Part shown: positions 1 to 64,000 of the stretch, one piece after another
Layout of the letters: every line of letters begins with the position of its first letter
Numbering within the stretch: the first letter of the stretch is position 1
NCBI GenBank assembly: GCA_977016875.1
Contig: CDRNST010000049.1
Location: 5,580,001 to 5,644,000 of the forward strand
Source: Pavona decussata
Lineage: Eukaryota
Reading direction: 5' to 3'
Length of the DNA: 64,000 nt
Notes under the pieces: model-generated
Databases searched by the model: none
What the model saw: the letters and a program-made list of their open reading frames with translations, nothing else
What the model was told of the DNA's origin: nothing
Program-made: the position numbers and the translations under genes

Positions 1-2223
1 TGTTTACGACCACTGAAAACGAGGATCTGTTTAAAACGCTCTCCACGATGGATAAATTTGAAAATTCTGACTTGGAGCTTTATGAAAACACAGACGTCAC
101 AACAGTAATGTGTGTATGCTGTACTGTGCATTAAGCTTTTCTGCGGATGAGAGAGTGAGTAGTGTGGACTACAAAAATGACACGGGAAACATTTGTTGCC
201 TTATCGGAGCGAAAAAGGCCAAATTTATCCAGATTAGGGCCAAGTCAACTACTGTAAATAACCAAGTCAAGTATTATTCTAATGCGTTGCTTGAAGATAG
301 CTTTATAGTTTAGTGTTAAGTCACCCAAAGTTTGGTCACATGACAACGGCCGCTTGAACAGGCGTTTTTCAAGGACTTCGCAACGTTTGGCGCAATGGTG
401 ACTAAGGAAAATTATTTGACATAGGTTTGTTTAGATATTTTACTGCGTTAAGCCTGATAGAAGAGAATTTTAATTTTGGAAGAGCAAATTGTCGAAGTTT
501 TTCACGGCGTTATAAGTAGGTTTCGTTTGTGGGTATAATTTGGGTTTTACCTTGGTGTAAGAACCTGTGAAGCTTACAGCTGCCGTAAAACAAAGAAAAC
601 AAATACGTCAAAACAATACAGATAAGGAAAAAATAACCTACAACACAAAGAAAAACATATAGCTAAACTTGAGATGGTTCAGAGGCGCTCTGCCCGCTTT
701 GTATTGGATTGATTCCATCCCATAGCTAGTGTCAGTGAGCTGCAATGGGATTCCCTTCTTCTTTTTCTTCTTCCAAGAAACCCCACCTCCTTCAAAAATG
801 TGAGGGGTCGTTAAAAGTGAATAAATAAATTGGCTAACAATATGCAAATTACAAATAGATAAACAAGTAAATAAATAAATATAAATAGATAAGTAAAACA
901 CACAAACGGATGCGGTCAAGAAACTAGTGCTTTTTTGAAAGAGTCCAAGTTCACCTTGAAGAAAGAGGGAAAAGGAGCAAACTAACCTTGCTCAAAAAAA
1001 TCGACAATGATCAAACAATGCTCCCTCTGGGACAAAAAAGTCGCCAAGTGATTACGAACGCTAAGAAAGTCCAGTTCGGTCATACTGATTATTTCAAATT
1101 TTCTTTTTTCCCAAGAACACTGAATAAGGGAATGGAATATTCTTTTAAAAGAATGTAGTTAAAGCTCGATCCCATGCAGCTTTGGTTGCCGTTGTTTCAG
1201 TATTGTAAAATTTTCTGGTTATTTATTATTAGTATTATTTATTTATTTTTAAATCCTTTAACCGCTGACAACAAGAATCATCTTATTGATGGACGCGAAT
1301 AAATTTGGTTCTTACACCTAGGTAACCCAGAATTTGGCATTGAGCAGGTGAAAGTTTGACTGATGAACTGTTTAAATTGCATATTACAAAATTCAAATTA
1401 CTTCGATGGTATACTGCCTATCTGTTCAAGGCAAGCAATTTATGGCCGCGGTTTTTTTTTTTTCGGGACTACTCTAGTCTCCCTCACAGCCTTTCTGTGT
1501 CTCGTCACGCAACGCTCCTCCCCACACAGAACGGCTGCTAGGAGACTAGGACTACTTCAGAATATTTACTCACGGAATATACGTTATTCACGTTCCTTTT
1601 GAACTAATTCTGTTTTCGTAATCAAAACGATAGATAGCAGAATAAACAGAATACACACTCTTGCGAACGTTTTCAGGTTTATGGGAACAGGTGGAATATA
1701 TTGCATTCATTTTTGAACTGATAGTCAATGTTTCCAGTTATTCCTGAACAGGAATTGTCGCGAAATAATGCGCATTGCAATCAGCACTTTATTTATTCAC
1801 TTCATCAGTTCCGCTCTACATTGAAATTATGAAGAACTTAGCTTAAATAAAGGTCGTTGAAGGCCGATAAATAAATGATGTGGGGATGACAAAAAAAATT
1901 ACCCGATGAATTATGTAGCTGTGTGTAAATAAATGATTGCAATTGCTATTAAAACATTTGCCACTTGAGATGTTTAATGCTAATGTTATGGTAATAATGG
2001 GGTTGACAGGCCTACGCGACTCTCATGTGCGTGTTTTAGCCTAAATAAAAGTTTTGCCCTCACAGGTATGTCTTTAAGAGAACACCCTTTTCTCTATGAA
2101 ATGAGCGGTACTCCCTGTGAATTTTCTTTTAGCGCTGGATTTTCTCAAAACCATGTGCTTGAGTGTCGTATGTTTTGTATTTTGAGCTGAAAGGTCATTG
2201 TTATATGACCTCTTGTTGTTTAA

Positions 2224-4456
2224 TTTGTTTGTACTTAAAAATGATTTCCAAACCCCGTGGTTCCTAGGGACTTAAATGAGTGAAAAATGTCGAGTTCAAA
2301 ACTTGGTCATTTCCCCCCCCCCCCCTCCCCCAACCCGCCAAGAGGAATTAAATTCGATTTTTGGACACCCAGAAAGTATTCATGAAAATGGGACCAATTG
2401 ATTCAGCGTGTTTGAAAACGTCCCCTGGGACACGTTTTAGGGCTTCCAAAAGACCGGGAACAAAGAAACAGCCCACAAAAAATGAAGTATCTTTTAGATC
2501 AAAGCTAAACTTTTTTGTCAGGGCTTTGTTTGTACTTAAAAACGATTCCCAAGTGGTTTTTTTGACATCGCGAAGTTCCTAAGAACTTAAACGAGGGAAA
2601 AATGTCGAGTTCAAAACTTGGTCATTTTTTACCCTATGCCCCCAACCCCCCAAGAGGAAAAAATTTGATTTTTGAACCCCCAGAAAATATTCATGAAAAG
2701 GAAGCTAATCTATTCAGCGTGTCTCAAAACGTCTCCCGGAACACGTTTTAGGCCTTCCAAACCAGCAAAGGAAGAAGTCACTTTTGGGTCAAACCTAAAA
2801 CTTTTTTCAGGGCTTTGTTTGTACTTAAAAAAGTGATTCCCAAAATATTTTTTTCGACACCCCGAGGTCCCTAAGGACTTATACGAGTGAAAAATGCTGA
2901 CCTCAAAATTTGTTCATTTTTGACCCTATCCCGCCTCCCTCCCCTCCTAAGAGGAAAAAAAATCGATTTTTAGATTACCAGAAAATATTTATGAAAAAAA
3001 TGCCAATTGATACAGCGTGTCAGAAAATGTCTCCTGGGACATGTTTTAGGCCTCCTAAGCTACCGGGGACAAAAAAAAAAGTCCACATAGGATGAAGTCA
3101 CTTTTAGGTCAAAACTAATTGTAAGGGCTTTGTTTGTACTTAAATGATTCCCAAGTGATTTTTTTCAACAACCCGAGGTCCATAGGGACTTATACGAGTG
3201 AAAAATGCCGACTTCAAAATTTGATCATTTTTGACCCTATCCCCCGTACCCCTTTAGAGGAAAAAATTCGATTTTTGGAACCCAAGAAAATATTCATGAA
3301 GAAAGTTCCAATCGATTCAGCGTTCCCAACATGTCCACCGGAAAACGTGTTAGGCCTCTTTGGGACCCGGGACAAAGAAATAGCCCACAAAGGATGAAGT
3401 TACTTTTGGGTCAAAACTAAACCTTTTGGCCGGGGCTTTGTTTGTACTTAAAAATTATTTCCAAGTGCTTTTTTTCGACACCCCGAGGTCCCTAGGGACT
3501 TAAGCGACTTCAAAATTTGGTAATTTTTGACCCTATTCCCACTAATTCCCCCCCCCCCTCCTAAGCCCCACCTCCAGGGGAAAAAATTCGAATTTTGGAC
3601 ACCCTGAAAATATTCATGAAAAAGGTGCCAATCGATTCAGCCTGTCCGAAAACGTCTCCAAGGACACGCTTTTGGTTTCCTAAGGGACTGAGGACAAAGA
3701 AATAGCCCACAAAGGGTCAAGTCACTTTTGGGTCAAAACTAAACCTTTTTGTCAGGGCTTTGTTTGTACTTATAAATTATTCCCAAGTGATGTTCTCGAC
3801 ACCCAGAGGTCCCAATGGACTTTAACAACTGAATAATGCCGACTTCAAAATTTGGTCATTTTTTTTACCCTTTCCTCCCTCCCCCTCCCCCAGAGGAAAA
3901 ATTCAATTTTCGGACCCCAAGAAAGTAACGAAAAAGGTGTCGATCGATTCAGCGTGTCCAAAAGCGTCCCTCGGGAGACGTTATAGGCCTCCCAAAGGAC
4001 CGGGGACAAAGAAATAGCCAACGAAGGATGAAGTGACTATTGCATCTAAACTAAAATGTTTTGTCAGGGCTTTGTTTGTAATTAAAAATAATTCTCAAGT
4101 GATTATTTCAACACCCCAAGGTTTCTAGGGATTTAAACGTGTAAAAAATTCCAACTTCAAAATTTGGTCATTTTTGACCCTACCCCTTCTACACCTTCCC
4201 CCCCCCCCCCCCCCCCAGAAAAAAAATTCAATTTTTGGACCCCAGGGAAATAATGAAAAAGGTACCAATCGATTCAGCGTGTCCACAAGCGTCTCCCGGG
4301 AGACGTTTTAGGCCTCCCAAACGACCGGGGACAAAGACATAGCCAATAAAGGATGAAGTCACTTATAGGTGAAAACTAAAAATTTTTTGTCAGGGTTTTT
4401 ATTGTACTTAAAAATGGTTTCCAAGTGCTTTATTCGACACCCCGAAGTCCCCTAGT
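2224..4456. repeat. tandem satellite, ~290-325-bp unit, ~7 diverged copies
   Basis: Recurring tttgtttgtacttaaa...aaaatttggtcatttttgacccta...atcgattcagcgtgtc...gatgaagtcactttt blocks starting near 2225, 2525, 2814, 3130, 3436, 3758, 4071 and 4397. Confidence 0.9.
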
Positions 4457-5660
4457 CCAGGGTGAGGGATGAACCTACTGCCACGGTGTAGGATGAGCCT
4501 GCTGCCAAGGTATGGGATAAACCTGGTGCCGGGATGCAGGATGAGTCTGCTGCCAGTGTGCAGGATGCGCTTGCTGCCGGGGTGTAGGATGAACCTTCTG
4601 CTAGGGTGTGGGATGAGCCTGCTACCAGGGTGCAGGATGAATTTGCTGCTGGGGTATGGGATGAACTTACTGTCGGGGTGCAGGATATTCCCGAACCGAC
4701 GACTGAGATCGGGGTACGAGATTAGGTGCAGGATTAGTCTGCTGCAGGGGTGTGGAATGAACTTGCTGCCGGGTTGCAGGATAAATCTGCAGCTGGGGTG
4801 TGGGATGATCCTGCTTCCATGGTATGGGATGAGCATGCTGCTGGGGTGCAGGATGAGCCTGCTGCCATGCTGCAGAATGAGTCTGCTACTGAGGTGCGGG
4901 ATGAACCTTCTTCCAGGGTGTGGAATGAGCCGGCTGCTGGGGTGCAGGATGAACCTTCTTCCAGGGTGTAGGATGAGCCGGCTGCTGGGGTGCGGGATGA
5001 GCCCGCTGCCAGGGTGTGGGATGATCATGCTGCTGGGGTGCAAGATGTGCCTGCTGCCAGGGTGTGGGATGAGCCTGCTGCTGGGGTGCGGGATGAGCCC
5101 GCTGCCAGGGTGTGGGATGAGCCGGCTGCTGGGGTGCAGGATGAGCCCGCTGCCAGGGTGTGGGATGATCATGCTGCTGGGGTGCAGGATGAGCCTGCTG
5201 CCATGCTGCGGAATGAGTCTTCTACTGGGGTGCGGGATGAACCTGCTGCCAGGGTGTGGGATGAGCCGGCTGCTGGGGTGCGGGATGAATCTTCTTCCAG
5301 GGTGTGGGATGAGCCGGCTGCTGGGGTGCGGGATGAACCTGCTGCCAGGGTGTGGGATGAGTCTGCTGCTGGGGTGCGGGATGAATCTTCATCCAGGGTG
5401 TGGAATAAGCCTGCTGCTGGGGTGCAGGATGAACCTGCCACCAGGGTGTGGGATGAGCTGGCTGCTGGGGTGTGGGATGAACCTGCTGCCAGGATGCGGG
5501 ATGAGTCTGCTACTAGAGTGCGGGATGAACCTACTGCCAAGATGCGGGATGAGTCTGCTTCTGGGGTGTGGGATGAACCTGCTGCCAGTATGCGGGATTT
5601 GTCTGTTGCGGGGGTGTGGAATGACCCTGCTGCTGGGAAGTGGGATGAGTCTGCTGCATG
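4457..5660. repeat. 24-bp G-rich minisatellite (~50 units, 48-bp higher order)
   Basis: Unit approx ccagggtgtgggatgagcctgctg alternating with ctggggtgcrggatgaaccygctg. Confidence 0.95.
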
Positions 5661-5714
5661 ACTCGCGAGCTTACGTTATCACCATAAATCAGTCAATTTC
5701 CCCTTCATTCCCTT

Positions 5715-5813
5715 GTCTACGACAACACCAGTGAGAAATCACCGGTTCTCGTCCAATCACCGCAGTTAAATACCTGGACGATTGATCGCCTGGGAATACC
5801 TTGTGTTGTGGGT
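5715..5813 (+). pseudogene. 5S rRNA-like pseudogene with internal deletion
   Basis: gtctacgac...caccggttctcgtcc.atcaccg.agttaa...cgcctgggaatacc; about 20 nt missing after box A. Confidence 0.75.
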
Positions 5814-5936
5814 TACTCGTTTTGGTTTCTTTTGTTGTTGTTGTTGTTGTAATTAAGTTGCTTTTCCTGTCGTTTTGTATAAAAATTTACTTTTGCTACC
5901 CCCAACAAAAATTTGCGGATGAAGTTCAGCCCAAAA

Positions 5937-6705
5937 GGTGGCCGAACATAGTTTGCGCGCGCTTTACAGATTCTGTTAGTGATGTTATTAAGCGCGCTAG
6001 GGTTGTGGTACGCAAATACGACGGTCGATAAAGTGATCCCTCATTTTCACATGAAATGGATAATAAAGTTAGGTTTTGGTCCTAAATAACTAAGTTTCTC
6101 GTTTCTGGAATCTTTTTCTTTCCTTTCCGAGCAAAAAAGTCATTCACTAAGACCTTTTGCATGCTTTTCATCTTGCCATGAAACCCAATTAAAGCCACGC
6201 ATGCGCATTTGAGCAAAAAATTGCGACTGGTTGTTTTCGTGGAAATGAACTATTTTCTAAGGAACCGCTCATTAGAATTTCGTGAAATTTGGCATGAAAA
6301 TAGTTCCCTAAAAGTGTAACTCGCCTACAAAGAGAAACCTAAATCTAACAGAGGGAATCTTCACAAAACATAAAAATGCAAAATCAATATTTACAGGAGA
6401 TCTCTCTGTTAAAATTACATGAAAATAGTGCAACTGTGTCAGTGTTAAGTGAGTTTTTTTCAGGATACAAAAAATGGAAAAAATCTAATGAGTACATTTT
6501 CTAAAAATAAGGGAAACCTACTATTTATGGACGTTTAATAGCTCGCTGCGTTGCCATGGAAACGGTACTTAGCTCAACAAGACGTACGAAAATACATTCT
6601 TTCTTAGTTAGTCTTACACCATACCAATTTTGGGCGTCCAGAAATACATAGTTTCCAAATAACGTCTTCTAACACCTGTACACTAGAAAACTGTGTTCGG
6701 CCACC
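5937..6705. mobile_element. non-autonomous DNA transposon (Kolobok-like MITE)
   Basis: TIR GGTGGCCGAACAYAGTTT / AAACTGTGTTCGGCCACC. It splits the 5S spacer, which is uninterrupted at 16800-16830. TSD is degenerate. Confidence 0.7.
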
Positions 6706-6906
6706 TTCAAAGAAAGAGCAGTTCGAGAAAACAGATGAAAAACTTAAAAACTAAGTTGTTAGTTGATAAGCGCGTGGATTGACAGAAATTCGAAGCAACG
6801 ACAATTTCTCGTCTCTGACGGCTTTTAAAATGCCTTACACCGGTAGGGATGATGCAACGAACTTCCGTTATCACCATAAATCAGTTAATTTCCCCATCAT
6901 TCCATT

Positions 6907-7025
6907 GTCTACGACCAAACCGCAGCGAAAACACCGGTTCCCATCCGATCACCGAAGTTAAGCTCTGTCGGGCGCGGTCAGTACCTGGACGATTGCTCGC
7001 CTGGAAATACCTCGTGTTGTAGTCT
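6907..7025 (+). rRNA. 5S rRNA-like sequence (full length 119 nt, divergent; probable pseudogene or variant)
   Basis: gtctacgaccaaacc...aaaacaccggttcccatccgatcaccgaagttaagc...cgggcgcggtcagtacctgga...cgcctggaaatacc...gtgttgtag. The box C region is altered. TTTT follows downstream. Confidence 0.8.
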
Positions 7026-7037
7026 ACTCATTTTGCT

Positions 7038-7050
7038 TTCTCTCTCTCTC

Positions 7051-7091
<41 letters not shown>

Positions 7092-7099
7092 TTTTTTTT
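7038..7099. repeat. (CT)n microsatellite + poly-T
   Basis: Directly visible. Confidence 0.9.
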
Positions 7100-7984
7100 G
7101 TTGTTTAAGACGAGATTTTTTTGAACTTCGAGCAACGCGCGGCCAAAATTCCCGTGATGCCACTCGTCACTCGTCAGCATTCACGTGTGTTTCGCATCCG
7201 GAGTAAAAAGATTTCGCTTTTTTCTTTTCCGTTCGCTTTTTATCCACCTTAAGAAACGGATATAGAGCATTTACTATGGTAGAAATAACTACAACTATGT
7301 AAACCTTCATTTGGCCTCAATATTATGGAGATGAAGAAGTTGAAACCGTCGCGAGATGCAATCAACGTGTGGCCTGTTCTTGGAGAACTATGGCTTATCC
7401 CGCCGGTTAACTTTCGATAACAGCGTGGCTAATCCAGTTATTTAAAGGTATGTTATACTTTACTTGTAAAGGTATCAGTTATTTCTTTTAGTAATAATCC
7501 TTTACATCACAGAAATCCATTTAAAGGAACAGTTTGAAACGCCGTTTGCCCTAGCTGTTTAGAGCAAGATTTACTGGTGCGGTGTCCACCTGGAGATTTT
7601 TTTATCCGCTGGCATATCCCTGATATCGTCGATCCTCGGGTGCAATTTTCGATTATTCCGTTCTTTTTATGAACGTTTATGTAAAAGAACATAGTCAGGA
7701 TAGACATTTAAACTTAAATGGTTCTGCTTTACCTTTAGAATTATTGAATACAAGCGCAATATTCATTGTTGGGATTTCCATGGTTTGTTAATTGCAAAAT
7801 CAATCTCATCGTGCGAAATAAAAATTATTTATATTCCTTTTCAGGAACAATTCTTTTAAAACGTAGTTGTACTAAGGGTTACTGACCTAAAGCAATTTTA
7901 TTCATATATTTTACACTCGATACTAACATTATTCAAGTAAAATACATTTGAACCGGTTGTTTTTTCTTCAACTCAAACTTGTAG

Positions 7985-9332
7985 GCTAATGCAATGTCAA
8001 CACTCTCACATCGGCCCAGCAACAAGAGATCTGGTTTTCTTTGGTAAGTGCTGAGTTACTGAACATACTGTTATTTCGAACTTCAAATATAGTGTTTTTA
8101 TTTTGTACGATGTAATGCTATTGCAATGGTGACTTTCGCTCATCATTTACGATTTCTTCGCGACAGAAATGATGGCTTGTGAATCGAATAACGAAGAAAC
8201 TTGTTTTCCGCTTTATCCTTAATTAGTTGTGTTGTGTACTAGAGTGTTATCCTAACAAAACAGGCCTCCAGAATACAAGCTCGCCAGTGCTGCTCAAGTT
8301 GATGTGATTTCGTTTTGAACCGGTTGTGCGATTGCAATTTGAAAATGCGCGAGTGTGGTTTGTTTATAATGAAATTCGATAGCCGCCGCTCGAACACGAT
8401 CGAGATTCTTTCACGTGCCAAGATTCTTTCTCGTCGAACTGCAAATATTTCCTTTGCACGTCTTGTATTTGAACGTAGATATTTATAGTTTTGCGTACAT
8501 TTTATGGTAAGTTCACACCATTTCCATGTTTTGTTCAGGAATATGAAGCTATTAAAATCGTAATAGTGTTACTGAAGTCCGCAGCTACCGTACTTACAAC
8601 TATTGAAAAGAAACCTTTTTTTTTTCTGTTTTATATAAAGCCTATCTGTACGGTCGGTTTTAAATTAAAGAGCCATCTATTTGCGATTTCTTATCGATCA
8701 GCATCGGTACTTGTATTGGTGTGAAGTAAAATGTTCCATTGATGAGAAATTCTTTTCAACATCGAAATTCCCGCCGTTTTCCTGAGCTGTTGGTTTACGA
8801 CCACCATGGAAAAGCGCGGCAAAGTTGGCGTGGAGCGCGACGCGAGCCAACCTGCCCTAGCTGTTGTTTTGCTGTGACGCCAATATGTCTACAAAACGGG
8901 CCAAATATCCGCTAAGGTAGTGGAGAATTTCCAAGTGTTTTATTTGGAAGTAGTACAGTGTAACATGTTTTTTGAAGTTCGGTTTTAAAATACTAATTTT
9001 ACCCTAAATTCTGTAACATTATAGTGAAAATGCAATCATTTTAAAGAGACGAAAACTACTAACAGGTAGTTTTCAGTGTCAAGGTGTTGTTTTCCCAGAG
9101 GAGGTAGAGAGGTACATGTAATGCATTTTTTTCAAATCTGAATTACATTGAAATCACTCCAATTGGCATGAAAATAATTTTATTTTTTTCCACAATTGCA
9201 TTATATTTCAGAAGCCCTGAAGAATTGCAAAATCAAAAAGAAGAAGAAATGAAAAGAAGGAAAGAATTGGAGGAAAGATTGGCAAAGGAGACGAAAAAGA
9301 AAGAAAACAAAAAGAAAAAAATAAATTTATAG
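7985..9332 (+). CDS. putative 3' exons of a second small spliced gene inside the transposon (7985-8043, 9099-9111, 9212-9332)
   Basis: Splice phases are consistent and give LMQCQHSHIGPATRDLVFFEEVERSPEELQNQKEEEMKRRKELEERLAKETKKKENKKKKINL*. The 5' exons were not recovered intact. Confidence 0.35.
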
Positions 9333-9425
9333 TTTGGCATAATATGCAACATTGCTTATTTACTATCAATCTGTGATCTGTTTCCTATATGTTTTCAAGA
9401 TCTTTTTTAAATTACATTTTGAAGT

Positions 9426-9916
9426 GTAATGGGCCTTATCACGGTTTTCAACGCCATTTTGACAAGTAGGCAAACACTCCTTGAAACAACAGTTTTTGTA
9501 TGGAAATCCTATATCAAATAATTTTCATAAAACAACCCTTTAAACAATTCATGAATTGTAAACTTTTGGCACTAGGAAAAGGATTTTAGAAAAAAAAATT
9601 GGAGGGATGTCGCTGTGCCAGAAAGCATCCAGTCGTGTTTTGAACTTTCCATACATTTCCATACATTTGGTTCGCTGTAGAGACAAATGTATGGAAAGTT
9701 CAAAACACGACTGCACGCTTTCTGGCACAGCTACGTCCCTCTAATTTTTTTCTTAAAATCCTTTTCCTAGTGCAAAAATTTACAATTCACAAATTTTTCA
9801 GAAGTGATGTCTTATGAGAACTATTTGATGTTGGATTTCCATACAAACACTGTTATTTCAAGACGTGTTTGCCTACTCATCAAAATGGTGTCAAAAACCG
9901 TGATCAGGCCGATTAC
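9426..9916. mobile_element. palindromic MITE nested in the Sola3-like element
   Basis: Near-complete hairpin: ggccttatcacggtttt...catacattt / aaatgtatgg...aaaaccgtgatcaggcc. Confidence 0.8.
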
Positions 9917-11217
9917 TTTTATTTGTATACCGGTATGTAATATGAAAAGTGACTTTGACTCACTCTCAATCCTCTGCATTTTACAGGTCCTAACCCTTGG
10001 CCCTCAAAGATATAAGTGATTATTAAATAAATATGTTCATGACATTAAAACCCAACAATTTTTTAGATTTTTATTCTGAAAAATAATGAATTTGGTCTTT
10101 TGATTTGGGGTAAAATTCAGACAAATTTTGAGACACCATTGTACTGGAAATAGTGGAAATGGAAACAGTAAAATATCCTCACTGCACACCTATTACCCCG
10201 TCACGGAGAACTAAGTTATGGAAAGATGCCGCGACTGTTAGGGCAATAGGCGTGCCGAACATAGCGCAAAGGCGAAGCCAACCGCCACCAGGGGAGGTGG
10301 GAGGGGCGAAACTTAAACGCCACTTTCACCGAACTCCGTAGAACTGGCCAGGAAGCGGCTAAAACGGAGCTATTTGAAGCGAGGGCCGCAAGGCATCATG
10401 CGCGGCAGCAGGCTGGCCCGGCAGGACGGAATTTAACTGATTTAAATCTTCCCGTGCTACGGGCTAATTATGTATGCAGTGAGAATATTTCAAAACTTAG
10501 ACTGACAAACAATGTCATTGTAACAGGTATACCAATATCTAAGGAATGGTTTCTCAAGATGCTATTCATGGATTTGTCACAAATTTTATTTGAAAATCAT
10601 TTTTATTGAGCACTGTTTACAAAATTTGGACAGTAAAAACAGACTGCTAAAACATATTGGCATTATCAATTTCAGACTGCTAAAATTTTCAGATGGGTTT
10701 AGTATTTCTGGCCTTTTTTTTCCCCAAACTTTTTGGGGTTAATTAATACATTGACTGACTGGGAGGGCCAGGTGGGAAATATTTGGCACCAAGTCATGGT
10801 GTATAGACAGAACACGATGAGGTCCACGCACCATGATTGACCTACTGAATTCTCATCAATAAGTATTTTATCATACCATCATATTTATGTCCGAGTTTAA
10901 AATTTTGAAAAGGTCTTGGAAAATACCTGACGAATGGTAAATTGCACTAGCACTAAAGGAGCAAATCATGTGTGTTTGAAGGGTCATGCAGACAGCTTTT
11001 TTCTGAGCGATCTCATGTGTCGACTTACAAAAATTGTATCAGTGGGGCCATGTGGTGGTATGTACTTATTGACTGAGTGGGAGGATAAGATGGGAAAAGT
11101 TTGGCTTGACTGTCATGACATACAAACCAAGCACAGCTAAGTCAATATTAATTTTTGTATTGCAAATTATAATAGATTATCTGTAATATATCACGTGGTA
11201 TCGAGTATAAAATGATG

Positions 11218-13545
11218 TCACCGATGGTGATATCGAGACCAGAAGCTCTTTATTTGGCTCTCCTTTAACTTGTTTTCTGCTCCCAGTTTCTGAACAATTT
11301 CTTCCTGGCACATTGCTGCAGTATAACGCTTGTTCCTGTCATCGACACCCTTCAGATAACATTCAATCATGACTTGTTTCTGTTGTTCACTAAAGCGTTT
11401 GTTTGTTCGGGCTGGGCGGTTAGATTTATCTGCCTTTCCAGGGATTGCATATAGCCAGGTCTTTTCTTCTGTGCTTAGTTCACATGTTGAACTTTCTGGT
11501 TTTGCTTGTTTGCTTTTGATTATAGCAACTGTATCTTTGACTAGACCGATGTTTGCATTTGTCGTAGGTTGAGCTTTTCCACAAGAAACTTTGTGTTTTT
11601 GCAAGTTGCCTTTACGCAAGAAAGACTTACCACAGTCAGCACAAGTATTACCTCCATCAGGTACATGAGTCAATAAGCTGGTTGGCCTACAACTGTCTAT
11701 GTCTTTTTCATTTTTCTTAGCATTTGTAGTTTGCCTCTGGGGCAAGTCTTTGACAGTAAGTGCCTTTTCCAGAGAAAAATTACTGATTGCCCCTGTGCTT
11801 TCACATTCTAAATGTCCCCAGAGAGTTTCTAATTTAGAATATTCATATTTTTTGGTTACTGAGAGTCTTGTTTGATTTCGCGCAGTGATGTGTTTCAGCT
11901 TGTTATCGTTGCCATAACAGTACTCAAAATCTGAGAATTCTGTGATGCCATGCATTGTTTTTGATGATTCCGGCTCCTTCGACCTATCTATGTTTACTCC
12001 ATAAACGTGTGTCCCCCGAAGCCGTCCATTTGTTCCTTTCTCAATTTGTTCTCCTGAAATGACATCATTTCCCTCTCTTCTATAACGCTTAAGAGAAAAT
12101 TTCAAGGTAGCATAGTGCCCATCCAGCTTAGTCTTCCCTTTCTGGGGCTCAAAGTTCCGGAAACTGCTAACATATACCCCTGTATGCAAGATTATATTTG
12201 ATAACCACAACACAAGGGAGGTATTTTTGTAATGAGCCCCATTGTCAGTCCACAATATTAATGAAGTTATTTCAGGGTGAAGTTGTTTAAAATTTCTAAT
12301 AGACTCCTCTAAGCAAGTGGCTGAAAAGTACCAATTTTGACGGTCATCTGATTCACTGTATATATCGTGGAATTCTGTAAATATTTCTCCTGTTTCTTCT
12401 CTTTTGAAAAAAAACATGGAACCATGCAGTGATACCCCTTTTTTAGCGAACCAATCTTTTTGGGGTTCAAACAGTTTTTGAAAAAGCAGTTTCATCATGT
12501 AGTCTGCGACCATAATTGCTTTGCCAGGGACTAGATTATTGATGTCAATTAGAAACTGCTCCCTTTGATATTTGCCTCTAATAATATGAGCAATGTAGTT
12601 GTTTAGATTTTGTTCTATTTGATTAATTTCTTCCTCCACTTTTGGGTCATTTAATTGACTGGTAACTGCTTTCACATCTGTTATCAGGTGGAATATTTGT
12701 AAGCAGCTGTGGCATGTTTCTTGGTGTTGAGTAATGTTACCACAGGGAGCATCATCGGAAAGCCAAAGGCTAGCACAGTGGGTGGCACATTCACAATGGG
12801 TTTTCAAATTTGCTTGGAATTCAGAAAGCAGGTAACCTTTTAAACTCTTGGCTTTGCTAATCAATTCTGGAGTTTTGTCTGTTTTGTTTTTGCTCCTTAG
12901 TGTTTCACCCAGGCGGGTTAACAGCTGATCCAGATTTATAAAATTTTCGGCACCAAGCTCTGTACAGATGTTGCAAAGGCCTGCTTTTTCTGCCATTATC
13001 CTAAAATTTCCTGCAGAAATTCCCTTAAAAAATGTGCTAAAACTAATTGCTCTGATTTCCAATTGTTCACATTCGCGTTTGTATCGCTCATACAGGGCAG
13101 ATTTATTTTGCTTTAACCACAGGACTGGTTGGCATCCACCTCCTAGTAATTCGCTGACCCATGATTTTTTTTTACCTTCACAGGAAGCAGTTTTGTATGA
13201 AGAATACTCAACGCTGTCTGGATGGTGAATGAATTCTAGCACAAAGGCTATAGTTTCCACTGGAAGTTTTTGACTAGGCCGCCGATTCACTTTAGGAACA
13301 GAAGCTCCTGGACCATACATCTTACTATGTAGTCTAGCCTTTGTTATTTCGTAGTCAGTGCATGATACCTCTTCTCCTCGACTGTTTGTATATTTAAAAG
13401 TCTCCTTAAGTTCTTTATTTGTGTATTGTTGGGCAATGACGCTTAACAGTTCCACACGTTTGGGGCTTCCAGGCTTCTCTCTGGAATAACTCAGTGCTAA
13501 TCCGTCCACAATGTTACCATTTCCATGTTGGGCTTTCTTTTTTTC
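11218..13545 (-). CDS. Sola3-like DDD transposase (main exon) with C2H2 finger and C-terminal homeodomain-like HTH
   Basis: 763-aa ORF with ADYMMKLL..EPQKDWFAKKGVSLHG, WTDNGAHY, FEPQKGKTKLDG, CADCGKSFLRKGNLQKHKVSC and KRFSEQQKQ...LKESQIKSFWSR. Acceptor tgtag| at 13545. Confidence 0.8.
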   Translation of the reverse strand, partial: EKKKAQHGNGNIVDGLALSYSREKPGSPKRVELLSVIAQQYTNKELKETFKYTNSRGEEVSCTDYEITKARLHSKMYGPGASVPKVNRRPSQKLPVETIAFVLEFIHHPDSVEYSSYKTASCEGKKKSWVSELLGGGCQPVLWLKQNKSALYERYKRECEQLEIRAISFSTFFKGISAGNFRIMAEKAGLCNICTELGAENFINLDQLLTRLGETLRSKNKTDKTPELISKAKSLKGYLLSEFQANLKTHCECATHCASLWLSDDAPCGNITQHQETCHSCLQIFHLITDVKAVTSQLNDPKVEEEINQIEQNLNNYIAHIIRGKYQREQFLIDINNLVPGKAIMVADYMMKLLFQKLFEPQKDWFAKKGVSLHGSMFFFKREETGEIFTEFHDIYSESDDRQNWYFSATCLEESIRNFKQLHPEITSLILWTDNGAHYKNTSLVLWLSNIILHTGVYVSSFRNFEPQKGKTKLDGHYATLKFSLKRYRREGNDVISGEQIEKGTNGRLRGTHVYGVNIDRSKEPESSKTMHGITEFSDFEYCYGNDNKLKHITARNQTRLSVTKKYEYSKLETLWGHLECESTGAISNFSLEKALTVKDLPQRQTTNAKKNEKDIDSCRPTSLLTHVPDGGNTCADCGKSFLRKGNLQKHKVSCGKAQPTTNANIGLVKDTVAIIKSKQAKPESSTCELSTEEKTWLYAIPGKADKSNRPARTNKRFSEQQKQVMIECYLKGVDDRNKRYTAAMCQEEIVQKLGAENKLKESQIKSFWSRYHHR

Positions 13546-14605
13546 CTACATGAAATGTTGAATTATTTTTTAACATACTTGTGCCAGTTGATTACATTTC
13601 TCCAGTATGAAATCTTTTCTAGTCCAAATCATATTACATGTTGGAGTCCCCTAGAGGTTTTACAGGAAATGCTCTATTTAACTCTGGTTTGTCATGGTTA
13701 CTGTAAAATTCGGAAAATAAACCTCCTCAGATACAAGGTCAAAAAAAAAAAAAACAGAAAAAAAATGTTATAGAAAAAGCCACCTATAAATAAGCCCATC
13801 CCAAATATGAGCCCCCCAGGAACTTACAGGTGACAATTACATCAGGAGTTGGCATATACTGGGACATAGCTTGAAAAATTGAACCCTGGGGCTTATTTTT
13901 AGAATTTTACAGAATGCAGGGACCAGGGACTTTATTAATTTTAGTTCAGTAAAGGTTGAGTTATCATGTCAACTTTTCTGTTGCAAAAACTATAACACAA
14001 GGAGGCGGATGAGCCTCGGGCTCACATGGGTAAGGTTGACCACACCCAGAAATACAGTAGCAAAGTTGCAATAATTATATTTCTTGCCTCAGCATGAAAA
14101 AAAGTTTGATTAAAAAAATGGTATTGATAAGTTTTGCACTGATTTTACTGGTTAGGGAAGGGGACATGCAGTATCAGGCTATTTTTCATGCAGTACTTTG
14201 ATAAGGTGGTGTTGCTGTTTCATCCAGCCCTGCAGTATGCATCTTTCAGCATTTTGGTCAACAGTGTTCAGTAGGAAAATCAATTCCCGTTACTACTAGA
14301 ATGTTCCTCTGTATTTTTTTGTTTGGAACTAGCCTGTATAGCAAGAGCAGATTACTTGCAATTTAAAATGCAGTATCAGTATTCTGTTGATTTTCAATAT
14401 GGTTGTGCGCACACTCAAATGCCCTCATAACTTGTGTTGCCAGTTTTGTTGATTCAATTTTACTTTTACAGCTACATGTAGGTTTGCAGGTGTGGAACAA
14501 GACTACCAAAAATGAAAAGGTTTCGGCATCCAGACTCTAAAAAAAAAGACCAAATGCCCAAATAAGTTCTTACTGGTAACCCTTATTAATAAAATCAGTG
14601 CATAC

Positions 14606-15142
14606 CTCATTTATTTGTTCATCTAACAAAAAGAAGACATTTGGATATAACCCAACTTCTGAAGTGAAATAGTTTTGGATACATATTTTTTTTGCTTGAT
14701 TGAGCTGTTTTGTCCTTTGTTTTAAGAGTTTTTTGGAATACAAATAAAAATTCTACAGGGGCATTTATCATAGATATGAGGCACTTAGAGTGGAGGTTTA
14801 TTTACTGTAAGCATTTTCCTACCTGTCGTTCTTTCTCAAATTCTGTTTCAAGGATCTCTTTGCAAATCTCCTCATATGAGGCACCCATCTTTTCAACATC
14901 TGCTTTAAGTTCATCTATTTTCTGTTTTGTGCATATTTTAATGTTTTTCTTAATCCTCCGCTGAGTGCGTTTGGATGCATTTTCAAAACTGAATTTTTGA
15001 CAGAAGTACTTGGTGGCGAAGGCTGTATGATAACCAGAGTACTGTTCTCTTTATTGCATGATAACCTGTGTAGCCTTACGTAGCATGCTGCACAGCACCT
15101 TAAATTTCCAGACAGGGCCACTCTGCCAAACTCGTTTTGCAA
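14606..15142 (-). pseudogene. upstream transposase exons (14606-14752; 14823 to ~15140 with one apparent frameshift near 14995)
   Basis: Phase-0 GT/AG junctions. The reading FENASKRTQRRIKKNIK...EKERQ|NFYLYSKK...EQINE joins the main exon. The CAAC-containing upstream part is one base out of frame. Confidence 0.5.
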
Positions 15143-15188
15143 AAAAGAATTTTTTTTTTGGAACTAACTTGACGATAGTTTAGAATTT

Positions 15189-15930
15189 CTTGTCAAACAA
15201 GCGCACTGAAAAATTATATATACAGGTGTAAATTTCCAGACGCCGAAACTTGCTATAACAAAACAACCAGCCTAGTAATTTACAATGACTGAAAAGAAAA
15301 AAGGGAAAACAGGAACTCTGAAATACTAGGCTTCTACACACTGACCCAGGGAGAAAACACCACTTGCAAAATATTTAGCTACTGAAAACTGCCAATGGCA
15401 AGTGGGCTTCCTGGGGCCCAGCAAATAAAAATAACAATAAATTGTATAAAATTATATTATATCTTGATTATAATATCAGATAAAATTTGAAAAAAAACCT
15501 ACTGAAAGTCCTAATTACAAAACCTAGCTAGAATTCCAACAATAAATAAGTCTTATAAGAAACAACCTTGAGTAATTTTAAGAATTACTGGACAAAACAA
15601 GCGCCCAGGAAAAAAAAACTGGGGTAATTTCCAGCAACTATGCAATGACAGAAAAATCGACAAAAAAATTCTTAAATATTAGGCTTCTACGTACAGACCC
15701 AAGGAGAAAACGCCACTCAGAAAGCGAAGTAACAAACTTGACTATTAACGTTGAGAATTACTTGACAAAACAAGCACTCGCTCGGTAAAAGAATTATCTA
15801 CCAGTGTAATATTTCTAGAAACTATAACAAAATAAAACAGCCACAGAAAATCCAATGACTGAAAAAATAAGAGAGCAAAAAGCCTCAAATATCAGGCTTT
15901 TTTAAAAAACAGACCGGAAGAGAAAACGCC
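15189..15930. repeat. three diverged direct repeats (~180 bp) inside the transposon
   Basis: caaaacaagcgc...aatttccag...caatgactgaaaa...aggcttct...gaccc..gagaaaacrcc near 15189, 15587 and 15761. Confidence 0.65.
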
Positions 15931-17481
15931 GGAAACGGGGAAACCGCAACCTAAACAACAAATTTTAAAAGAAAGTGGAAAATTTGCCTGTACGGTTTCG
16001 AACAAGTACAAAAATGTACCGTATAAATTTAACACTAACAAATAAGCTTACTGATTCTCTCAACACTAATCTCCCTAAAGACGGCGTACACTAATAGTGA
16101 AGAGCTGAGATTGTAACAGATTTGTCAACAGCTTTTGCGAAGTTGCCAAAAAAAGTTTCAATCTCGGTTAAGCCGGCCGGCGCCGGTTTAGGCGGGAAAA
16201 TGGTTGGCGGCCGTCATGTCTCTCCCGCTGCATGAATTGTATTAGCTTCGAATATAAGATCAAAGACAACACAGAGAAAAATGCAAACAACTGTTCATTA
16301 TTTAATTGTGAAACAACATATACTCCAAGTTACAATAAACATTTCTGAACGTCTATTCTGTAAAGTATCTTCAGGAAATTCAATCTCCAAACGAACGAGT
16401 CGCAATCTGCCGGCAAAAACAATCTCCATCGCGTACAGACCGTACCGTGAGTTTACAAACGAAGATACGGGAAACAAACATTGGACTCATCGCCTCAAAA
16501 GGGTCTTCGAAGTTTCTCAGATCTTCTTCTTGAAGTACCAGAGTTAAACATTGAATAAAATCGTTTCCAACTCTCCCACTATCAACAAAAACGTCAGAGA
16601 AGCCGCTCTCCCCTATAATCGAACAACATGGCCGCGCGTTCTGATCGAAAGCGAAATGGGCGCGCAAGTTCTTATGGGATTTTTGACCGCTGGCTTCTTG
16701 AATTACTCGAAGTTCAAAAAAATCTCGTCTTAATTATTTTGGTTTTCTTACCCTTTTCTATAGAAATATACTTTTGTTACCCCCAAAGAACCTTTGACGA
16801 GAAAGTTGAACCCATTTAGGAAAGAGCAGTTCGAGAAAACAATTGAAAAACTTAAGAGTGAATGTCAGTAAAAATCAAAAGAAAATTAAAAAAATGTGGC
16901 CACGATCAAAAAATAGATTTTGCTCATACTTTGTCAGTTTGAAGGTAAGTAAGTAAAGTATATAAGGTTAGTTTTTTGAAATATTCCATAGAATTGAACG
17001 GCAGAAATTAAAACCATGAAAAACAGTTACCCTACCGGAAGCTCGGATTTCACCTTGAGAGAAATTTTACACTTTTCAGCTTCTCGCTGCACAGACATTT
17101 ACATAGCTATGAATCTTTCTTTAGTATAATTTAATACATTGATTCTTCCTGAGTCAAAACAAAGTAATTATTTTCATCTCTGCTTGTTTGTGAGGGAACT
17201 GAGCTCGGATGAAGTAGACACGCTTTTCTCTATCACGCAAAAGTCTGGAATAATCCAAATTCAGCGAGAAAAAAAGCTGACCGGTAGTTTCTCAAATCCT
17301 CTAATACGTTGACAAAAGACAGTTCAGTCAATGATCAGCGTTCGTGCAAAAGTTCTGCTAGATCCTAAAGATTTAAAACCGTACACCTAAAAATCAAAGT
17401 TTGACAAAATTACAATTCAGCGCCATTGAAATCTACAACTCTACATAACAAAGCATAATAGAATAAATTAACTCTTCGACA

Positions 17482-17715
17482 CAAGGTAACAGAGTTACAA
17501 GGTAACAGAAAAAACAATTAAGGTAACAGAGTTACAAGGCAACAAGGTAACAGAGTAACAGAATACAAGGTAACAGTGTAACAAAGTAACGGTGTAACAG
17601 AGTTACAGGGTAACAAGGTAACAGAGTAACAGGGTATTAAACAGGGTAACAGAGTAATAAGGAAACAGTAAGAGGGTAACAGAGTTACAACGCAACATCG
17701 TAACAGAGTGACAAG
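17482..17715. repeat. gtaacaag/gtaacaga short-period minisatellite
   Basis: Directly visible. Confidence 0.85.
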
Positions 17716-20700
17716 GGGGACACAGTAATCAAAAATAAAAATTGAGAACATCATGATTTCCAAAAGAATTTGGGTACATTATAACCAAAATTAAAACTGA
17801 GGACATAATAATTACCATATATGAAATACTAAAATTGTTGCGTAACCGCTGACCAAAAGATCGTAGGCTCTGGGAACGAGGGCGATGTCACTGTCTTTTT
17901 CTGGTAAAGAATTTACCCACCTAATCCATGTTACATGCAAACGTAAACCAAAATTGTTGGCACCTTTATAAGATTGAGAGAAAACTAATTGAAACTTAGT
18001 ATTGTTGAGCTCAGCATTATACTCAGCAATAAGCGAAGTTCACACGATATAACCGAAGTGCTGAATACTTTGTCCTCGCTGGATTTTTCAAAGAAACCAA
18101 AGTCCAAAATTGCTTTGATAAGAAAATTCAAAGTCAGTTGCTTCGTACAGGAGAAACGAAAATAAAGCCTGGAAAATCCAGGCTTCAACGCCATTCGAAC
18201 CCGTGACTTTTGCGATTCCCTAAAGTTTTCTTTAAAAACATTTTCGCCTAACATTGCACTGAAGAGAATGCTCTCAATTTCGTGGATATCTTGCGTTTGC
18301 CTTAAAAGTGTTACCGACTACGCTATTTAACAATCTTACTAAAAACAAGAATCTGTTTACGTTGCTAATACTTGGCTTAACACAGACTATCCGTTTATAG
18401 AAGTTTTATCTTAGCAACGTGCTTCAAAGAATGAATGTAAAATCTATCAATTATTCACTAACTGAAATTATCGCAATTTGTTTTTTAATGGAAGAAGCGT
18501 TCATGTGACAATAAAACATTATTAAAATTTAATGAGAGCAAATGTAAGTGGAATATAATATGAAATATTCTCAAGTGAATGATTCAGCGATCAGTGCATC
18601 GTAGTATTGGAGTCGATAATTCTAGATTTGTTCTTAATGTACTTTATTGAGAAGAAATCTTATATCCTTGCTTCATGAAAGGTGGAACATCGTCCGTACA
18701 TCAGGTGAAACAAGACAAGACAAGGTAATTTTCAGGTAAGAATCACAACACAAACCAATTCAAACGAAAAACGTTCATTTATTCCTCGAACAGGCAACAA
18801 TGAAGAAAGCCAGAACTAACACAACCTTTCTTTATTTCTGTTGTGTTTTAGAACGATAATATCTAAAGTTTGAGGTGGAAAAAAAAAAAGATACAAACCC
18901 TGGTTGTTAAGAAATAATCGGGTAATGAAGTTCCTCTAGCTTTTCAATAATTAATGATAAGTAGATATGTCCATGATCACTCCTTCATCCCGATTTTCAT
19001 TTCTACTACCCCTCACAGACTGTCCTTTTATCCTAGCACTGTAGTCAGTCTGCTGATCCTGCTCAATTCCGAAACAGCGTGTCTAAAATCACCCGCCAAC
19101 TAGTAATTTAAGTTTAGTTTTTGTCTTTTTGTTGTTTTCTGTTGAGCACACCGGCTGATAATCCTCAATACGAGGTGTTGCTGTAATGGCCAAAAAAAAA
19201 AATGAAATTAATCAATTAATTATTCGAATTTTTATGCCCGTTGCTAAACCTCTAGTGTTCCGGCAATAGTTACAAGTTAACAAGATCATAATACTGAATA
19301 TTTCTCTTAACATCACACGACTTTTATCCCCCAATTTCTTGTTTATTCTTCTGGTCAAAAGACTGACAAATTTTGATCCCTAGCTTTCTTGACAACATTT
19401 TTACGGCTTGATCCTAACCCCCTAAAGGGTACTAATCCCAAATCCTACCCTTCTGTTCTTGAACACACTCGCACCGGCCCCTTAACAACTGATCCCACAT
19501 TTTTGACCGTGAGCCCGGTTCCTACAAAGTCTTAAAACAAGTGCATGGCTTATGCGAGCGTTCCCGACGGTGTGTACACTGGAGAATAGATTTTCAATGG
19601 CGCGACTTTGAGGAACACTCGCGAACTCGGCTTCATATCAATTAATCAAGACTGGAGACATAATTATCAGTAATACGGGTACGGTTGGCTTCGATCGTCA
19701 GTTTACATAATTAGGCCTTAAGCTGGTAGAGTATTTGAATATCTCGTTAAGCTCTCATTAGATTCCGAGCGGTTTCTTATATTTTTCTTGAGCATGAACG
19801 AGCTACGCGAGCGCGCGCGAAAATTGTCGTGTCGCGTATCCTTGTGGGGATAATTTTCACGCGCGCTCGTACGGTTCACTCGCGCTCTACTGTCGCTAGG
19901 GACGGCTCGAAGTCTAAGTTCTTATTAACCACTTTTGCCCCAGATAAACGATGCAGCATTTGTTGAACAGCGTTACAACATTTAGCACCTGATATTTGAC
20001 TAGCATTTCGAATGTGAAATGGTTGTTTGTGTAATGAAGATAGCGAGGTTTAGCCGTGCTTCCAACATTGTTATACAAAAATGCAGTTTGTCCTTTATCC
20101 GGCGCTTTATTCAACAGCTGAAGACCAAATGACCTTTTCAAATAAAACTTCCGCCGCCAAAGTGCGTATAGAAACCAGCAAGATCAAAGGAAGTCATCAA
20201 GCTTCACTGACATCAAAGTCACGTGGCCATGACAACAGTCCATCTATTGGCCGCCACTCTTCCACCAAGAAAAGTGGAGTAAACTACGACGAGGACACGG
20301 ATGACGTAAAAGATGTCGAGGCCAGTCAGAAAAATTTACTTAAACGATCGTTGGCTTCATTCCCCGTTAGGGCCAATCGAACAACAGGACGCCTTAAACA
20401 ACCTCTTACGCATGCACCACGGACTGGAGGTTTCAGAGTCAAGCATGGATTCCAGGTTAGAAAAATCTATAGCGTACTTAGCTCTGAAAAACAGAAAGAA
20501 ACTTAAATGTTTACCCTTAGGCAATCCCGGGCTCAGAGTTCACCGACCTATGAACGAACGCTCAGGCATTCTAGAAATTCAAGCAGGAGCCATACCTGAT
20601 TCAAACCAAGGTAGACAGTCGTAGATGTCTCATTTTTAATCACGTGACTAGACTATAAGAGCTGTTCTTGTATCCGGGACTTCTTGCTTGGTCGTATCTT

Positions 20701-20741
20701 TTTTCAGTCAATGACACTGGCATACTCGGAAAAAGAAAATT

Positions 20742-20811
20742 GGAGTCGAACCTATGATCTTTCGATTACTAGTTCGGATTCTCTACCACTGAGCTACAGG
20801 AGACTCGTGGG
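20742..20811 (-). mobile_element. tRNA-derived SINE head fragment
   Basis: Reverse complement has tRNA A/B box-like gtagctcagtggtagag...ggttcgactcc. Confidence 0.55.
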
Positions 20812-20928
20812 ATTTTTGTTGGTAGTGCACTGTATAGTGCTCTACCCACTGTGTCGTCAGGCATGCAAAAGTGAACGAGTGAGTGACCCACATGTACGAA
20901 ATGCGTACCTTTTTTTATTTTCCGAGTA

Positions 20929-22228
20929 CAGTCAACTCTCTCTAAGCGGACACCTCTCTAAGGCGGACACCTCTTTAAGGCGGACAGAAAATTTAGTCCC
21001 TGCCGAATTTCACTTGTTTCTCTGTAACTGAACTCTCTCTAAGGCGGACATCTCCCTAAGGCGGACAGCGGACACTTTTTTCCAACATGTTGGTTCAAAA
21101 AACCTCTCAAAGCGGACACCGAATGTTTTTGAAATTTTATAACAGGTCCAAAATTCCGAAAAATTAGCGCAATCTGTGATAACAGCGGTTTTAATAAAAT
21201 ATACCAGACCTTACAATATGTCTTAATACAATATTAAAGTCGCTTTTCCCGTCATTTATACAACAACTCATTTGCGCTGCCGTTTACTGGAATCAGTTGA
21301 GTCACTTGTATTCTTCCTTCGCTTTTTCGCGTCTTGGTTTAGATCGACCGCAGTTGTAATCTTCTCGTTTTCTTTACCTATGCACTTTGCTATCCAGGCC
21401 ATGACCTAAGATGCCAGACTTGCAACCCAACAACAGTGCAGCATTACAAAGGTTTTTTCGTAGTGAATGGGGGTTATGAACCCCGACTCCACGTACTGTC
21501 AAGTAACAAGCGACACAAACGAGTTTTGTTAAAGGTTGATTCACAAATGTTCAAAGCGTGTATGAACTGTGTTGGATTCCGTAAGGCATATATAAAAGAG
21601 ACGGCAGCCGGTCCGTCATGACTACATTGTACACTGTAATTAAAGTAATAACGCACTGGTTTCAGTTTGTTCGGGTATCAGTTTACATGAACTCTCTCAA
21701 AAAAGGCGGACACCTCTCTTGCGGGATGAATTTTGCAGTCCGTTCATATAAGAAATTTCATCCCGGTTACCGAGATGAAAAGTGGTGACGCGGTCAATCG
21801 AGCGTGACATTTACCGAACAAGCCCGGCAAGAATTTTTCATTTTTATCGGTTCTACAAACCTCAAAAGTATTATATCTTTATCTCTACTACGAAAAGGAA
21901 TTATTTTGAACTAGAACATCTCAGAAATGAGCCGTAATAATCAAATATATCCGTTCTAAGACGCGAATGTTTGGTTATAGACTTCATCCCGGTAACCGGG
22001 ATACCGTGTTCATATGAGACAATTTTCGTCCCGGACTCCCGAGATCTCGGTCGCTGAAACCGAGATCTCGGCAACCGGGCTGGCCCGCTTTCTCATATGA
22101 ACACATCGAATTTTTTTTCAAAAGAAATAGGAATGAGGCGAGATCTCGGTAAGCGGGCTAGCCCGGTCAACCGGGATCATATGAAGAGGCCTTAAGGCGG
22201 ACAGTAAATCTGGTACCGAGGGTGTCTG
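20929..22228. mobile_element. Tc1/mariner-like MITE remnant with a nested MITE (~21721-22191)
   Basis: ta|CAGTCAACTCTC start and repeated ctctctaaggcggacac motifs; 3' end truncated. Confidence 0.5.
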
Positions 22229-22752
22229 TATTCCTGTGTCAATGAACAAAAAAATACCTGAATCATGATGTCATTTATTCATTAGGCTTAAAAGATAACA
22301 TTACATTTATTTTACAGTACATGTCACAATTCTGCCATGTTTTTGCTTCTGCTTTTCCCACGAAAAAGTGCGAACACAGGCTTTTCATAGAAGTACTTTT
22401 GCCTCGACTATTTTGTGAGTCGGAATGACAGCAAAATAATGCTGAAAACGGGATAACATTGCGTAGTCATAGGTTCTTAATTAATTTTTTCTTTAGAACA
22501 ATTCATTTCATGTAGTTTGTTGCAATTCAGGAGCAAAGGTTTTAACATCGATAGCTATCGATGATTTCAAAAACCGAAAAGAAAAAAAACCTATTTTTAT
22601 GGTCCGTAATATAGTCTATTCACGATAATATTAAATCCCGTCAAAGCCTTTGACGAAAATAAACAAGGAAACTTCGTCAAAATTCTGTGCAGCCCCAGTG
22701 GACCTGTGGAAAAAAAGTGCGCTTGCGTACAGGAAACCTTCACCGACCTTCT

Positions 22753-22766
22753 GTTTCCTTGGTAAC
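22753..22766. promoter_or_regulatory. RFX X-box motif GTTTCCTTGGTAAC
   Basis: Matches the imperfect palindrome GTTNCC-NN-GGNAAC about 145 nt upstream of the ATG of a ciliary-type gene. Confidence 0.65.
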
Positions 22767-22909
22767 CAGATTTGTCCCAGATTTCCCTGCACCAAAGGGT
22801 TTCTAAAGGTTGCGCCGCAAACTGATTTTCTGAAGAACCGGTAGGCAACGTGTCGCAGGTTAAAATTAGTAGGTGAATTGAATTCACCGAGTTTTTAAGA
22901 CCTGAAAAA

Positions 22910-22942
22910 ATGGCAAAATCTAAAGGAAAAATAGAGTTACAG
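22910..22942 (+). CDS. NME8: exon 1 ([11 protein letters not shown])
   Basis: ATG...CAG|gttagt, phase 0. Resembles the basic N-terminus ending in LQ of NME8-family proteins. Confidence 0.75.
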
Positions 22943-25900
22943 GTTAGTGAATTTCATTTTGTGTAGTAATCCTCGAAGTCAGACTTGCTGGCGTTTGCAG
23001 TGTAGTTAAAAATTTACACAAACTTTATAATCTTAACTTTGTTAGAGTAGTTTTGTCCTTCAGTTTGAGTTTTTCATTGACTGAGTTTCTTTTAGAATGT
23101 AAAAGTCAACAAACTTTGCATTTGACATTATTAATATTGAGTCGTTATTCTGAACAAGAGAAAGCATTGACGTGAGAAGTGAATTGTAAACAGCTCTATT
23201 ACATTCTCTCAGTATGATAGTCACCCACTCACTTGTCTTCATGGCTACATGCAGTTTGACAGGCAGTTCCTCATACTTTAACTGCTGCTTTCAATCCAAG
23301 AAGTCTTTACAAAATTGACCTCGTTCTTTAATTAATTAAGTTTAGGGCCCTACAGTGCTAGAATCAAAGTTAAGAATTTGAGCTTAAAGCCTAATCAGAA
23401 TTCATCTCTATTATTCTAGGCGTGTGAACTAAACAAATTTATTTTCCAATCTGAGCTGTCATCATTCCTTCCTCGCTAAGGAAACGATATTGTTGTTTGT
23501 TTTAAACCCTTTCGAAGTGAGTCTTCTCGTTTCGGGAGGTCAAGCAGTGCTCACTTTTTACACACAAGTCATTCCACGAGTAACACTTCTACAAAATTAG
23601 TTTTCCTGCCATTTACTAAAATCGATCAATGTTGACATAGCCGTATGAAATATTTATAATCTGGTGCCTGTTGAGAACTGATAAAAGGCTCGATAAACAT
23701 TAACTATCTGTGGTTAGTTATGAATATAATTAAGCGATATCTTGGAGACCATTTTGTATCCAAGTGATCGAATCCAATATGGCGTACATCAAGAAGAATC
23801 CCGATGCGCAAAGACCTTTGCAGGCAAGGCCTTCATTGATGTTATAATCATGAAATAACTATGACTTGCTACGCAGATAGCGGTTAATTCTGGAAAGCAT
23901 TAGCTATAAGCGTCATATCGGTGATTTTATGTTGCTATGGATCAGATACTCCGGCATATATAATTCCGCCTTGTTTTGTTTTGGGTTATGAGTTCAAAGT
24001 TGACTTACTAGCATTGATGCATATTATTTGGCTGAGTATCCAGCGCTATCGAATGATTTCATATTAGCAAATGAACTTCTGTTCTATCGGGGATATTTTC
24101 GAGAATAAGCTCGATTTTCGGTAATTGTTTGTAGTTGAGCAAGGCATTTCTGCAAGGTTACAGATGTTACATATTAAGTCCCTTGATTGTTTTTCTGTTC
24201 CGTGTACAGTCAGCTTCCAAGAGACTAATACGTATTGCAGTAGCTGCTGATTGCTTCCTGTTCCATTTAATTCTAGATTCTTGGTTCTGAAAGATCACCT
24301 TTTGGCTATGCAGGACCTTTAAGAATCAGGCCAGGTTCCTGAAAATGCTGAACTTTTTCAAAAAATGTGTAGAACGTAAACCTCAAATTTTTGTTTTTAT
24401 TTACACGATCTAACATTAACAACAAAGGACAGTATTTCTAACTATGTACGTATTGTACCTTTCATTCATACTACAAACATGCATGTGCCAGTGTGGTGAT
24501 CCCATTGCGGAGTTGATTGTGATGTCAATTTTATTTTTTTTACCCTTTATTACAAGGAGAAAAGTTACCCTTTTGCTAGGCCCAGTAGCTTGAGAATTCA
24601 AACTGGGGGCCTTTTACTTCAAAACGTTGAACAACGTTACTTTTAATTTTTCTTCTTAAATGCTTTAATAAGCAACTGACCATTCGATCTTTTATGGCCA
24701 AACACAGTTATTAAGCGTGATAGGTCACTATTACTACGAAAATCTGAGTTGCAACTGTAGTGACTACGATGAATTTAACCTGCATAAAGCCAATGCTCCT
24801 GGATGCTTACTAGTGTCTGATAAATACAGGATGTCTGTTTAATACACTAGTTCTGAAATGAATTGTAGAGTAATGGTTTATTTTTAAGCCTTGCGTATCT
24901 CTTCATTTGTTATACCTACATTTCATTACACTTTCAGTAGTTCATAAATGTTGATAGTTTGTAATCATTATTCACGAACTATAACAAAGAAAATTTGTTT
25001 TACAGAAAGTCATAAAAGTTCAGGCTTTTAGAACTGTAGACTTAGTAATGTGATAATCTAAACAAAAAATGTGTTCTACAAGCAGTGGAAGTGTCCATTT
25101 AATACAGGTTTTGCGTGACAAAAATAATTAAGGCTTTATTTTGGTGTTTACATCAGATTCTGCTAATAAATTATACTGACTGTATCAGGGTCTGCTGATC
25201 ATGAGTGCAGGTTTTAAATGTGCAGTTCCAGAAAAAATCCATATCACCCCATGGAAGGTCATCAGAAATTCCTGGGGAGAGCGGGGGTCTTAGGCCCTGT
25301 TCAGACTAGGTGCCCATGCCAGAGCTCTGTGCCCGGGCACTAAAAAGGACGTTGTTCAGACTCCCTGGTGCCCAAGGAGCAATCATTTTCTCCTTCGTCA
25401 CTTTAGCGCCCGCCATTTTGTTTGCTGTATCGTAAGGAGGCATGAGGAAAAAACCTGGGAACTGTCAAAATCCTGTTCACACCAGTGCCCTCGCCCAGGA
25501 ACAGTGCCCGAGTACTACCTTTGGAGGTGGTGCCCGTGCTCGGACACGGTGCCCAGAGTTTTGCTCAGGCACCGACAAAAAGCTCTGTTCAGACTAGTGC
25601 CTATATATGCCTGAGAACCGGGAACGGGCACCTAGTCTGAACGGGGCTTTAAAAGTCAAAATTTTTGAAGCAATTAAGTATGAAGCTAAACTGGAATTTC
25701 CTGGGGGGATGGAGGGAGGGGGGTGCACAACAAAAAACCTTCTGTGAGGGGGAGTATGGATATTTTCTGGGACTGCACAATATGGCAAGGAAATTTGGAA
25801 CTTAAGCTGTTGTTTTATTAAGGTGGCACCATACCATTCCTTCAGTTTTCACTGGTAGTAAAAAAAATTCTGTGCATATGTTTGGCCAATAACTACAATT

Positions 25901-27130
25901 TTCGCTTTTGCCATTTTTTGCAGTCGTCCATGAATAATTCTCCCTAAGATTTTTTTGAGTACAAATACACGCTAAATCCCAACATTAAGCCAATTTTCAG
26001 AAAAATTCACTGCAGAAAACTCCTTAAAATAGCCTTACTTTTCAGGCTAAAACTGGCCTAGCTTGTTTTGCATGTCAGCATAATGAAAATTCACATATCA
26101 CTTAGAAAACTGCGCGCGCTCGTGCCATTTTAGTACCCAGTTGCCGTGCGCCAAATAACTGTATGGAGTCACCTTAAGAGACAGTCGCCACTTAATATGC
26201 CTGGGGACTGTGTAATACAGGTTTCACTAAACAATATTAACAGCTTTGAACAGCTATATGTAGCTCCATTATACTGCATTTATCTGCTGCCATGATTCCT
26301 CACAATTGGTTGCTGAAGAGTGGCCTTTTTGAAATAACCAATCACAGATGATCAAGTACTTATTCATAAAATCTGGATTTTAGGCCTTACATGTACTTGC
26401 AGAATTTTGGGCTGCCATTTAGAAATAAGAAGGAAATTTTTTTCAGTGCGAAAAATAACAAAAGTTTAGTTTTTCTATGCAAATAACCATCTGCTTAGTA
26501 TCGATATTATAATAAGTAAGAAGTAACCCTTTTAGTAAAGCATTGGGAATCTGTCATGTCTTGTGAGTTCTCCAGTTTGCTACCAAGTTAATTTTCTCCA
26601 GTGAACTACTTAGTAGTGATTAATAACATTAGAGACCTTTAGATTCTAGTACGAGTACGAGTACGACTACGAGATTTGACCTCGAGTTTTTAGCGAAATA
26701 CTAAGAACAGATATATCACAGCAAGTTTCATTTCACTCTTTACGAACGACGAACTTGACGCAGTTGGTTTGAATGATGATAGTGAAGTCCTTTCGTGTTT
26801 CCAAAAAGACGAGATCACCTACGTTTCGAGGAATCGTTTTCGCCACTACGATGTTCTCACGAAAACTCGTAGTAAAATGACGACAGCTATCACGTTTTCC
26901 CGCCAAAATGACACTGGTTCACGCGCGCGCGCTCTTTGTCTATTGGAGAAACTCGTAGTCGTACTCGTACTCGTACTAGAATCTAAAGGTCTCTATTAAG
27001 GACGGTGTTTACTTTTGTTACTGCACATACGTTCTGGGCATCTCAAGATACTTGGGTTTCCTATAGGTCAGGTTCCTACTTGTACAAGGTTTAAAACTGT
27101 GCAGAGAAAGCAGAACTTATAAAGACAGTG

Positions 27131-27161
<31 letters not shown>

Positions 27162-30100
27162 GCCATGCATTTTTCAGAGATAGTAAAGCTTCGATGCCAT
27201 ACAGTGCTTTATATTTTACTGCTTTTTTGAATTACAATGTATTGTTGCTTAATTATCTCTGAAAAATTTGTGCTTACCCCCAATTTTCTTTCTGGATTCC
27301 AACAGCCCTTGCTAAAATATGCTTTTCCTGCGTAGTCATAAACCATGCAAAAATACTTCTGTATTTGTAGGTACTGCCTTAACATTTATGCAAAATTGAT
27401 AAATGAAACACATGTGAAGTATAATAGGAATAGTCAAAAAGGCTGCCAGCAAACAATGTAACTTTGTGTTGTGGAAAACAGTGTCTGATACCTATACTGT
27501 ATAAATCTACTTTCTGTAACCCAGGAACTTTCTATGAGCTTAGGAAATTATTCCAGAAAGTAAGTATTAGAATTTGAAAGTTTGATAATTTTCGAAACTT
27601 AAAAAACCATAGATGCGCATTTTACCTTGATAACCTTTGAGTTTCTGAAAGATGTGGATACCAGTTGGCAGGTTAAAAGTTTAAGAAAAATGGTAACAGT
27701 TTTAATAATTCTTTAAAACATGTTTTGACAGCTCTAGCTTCTGCCATCTTCGGTTTAAATTGTAAAGTAAAAAGCTGAAATTAATAATTACTACATGCAG
27801 GTACAAACCCTAACAAGAAAAGAAAAAACTGTAACAGAATAATAAATAATACGTGTTTCTTTTTAAAGGTTGAAATTAAAACGCAAGATCAGTGGGATGA
27901 ACTGTTATCAAAGGAAGGATTGATAGGTAAGTATATACACTAACAGTGTATAAAATTGATCTAATATTTCCAAAATACATCATCAGTGTATTATATCCAA
28001 GGGATGTCTCAGTTTATACCACTTTATAACCTGGTATTTTTGTGTAGTAGGTTTTTATTGTAATCATTATTATTATTTTGTTGAATGCTAGTGAAGCATG
28101 TGTACCTTCAAGTTGTGAGTGTCATTAATGCTGTCATCTTTGTTGTCTGAGCAAACCTTCTTTTTTACACAGTTGTAGATGCTTATTCGGCTTGGTGTGG
28201 TCCATGCAAAGCCATTGTCAGTTCTTTCAAGAGAATAAAGAATGAACTAGGAGATGACTTGCTTGTATTCGCTACAGTGAGTATTGCTGAATATAGTTGT
28301 CTGGTCTTGAAGGTACACGGCCCTAAAACAAACTGAAATACAGTATAAATTTGTGAACTACTTTTATGGATCTTGAGCAGAAAAAAAAATTTTCTTCACA
28401 AGTTGCCTTGTAGGATCTTTGATTCTCAATGGTTCAGAGTATGCTCTGACATGCATCACCCACTTTAACTGCAGAGTAATGTGCAAAAACTGTGTTGGTG
28501 TCAGTCTTTAAGGACGGTGCCAACTTTTGTTACTGCGCATACGTTCTGCGCATCTTGGGATACTCGGGTTTCCTATGGGTGATGCCTACTAACACAGGGA
28601 ATTTTTTGCGTGGTTTAAAACTATGTGGAGAAAGCAGAACTTAGCAAGTGCTCTTGGAATCCAAAAAGAAAATTTGGGGATAACCATGCATTTTTCAGAG
28701 ATAATAAAGCTTCAATTTGGAAAAAAAACGCCATACATTGCTTTGTTTTTTACTGTTTTTTAGAATAATTGTTTATCTCTAAAAAATGCGTGTTACCCCC
28801 CAATTTTCTTTTTGGATTTCAATAGCCCTTACCAAGATCTGCTTTCCCCACATCTACAGTCATAAACCACATAAAAGTACTTCTTTATTAGTAAGCAATG
28901 TCCTTGAACCTTTCCAAAAGAGGTACATGTAGCTATGATAAGAAAGTTCTCTTTTAGGTGATGAAATCAATAGAGAAGTATTTTCCAATACACCCCCCCC
29001 CCCCCCTAATTCAAGTACAGTGTGTTATGATCTGCTTCTTAGACTCATTTTTTGATATCTGCATTTGTTTCTTTTTTTGAAGGCTGAAACAGATTCCAAT
29101 GAATCTTTAAAAAGTTACAGAATGAAAAGTCAACCAACATTCCTGTTTTATGCTGTAAGTACAGTGATCCATCTAGAAATTTGGGTTTATAGTGAGTACT
29201 GGGGCTCACCACACTATAAGTAGTCAATGAGTCCAACACCTGTAAGTCACAGTCTCTATTGGATCAAAAATACTGTGAGCATTTTTACTCAACCTTTATT
29301 AAAACTGTGAATAGTTTAAATGGTTTGATTGTAATTTATTTTACATACTGATGTGTCAACCTTTGTTAATTTATTTATAAACTTCTTAAACAAAATAGAA
29401 GTTTAAAGTAAGTTTATATTACTTACTGTACAGTACAGTGTGTAACTTACGACTGAATTAACCAATAAAAGGTGCAAACATTTACACTATATACATGTAC
29501 AGTAGTTACTGAGAAAGTAGTAGTTATCTGTTGAACTGATAAGAGTGTATACAATATGCGAGCCAGCGAGGCATGCAAGGCAGATGTGCGAGGCATGAAC
29601 AAAACATCCGAGGCACGAACAACCCCAACATAAACTGCTAACCTTTAAGCTAACCGGGGAGCTATTTAAGCTAACCTGAGTGCTATTTAGGCTAACCGGA
29701 GTGTTTTTTAAGTTAACCTGAGTGCCTCACACGTCTGCCTTGCATGCCTTGCATGCCTCGCTGGCTCGCAGAATGTGCATCCCCAACTGATAACAGCATG
29801 TCAAGTTAGGTTTTGAGGTAGTGATTCTCAGTTTAAAAAGATGCACCTATCTTGTTCCCTATATATCTTCATTGGTAGTCTGTTGTCATTCGTTTGAATT
29901 TCAAAACAGAAAGGTCAGCTGTTGTGATCGATCCTCACAGGGTTTGGCTTTCCTTTTGTTGGGGTACTGTTCAGTGATTTCTACGCTGTGACTGCTGATC
30001 ATGTTATAATTAAATAATATTACAAATTTTAAAGTCTGTTGGTTACGTTATGAGGCAATATTATGAGGCAAGAGGGCTTTCAAGAGTGCGTGCAATATTA

Positions 30101-33100
30101 GTTTTAAAGAATTTTGATATATGGAGAAAAAGTGGTCACAAATGTGATACATGTAGTTTTGGCAGAAAACCGGTGTTACATGTATATCCAGATGGATGTG
30201 GCTGGAACTCATTATTTAGACATGAAAGTAAACTGTACGGCTAAAAATTTGCCCTTTAAATAATTATTGGCACTTTCAACCTCCATAATGCTTTTCAAAT
30301 TTATTCTTGTCTTTTATGTTGCCATGCTGTTTGATATATATGTAACACACAACCCACAATTCCATGGTTCACTCTTAGAAAGGTTATGGCTTCATTTAAT
30401 TTCAATACAATGCCTTTTATTTAAACACAATGAAAGTTAAAGCTGTTGCTTGTGGGGCTGTGTTATAAAGTTAAAACGACAATTTAAACGCTAATTTACA
30501 TTTGCAAAAAAAAGAAAACTTATTCAATTCAGGCTAATTGCGCTAAATGTTTAATAAACTTACAGAAGGAGAGATTTCCAATTGAGTGTAGTAAAACCAA
30601 AACTAATGAAAGTACTTACTCTGGTCAATCGCAATAGATGTAAACAACACAACAAACCAATCAGAATTTGAAGCAAATACATGTAACTGGCGCCAAGAAC
30701 AAGCAGACACGTGTGTCGGTTTTGTTTGAGAAAGTGGGGCAAATTTTGTTGACCAATCACAGAGCGTAGTAATGCAAAACCAAAGCAATACCAAAGATAA
30801 CACCAAATGGTCTGAATAGCAATTATAACAAATATAATCAAACTTTTCAATGAAGGATAATAAATTATTATGTCAATGTAGGCATTGAAATTTAATGTAT
30901 TCAATTTTTACAGAAATTATTTGCTATATGATTGTAATATTTTAGTGTAATTTTTTTTAAGGGTGGCATTCTTGTTAATGTTGTGAGAGGATGTAATTGC
31001 CCCTTGCTGATCAAGACTATACGTAGTGAACTGGAGAAAGAACACAAAGTTATGGATGGGTTAAATGAACGAGTTCCAGTAAGTGGTCATATTGTGCAGT
31101 AGCCATATTATTTGTGCCTTAATTGTGCGTGTGAACTGTGTTAAATTGAAATTGACAACTAGATACATGTATTTTCAGTTGTTGGTTTCAGTTTAAAATT
31201 CTGTTACTAATAGATCCTGTTGTAAAGAAAACCTGGATGTCTGGCTTTGGTGCTGGTCAACGTAACCTCAAAATGTTGCTTTGTTCATATAATTGCGTCA
31301 AACAAAATGCTTAACTTTAGAAGAGAACATCATTTTTCATGGAACAAGTGACATTTTTGATGCTTTGGCTACAATCTGCCAAGATATTTATAGCTAGAAG
31401 AAAACATCTGCAGCTCTGAGTTGCCAATTTGTGGAAGAAATTTATTTATACACAGTTAGATGTAAAGTTAAAAGCTTGTGGCAGTGTAATCAGACAAACA
31501 ATTTTTTTTAAAACAGAACAGAAACTCTTTAAATACCAACTGGCGGCCCGGAGGCTTACCAGTTGGCTACGTATATTGAGTTAACTCATGAGTCAATGCG
31601 TATGGGTTAACTTAAAATTATATAATAAATTTTACAGTGTAGAACAGCATGCTCTTGGAAGCCATAAGGGTTTATTAATCAAGGATTATAAATTACATGC
31701 AAGGGCTAGAAATCAATACATGCAAATTAAATAATTGATAATTAATGCTACACTACAGTTTGTTGATCAAGAAGCTATGAAAGAGCCTGTGTTGGATGAG
31801 AAAAAAGATGAAGAAGAAGAAGCTGAAGAAGAGGAAGAGGAATTAGGTAAGGTAACTAGCATAAGTCAAAGATGAGGGAGTGCATTTGATGATCTCAATC
31901 CCTCTTTCTCCTTTGCCAAGTTGGTGATGATGTCATCCGCCCTTGCAAAATCTGCAGGGGGTGCCAGATACTCATCCCAAGATCCACTTGTTGATCGATC
32001 GACTGTCCCATACAATTCCAACTCCAATCTGTATTAGGAGTGTGTTCTTTCGACGTTAAACACAATTAATAATAATTAATGAGCACTGATCGATGACTTC
32101 ATGTAGCAACACTAGGCTTGTCACTCAAAAACACTTGGCTGCCCACAGAACAGAACAGAGCAGGTTGAAATATTTTGGCCCCTTTATGAAAATGCAGATG
32201 AGATACATGTATTTAATAACTTACTGTAAAGTTTGGAAGGCAACCCCCCTTAAATAGTCCCCAAATCTAGACACTAATACATTTAATCCTTCTTCAGGCC
32301 ATGCATCTAGTTAAGTCAAAACATGTTTAAATAATTTTAAGTTTAATCTAAGGCCCTTTAATTAATTTAAACCTGGTAATCAGCTGCTGAAGTTTAACTT
32401 CTAGTAAATACAATCATATAAACTTATTTTTGTACATTATTTTTGTTAAGCTGAGAGGATGACTAAAACCAGAAGCATGAAGTTAGTAACAAAGCCAGAT
32501 CAGGAAGGTAGATAGTCTGTAGTTAGCTATAGTGAACAGATATAGCTTAATGTAAGGATCATGAGAAGATCATTTTACAGTGCGATGTGCCTTACCCTGG
32601 CCATCAAACAAATTTTTTTTTACAAGTAAGCCAATCACGATATCTTCCTCCTCGTTCATAAAATATAAAATGACATGTTTTCAATAATTTGTTGTTGCAT
32701 CACTTGCCTGTTGGACTTTGCTAATCAAATACAACTTGTAAAAAAAGTTTGTTGGGTGGCCACGGTAAGGTGCGTTGCACTGTAAAAGTGCCTGACACAA
32801 CATGTGCATGGCAAAAAGGGCAAAATGTGGAATTATTTCAGGAACCCAATACAATTTAACTTTTCTCAGAAATCTGACAGAAAAAAGATGTGTGGCAATA
32901 CGTGTAGATCAGTGCTGGACACTACTAAGGAAGCATATAGTTGCATTTTTGCTTATTCATTTGACTCTACTTACATGTAATTTCTTCTTAATTAACACAC
33001 TGTGAAAAGGAAATTTGTTATTTTTTTCAGATGGAACTCTCTTTAATTGAGGGAGACATGTTTCAAGTTCAATAATTAGTTTTTATTTATTTAAAATATG

Positions 33101-33940
33101 GTTGTTGTTGTAGTGGAGCTACCCAAGCAGGTCACTGTTGCTATCATCAAACCTGACGCTGTTCAAGCTGGACTTGTTGATGAGATTATACAAAAGGTAT
33201 TTATTAATTACTGCATGTGTATGCATGATTGTAGTTATAAACTAAATAATAACGGAAAAGTTTTGAGAAGTACTTACTCTGTGCAGTCAATTGCAAACTT
33301 GTTGGTGTTTAAAGTTAACCAAGATGTTTACTGTTTGTGATTGTGATTATGAATTTGTTGATGAGATAATCCCCCAAGATATATATTGCATACACGAATT
33401 AGTGTGGACTTGTCATCAAATGCATACAAGCTGAAGAGATGGCAATGACATTGCATTTGTTGGACAAGGGATGGCACAGTGGTGAGACCAAGAACACACA
33501 TCGTCCACCAATTTGGCATTATTAACCAGGCAACCTACTGCAAGCACAGTTGTAGATTTACTCAGAAACCCTCTTCATTAATAATTATTTCACCCAAAAT
33601 CTGGCTTTCACGCAATCAACTCAGCACTCGTCAGACGTTTGGTATTACTGTAAGAAACAATCCATAAAATAACAAGTACAATAATTTATTAATGCTGCTG
33701 GGAAAGAATAGTGGGAGCAGGGATGGCGCAGTGGTGAGAGCACTCGCCTCCCACCAATGTGCCCCGGGGTTTGATTCCTGGTCTCGGTGTCATATGTGCT
33801 CATATATGCTCCGAGGGTTTTTCTCCGGGTACTCCGGTTTTCCTCCTTCCACAAAAACCAACATTTCCAAATTCCAATTCGACCTGGAAACAGTGGAGAG
33901 AAGAGCCACTCCATGAATTCCACCGAAATTCCTATTTATT

Positions 33941-33980
<40 letters not shown>

Positions 33981-36900
33981 TTGTTTATTTTAGTGTTTAT
34001 CATAGCATCACGCAAATTGTATATAAATTATATACTGTATATATATTTATTTGCTGAAGAAAAATTGCTGGCTAATAATTGTGGTAGGCTTCTTTATAAA
34101 TTGATTTTATTAACAGCGCAGACATGGTTTACATACAACTGAGCACATAAAATAATTCCTGGTCACAATTTTTGTGCTATTTGTCGCCCTGTTTGGTGTG
34201 TCAAATTTCCATTTTCCCCTTTAGGTATTTTTGTAGTTATGAAAATGCACTATTTAATAGTAAACTTGTCAAAAATATTCAAGATGAATGCTGACAATTT
34301 TGTGTTCCTTGCAGGTTGAAGAGTCAGGAATGGAGGTTCTTAAAAAGGAGGAAAAAGTGTTGTCAAAGGAAGAGGCTGCTGAGTTTTACAAACAGCATGA
34401 AGGATCTGAACACTTTGATCAACTTGTTGAATTTATGTCAAGGTATTAATACCTTGTTTTAGTGGAAGTTAATTCCTTTTTTATACTGAAACATTATATG
34501 TACATTGTACATCCTAAATAAGAAACAGATGGGATACGTGCATACATTATGTATAATTATACTTGATTACTGATGACTGATCCAAAGGAATTGTGTGGGG
34601 TTAATAGGCCATTTCCGAGTTGCTGTGAACCTCATTGTGAACGCGAGGCTAAGTGCAAAGCTTTTCATCTGAAAATGAGTTTTGTTTGCATATGAATGAA
34701 AACTTATTTTTATAATAAAAACCTTGCACTTAGCTATAGCCTTGCTTTTACAATGAGGTTCAAAACAACTCAGAAATGGCCTATTGGACCCACTGCAGTC
34801 AAAACTCATTAACTGGTTTGATCAATTTATAAAGATCAATGCAATTGTATTATGGAAGGGACATTAGACAAGAACTGGTTTAAATTTCCTTCTTCTTCTT
34901 CAGCTTAGTTTCCTTCTGGATACCAAATTGTGATTATGTGGATGATGTACATGTACATGTAGGCCATCTGTATGAATTTTTATACAGAATGTAAATCAGT
35001 ATAAATAAAAATCTTAATCTATNNNNNNNNNNNNNNNNNNNNNNNNNNNNNNNNNNNNNNNNNNNNNNNNNNNNNNNNNNNNNNNNNNNNNNNNNNNNNN
35101 NNNNNNNNNNNNNNNNNNNNNNNNNNNNNNNNNNNNNNNNNNNNNNNNNNNNNNNNTTTAATTTTTCCTGTAGTTGTCACCTCATTGCTCTTGACCTGTC
35201 CGTTTCATGTTTTTATTAAATGTATTTTCAGTGGCCCTTGCATGACTCTTGTGCTCAGCAAAGCTGGTGATTTGCCAGATGCTGGTCAGGGTACCATAGA
35301 CTATTTCCGTGATCTGATTGGACCAAAAGATGTCAACATTGCCAAGGAAGAGGCTCCCACAAGGTGATCATGCAATTAATATTATTTGTAGTGAAAGGCA
35401 GAACCAATAGAATTCCTATTTAAGGAAGTTTGACAAGCTTAGAACCAGCTTTACTTAAGTTAGAGCACTACCGTATATACCTGGAGACTGAACTGCAAAG
35501 TTAAGTATTTATTATAATTTTAGTTTGTCTTCAATAGTGATTGCCATTTTGAGAGTAATTAGCATGGCTGTCAGTGATTAGTAGCCATTAGCTGGTTATT
35601 TAAAGGCTGGCAACTATGGTAGCGATACTCATGCACTCCTGTGCTGTTGTGGATGAACCACATAGCACCTCCAGTAGCCTTGATGGTAGAGATAGCTAAT
35701 GAAACTTGACTTTGTGGGGAGCCCAGAATCATGTACAGTAGTGCATACACTGGTTGTTCTTTGATAAATTTTATGAATTGAGGTTGACGGATATTAAGAA
35801 AGAACAGACTTCAACTGAGTGTGGTAAACCAAAACCAAAGTAATTACTCCGGCCAATCACAACAGATATAAACAGTACAATAGATCAGTTTTGAAGCAAA
35901 TATATGTAGCTGGTGCCAAATGTGGGAAAAGGCATGTGCGAGCAAGCCAGGATTGGTTTTAATTTTTCTTCTCATTGGTTGAAAAAGTGTCACAAGTTTT
36001 GCTAACCAATCACAGCGTAGCAAAGCAAATTAATAGGATGACTTTCAACACTCAATTGAAAAGTGTTCTATGTTGTTTTATTGTTACAGCCTTAGAGCCC
36101 TTTATGGCACTGACACCGTGATGAATGCAGTCCATGGCTGTGACTCTGCTGAAAGTGCAGCAAGGTAAGTCAATCAACTGTATTAACAGCAAATCAACAG
36201 CTGACAGTAAAGGCTCAGTCTAAGATAATTTTTTTTTAATTGTGTCAGAAATCAGAAAGACCAATTTTTAAAATGATACAGTAAGGTGAAGCTGAAAAAC
36301 CTTCATAGGGGATATGGATCCCCTATGCAACAACACATTCAAAAAACATCCATTCAGAAAACGATTTGTGAATTTCCCTCACCATTTTCTGAGAAATTAT
36401 GAATGAATCATGGCAAATGAAACAAGCTACATGTAGATGGCTGAATCTTTGTTTGAATAGCTTATGCATGTATGCATAGTGCAGTGAAATCCTTATAGAT
36501 GTTTCCATTTTAGGAAGTTAGAAATGCAACAGTATTTACTCAATAAATTAATTTCTAGTTTGTGTGGCAAAGTTTCCCACACCTTTTTCAGATCAGGGCC
36601 AGGTCATGTTTGGGGAATGTAAAGAACATTTCCTGACAATTCAGTCATTTTTGAGAAAAATCTTGTTGAGCCACAGCAGGGATTGGAAATTCCGAGGAGT
36701 GTATGGTCCTCAAAGGACAACAAATTATAAGGAAAGTATATCATTATAAAAAGAAATTGGAATTTCCATGGGGGAGGGGGGGCAGGCGCAGATATTTTCT
36801 GGAACTAGACACTGTAAAATGATGCTAATCAAAGGTGACCAAATTCAACATTTTAAACTGAGTTTGATGTTTTAGTCTGTGTATTCAAAAGAGTAATTGT

Positions 36901-39900
36901 TACATTTTATCCAAAACATAATTAACTTTTATCATAAGTTTTTGATAAGTGACTCCCAAATTTTAACACTATCCTCTTTTAAGTGCTACATTAAGAATTA
37001 AAGTAAAAAAAGTCCACCAAGCTAAAGCTCCATGTTGCATTTTTGAGTAACTAAATTCTGGTTGTAGTTATCCTTCATTTATTGTTTGTGTTGTAGGGAG
37101 CTTGCCTTCTTTTATCCCGACTTTGTGGCTCCTACCGTAATTCAGAAGAGGAAAAAGAAACGTTTACAGAGAACTCTTGCCTTGATAAGACCAGATGCAC
37201 TGCAAACACGTAAAGGTAACTTGATCAGTTCCCTACCATTTTGATGTTATTCTTATTATTATAATAGCTATAAGTAGTAGAATGTGCACTGAGGTTAAAA
37301 CTGGGTAATGAACAAATATTCTTTAGCTGAGGATTCAGTTCTAGTACTGAAAGAAATTCTTGAGGTATCAATATTGAAATCAGCTCACAACATTCGTGAG
37401 GTTGACTATAGTTGTTCTTTAATTTCAAAGGTGTAAATAAGATTTGGACAGTCACCACCTATCCTAAACCACTTTCTTTACTACCTATATTAATATACAG
37501 GAAAAGAGCAAGCTTAAGTTTACTTAAGGATGGTGCCTACAAATAAGGAGGTATTTTTCCATGGTTTATGACTATGCAGGAAAAGCAGATCTTAGCAAAG
37601 CAGGGCAAAAAACTTTTTTTTATTCCACTTGTCCATTGGACGAGTAACGTTCAGATTCTGGTCGTCCGAAAGTTAATTTCACTAGTCCGAAATAATTACT
37701 AAAGTGAATAACAAAATGTCATAAAAAAACGTAGAAATTGTATGATCGGTTTTGTACCAAATCTCGAGTATTTATTTTAACAGTTATTTCAATTTATGTT
37801 GTTCTTTGCACTTTTTAATACAACACCATTTCATACAGACACATCGGGGATCACTCACATTCTTTATACACGACTTGAGAAAATGCAGCACATCTATGAG
37901 GCATTAAAACTGCGATCTAAGATGACTCCTTTGACTCCTCATTGATTCTACCGCTTATTCGCTGTAGCGGCGCCTGCTCTGGTTTTTCTTCGTTTTTAGC
38001 TCATTGAAAACAAAAGTAATGAGAATGACTCTTCTTGGGACTCACAAGAGAATCACGGCGAAAACCGGTGGCGGACGATCCATTGATGCCGACATAAAGC
38101 CGGCTTGCTTTATTGGCTACTGTCGGATACTTGCGGCACACAATGCAGAACATTTCATTCTTCTCCGCGTCAAATTTAACCCAGGGAAATTCTTTTTTCC
38201 ATGTTGGTTGGAATTTTTTCGAATTTGACTTTCTTCATATTTTCTCACTTTCTCACTCTTAAGATGTTCCTCTTTGCTGGAGTCAGGTTTTCTTTTACTA
38301 CCGATTTTCCATACATGTAGGTCAAGCAGATTAGCCGACATCTTGTACACTGACAGTGAAAACGTAGTATGTGATCTGATTTTATTTCGCGCATTTTTTA
38401 GTTGGGTCATGTGACATTTTTAAAGCATCAGCGCCTTTTATATAGCAGAATGGCTTGTAACGTTTCACGTCGTTTAAATTACACTATTAGACTGACAACA
38501 AAGACTTTAAAAGGTTTTATTACTTCTTTAATGATCACAAAACTTGCCACAACGGTAATCGCCTCGTTTAAGTGTCAATGAAGCCTTGTCTCAAATGAGA
38601 TAGTCATTTCCATATATGGTATGTGGATCCCAGTCATCATCGAAACGACAGAACCAGATATTCTCGGAAAACAGAAGCGAAAACGGGTAAGTTGCCATGA
38701 AAAGAGACCAAACTTCGCGAAACTCAGGCTAGTTTACAAAGTCCAAAATACTTGGGAACTCAGACCTCAGTACAAAAGAACATTTTTTTTTACACAAACG
38801 CTACTCGTCGGACAAGTGCTTTTGGAAATCCACTCGTCCGAGATACGAGAGTACTCGTCTCAGATGGGCGGACGAGCGAACGTTTTTTGCCCTGGCAAAG
38901 GCTATTGAAATGCAAAAAGAAAATTGGGGGTAACCACACATTTTTTAGAGACAATTAAGCAACAATCATTTTAAAGAGTAGTAAAATACAAAGCAATATA
39001 TGGTGTTTTTTTTTTCAAAATTGAAGCTTTATTATCTCTAAAAAATGCATGGCTACCCCCAATTTTCTTCTTGGATTATCATACCAAAAGCACTTGCTAA
39101 GTTCTGCTTTCTTCACATAGTTTTAAACTGCGCAAAATATCCCTGTATTAGTAGGCACCACCCATAGGAAACCCGAGTATCTCAAGATGCGCAGAACGTA
39201 GATGTATGCGCAGTAACAAAAGTAGGCTTCGTCCTTAATGTTACTGTAAATGATTGTATGTCAGGCAGGAGGCAGACCAGCTGGCTATTTCCAGGCATGG
39301 TCAAGGGACTTGAACTGGGGAGCTCTGGATTTCAAGTCCAGTGCCCCAAATGCTGAGGCAAACTACCTCCCAGTGGGGCCCAGCAGGGTCCACTATTATT
39401 ACAAAAGTCCATCCAGGTGCACTCTGAGATCAAGTTAATAATTATTGTTATCAATTTGCCATCAGATTCTATACTTGCAAAGATAGAAGAGGCAGGATTT
39501 ACTATAGCCATGTCAAAGGAAATCAATTTGTCAAGGGAGCAGGCAGAATCTTTCTATGCTGAACATAAAGACTCAGATTTCTTTGAGACTTTAGTTACAA
39601 ACATGACCAGGTTTGTGTAATATTACCTAGTTATTGTGTAATAGTTTAAGTTATTAATTGAATGGCTTGGTGTGCAAGAGAGACATTTAAGTGCATGATT
39701 TGCCCTCCAAGTATCTGAATTGATGCAAATCAGCTCTATGTTGGCCTTGCTACATACAGACTTGCAATTCCATCAGTGTTGACAACTCACTGAGTCAAGG
39801 TGCATACATATCATGTACTTAGTAAAGCCGGTGAAACACTAGGCGATTTTGTTAGCCGATTGTGGCAAATTTGTTCAGCAGCCGATTTTCGCCACTGATT

Positions 39901-42900
39901 GATGCAGACACTTGCTGATTTTTTTTGCTGATCGTGACGATGTGGTACTTCAACCTTATATTCCCAGGTTCCAAGTATTTCTGCTATCTGCCATTTTGAA
40001 AAGTTGTGTGATAAAATCGTCTAACTTGATTGGTTGACTTTACTGGCGATTCATAGTGATTTGTGTAGAAAATAGCAGGAACGGGTACACTTGGCCAATG
40101 CCAGCTAAGTTAATCGTTGATATCTGATATTGATTTATACGCCAATTGCGGCAATCAACGAAAATCTCAATGTGCAGTTCCAGAAAATATCCATACCCCC
40201 ACCACGGAGGGAATTTCACATAACACATGTTCAGTATAATTGGTACTTGTTCAATATAATTGGGACTAATTGGTGTTAGTGGTTATCGCCTGTTATCCGG
40301 TGTTAGAGCCAATCAGGTTCATGCTCTTCCATAGCTTCCAGATGTGATAATGTTATCCGCTAACAAGACTGTTAGAGCCAATGAGAGTTTTGTTTTTCAA
40401 TAACAGGATAACACAAATAATAACTCAAGTGTTAGCCGATAATATTAGTCAGTTCCACCAATAACAACTGCTCATTACATCACATCGTTATTTGTGGCTA
40501 CAATAAAGCTTACAAAATTCAAAGTCTGCTAGAGGGCACCAGCATACCTAAAATTGCTCTCCCAAATACATGAGATTTTCGGGAAAAATAGTCCAATTCT
40601 CTTCAGATGTTGTATTCATTGTGAAAATGTTTAACAATACAAAAGGCAAAATGTCTTAAGGATAAGGTGTTGCTCAAAATTGAATTGCGATGAGTATGTT
40701 TGCTTCATCTTCTCCACTAACATTCTACTTCTCCACTGAATAGAAAATAAAGCTGCTCTTGTGAAGAAATCTTTTCTCACTAACAATGGAATGATCGCGT
40801 CAAAAAGATACGGCAACAGGCTTGTTCGTTTAGTCTTTTCCAATATAAAATATTAAAGAAATCTTTTCTCACTCACAAAAAAAAAACGATTGTCACAAAA
40901 AGACACGGCAACAGAAAAGTCAGGATTGTTTAATGTTCTCCAGCATTAGATGTATCTGCCTCTTTGAAGTAGAAACAAACGGCAATAGCGACAACACGAT
41001 ACGGCTACGGAGAAGGTTCAAAGAAAGACCTCTTGTAAGGGGCTTCTACATTGTAAACATTCCTGCACGCAATTATCTAGTGACAAGATAATGCTTAACA
41101 TGAGTGGAGAATAATCACGTTTTGTCGCATTAACTGGGTATTTCCGTGTAACGATTACTCTGTGACGTTTATTTGGAATGAAGAACTGAAAATGGGTGAA
41201 GAAGATTATAGTGAGTCTAGCAGAAAAAGATTCCAAATTGTTGTCTCTTTGCAGCAGGATATGCGATTATACCACAAGTCTTTGTTCGGAGAAATTATCA
41301 ATTACTATTGACAGATAAACACCTGAACGTCTAAGCCATCGTCAGCCAATAAGGGGAATGTTAGTCGCTAACAGAATAACAGGTTTTCCGTTAGTGCGTA
41401 ACCTCAGATCTAATCACCAATATTTAAGCCATAGGACGGAAAAACATGCTAAATGAAGTGTCTACCCTCCTTTGAACGCTGCAAGTCACGACTCAGTTGC
41501 TTGCTTTTAACGAAATATATAATTAAGGGAACGTTAAGTTTGAAGGGCCGTCAGACAGCCAAAAAAATACTTGGGATAAACGGAAGATATCGGCGGTATC
41601 CAAAAACGAACTTTATTCTGACGGTTCATTTGCTCAATTGACATTTATCTGTGTTTCGAATAGAACAAGGAGCGCCAAATGATTTTATTATACAACAGTT
41701 GTTTTTTTGAAACACGAGAGGGGCCGGATATAGCCGAACAAAACGTTCAAGCCAATTTTCGTTTGGCGCCAAAATGCGATCACTTGCCGCGAATCAAGCG
41801 TTAGTGTACTATCAAACGATATGCTTTTGCTCCGGGCATTTTCGAAGACTTTTATTGTCTAATCAATATCGTCAAATTCACGGTTAAAATTTAAGTTTAC
41901 AAGCACAGTGGAGCGTTTTACTTACCCTAGCCGCCGTTTTCCGCGCCCTAAAGCTACGAGCTCTTTCCCCATAACTACAATCCCGGGCTACAATACGTCC
42001 TCTGCTTTTCACTCAAAAGCAACTTTGAGAGTTGTACAATTTTGTTGGCGCTCTTTCTCATGTTGTGATAGTTAGTGATAAACGATTACGACGGCAGTGT
42101 TGGAACGGAAGAAAGTACCCGCCGAAGCCATGCATTGCGTTTTTAAAGTGGCGAAACTGTCCCGTGACGGGCTGGGTGAAGTTGCGAAGTAGGTGCTGGA
42201 GGGGGAGGAGGAGAGGCTTGCACCAGTGACACCGTCCCGTACGGAAAATTCTGGCGAGAAAGCGGCGAGATTTGAGACATAAAAAATCACCCTAATGAGC
42301 GAGACAGAACGTGACGATAATCAGCCTGACGGGAGAGGTAAAAACGGAACGATAAATGAACGGGAACGGAGCGAGGAATTTTCATTTGAATCGCTCAGTT
42401 GTTCCGCTGAAATATAGGGTGCTTTCCACAGTGTTCCATGAACCAAAAATTTTCGGGTTGAATTTTGGGATTTCGGTCTCGATTGTTGGTCGTCACGTGG
42501 TCAGTTTTTGCCCCAGGCTTCTTGACGCCGCTTATCGTATGTGTTCAAACAGTCCGACTGGAAGCTTTTGAATGGAACACGAAAATACCGAAATTTCCAC
42601 TTTTCGGGAACACTGAAACGTTTGTCCAAAATTTTCGAAAATCTTTTCCGGAAAAGATCCCGTTCCATTCGATTCCCACCCGAAATTTTCGAAAATTTTG
42701 TCGAATGGAAAGCGCCCGTGGCTCGCTAAACAAGCTGAATTTCTCTCGCCGGACTCAGTCAGGCCGTATTATGGCCTGACTTATTAAATGTAGGTAATAC
42801 AACACCAAATAATGAAAAAGCACGTACACATTAAGTCAACTATCGTACTTCTCGTGAAAAACTTGTTTATTATAAATCTGGGACATGACTAACATAGTGT

Positions 42901-45900
42901 TTGTCTTTCTCATCCAGGCGGTTGTGCTCTACCCGTGATGTTGTCTATTTGCAACTCTTTGATACAACTGCAAAATACACGGCTATTCGAAAGGCCTTAA
43001 AATCGATTTAGTCTACTGGGTGCCGTTTTGACTTAAAAATTATGACCGAAAAACCGAGTATATAATTTTACATTACCTCATTCTAGCACACTCTGTTACG
43101 CTGTCGCGTCGAGCGCATGTACCTAAACCGCGTAACGCCTTGGAAGTGGCTGGCGGTATTTTGCTGTTACCTTCAAAATATTGATATTGTAAAAAAAGGG
43201 AAGAGTCGCTCAATGTGTGCCGTTTATTTCCTGTAGCTTCCCTTGCTGTCCCAGAAGCTTTTTCCTTGAATAGCTAACTTGATTCGTAAAATTGATTTGT
43301 TTTGTTTGCCGGCAGTCCTTTGAAGTCCTTTTGGTTTGCAGAAACACATCACGCATTCTGAAAAACAACGTAGAAAACGCCGAAAAATAATTTACAGCTG
43401 CCATAATTGTAATCTCCTTTGCAGCTTTTTATCGACACCGTTTGAGCGTCACTGAGGGATTTATTTGAGCACCGCAGCACGTAATAATGTTTGAAGGCTA
43501 AAATAAGTTTAACCATTACATGTAAATGTGCACGCGCTGAAAACGGTTTACAGTTACACCAGAACAACTCCATATGTACGTCAGTTTTCAGCCGTGAATC
43601 GATGTTTTCCATCCTGTGGGAATTCAAGTAATGTATATCAATCATTTTATTATTATACATACGTTTGGGACACTCATGGAGAATATATAAATCTCGCCGC
43701 TTTCTCGCCAGAATTTTCGTACGGGACGGTGTCACTGGTGCAAGCCTCTCCTCCTCCCCCTCCAGCACCTACTTCGCAACTTCACCCAGCCCGTCACGGG
43801 ACAGTTTCGCCACTTTAAAAACGCAATGCATGGCTTCAGTGGGCACTTTCTTCTGTTTCGACACTGCTCGTAATCGTTTATCACTATCACAACATGAGAA
43901 AGAGCGTGCCGCCGAAAGCGAACAAAATTGTACAACTCTCAAAGATGCTTTTGAGTGAAAAGCAGAAGAAGTATTGTAGTTATGGGGAAAGAGCTCGTAG
44001 CTTTAGGGCGCGGAAAACGGCGGCTACTATAGGGTAAGTAAAACGCTCTACTGTGCTTGTAAACTTAAATTTTAACCGTGGATTTGACGATATTGATTAG
44101 ACAATAACAGTCTTCGAAAATGCCCGGAGCAAAAGCATATCGTTTGATAGTACACTAACGCTTGATTCGCGGCAAGTGATCGCATTTTGGCGCCAAACGA
44201 AAATTGGCTTGAACGTTTTGTTCGGCTATATCCGGCCCCTCTCGTGTTTCAAAAAAACAACTGTTGTATAATAAAATCATTTGGCGCTCCTTGTTCTATT
44301 CGAAACACAGATAAATGTCAATTGAGCAAATGAACCGTCAGAATAAAGTTCGTTTTTGGATACCGCCGATATCTTCCGTTTATCCCAAGTATTTTTTTGG
44401 CTGTCTGACGGCCCTTCAAACTTAACGTTCCCTTAATTATATATTTCGTTAAAAGCAAGCAACTGAGTCGTGACTTGCAGCGTTCAAAGGAGGGTAGACA
44501 CTTCATTTAGCATGTTTTTCCGTCCTATGGCTTAAATATTGGTGATTAGATCTGAGGTTACGCACTAACGGAAAACCTGTTATTCTGTTAGCGACTAACA
44601 TTCCCCTTATTGGCTGACGATGGCTTAGACGTTCAGGTGTTTATCTGTCAATAGTAATTAATAATTTCTCCGAACAAAGACTTGTGGTATAATCGCATAT
44701 CCTGCTGCAAAGAGACAACAATTTGGAATCTTTTTCTGCTAGACTCACTATAATCTTCTTCACCCATTTTCAGTTCTTCATTCCAAATAAACGTCACAGA
44801 GTAATCGTTACACGGAAATACCCAGTTAATGCGACAAAACGTGATTATTCTCCACTCATGTTAAGCATTATCTTGTCACTAGATAATTGCGTGCAGGAAT
44901 GTTTACAATGTAGAAGCCCCTTACAAGAGGTCTTTCTTTGAACCTTCTCCGTAGCCGTATCGTGTTGTCGCTATTGCCGTTTGTTTCTACTTCAAAGAGG
45001 CAGATACATCTAATGCTGGAGAACATTAAACAATCCTGACTTTTCTGTTGCCGTGTCTTTTTGTGACAATCGTTTTTTTTTTGTGAGTGAGAAAAGATTT
45101 CTTTAATATTTTATATTGGAAAAGACTAAACGAACAAGCCTGTTGCCGTATCTTTTTGACGCGATCATTCCATTGTTAGTGAGAAAAGATTTCTTCACAA
45201 GAGCAGCTTTATTTTCTATTCAGTGGAGAAGTAGAATGTTAGTGGAGAAGATGAGGCAAACATACTCATCGCAATTCAATTTTGAGCAACACCTTATCCT
45301 TAAGACATTTTGCCTTTTGTATTGTTAAACATTTACAATGAATACAACATCTGAAGAGAATTGGACTATTTTTCCCGAAAATCTCATGTATAATTTTGGG
45401 AGAGCAATTTTAGGTATGCTGGTGCCCTCTAGCAGACTTTGAATTTTGTAAGCTTTATTGTAGCCACAAATAACGATGTGATGTAACGAGCAGTTGTTAT
45501 TGGTGGAACTGACTAATATTATCGGCTAACACTTGAGTTGTTATTTGTGTTATCCTGTTATTGAATAACAAAACTCTCATTGGCTCTAACAGTCTTGTTA
45601 GCGGATAGCATTATCACATCTGGAAGCTATGGAAGAGCATGAACCTGATTGGCTCTAACACCGGATAACAGGCGATAACCACTAACACCAATTAGTCCCA
45701 ATTATATTGAACAAGTACCAATTATACTGAACATGTGTTACATAGGACCCCACCCCCCAGGATTTTCTATTTTCGAGGTATTTTTTTGACCCCCCCACCC
45801 CTTCGGAAAAGTTTCATTTCAAAAGAACTCCTCAAAAATCAGTTTGACGTGAACATTTTAGAAATATCAAGAACTGCCTACACGAGGAGAAAATATGCGT

Positions 45901-48900
45901 TATCGAAGAGTGCGCACACTGTTCAATTTCACCGGTAGAGTTTGCCAAAAAGCTCTTGATACTGAAATAATAATTGTTACCTGTGGTCATTGACATCAAA
46001 CTTTACCATTAGCTTCGCTGAAGATTTTAAATCTAAATTGTTGGAAAAGTCCGGCAATGCAAAAATGTGTTTTCATTTAATTTGCGTATGTCATGTTTAC
46101 GTTCCTATGCAAATTTGTAAGAGACCAAAAGGATTATCGCTTTAGTTCTACTCAATCAATATTTCTCATGGTAATCAATCAGTCTAGTTATTTTAGTCGA
46201 TAGTTTTCCTATTGAATCGGCATAGCTTGGACAAAATAAGCATTAGCAGGGCAGGGAGAAAATTGACCTTTCAGATCATAACTTGAAATCGCAGATGAAA
46301 TGGAGCCGCAAAACGAAATTAGCATGTTCACCTTCTTATGCAAATTTTGTATGAGATCAATAACGCATTAAAAGAATGTTGAATTGGCTCTATTTTGCTG
46401 AATTTTGGCATAGAAATTAAGTTAATAGTTTTGGACTTTGAGTTGAAATACTTTGGACAAAATAAGTTTCAACACGGGTCAGTTTTGACAAACTGATCAA
46501 TTGACTCTGGGAATTGACCTTTGCCCGTAACTTTATACAGAAATAACAAACAAATTATTTCAATGTTTTATGTAAAATTGGGGCTTTCACTTTATAGCCA
46601 TACAAAAGTTTCCCTTTTAAACATTGGTACAAATTCAATTGTAGCCAGTGAACAATATTTTTCTGCTCAAGAAAGTTTCACAAACAACAGTTTTATAATA
46701 ACTGAGTCACGCAACGCAGACAAAGATTTCTTGTCTCACTTGGACTACTTCGCTTACATAGGCTTATCGGAGAAAGGAAGCATGTTTTTCATGTAACAGG
46801 TTTCTTTAAAACAGTTAAACAAAGTTACGTCTTCAAGAAAGATCTACGAAGTTGCTAAGTTGGTAAGTTACAATTTTGAACAATCATGTCTGACATGAAT
46901 GTGAAGTTGACCCTCTGGAAACTTATCCAACCATTCACCCCTCCTCCCCTCTGGAATTTCCTGGGCCATTGACCCCCCCACCCCTCTAGAATTTCCAATT
47001 CCCTCCGTGGTGGGGGTATGGATATTTTCTGGAACCACACAATTGCTGTACAGGCACGCTTGGTGATTTTTGCTAATCGCGGCGATTGACATATTAAATC
47101 GTGAAGTGTGTCACTGGCTTAAGAATCAGTCAATTGAAGAACATTGCCGCTCATATCCGGAGGCTGTCTTTATAATAATGACATATTAAGTCCAGTGAAA
47201 GTAAATATGTGAAATAATTCTGTGAATGTATCTAACTTTGCAGTGGTCCAATGTTGGCTTTGTGTCTGGCTCGTGAGGATGCTGTTGAGGGTTGGAGAGA
47301 AATGTTGGGACCAAAGGAAGTATCAGTAGCTGCTGATCAGGCTCCAGATAGGTAATGTAACTTCTACCTAGTGCCAATTAAGTGGATCGTGGGTGTGGCA
47401 CTTTTTTTTCCCTTGACTTTTAATGAAGATTTCTTAAGATATTGCATTTTTCAAGAAATTTGTTAAAATACCAGTGTTATTTAAAAATATGAAATTAATA
47501 TAATTATATTCAAAGAAAGTGAAGACATTACACTATTTTGTAAATAATAATTATAATTGTAACAGTCCAACCTCCTGTAAGCAACCACCCAAAATGTCAA
47601 ACATAAGTAGTCACTCATGGGAGGTGGTTGCTTATGAGAGGTCAAACCACAGGGAGTCTAACTTTTCAGTCATTTCCCTGTGCTTAGTTCAGGGGTACAA
47701 AATTAATGCGTGCTTGTATAACCCAAGGATAACTTAAACTTTGGCACAGTACCGTTGTAGAAGTGATAAAAACATTTTAAACAATTTAAGTGATGTCATG
47801 CAGAATGATTGCTGAACCAAGAACAGTTAATTCCTTATTATTTACTTAATGCGGTGTCTGTTCTTTTATCGATCGTGAATTGTCATAACATTGTCAAAGT
47901 AGCTGTGCACACCGACTGGATCTGCAGACTGTCCCCTTATATTAAACCACCGCTTTGAACCTATGTACCAAAGTATGACAGTTCAATGGTCTCAACACTG
48001 AAACCAAAGATATCGCTCAGTTTATGGCTTAGTTTATGTGTTCAAATGTACTAAATTATTTACGAATTAGCCCCCATTGTAAGTTTGGGTCATCTGTTAG
48101 GTGGTCTCTTATGGGAGGTTAAAGGCAATAGAAAATTTAAAACCTTCAGCCCAAAAAGTGGTTACAGTTAATCATTTGTCTCACAATTGAGTCACATAGA
48201 TGTGGATCGTGACGTTTCGATTTGACCAGGAAAATTGTGGTAGTTTGGAAAAGTGGTCGTATTGATAGTTTGCATTTTAATCGTAGTCTAAGGCATCAAT
48301 TCCAAGTGGAGGACAGTCCTATAAATCCGTTACATGGATCAGATTCACCTGAGGCAGCAGAAAAAGAAATACAACACTTTTTCCCTGTTCAGTCGACTGT
48401 AGCAGTTATTAAGCCAGAAGTTGAACCTGATAAGAGAGGTTTGTAATGAATTTAAGTTAGTAATATTTATGAGTTAAGTAATAAAGAAGGGAATTTACTA
48501 TTAATGCTTTTAAGGTTTCATAATTGTAACATCATTGGTTTTATGCCATGCATTTAGCTGATCAAGTTAAGGCTCATGTATTGAAACAAAGTTGTTTGGT
48601 TTACCAACAGAGTTGATGAATAAAGATAATTGGCCACCATTAGCCAGCCCTTTACTCTGACAAAGGGCGAACGCTCGAAACAACTCCGCTGATAAACCAA
48701 ACATTTGTTTCTACTCTCCACTGATGCAGGACTGCAGTTTCAATCTTTTAAAACTAATCCCCTTAACTGAGGCCATTGTTTTGTGTAGTTACTATTGACA
48801 GTTTCAACCAGTCAAAGGCAACAGTCAGTCTATACACCACCAGTGTGCACTACATGCCTTCAGACTCATACAATTATTTAATAGTTTACAAATTACCTTT

Positions 48901-51900
48901 CAACTCTGTTGATAAAACCAGAGATTTGTTTCCACTCCCCACCAACGCAGCACCATGCACTGTTTTTTTTTTTAACTAACCCCCTTAGCAATTTGTTTTG
49001 TCTGATTATTTACAGAGGAAGTGATACAGCGAATCAAAGAAGCTGGTTTTAAGATTCAGATTGAGAAGGAGGTGTCTCTCACTAAAGAATTAGCAGCCCA
49101 ATTCTACCATGAACACGAGGGTAAAGAGTTCTATGATGGTCTCACTGATCATATGGCGAGGTATATACACTTGATGCCATTTTCCTTATGAACTGTTTCT
49201 TACTCCACCTACATGTAGCTTGCAAAGTGTTTTTTGTAAAGTATGCAATCAGATTGACTTGTTGATAAACCATTTATTCATCAACAAGTACCGGACGAGT
49301 GCTTGAACGTCAGTTTTAATTGTATGAAACAAGTGTCTTAATTATAAGACCAGTACTATAAGTAAGTGATCAATAGACTTTGCTTGAAGAGATTCGTTAG
49401 CTGTTAATGTTGCATGTAATACTTCTTTGCTTTTTATGAGACTCTTTTGGGAGAAACACTTCTTTATTTTGAAATGTCACTTATTATTATGGACATTGAT
49501 TTAAATAATCCAAACAAAAGTCACTTGTAAGTTGTAACCCTTCAGTTCAACTAATATCATAATTGTACAAATTAATTTTGCTTTAGTTGGTATGGACAAT
49601 TTATGCCTGATGATATTGGAAAACCTTCTATAATTGCAGTTATTAAAATAAAAAAAATATGTGAAGAGTTTTAGGCAAAAATATCGGAAGTGACTTTTCT
49701 GCCTTAATTGAAATCAAAATTGCCTCAAATAAGCTACATATTTTGGCAGAGATTAGTTATCATGTAAGAAACTAAGTTCTGGATTTAGTTTTTGGAGTGA
49801 GAGGCTAAAACAAACAAGGGATTAACTTTTTATTTTTATTCAAAATGCAAGTGACCTACATGAAAGAAATGCTTCATTTTATTTGGCTCAGTTTTTAGTA
49901 AAAAGGAAATAAAATAGGCAAATTCTTTGCATCGAATTAACACCCTCTGCATGTCATATTGTATTTTAATCACACGCAACTTAACTTTCGCCCTCTTTTC
50001 CCGCATAATCTGACTTACACAACTTTGAAAATGATGACATGGAGTCATTGAAATGTCAGTCACCATTGCTATTGCTTGTTTTTATTTTAAATTGTTTATC
50101 AAAAACCCTCATTATTATAATCAAAGCATTTGGCTCAAAAACTGTTAAAATGTAGAAGTTTCTCACTTGATAACCAGTCTCAGTTGTGCTAAAATATGGC
50201 TTATTAATTTTGATTTGAAACTAAAAAAGTCACTGTAACGATAGTCTAGTTTGTATAAACCCCTTCAATTTCAAGTAGTCCAGTATTTGTTCTCAATTTG
50301 TTCTAAAGGAAAATGGTTTGTACTTGAATATTTCATATGACTGGCCAGTGCGCATAACTCAGTACCTGACAATTAATGAATTTTCTTCCAGTGAAACTCG
50401 AAATAAAATTAAGTTATTGAAAAATGATGCATCAACCAATTGTGAGCAGGGTTATAAGAAGGCTCGATCCTTAGTCTAGTCACGCTTATTTAATTCATGA
50501 TTTGTGGCTTATTTGATCCTGCAGCCTAATCTAAATAAGCCACAACTTTTGACCATCATAAACACTCTTGCCTTTACATGTAAGTCAAAGTGTTCTGTAT
50601 TTCGTCAAATTGAAAACCCAAGCTCCATTACATGGGCTTTGCCTCTTAAATAATTTTAAGTGCTCAGTACCATGTATGTTAGTGTCATAACGTGACACAC
50701 TTTTCTTTTAAACATCAGTGGTCCTACATTGTTTATGGTACTAACAAGAGAGGATGCAGTCAGTGGATGGAGAGCACTGATGGGACCCACTGATCCACAG
50801 CAAGCTTTGGATGTTGCACCCGACTCGTATGTTTTTTTTTAAATTGGGTCTTTTATAGTGATGCATGAAGTAAGAGTTGATATTTTGCAGGACATAATAT
50901 TCAGAGATGGGGAAGTGGTAGGAGTGGAGTGGTAAATCTGTGACTGCCGAGATACTGATACCACTTCATTATCAATTACAGTCTAATTGACAGAGCTGCT
51001 GTAAAATAATATGCATTTAGCTAGCAATCTCAAAAAACAAGATCGATAAGGCCAGACATGCATTTCTCAATGCTCCTGAAGAACGTTTGGGCCGAAAGGT
51101 ATTCAACTTATCCCTTTTCTACACATTGCCAGTTATTTTTTGTACAAACCAACTCAATGTGTTTCTTAATCTTGGAAAACTTAAAATGTTTTTGCTTTCA
51201 AAATTAAAAAAACTATATTTTTGGTCATGAAGTTTGTGTATGTAAAATAATTTTTCTGGTCTGAAATCTGAGAAGTGCATGCCTGGTCTACAAAATTGGA
51301 GCTTCTGATACTAAGCCTAAACTTTTTGAGTCTCTGGAGTTTTTAAGGGATTATTTAATTGAAAACCCTGGTTTTGAGAACACTTACACCCACATTTGTT
51401 GTTGGTTTTCACCCACAAAAAAGCAAAATCTAAGGTCATAGTGTTTCCTCAATATCTTTTAAAGACCAGATTAAAATTCTAAACAATTTGTATTTTGCAA
51501 CATATTATTATCTTGTTTTGGTTTTGATGTCAGTCTCAACTGGTCTCTATTACTGCTAAGGCCTAAATCATTAAAAATCTATATTCCTCTTTCTTTAAAT
51601 TATATTGCAAAAATTGTGATTGGCATCATTCTCTTATCCTTGTAGTCTTCGGGCGCAGTTTGGTGTGGATTCAATGAAAAATGCTGTACATGGCAGTTCT
51701 TCTCTAGAGAAGGCTGAGAAAGTAATTAAAGAGTTCCTACCTGAGGTTGAAATTTTACCAGATGGAACAGTCAGAGGTTTGAATTTTCAATGTGTATGCA
51801 CATTTTCACAAGCTCACCACCTTGTAATTATGTTAAAATTCGAAGGAGTTTTGTTTTTTTTTTCCTTCCTATGACATTCCACACTGCAGCTCATTAAAAG

Positions 51901-54900
51901 TTTTGTTCTGTGGTTAAGATTTCTTTATTAAGTTAAGTACACTCCTTTTTAACTTGAACTTTTCTTGCCAAGTTATCTTGTCTGTCTCGGCTTTTTGCTA
52001 ATGTGGTTGTCATTTTCAGTTTTTCACGTAACAAACTTGCCTTTCTCCACTTAAATAATATCCAAAAAGGTTGCACAAACAACCTGCAGAAAATGTTATT
52101 TTTCCCTAGCCAGTGATAGACTTGGTGGATTTGGCGAAAGTTCTGTGACTGGGAGAATTGGTTAAGACTAGAGATAGTGAAGATGGTAGGGCCTTTGCAG
52201 ATGGTAGAGAGGGGTTGTAGAGTTGAGTGGGTATAGGAGAGTTGTTGTAGGTGTCTCAGTCTTAATGAATTCATTGACTGCCTCAAAAGCAGTGGGTGCC
52301 TTCTACTTTAACCTTTGTAGTCTGGTTAGATTGCATCAAACCTCCTGAGAACCTTTTGCATTCCCCAGCATAGACCAGTGCTGGTCAACTAGACCAAAGG
52401 TTACACAACACTTGCTTGGTAAAGATGGCAGCAAAGACTTTCTGGAGGGGTTGGGGGCAGTGATTTGGGACTGGATTATGTGGAGTTTTCGGTCAAATTT
52501 CTGGAAATTATGATGCTGTTGGAAATGGTGAAGTTGGTAAAGATGCTGGGTTGATGCAGATGGAGTAACTAAAGTTCATGGGGATAGTGGAGTTGGTGGA
52601 GTTATTGAGGCTTGTGGATTTTGTGAAGTTGGAGTTTGTGAAGTCAGTCAGTAGTGTGGATTTGGTAGACATTGTGTAGTTTCTAGAAATGGTGGGTCAA
52701 TGAAGTAAGCTAGTGTTCATTGTTGAGTTGTTGGGGATGGAGTTGGTGAAAAGGGTGAAGTTGGTGGAGGTGGTGGATTGGTGGAGATGATGACTTTGAT
52801 GGAGTTAGTGAAGATGGTGAAGTGATTGATGTTGTATGTGGAAATGGTAGAGACAGTGTAGTTGCTGGAGTTTGTGGAGTGGGGAGGTGGTGAAGTTGTT
52901 GGATATTGCGAAGTTAGTGGAAATTATCAGTGGATCTGGTGGCGATAATGAAATTGCTGGCGTTTTGGCAATTGTTGGATGTGTTTCAGTAGGTGGAGTA
53001 TGTCTGGATCATGGAGTTCATGTACATAATAGAGATTATGGTGCTTGTGGAGGTGGAGGTGGTGGTGAAAAAGGTGAAGTGGTGAGGTTACTGGTAGGTG
53101 GATGTGGTAGAGTTGTTGGAGTACATGTGTGGAGACAGTGGAGTAGTTGGATATGGTTGTAGTTGGTGGGGATTGAGGGGTTAGTTGGTGGAGTTCTTAA
53201 GGAGTTGCTGAAATTGTTGATCTTGGTGGGGAAGTAGTAAGGGTGGATATGGTAGTCTTGTTAACTGCCTGGTAAAGTTACTTCCTGGTAAATCATCATT
53301 TTGTGGTCTTGATGATGATGAGCATCGTAATCATCATAATTGGTCATCACGATCATGATCATTATCTTACTTTTATCTCCCTTCTCTTTTTTCTGTGAAG
53401 TACCTAAAGATGAACCTGAACCCGACAAAGAGGACCAACAACAAGAGGATAAAGAAATAAATAAAAAACCTGACGGTATGGACGTCTCTTTCTCATGTTT
53501 CTGTATGATTAGTAATTAAACACCAATCAAAGTTCATGTTAATGCAGGATTAGTTTAATCGGCTCTGAACAACTGGGCTCAGATTGTGGATGAATGCCTT
53601 AAGACAATTTGCGTAGTTGTAACGATCAATGGTCTTCATCCCAACTGGGACGTAAGGCTGCAACTAATTTCTGCCACTAGGGGCGATCTCTCAACTGTAA
53701 ACATTAATTTGCTTCATGTGAATTTATTTCAGAGCAATTCAGTGAACCTTTGGGAATGGAAAGTGGTAGCATCCCCAATGATGCCATCAAGGCATCATCT
53801 GAACTTGATGAGCAACACAGTGCTTTAAGAGCTCGCTTGAACACCAAGCCTGAAGGAGAACAGATGGGTGCCTGGGTTCCACTTGAAAGTGATGAGAACC
53901 AGTGGCTTCAGGTGGATCTTGGGAAGGTCACAAGACTTACAAAAATAGCTGTACAAGGAGAAGCTGGTGACAGTTCCCGCCACGTCAAGGAGTTTACTGT
54001 CTCGTGCAGCTTTAGCGAGGAAGGGTTCATAGCTTACAGAGAGGATGGCAGTGAAAAGGTAAACTGTTTCCAGATGTTAGGATCTGTCCACACTAATGCA
54101 TTTTCAAAAATGTCTGTTTTCATCTCGGCGAAAACGAAGCAAAATATTTTCACCCACACTAGAGTTTTCCTATTGTTTTCACCTATCCACACTGAAACGC
54201 TTGAAACCAGAAAAACACGGTGACCTGGGATTGGGCTTGTGTTAACATCACAAGACCATCTGCCTTCTTGGATAGATGCTCTGATTTGGAGTGCAACCGA
54301 TGGCATGTGATGCTTTTTATGTCGCCGTTTTCAAAACTCTCCGTTTTCACCTTTCCCCACTAGAAACGAAGCGTTTTTAAAAGCTTCCACTTTTGAAACC
54401 GTTTTTGAAAGTCTCCATTTTCATCGGCATTTTCGTGCATTTTAGTGTGGACAATAGGCGAAAACGCATAAAAAAGGTATGTGTTTTCAAACGAAAACGT
54501 GTTAGTGTGGACAGGGCCTTAGACTCAATACACACCTCACTAAAAGTGAATGTGTATAATATTATTGCACCTACTAACTCTTCCATATCTTTTGGCCAGG
54601 TTTTTGAGAGCAATTCAGACCAGGACACAGTTGTATTGAACAGTCTAAAGAACCCAGTTATAGCACAGTTCTTGAGACTACAGCCTAAGACCTGGAATGA
54701 AGGCATTGCCATGAGAACTGAGTTTTATGGATATAATGCAGGTATGCATGTCAGTTTAGAAATGATTGGGAGAAGATCTACAAGACATAAAAAATCCCTC
54801 ACATAATCAATTTTCATTGTTTTCAATAGATGCTTTGAATAATTAAACTTCTTAAACTGTCAGTAGAAAAATTAAACTAATGTTGCCCGATGTTACTTCC

Positions 54901-57900
54901 ATCAAGGCAAAGTGAATGAAACTGTCGCCAAGAAAATTATGCCTCTCAACTAATCACCCCCCTTTGAAAGAATTGCTGCATCATTGCTTTAACAAAAACT
55001 CTTACACTGGATCTGTCATCTTTCCATGAAATACAGAACTTTAAAAACATATGACGATGAAGATGTATATGTGATCTGTTTTGGTTGTGTTTTAACAAAG
55101 ACTGATAAATTGACCACTTAGGCTGCCGCCACTGGGGTCTTTCAACTGTAACCATTAATTTGCTTCATGTTATAATTGTCGTGTGATTTATTTTAGAGCA
55201 ATTCAGTGAACCTTTGGGAATGGAGAGTGGTAACATCCCCAATGACGCCATCAAAGCATCAACTGAACTTGATGTACAACACAATGCTTCAAGATCCCGC
55301 TTGAACACCAAGCCTGAAGGAGAACAGGCGGGAGCCTGGGTCCCACTAGAAAGTGATGAGAACCAGTGGCTTCAGGTGGATCTTGGGAAGGTTGTGGAAA
55401 TAACAAAAGTTTGCACTCAGGGTGGTGGTGAAAGTGTAGAGTATCGTGTTAATAGCTACGTCCTGTCATTCAGTGAAGATCAGGAGAACTTTCAGGAATA
55501 TCAGGAAAATGGCGAGACAAAGGTCAATATACACGCTGTTTTGTTCTTTATTAATTTAGGCTCCCTTCCCCCTCCAAACCCACCCACACAACATGGAAAC
55601 AAAAGCATATGGGGGTTAGTTTCTAAAGAAACTGTGTTGTTTCCACGGTGGGGAGAAGAAACAAATGTTTCGTATAATCAGCAGAGTGCATAACTAAAGG
55701 TCATTTGGCCACATACCCTAAGAATATTCGAGATTCACTCTGACGAGGGGCTGCAAATCCGAACTGTTTACGGTGGCCACATTATCTTTGGTAATCAACT
55801 CTGTTGATAAAACCAAACATCCGTGGAAACAAAAGTGTTGTATTGTTTGTGCCTCTGTCCATAATTTGGATAAACAGTTGGTGCGCATTACTTGGTTGGC
55901 ATCATAGATAGCCATTCCCCCATAAAACCTCTATTCAATCCGTTGCTATTGTGGGAATTGGTCCTTTTTGTTGGATTTATAAGAAAAAAACCCTGGAAGG
56001 TGCACAACTACTACAGAATACAGTTATTTTGAAGACTGCTTAAGGGAATTCTGAACTTGCATCAAGCTGCAGGTTATAGTTGTTTATTATTTTCTTTTCT
56101 AAATTCCATCTGTATTTATTCCAGGGCAGTGCTTACCTGGAAAAAAGGGCAATGAGTTCCTCCAAATAAGCGCATCTTAAATGTTGAAAAATTTTCCTTT
56201 CCTCCTCTGTCTTTCTTTCTAAATGTCATACCAATCTAGCGTAACCAAGAAAACGTCAAATTGTTCTTTACGTAACAGCTAAAGCAAGCAACATAAATTT
56301 TTTCCTTTGGTAATTTGCATCTAGTCCTTGTAAAATGCAATATTTTTTGGCTCGAAAAGGTTTTACGCTGTTAGAGTATATGTGAGACGACGAAAGGTTA
56401 CAAAAAAGTAGTTGCATTGCCGCAACAAAATGTTGTGTTAAAAGTTGTCTGCATGCTATGTTGTGTTAAAAATCGTCGTTAAAAGTTGTCTCGTGTTAAC
56501 ATCACCTTAAGTCATATTCACGTCATCGTCTAAAGGTGATGTTTACACAGAACGATTTTTAGTCTTCAAATTAAAATTTCTTTAAAGTTGTTATCACGCA
56601 ACATAGCGTGCGGCAACTTTTAACGAAGCAATTTGTGGCGGCAGCACGACGCTTATATCTGATATGTCGCTTGACATGTCGATCAAGGTATCCTTTACCC
56701 GACTGTGATCGACACTTGACCGATATACAGCCGATGGTTAACCGATAACCCAACGAGAGTTTCTCGGTCCATACATCAACCAATATCATGGAGGCTATTA
56801 GGTAAGTTATCGTTCAAGTCTCGGTCATCAGTCAAGTGGTATATCGGCTGTCTACCCACCAAGTATCGACGGACATATCGATTGTGATAGCGACCGCTTC
56901 CATCGATTGAGGCCCCCATAAGACACATGAAGACAAAGTAAAAAAAAATTATTTGTTTCATGACACATAAATGTTACACACTACACATATAAAATGGGTT
57001 TGGTGATGGGGAGCCTGAGTTTGAAGCTGGGGGCTTATAAGGTCCGGGCTTCCCCAAGCTTAGGATACTACAAAACAGAGTGACAAGAGTTAAGGCACTG
57101 ACACAGTGAAACCTCCTCTGAATCTGTATTGGACACAGAGGCCATGAGAAGGAAAAACAGGACCATAGACAGTGATACAAATTGTACAATTGACAGTCAT
57201 TTAATGGTGGATCATGGTGATGTAGTATACAGGGTGTCATAATCATTTTAGGAGGAGGGCAATTGATTCAATAAATGTGGCTTTGTTTTTACTTTTTAGG
57301 TGTTTGAAGGCAACTCAGATGGCGACACAGCTGTTAGTCACTGGCTCGTTTACCCTGTCAGAGCACGGTACTGTACACTGAAGCCCAAAACATGGAATGA
57401 ACAGATTGCATTAAGATTAGAGCTGTATGGAAAATTGGTAACAGGTAAAAGCTAGACTGCAAAAAGGCATGCAATAATTATACTGACTGTAACAACTAAT
57501 TGTGCGAAAGTGTCGAGTAATATTTTTTTGTAATAATAACTACGTAAGGATTAACAGTCATCTGTTATAATTTTTATATATTATCTTTATTTCAATTGAA
57601 TGTTTTTGTTTTGCACTGGCATTACTTATTAGTACTACAGGAAAACAACTCCGAAAAACATCTTGCCGACTTAAAATATAAGTATAGGCAAGAAGAGAAA
57701 ACATATAAAAGATATAAACGTAATGTTTCGGTTCTTATTCCAAGACCATTATGGAAAGTAAAAAGACAACAATGCGATGAACTTAAAAAGAATGCTTATA
57801 CTTGGAAAGTGTGAATATTAATGACGTATTAAATATAATGGGAATGCACAAGTGAACAACAAGAATGTAAAGCAACAATGCAACAAAGCGGAAAACTACT

Positions 57901-60900
57901 AAATATTGAAATTATAAGTTAAATTAAAACAATACAAGCTGTTATTAGCCACATATAAATATTTCATTGTGTTTTAAATTGATTTTATAACGTGATAAAA
58001 TCATAGCTAGCCATTGTGTAGCCCTGCAGTGCACAGGGTAAAGTATGTGCTTTTGATTTAAGGAAGTTAAATTGCATGGTTCCACAAAATGCCCATATCC
58101 TCATCTCAATGGGCGGTGCCCCTCGGACTTTCCTTCCTCTAAGGATTTTTCACATTGTGATACGGAATGCTTCTGCCTTGCCCAGTGCCAAATGTACAAA
58201 GGGAAGGTTCAGGGAAAATATTATATGGCTTGATGGACAAATAGAAAATAACTTTAAACTTCTGTTTGTTTAGGATAAGTTACGGTTATTGTTCCATTTC
58301 ATAAAGTTAGCATAATTTTGATGTGGAATAATAGTTTCAACACATATGTTCTAGGACACATCCAGAACTTCCTGAACCTCATAACGCACCTTCCCTCTCA
58401 ATATTCCAGAATTCGTACTCTAATTTGCAAAGATGCGGATATTTTCTGGAACCACGCCTGCCTTTCGCAGTATTTCTTTTAACGACCCTTTTTAAAAATG
58501 TAACCAGAATAGCATTTAATTTATTAACCTCTTTCTGCTGAGATACTGAAATTTGATGTTTCAATGATCACTGTAAGATACATTTGGCTTGGTTTTTTGA
58601 CCTTGAATAAGTAGTAAATAGATTTGAATTAAACCTACGTAACATTAACAACCTTCAAACCACTTGGTCCTGGCGGGATACTAATTAACATCACGTGAAG
58701 TACAATAGGCCGTTTCCGACTTGTTTTGGACCTCATTGGCTAAATGGAAAGCTTTTTATATGAAAACAAGATGCCCCTCTAATGGCATTACACGGAATGC
58801 TTAATGTAGCCCCAATTATTCCCCATTGTATGTTTCGCAGATATTTAAAAACTATCCTCCCTTGGCAATTGAAATAATTGTCTGAATGGTTTTATTCAGA
58901 TATATTGCGTGATACTTCAGGAATCATAGGAATCATACCAGAAATAACTATGCAATAGCGTCATGACCCCGCTGAACTGGTCTGGCCTCCTCTAGCTCTA
59001 ATCCTTCGCGTGGATCATTCGATCTGTTTTTTAAAGCGGAGTTTCTTTGCTGCGAACTCTCCCAATTTCCACCGTTTCAACTGTCGAGTACTACCTAGAA
59101 GCTATTATTTCGATTTACTGCTTGAAAAAGGTTTATTTTCTCTCTGAAAACGGCAGATCAAAGTCTTAAATTCATACATGTGGCCGCCATTGAACAAAAA
59201 CAACTTTTCGAAATGATGACTTGCTTTGACGTCACACAGGTAGAGATAAGTGGGTCCCCTCCCTCGTGATATACGCGCCGATAATAGATTTTGATTGGGC
59301 TGTTTTTGTTCAAGACAATCAGAACAATAAATCCCTTCTGGGAGAGGGTAGAATTTAATCAAGGTTTATTGAATAAATCAAATAATGATTTGACGTCACA
59401 CAGGAAGGGATGAGTGAGTCCCCTCTCTCGAGATATGTGCCCGAATAACAGATTTTGATTGGGCCGCTTTTGTTGAAGACAATCAGAACAATACATCCCT
59501 ACCAGGGGAGGACATAATTTAATGCATAAATTAATGTGGCGATTTGTGACTACGACGAAGAAAAAAAAGATACCCAACCGAAACCTAGACACGTCATGCC
59601 CTGCGGGCATTCCGTGTAATTACTTTTGTTTGCATATGAATGAAAAATAATTTTCATGCTAAAAACTGTGGAGGAAGTCTCGCTTTCATAATAAAGTTCA
59701 AAGCAAGCTGGAAATGGTCTATTGGAACTGACTATTAAAGAATAACAGTAGTGCAATATTAAATGTTCCAGAGTTTAAACTTAATTTTTCTTTAACACTG
59801 AAGCAATCCACTGTTTTTGAACTAAAAGCCTGCCTGCGTATTGAAACTTGTGTGGTAGTTGTTTAGTCCATTTTATTCCTTTTTATTTTATCTTCGTTTT
59901 AGTTAACGTTAATTTGATTGTGGCATACCTAACGTTAATCAATCAAGTTTCCTTGATATTAATGACAATGCCATTGATAAAGATAATTATTAAAGACATT
60001 TTAAACCAACATTGAGTACCACTTAACACTACTAATATGTATTTTTTAACACAGTAAACTGTATTTAGTGTGCAACAAAGATGGGCGGTACACCCCATGC
60101 CCTTTGGAACACCAGCCAGATGATCACTGAGCTGCTGCAAAGGGAGACTCACGGCAAGCTAGCCTGGACACTGTTTTGTGGTAAACCGAAGACGGTGAAT
60201 TGCGTATCCCAGTCCGTTTAACATACTACCATCTTTCTTTTTATGCACACTTGTTTTTCTGCACATTTGTTCGTTAGAGTATGTATGGTCCCATGCAATT
60301 TCAGAGCTAAAAAACCACAGGTCTCATGACTGGTTTGACAAGAGATGCGTGAGAGATTTACGACAAACGGCAAAAATGACCACATGACCACGATTTTCCT
60401 ACATTTCGGGTCGCGGTTTTCCGTTTCTAAGTAAGGTAGTTTCGCGTTAGCATCAAAGGTCAGATTTATTTTGCACTATGTTTGTCTACTCACTACTTCT
60501 ATTTAAGAAACGATAACACGAATCTAACGTTTGCTGTGTCTGTAAACGCAATCCTAAATCTTTCTAACAGTTCACATCACATTGGTAGCCTCTGCCCTCG
60601 AGTAACTTGCTTGTGAAATAATGACACTTTGTTTAATCACCTTTGGCATTAAAAAAGCAAAAACAGATATGAAACAAGAAACTTAAGAACGAATTAAACA
60701 GAGTACTAAATTTAAAAAAAACATAAACTACCAACTTTGAGCCATAAACGACAATGTATTTCTATAAGCTTGCAAACCATGTCAGACCTTAGATGATATT
60801 AAGGAACCAGTGTGTTATCAATGAACTGCTGCCATCTACATGTTTCACAGTCTTAAATGCACTTGAACTCTCATCGAGTTGAATCCTGGCGCGTAACTAC

Positions 60901-63183
60901 TAATGCGTCTACGGAGTCCCTGTGTAGAGCTATTATATTTTAACACAAATTCTGAACGAAGCTAGTTGGGTACTTATTGAGTTCGACGAAGGATACGCAT
61001 ACTAATCTGTTGGTGTGCTTGTGTTGTCATGTGCGCGTCCCCTACATATCAGCAGACCTTTTTTATTCAGCATCTTTTTTTTTTTTGCATCCTTTTCCGT
61101 CGCCATTTTGAATGACGTCATATTGTAGTTCCCCAAATATGCCTTTCAAACACACGATAGAAACTCCTCCCTCTGTTGCAAGATATTTGATGAAGCAGTT
61201 GATTTACGCAGAGATCAGTTTCTAATTTCTAACTTGCAACATGAAAATGTGTTGGATAACAGGTTACATGTGTTGGTAGTATTAATGTGCAGCTGATATC
61301 AGGCAGCAACGTAAATTATAACAACATATAACATGACACCTTTGCAAAAAATAAATGTTAGGTTGTTTTCATGTTGCAAGCCGCAACAACACAAGAATTA
61401 ATCTCGATAAAGGCTCGATAATATGGCAGCTGCCTTCTAAACTAAACTTCCTGTTCCATAAGTGGAAAGCAACAGAGAAACAATTTTAAAAACGCGTTAC
61501 TTCGATTGTTGAAAACTAATTGCATCGAAAGGGTTAAAATAGATCTTGCGCTGTAGTTTTTGCCCCTGCTTTGTCTGTCTACACTTCTTTGACCATCGTA
61601 TGATTAGTTTGAAAATGGAAGCCACTGCAAAATTTGCGATACATTAGATAGAGTTGCCCTGCAGTTGTTCTATATTTCAAATTTTATTGGCACAAAACTA
61701 CTTTTCCAAAAGTCTCGAGTCACTCATCTGCAGTGAATGTCAGTGGTAAGCGCATTCCAGTATTTTGAAGAGGTAGGTACCGACATACCTCTGTGTATGA
61801 CAGATCATGGTCATCTGGTTGAAATATAGAAGCCTTTTAGTTGTTTGAACAGCACAGTTTGTGATTATTTTGGCACAAGTGGGAGTAATTCTTGAACCAC
61901 CCCCCTCCCAGCCCCCATTGAGTAACCTTGTTACAACTTCAATACAAGGTTTGAAGCTTTGCGTCTCAACTCATAAATTTAAACACAGTTTCTTGACTTA
62001 AAATCGACACATGTAAAAGTACATTGAAAAGTGTAATTTTGTTCATAAATACGATTTAACCAATAAACAAATGAATGCTGTCAAAAATAAAAATAAAATT
62101 TTACTTAAAACGAACGAATTCACCTTAAAATTTAAAACTATTAGATATATAAATATCAGTTGTTTGTAGATATCAAGATTGGATGCTGAAAGAGCAGTCT
62201 TGAATATGTTTTGCTTGTGTAGATGTGTGTCTTTACACCGTTGGAATCACCCACAAAACCCTGATTCCGGCCATAATTGGGGGTTTGGCCAATTTAGTTC
62301 CACTTTTCCAGTTGATGATTACATCCATATTAGCACTATAACATTGACAACATCCAGAAGATTGTATATCAGATAATCTTGGGAGAAACCTTTGTATCTC
62401 GGCCACATTAATGTCAGGCAATTTCTGAACTGTTAACTGATGTTGCCCTGGTCCTCATTTGAAAGAATGTCTCCATCTTGTTCGATATTATGGGCAATTC
62501 TCTGTGGAAATGTGTTAATAGGAGTTATTGTTGTTTACTATTTCTAAACATTAACTTTTGCAGATGATAGGGCTAGCAGTGACCAACAGTCTGAAGAACC
62601 TGTACAGGAGGCAGATGATAAGCCAGCAGAGAAAGATGGAGCAGAACCCCAGGCAGTCCAGCAGGGTGAAGAAAGTCAGGGAGAACCTGAACGTGTTCAG
62701 GAGAATGAGGAGAATGCTGAAGCGTCTGAAGGAGTTAAAGAGAGTGCAAGTGAGGAAAGCAAACCAGATGAAGGGCAGAAATCAGAAGAGGCTGGGGAAA
62801 GCGCAAACAATGAGAGCAAACCAGATGAAGGTGTGAAATCAGAAGCGGTTAATGAGAGTGGAAATGATGAAAGTAAACCTGAGGAGAATGTAAAGTCAGG
62901 AGAGGTAAAAGAGGGAGGAGATGAGGAAAGCAAACCTGCTGAAGGTGAGAAATCAGGAGAGGTCGGTGAGAATGCAAACGATGAGGCGGAGAAAGAATCT
63001 GAAGAGGTTAAAGAGAGTGCAGCTGATGAAAGCAAACAGGACGAAGGTCAGAAATCAGAAGAGGCCAATGAGAGTGCAAACGATGAAAACAAACCTGAGG
63101 AGGAAGGTGTAAAATCACAAGAGTCTGCCGAAGATCCTGCACAGCCTGAAGCTGGGAATGCTGATCAGGCTGAAACTAAATGA
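22910..63183 (+). CDS. NME8: NME8/TXNDC3-like thioredoxin + 3x NDP-kinase protein (outer-arm dynein intermediate chain type) with 2 C-terminal F5/8 type C domains and acidic tail; 23 exons, ~1143 aa
   Basis: Hand-spliced GT-AG exons join in one frame: 22910-22942, 27869-27926, 28173-28276, 29083-29154, 30962-31078, 31759-31846, 33114-33196, 34315-34442, 35232-35363, 36090-36164, 37097-37215, 39466-39610, 47244-47351, 48287-48438, 49016-49160, 50719-50826, 51646-51776, 53401-53475, 53733-54058, 54600-54741, 55197-55522, 57300-57444, 62564-63183. Total 3432 nt. Contains the Trx motif [14 protein letters not shown] motifs IIKPD/LIRPD/VIKPE and [24 protein letters not shown]. Co-orthology with NME9 cannot be excluded. 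Confidence 0.9.
23779..23823 (+). CDS. candidate alternative exon 1 ([15 protein letters not shown]), GC donor
   Basis: ccaatATGGCG start context. Ends LQ at CAG|gcaagg, phase 0, compatible with exon 2. Confidence 0.4.
25219..25779. mobile_element. TGT-terminated (Ginger-like) MITE
   Basis: TIR TGTGCAGTTCCAGAAAA.ATCCATA / TATGGATATTTTCTGGGACTGCACA. Confidence 0.7.
25293..25648. mobile_element. Harbinger-like MITE nested in the previous element, TTA TSD
   Basis: tta|GGCCCTGTTCAGACTAGGTGCCC...GGGCACCTAGTCTGAACGGGGCT|tta. Confidence 0.8.
25822..26173. mobile_element. Kolobok-like MITE, TTAA TSD
   Basis: ttaa|GGTGGCACCATAC...GTATGGAGTCACC|ttaa. Confidence 0.75.
26630..26995. mobile_element. 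MITE with ~44-bp TIRs (TAG termini)
   Basis: TAGAGACCTTTAGATTCTAGTACGAGTACGAGTACGACTACGAG and its exact reverse complement. Confidence 0.85.
27000..27378 (+). mobile_element. TTAA-flanked GGACGGTG MITE family, copy 1
   Basis: ttaa|GGACGGTG...GTACTGCC|ttaa; homologous to 28512-28903 and 37528-39234. Confidence 0.8.
27869..27926 (+). CDS. NME8: exon 2, thioredoxin N-part ([19 protein letters not shown])
   Basis: aag|GTT...ATAG|gtaag. Confidence 0.9.
28173..28276 (+). CDS. NME8: exon 3, thioredoxin active site WCGPC (28193-28207)
   Basis: [34 protein letters not shown]; cag| ... |gtgagt. Confidence 0.95.
28512..28903 (+). mobile_element. TTAA-flanked GGACGGTG MITE family, copy 2
   Basis: ttaa|GGACGGTGCC...CAATGTCC|ttga. 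Confidence 0.8.
29083..29154 (+). CDS. NME8: exon 4 ([24 protein letters not shown])
   Basis: Trx cis-Pro region QPTFLF; aag| ... |gtaagt. Confidence 0.9.
29543..29784. mobile_element. MULE-like MITE with 9-bp TSD
   Basis: TSD aactgataa on both sides; long imperfect TIRs (tgcgagccagcgaggcatgcaaggca). Confidence 0.8.
30962..31078 (+). CDS. NME8: exon 5 ([39 protein letters not shown])
   Basis: Trx C-terminal part; aag| ... |gtaagt. Confidence 0.9.
31759..31846 (+). CDS. NME8: exon 6, acidic linker
   Basis: [29 protein letters not shown]; cag| ... |gtaag. Confidence 0.85.
32578..32782. mobile_element. Tc1/mariner-like MITE, TA TSD
   Basis: ta|CAGTGC...GCACTG|ta with ~50-bp imperfect TIRs. 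Confidence 0.7.
33114..33196 (+). CDS. NME8: exon 7, NDK1 start (TVAIIKPDA)
   Basis: NDK motif IIKPD; tag| ... |gtatt. Confidence 0.92.
33713..33978 (+). mobile_element. tRNA-derived SINE with V-domain-like core and (ATTT)n tail
   Basis: tggcgcagtgg / ggtttgattcc boxes, ggtttttctccgggtactccggttttcctcc core, ATTT tail. Confidence 0.8.
34315..34442 (+). CDS. NME8: exon 8, NDK1
   Basis: [27 protein letters not shown]. Confidence 0.92.
34602..34785. mobile_element. short palindromic MITE
   Basis: aataggccatttccgagttg...caactcagaaatggcctatt; related termini at ~58704 and ~59723. Confidence 0.7.
35023..35156. other. assembly gap (N run) in intron 8
   Basis: Run of N characters. Confidence 1.
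35232..35363 (+). CDS. NME8: exon 9, NDK1
   Basis: SGPCMTLVL...[19 protein letters not shown]. Confidence 0.92.
36090..36164 (+). CDS. NME8: exon 10, NDK1 catalytic His region
   Basis: [26 protein letters not shown]. Confidence 0.92.
37097..37215 (+). CDS. NME8: exon 11, NDK1 end / NDK2 start
   Basis: ELAFFYPDF...[16 protein letters not shown]. Confidence 0.92.
37528..39234 (-). mobile_element. TTAA-flanked GGACGGTG MITE family, copy 3 (inverted, interrupted)
   Basis: ttaa|GGATGGTGCCTAC...GTAGGCTTCGTCC|ttaa. Confidence 0.8.
37601..38894. mobile_element. hAT-like non-autonomous element with 6-bp TSD
   Basis: gcaaag|CAGGGCAAAAAAC...GTTTTTTGCCCTG|gcaaag; subterminal ggacgag/ctcgtcc motifs. 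Confidence 0.8.
39466..39610 (+). CDS. NME8: exon 12, NDK2
   Basis: [34 protein letters not shown]... Confidence 0.92.
40222..45739. mobile_element. foldback-type element with ~2.05-kb inverted arms (40222-42273 / 43689-45739)
   Basis: acat|AACACATGTTCAG...CTGAACATGTGTT|acat. Mirror-image ORFs appear in the track. No transposase seen. Confidence 0.9.
42417..42717. mobile_element. small MITE in the foldback loop
   Basis: GGGTGCTTTCCA...TGGAAAGCGCCC termini; TSD not preserved. Confidence 0.55.
47244..47351 (+). CDS. NME8: exon 13, NDK2
   Basis: [26 protein letters not shown]...APD. Confidence 0.92.
48287..48438 (+). CDS. NME8: exon 14, NDK2 end / NDK3 start
   Basis: SLRHQF...[22 protein letters not shown]...VAVIKPE. 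Confidence 0.92.
49016..49160 (+). CDS. NME8: exon 15, NDK3
   Basis: [48 protein letters not shown]. Confidence 0.92.
50719..50826 (+). CDS. NME8: exon 16, NDK3
   Basis: [36 protein letters not shown]. Confidence 0.92.
51646..51776 (+). CDS. NME8: exon 17, NDK3 catalytic His region
   Basis: [33 protein letters not shown]; ends phase 1 (G|gtttg). Confidence 0.92.
53401..53475 (+). CDS. exon 18, acidic linker
   Basis: Polypyrimidine tract + aag|, [26 protein letters not shown]|gtatg (phase 1-1). Confidence 0.75.
53733..54058 (+). CDS. exon 19, F5/8 type C (discoidin) domain 1, N-part
   Basis: [18 protein letters not shown]...ARLN...GAW...NQWLQVDLG...IAVQG; cag| ... |gtaaac. Confidence 0.9.
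54080..54518. mobile_element. Harbinger-like MITE, TTA TSD
   Basis: tta|GGATCTGTCCACACTAA...TTAGTGTGGACAGGGCC|tta. Confidence 0.8.
54600..54741 (+). CDS. exon 20, F5/8 type C domain 1, C-part
   Basis: [44 protein letters not shown]. Confidence 0.9.
55197..55522 (+). CDS. exon 21, F5/8 type C domain 2, N-part
   Basis: Paralog of exon 19 with the same 326-nt length; QWLQVDLG...VCTQG. Confidence 0.9.
57300..57444 (+). CDS. exon 22, F5/8 type C domain 2, C-part
   Basis: [44 protein letters not shown]. Confidence 0.9.
59225..59525. repeat. ~165-bp direct tandem duplication (2 copies)
   Basis: tttgacgtcacacagg...gattttgattgggc...agacaatcagaacaata...aatttaat occurs twice. Confidence 0.75.
62564..63183 (+). 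CDS. exon 23, terminal acidic low-complexity repeat tail
   Basis: cttttgcag| phase 1, open to TGA at 63181-63183; E/D/S/K/G-rich. Confidence 0.8.
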
Positions 63184-63414
63184 AAATAGAAGAGTAGTAG
63201 ATGAACTCTGTTCCTCAACACTGCTCATGTGTAAAAGAGAAATGCCAACGTCTCATATTTCTGTGAACATTAGAAGAAATTCTCGTTATTTTATTGTTTT
63301 ATTAGAGACAAAATGTTCTGCATTGAAACAACCAATATTAGGCTTTCTAGTCCTAACATGTAGATATATTAACTTGAACACAAACTTAGTGAAGGGTGTT
63401 GTATATAAATTCTG

Positions 63415-63420
63415 AATAAA
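63415..63420 (+). terminator. candidate polyadenylation signal AATAAA
   Basis: AATAAA about 230 nt downstream of the stop codon. Confidence 0.5.
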
Positions 63421-63439
63421 GTTATTTAAATGCCCGAGT

Positions 63440-63760
63440 CTAAGTGTAACTGGATGTAGTTAATCCGACGCCGTCGTGAGTGGTAAAGGGCCATGTAAAT
63501 TGTTAGTAAAGGTGGTGGGGCCTCCAAACACCGTGTAGCAAGTGCATAAATTCCCAATTTCACTAATTATGTCATTTTTCATATTCACACCAGATCCATC
63601 AATTTTATTGCAAGGGGTCAATGCACAATTAAAGTCACCTGCTACAATCATTTTATAATCCGAGTGATATTTGAGAACATTTTTGTAGGTTCGGGAATAG
63701 TTGCTCGGAGTACAGTGCTTTGTCTACCGTTGTTATCAACACGAATTTACATGGCACGAT
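63440..63760 (-). mobile_element. degenerate non-LTR (L1/Tx1-like) AP-endonuclease fragment
   Basis: IVAGDFNCAL motif in minus-strand ORF 63460-63651; surrounding frames are broken. Confidence 0.55.
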
Positions 63761-64000
63761 AACGCACTGAAGGTCCAATGAAAATTGGACTGTTGGATGA
63801 ACTTGAACCTCTTATATTCAAAAGCGCTATTTTGACATAATTCTCTCAAAACCCGGGTAATTCAGTCTTGACTTCTTCCAGATAGGACTGGCTTAACTGA
63901 ACAACTGGTGACAAGATTCCCAAGTTTACCCCTATCTAGACTGGGCTTTTACTTTGGCTTTTCGGGTCGGGCGAATCCCCCTCCCCCCTCCCACCGTAAG

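Follow-up and report, generated by a model that had tools for sequence, protein, structure and literature searches.

A probable in-frame insertion of two discoidin domains in an anthozoan NME8/IC1-type protein

Results

The window analyzed here is a 64,000-nt stretch of Pavona decussata DNA, and all coordinates are positions within it on the + strand. At ~22910-63183 it carries an NME8-type coral gene that encodes, in order, one thioredoxin domain, three NDK domains, a 75-nt acidic linker, two complete F5/8C (discoidin) domains (D1 and D2), and a repeat-rich acidic tail. This is probably the stony-coral (anthozoan) NME8/IC1 orthologue, in which the linker and the discoidin pair lie in the phase-1 intron between the third NDK domain (NDK3) and the tail and join the flanking exons in frame in a single mRNA. 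Comparative genomics and one gene model suggest that the discoidin exons are included in the main transcript; a ciliary or axonemal location we infer by orthology only.

Gene structure from the first exon to NDK3

The likely first coding exon (22910..22948, +, approximate borders) opens with an ATG at 22910 and shares a translated block with another anthozoan locus, L005 (1543-1581). The protein start that it encodes is presumably similar to the vertebrate NME8 N-terminus, which we treat as a lead only, and no signal peptide is found at this start. An alternative first coding exon (23779..23829, +, approximate borders) matches L005 2376-2417 and residues 1-17 of XP_015752740.1 (hereafter P0349), a RefSeq automatic model from Acropora digitifera. 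The thioredoxin domain is encoded by + strand exons at ~27863-27925, 28172-28276, 29083-29154, and 30959-31075, colinear with L005 and P0349. Exon 28172-28276 matches Pfam Thioredoxin (E 9e-7) with the CGPC active site present as WCGPC, and among solved structures it best matches axonemal thioredoxins, namely TXNDC6 (8j07) and the 14 and 16 kDa light chains of the Chlamydomonas outer arm (8glv). A short acidic spacer exon (~31798..31866, +) is recognized from a tblastx block common to the window and L005.

Downstream of the thioredoxin exons, three NDK exon sets (all +) match Pfam NDK positions 2-65, 18-96, and 18-135, respectively, and three exons in the gene carry an HG[CS] motif. NDK domain 1 is encoded at ~33113-33199, 34312-34446, 35224-35358, and 36088-36165, with matches to profile positions 2-23 and 24-65 and the motif NAVHGCDS in exon 36088-36165; an assembly gap in this region (35023-35156) is intronic. 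The exons of NDK domain 2 (~37074-37217, 39459-39614, 47236-47349, and the first part of 48285-48440, to 48380) match positions 18-65 (E 7e-13) and 66-96, and their blocks are conserved in loci L002, L003, and L005. NDK3 occupies 48381..51776 (the end of 48285-48440, 49006-49164, 50717-50827, and 51646-51776) and matches positions 18-65 with E 4e-12. Its final exon, 51646-51776, covers the last 36 positions of the profile (100-135, E 1.3e-6) and ends in phase 1; its counterpart is 131 nt with AG/GT borders in L002, L003, and L004 too. A preliminary description of this DNA called it exon 17, a numbering that may be one or two off, with no consequence.

Linker, discoidin, and tail exons

The exon that ends NDK3, the linker exon, and the four discoidin exons each begin after an AG acceptor and run to a GT donor. 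The acidic linker exon (53401..53475, 75 nt, phase 1-1, +) holds no in-frame start codon and is present in the P0349 protein as VPKDEAPEPDKDKSEQEDIQRISD. D1 is split between a first exon, D1a (53733..54058, 326 nt, phase 1 to 0, +), matching Pfam F5_F8_type_C positions 2-82 (E 6.4e-13), and a second, D1b (54600..54741, 142 nt, phase 0 to 1, +), matching positions 86-127 (E 5.8e-7). D2 is built in the same way from D2a (55197..55522, 326 nt, phase 1 to 0, +; positions 2-88, E 4.6e-17) and D2b (57300..57444, 145 nt, phase 0 to 1, +; positions 86-127, E 3.6e-4). Against PF00754, which has a gathering cut-off of 28.2 bits, the exons score 49.4 + 30.1 bits for D1 and 62.8 + 21.1 bits for D2, and each pair spans profile positions 2-127. 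The tail exon (62564..63183, +) has a phase-1 acceptor, ends with a TGA at 63181-63183, contains about seven 57-nt (19-residue) repeats, and has a D+E content of 34%; it matches no Pfam family, and a search with the tail as query returned no matches. A candidate polyadenylation signal, AATAAA, can be read ~230 nt 3' of the stop (63415..63420, +). The exon borders, phases, and domain identities given in the preliminary description are all present in the sequence, and by this reading the NDK3-linker-F5/8C exon pattern is far from chance.

Conservation across anthozoans

The in-frame chain that had been proposed from the window alone, from NDK3 through the linker and two F5/8C domains to the acidic tail, is kept elsewhere. 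The order NDK3, linker, D1a, D1b, D2a, D2b recurs on one strand in at least eight other anthozoan loci (L001-L004, L005, L016 from Acropora digitifera, and two from coral metagenomes, L006 being deep-sea and L007 Tara). In L002, L003, L004, and L005, D2 is succeeded by an open frame that is acidic and has a phase-1 acceptor. In L005 the whole gene takes up ~11 kb, and the intron from NDK3 to the linker is only 100 nt. The exon lengths of 131, 326, 142, 326, and 145 nt are unchanged in relatives or altered by whole codons, with AG/GT sites kept and D1b at 142 nt in all of them. Linker counterparts occur in seven other loci at the same place and in the same phase (75, 75, 84, 81, 60, and 69 nt); among the relatives examined, linker length is always a multiple of 3 and the frame is open in phase 1. 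Compared with three diverged relatives (L002-L004), DNA conservation falls sharply exactly at the exon edges, and no further conserved blocks appear between NDK3 and D1, beyond the linker, or between D2 and the tail.

The discoidin exons have dN/dS values of 0.07-0.38 at dS 0.65-1.3 (D1a, 0.11-0.26; D1b, 0.09-0.25; D2a, 0.19-0.38; D2b, 0.07-0.17), and D2b is 79-98% identical in relatives. As judged by these ratios, the exons are under purifying selection. In a published survey of the Nme family, Nematostella Nme8 comprises Trx and 3 NDPk domains only, so the discoidin insert may be absent, or overlooked, in sea anemones.

P0349 (773 aa), named "thioredoxin domain-containing protein 3 homolog", is the only named orthologue among the matches; the other close matches in the protein collection are single-exon ORFs called on genomic DNA. 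Its chain runs from NDK3 through the linker into D1 and D2 exactly as proposed for the window, with the same exon junctions and 77-88% identity exon by exon, and Pfam assigns it Thioredoxin, NDK, and 2x F5_F8_type_C (PF00754, 174.7 bits across the two domains). P0349 differs from the window gene in starting from the alternative first exon, in an NDK region that is partly missing or read through introns on a gapped assembly, and in lacking the tail, the model stopping just past D2 at an N gap. P0349 thus shows the chain as far as D2 is complete; because it ends by read-through at that gap, it does not test the D2-to-tail junction. The remark that the architecture is not known from the literature stands in part: we found no paper describing Trx + NDK + 2x F5/8C, and the Nme-family surveys consulted mention no F5/8C domain between NDK3 and the tail, but P0349 means that databases already carry the architecture as an automatic prediction.

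Fold, cysteines, and ligand sites of the discoidin pair

Structure prediction was applied to the discoidin region of P0349 rather than to the window protein. The AlphaFold model has a mean pLDDT of 92.3, and its domains, taken one at a time, overlay factor VIII C2 and neuropilin-1 b1 with a TM of 0.92 and an rmsd of 1.3-1.7 A. In a Foldseek search, the same region matched neuropilin-2 b1b2 with E 5e-33. On the strength of this model, the discoidin beta-sandwich fold is present. The N-terminal disulfide cysteine position is occupied by F or Y in 14 of 14 orthologous discoidin domains and by C in 190 of 324 paralogous ones, and the C-terminal Cys is kept only in D1 of some species; neither discoidin domain of the window has the classical disulfide from first to last residue of the domain. 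By alignment only, the positions of the factor V C2 Trp-Trp spike and of the neuropilin-1 b1 aromatic pocket (Y297/W301) are polar or acidic here. The membrane-binding arm put forward in the preliminary description is putative and gains no support from these positions. The missing N-terminal cysteines and a predicted protein start with no signal peptide agree with a place in the cytoplasm or axoneme. A Nematostella paralogue, too, has discoidin domains devoid of the cysteine, so its loss is no proof of cytoplasmic life.

Alternative explanations for the discoidin exons

The discoidin exons could instead form a cassette of a minor or tissue-specific isoform, with Trx-3xNDK-acidic tail as the main product through a 51776 -> 62564 junction. 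The phases would permit this, as exon 51646-51776 ends and the tail starts in phase 1 and the linker and each domain, also phase 1-1, are skippable in frame; in sea-urchin IC1, moreover, the acidic tail directly follows NDK3. We nevertheless consider it unlikely, since strong purifying selection on the four discoidin exons, together with linker indels that keep phase, indicates that linker and discoidin exons are translated, and the public model P0349 includes the latter. Isoform-specific use would be compatible with the main explanation, changing the frequency of the fusion and not its existence. That the same exons are decaying, no longer functional remnants of an old insertion is barely credible given their open frames, intact splice sites, and low dN/dS; their lengths are kept among species at saturated or near-saturated synonymous divergence, and the modeled protein folds with high confidence.

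Gene predictors do merge adjacent genes, and the fusion would be a prediction artefact if the linker, discoidin, and tail exons were a separate gene with an intronic promoter after NDK3 and a secreted two-discoidin product. An extracellular setting is typical of F5/8C domains, the solved relatives all being factor V/VIII, neuropilin, lactadherin, CASPR2, or DDR, and an in-frame ATG at 53355 gives a signal-peptide-like stretch running into the linker exon. This peptide, however, is the acceptor polypyrimidine tract read in frame, and the frame is not conserved, with an in-frame TAA in the closest relative, L001. In five other species not one stretch from an ATG to a phase-1 donor has a hydrophobic core, and the candidates in L004 are located elsewhere. 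Consistent with the preliminary description, no conserved start or signal-peptide exon was found between NDK3 and the F5/8C domains across the anthozoan loci. The lack of any conserved block other than the linker between NDK3 and D1 and the very short intron of L005 likewise speak against a second gene, as does the loss, in every orthologue, of the disulfide cysteine expected of a secreted discoidin domain. A split would also remove the acidic tail, which is part of the IC1-type protein. We regard two separate genes as very improbable.

Discussion

The Trx/NDK protein of this type goes by the names NME8/TXNDC3 (vertebrates), outer-arm dynein IC1 (sea urchin), and IC3 (Ciona). The window gene has in common with these proteins an N-terminal WCGPC thioredoxin, three NDK domains, and no signal peptide, as well as an acidic tail as in IC1, and differs in what separates NDK3 from the tail, an extra linker exon followed by two F5/8C domains. 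TXNDC6/NME9 of the human axoneme and the Chlamydomonas 14/16 kDa light chains are much shorter and have no discoidin domains. The coral pair shares fold, tandem arrangement, and 30-40% sequence identity with neuropilin b1b2 and factor V/VIII C1C2, which are extracellular and disulfide-bonded, unlike the coral domains with their F or Y for the N-terminal cysteine. A discoidin-like or galactose-binding-like fold can work intracellularly, as in IFT25/HSPB11, which is inside cilia, and in the muskelin N-terminus. These two are probably not close in sequence to the coral domains, which are of the classical PLGMESG...QWLQVDLG type.

A possible origin of the insert is suggested by the multi-discoidin Nematostella protein EDO45367.1 (P0052), ~40% identical to the coral discoidin part and without Trx or NDK. 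As in coral, its two-exon module is split by a phase-0 intron just ahead of VF, the second exon measures 142 nt, and the domains meet at a phase-1 border, and these shared features in a two-discoidin paralogue fit the earlier proposal of a shuffled phase 1-1 module. A gene of this kind could be the source. It is flanked by a further F5/8C gene and by a gene of the VWA kind.

Under the preferred reading of a single NME8/IC1 orthologue, the linker exon and the tandem two-exon phase 1-1 F5/8C modules would sit in the phase-1 intron between NDK3 and tail. Given the absence of a signal peptide at the protein start, the discoidin pair would be made in the cytoplasm and reach the axoneme as part of the whole protein. 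There the thioredoxin end may dock on dynein, like related axonemal thioredoxins, and the discoidin pair and acidic tail may serve as a flexible C-terminal interaction arm for a putative partner. With phase 1 at either end, the insert could be kept or left out and the reading frame would stay intact.

We see in this gene a known ciliary protein in a lineage-specific form and not a new kind of system; with the RefSeq model already showing the architecture, the value is in drawing attention to it and putting it to the test rather than in any new principle. To our knowledge, the core dynein subunits of the axoneme rarely gain domains. Since discoidin is a textbook extracellular module, a conserved, selected, cysteine-stripped pair in a ciliary Trx/NDK protein would be a clean example of exon shuffling into a cytoplasmic machine. 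The gene also offers coral biology a concrete target, as ciliary flows and sperm motility matter for feeding, mucus clearance, and fertilization. A bolder and rather improbable proposal is that a coral outer-arm dynein subunit took up a formerly extracellular discoidin pair as a cytoplasmic arm tying dynein to a lineage-specific partner, its inclusion switched by in-frame skipping. If this were true, anthozoan cilia or sperm would have a mode of motility control not known from other animals. Candidate partners for such an arm include the ciliary membrane on its inner side, an axonemal protein that is glycosylated or binds acidic loops, and a signaling molecule.

An in-frame exon chain from NDK3 to the acidic tail

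The fusion of two discoidin (F5/8 type C) domains to the NME8/TXNDC3-type protein encoded in the window is genuine and conserved, and represents a lineage-specific form of an already known ciliary protein. The preliminary description had placed the discoidin pair, spliced in frame, between the third NDK domain (NDK3) and an acidic tail, and on reading the sequence its account of 51646-57444 and of the continuation at 62564 was borne out exactly. The end exon of NDK3 (51646-51776, forward strand, as are all exons below) is flanked by AG and GT splice sites, closes with ...LPDGTVR and breaks off after the first base of a codon, the phase-1 end originally assigned to it. Searching the window exon by exon, we matched this exon to Pfam NDK (positions 100-135, E 1.3e-6). 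An acidic linker exon of 75 nt (53401-53475), phase 1 at both ends, follows. Next come two exon pairs, 53733-54058 with 54600-54741 (domain D1, exons D1a and D1b) and 55197-55522 with 57300-57444 (domain D2, exons D2a and D2b), each encoding one complete F5/8 type C domain with phases running 1 to 0 to 1. The Pfam family is matched at positions 2-82 or 2-88 by the first exon and then at 86-127 (E 5e-17 to 4e-4). The last exon begins in phase 1 at 62564 and encodes an acidic tail of ~205 residues with seven 19-residue repeats, ending at a TGA (63181-63183).

The remainder of the NME8-type gene lies upstream on the same strand, for a total span of ~40 kb. Four exons encode the thioredoxin domain, with its WCGPC motif, and are followed by three sets of NDK exons; the run of N at 35023-35156 falls within an intron. 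A candidate first coding exon at approximately 22910-22948 and an alternative at approximately 23779-23829 are both conserved in a distant relative (L005), and the latter is used by the Acropora digitifera RefSeq model. The presence of two candidates suggests that alternative promoters or N-termini may be in use.

Conservation of the exon chain in other anthozoans

The exon chain was tested by comparison with other genomes. Orthologous anthozoan loci (L001-L007 and L016, the last from A. digitifera) were reached via single-exon ORFs of public assemblies with 50-99% identity to the discoidin exons. Loci L007-L014 derive from Tara coral metagenomes, and the L006 metagenome carries a BioSample number within the span given by Vohsen et al. 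2020 (PMC7068898) in their study of Leiopathes glaberrima, Callogorgia delta and Paramuricea sp., all deep-sea corals. A Porites evermanni entry (P0208), which covers no more than part of NDK1 where its contig ends, was uninformative.

The one-strand order NDK3 end, linker, D1a, D1b, D2a, D2b is kept in every locus, and loci that extend far enough continue, past D2b, into an acidic open frame preceded by a phase-1 acceptor. Exon lengths of 131, 326, 142, 326 and 145 nt recur in nearly all loci, the exceptions differing by whole codons, and the AG and GT sites are kept. Exon by exon, the window is 64-88% identical to its counterparts; by these identities its source would be an anthozoan as well, most likely a stony coral. 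The linker is fast-evolving yet always present and open in phase 1, with lengths of 75, 75, 75, 84, 81, 60 or 69 nt. DNA similarity between the window and three moderately diverged relatives (L002-L004) is confined to the predicted exons; neither the NDK3-D1 interval nor the D2-tail interval holds a further conserved block, and no conserved start or signal-peptide exon intervenes, in line with the earlier claim. The entire L005 gene is contained in 11 kb, its intron between NDK3 and the linker measuring just 100 nt. An RCC1/WD40_RLD-repeat gene lies directly downstream of the gene in L004 (18512-20299) and L016 (28587-35177) and marks conserved synteny; the window stops short of that position.

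Only an in-frame ATG at 53355, from which a signal-peptide-like hydrophobic stretch (53355-53400) runs into the linker exon, suggests that the discoidin exons might instead belong to a separate secreted product of an internal promoter. That stretch, however, is the pyrimidine tract of the acceptor, and its frame carries an in-frame TAA in the closest relative (L001) and has no counterpart elsewhere. The alternative start at 53355 was rejected as not conserved and is most likely a chance occurrence. Decay of the discoidin exons is excluded by their dN/dS of 0.07-0.38 (at dS 0.65-1.3), set beside 0.07-0.09 for the adjoining NDK exon. Judged by these sequence comparisons, the discoidin exons are translated and selected and have no start of their own.

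Use of the discoidin exons in a minor isoform is possible; with phase 1 preserved by each inserted unit, isoforms that include the insert and isoforms that lack it could both be produced. Searches for junction-spanning, transcript-derived fragments (queries: exon 19 and a 230-residue read-through ORF of L001) returned only genomic ORFs with intron read-through, and the tail exon as query gave no match. Because all matches were genomic ORFs, they provide RNA evidence neither for nor against exon inclusion.

Public annotation and literature

A 773-residue A. digitifera protein, XP_015752740.1 (P0349), was found inside the 90% cluster of an exon ORF (P0157). Its sequence has the same junctions as the window and continues through both discoidin domains, and its Pfam matches are Thioredoxin, NDK and F5_F8_type_C, the last twice. 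It is an automatic model, untidy upstream, and ends by read-through just past D2 because of an N gap in the assembly there; the D2-to-tail junction therefore lies outside what this model can test. A phmmer search with the D2 exon against 1.84 billion representatives had yielded, among the best 150, no protein that combines NDK with discoidin domains. The reading that the fusion is absent from public annotation was nonetheless rejected, as the RefSeq fusion surfaced as a cluster member: short single-exon ORFs serving as representatives hide long members, so the representative search is silent on absence.

Our literature searches found no paper linking NME8/TXNDC3 or axonemal dynein with discoidin, or TXNDC3 with corals, and for Nematostella Nme8 a 2010 Nme-family survey lists thioredoxin and three NDPk domains only. 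The architecture had been put forward as unfamiliar from the literature, which holds in that no describing paper was found, but automatic annotation (XP_015752740.1) already predicts the fusion.

In clustered protein collections, short genomic-contig ORFs can represent clusters containing full-length annotated eukaryotic proteins. The 90% cluster of P0177 groups coral exon ORFs with P0209 (MCG8407686.1), an 84-residue entry annotated as 'MAG: discoidin domain-containing protein, partial [Phycisphaerales bacterium]'. P0209 resembles the first exon of coral D1; host coral DNA that was assigned to a bacterial bin is its probable source.

Predicted fold and proposed role

AlphaFold was run on P0349:447-773, each window exon entering the alignment as a row of its own, and the model represents the orthologue rather than the window protein (mean pLDDT 92.3). 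The predicted discoidin pair resembles neuropilin b1b2 and factor V/VIII C1C2, and single predicted domains reach TM 0.92 against factor VIII C2 and neuropilin b1. Polar or acidic residues occupy the coral positions that align with two known ligand sites, the paired Trp residues by which factor V C2 inserts into lipid and the aromatic residues of the neuropilin b1 pocket; neither known binding mode is transferable. The first cysteine of the classical disulfide is replaced by F or Y in all orthologous domains (14/14); this position is C in 190/324 paralogous domains. The cysteine loss and the absent signal peptide together fit a cytoplasmic location but fall short of proving it, because a two-discoidin Nematostella paralogue (P0052, EDO45367.1) also lacks the cysteine.

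The closest solved structures to the thioredoxin exon are axonemal outer-arm thioredoxins. By orthology, the protein would be a ciliary or flagellar dynein-associated subunit, in which the discoidin pair and acidic tail may form a flexible C-terminal arm for a putative partner.

Origin of the discoidin pair

Across species, D1 is nearer to D1 and D2 to D2 than the two are to one another, a pattern that extends to the most distant locus; the duplication therefore predates these lineages. The Nematostella paralogue (~40% identical) shares with the window discoidins a phase-0 internal intron before VF, a 142-nt second exon and a phase-1 border between the domains. These intron phases and the 142-nt exon fit the exon-shuffling origin originally proposed, in which a phase-1 intron would have received a class 1-1 module that was subsequently duplicated. 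Window positions 53673-53930 and 55137-55392, covering the 5' two thirds (~200 nt) of D1a and D2a plus ~60 nt of upstream intron, are ~92% identical, whereas the rest of the two exons is saturated (dS 0.29 versus not computable). This contrast indicates later gene conversion between the tandem copies. Window positions 53686-53928, which take in the 5' portion of D1a and the flank before it, also match the D2a copy of L001 (10143-10386) at 95%.

Other features of the window and its closest relative

In L001, the intron before the linker exon (1-8030) holds genes matching a Pox_A32-type ATPase and an rve integrase. By gene content it looks like a Maverick/Polinton-type element, and it is absent from the window at the corresponding place. 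The window intron after the NDK3 exon contains a G/T-rich degenerate minisatellite (52100-53250; GC skew +0.38) with units like AGTTGGTGA and TGGAGTTTGTGAAGT, which is not conserved in L002-L004. A 312-nt repeat of ~5 copies (2766-4451) adjoins a 24/48-nt tandem array of ~25-47 copies (4457-5657; G+C 0.53). Several frames of the array are open on both strands, with stop-free stretches of up to 422 codons, and no Pfam family matched it. Upstream of the gene, an uninterrupted 775-codon open frame on the minus strand (11221-13545), also without a Pfam match, may represent either a gene without introns or the ORF of a mobile element.
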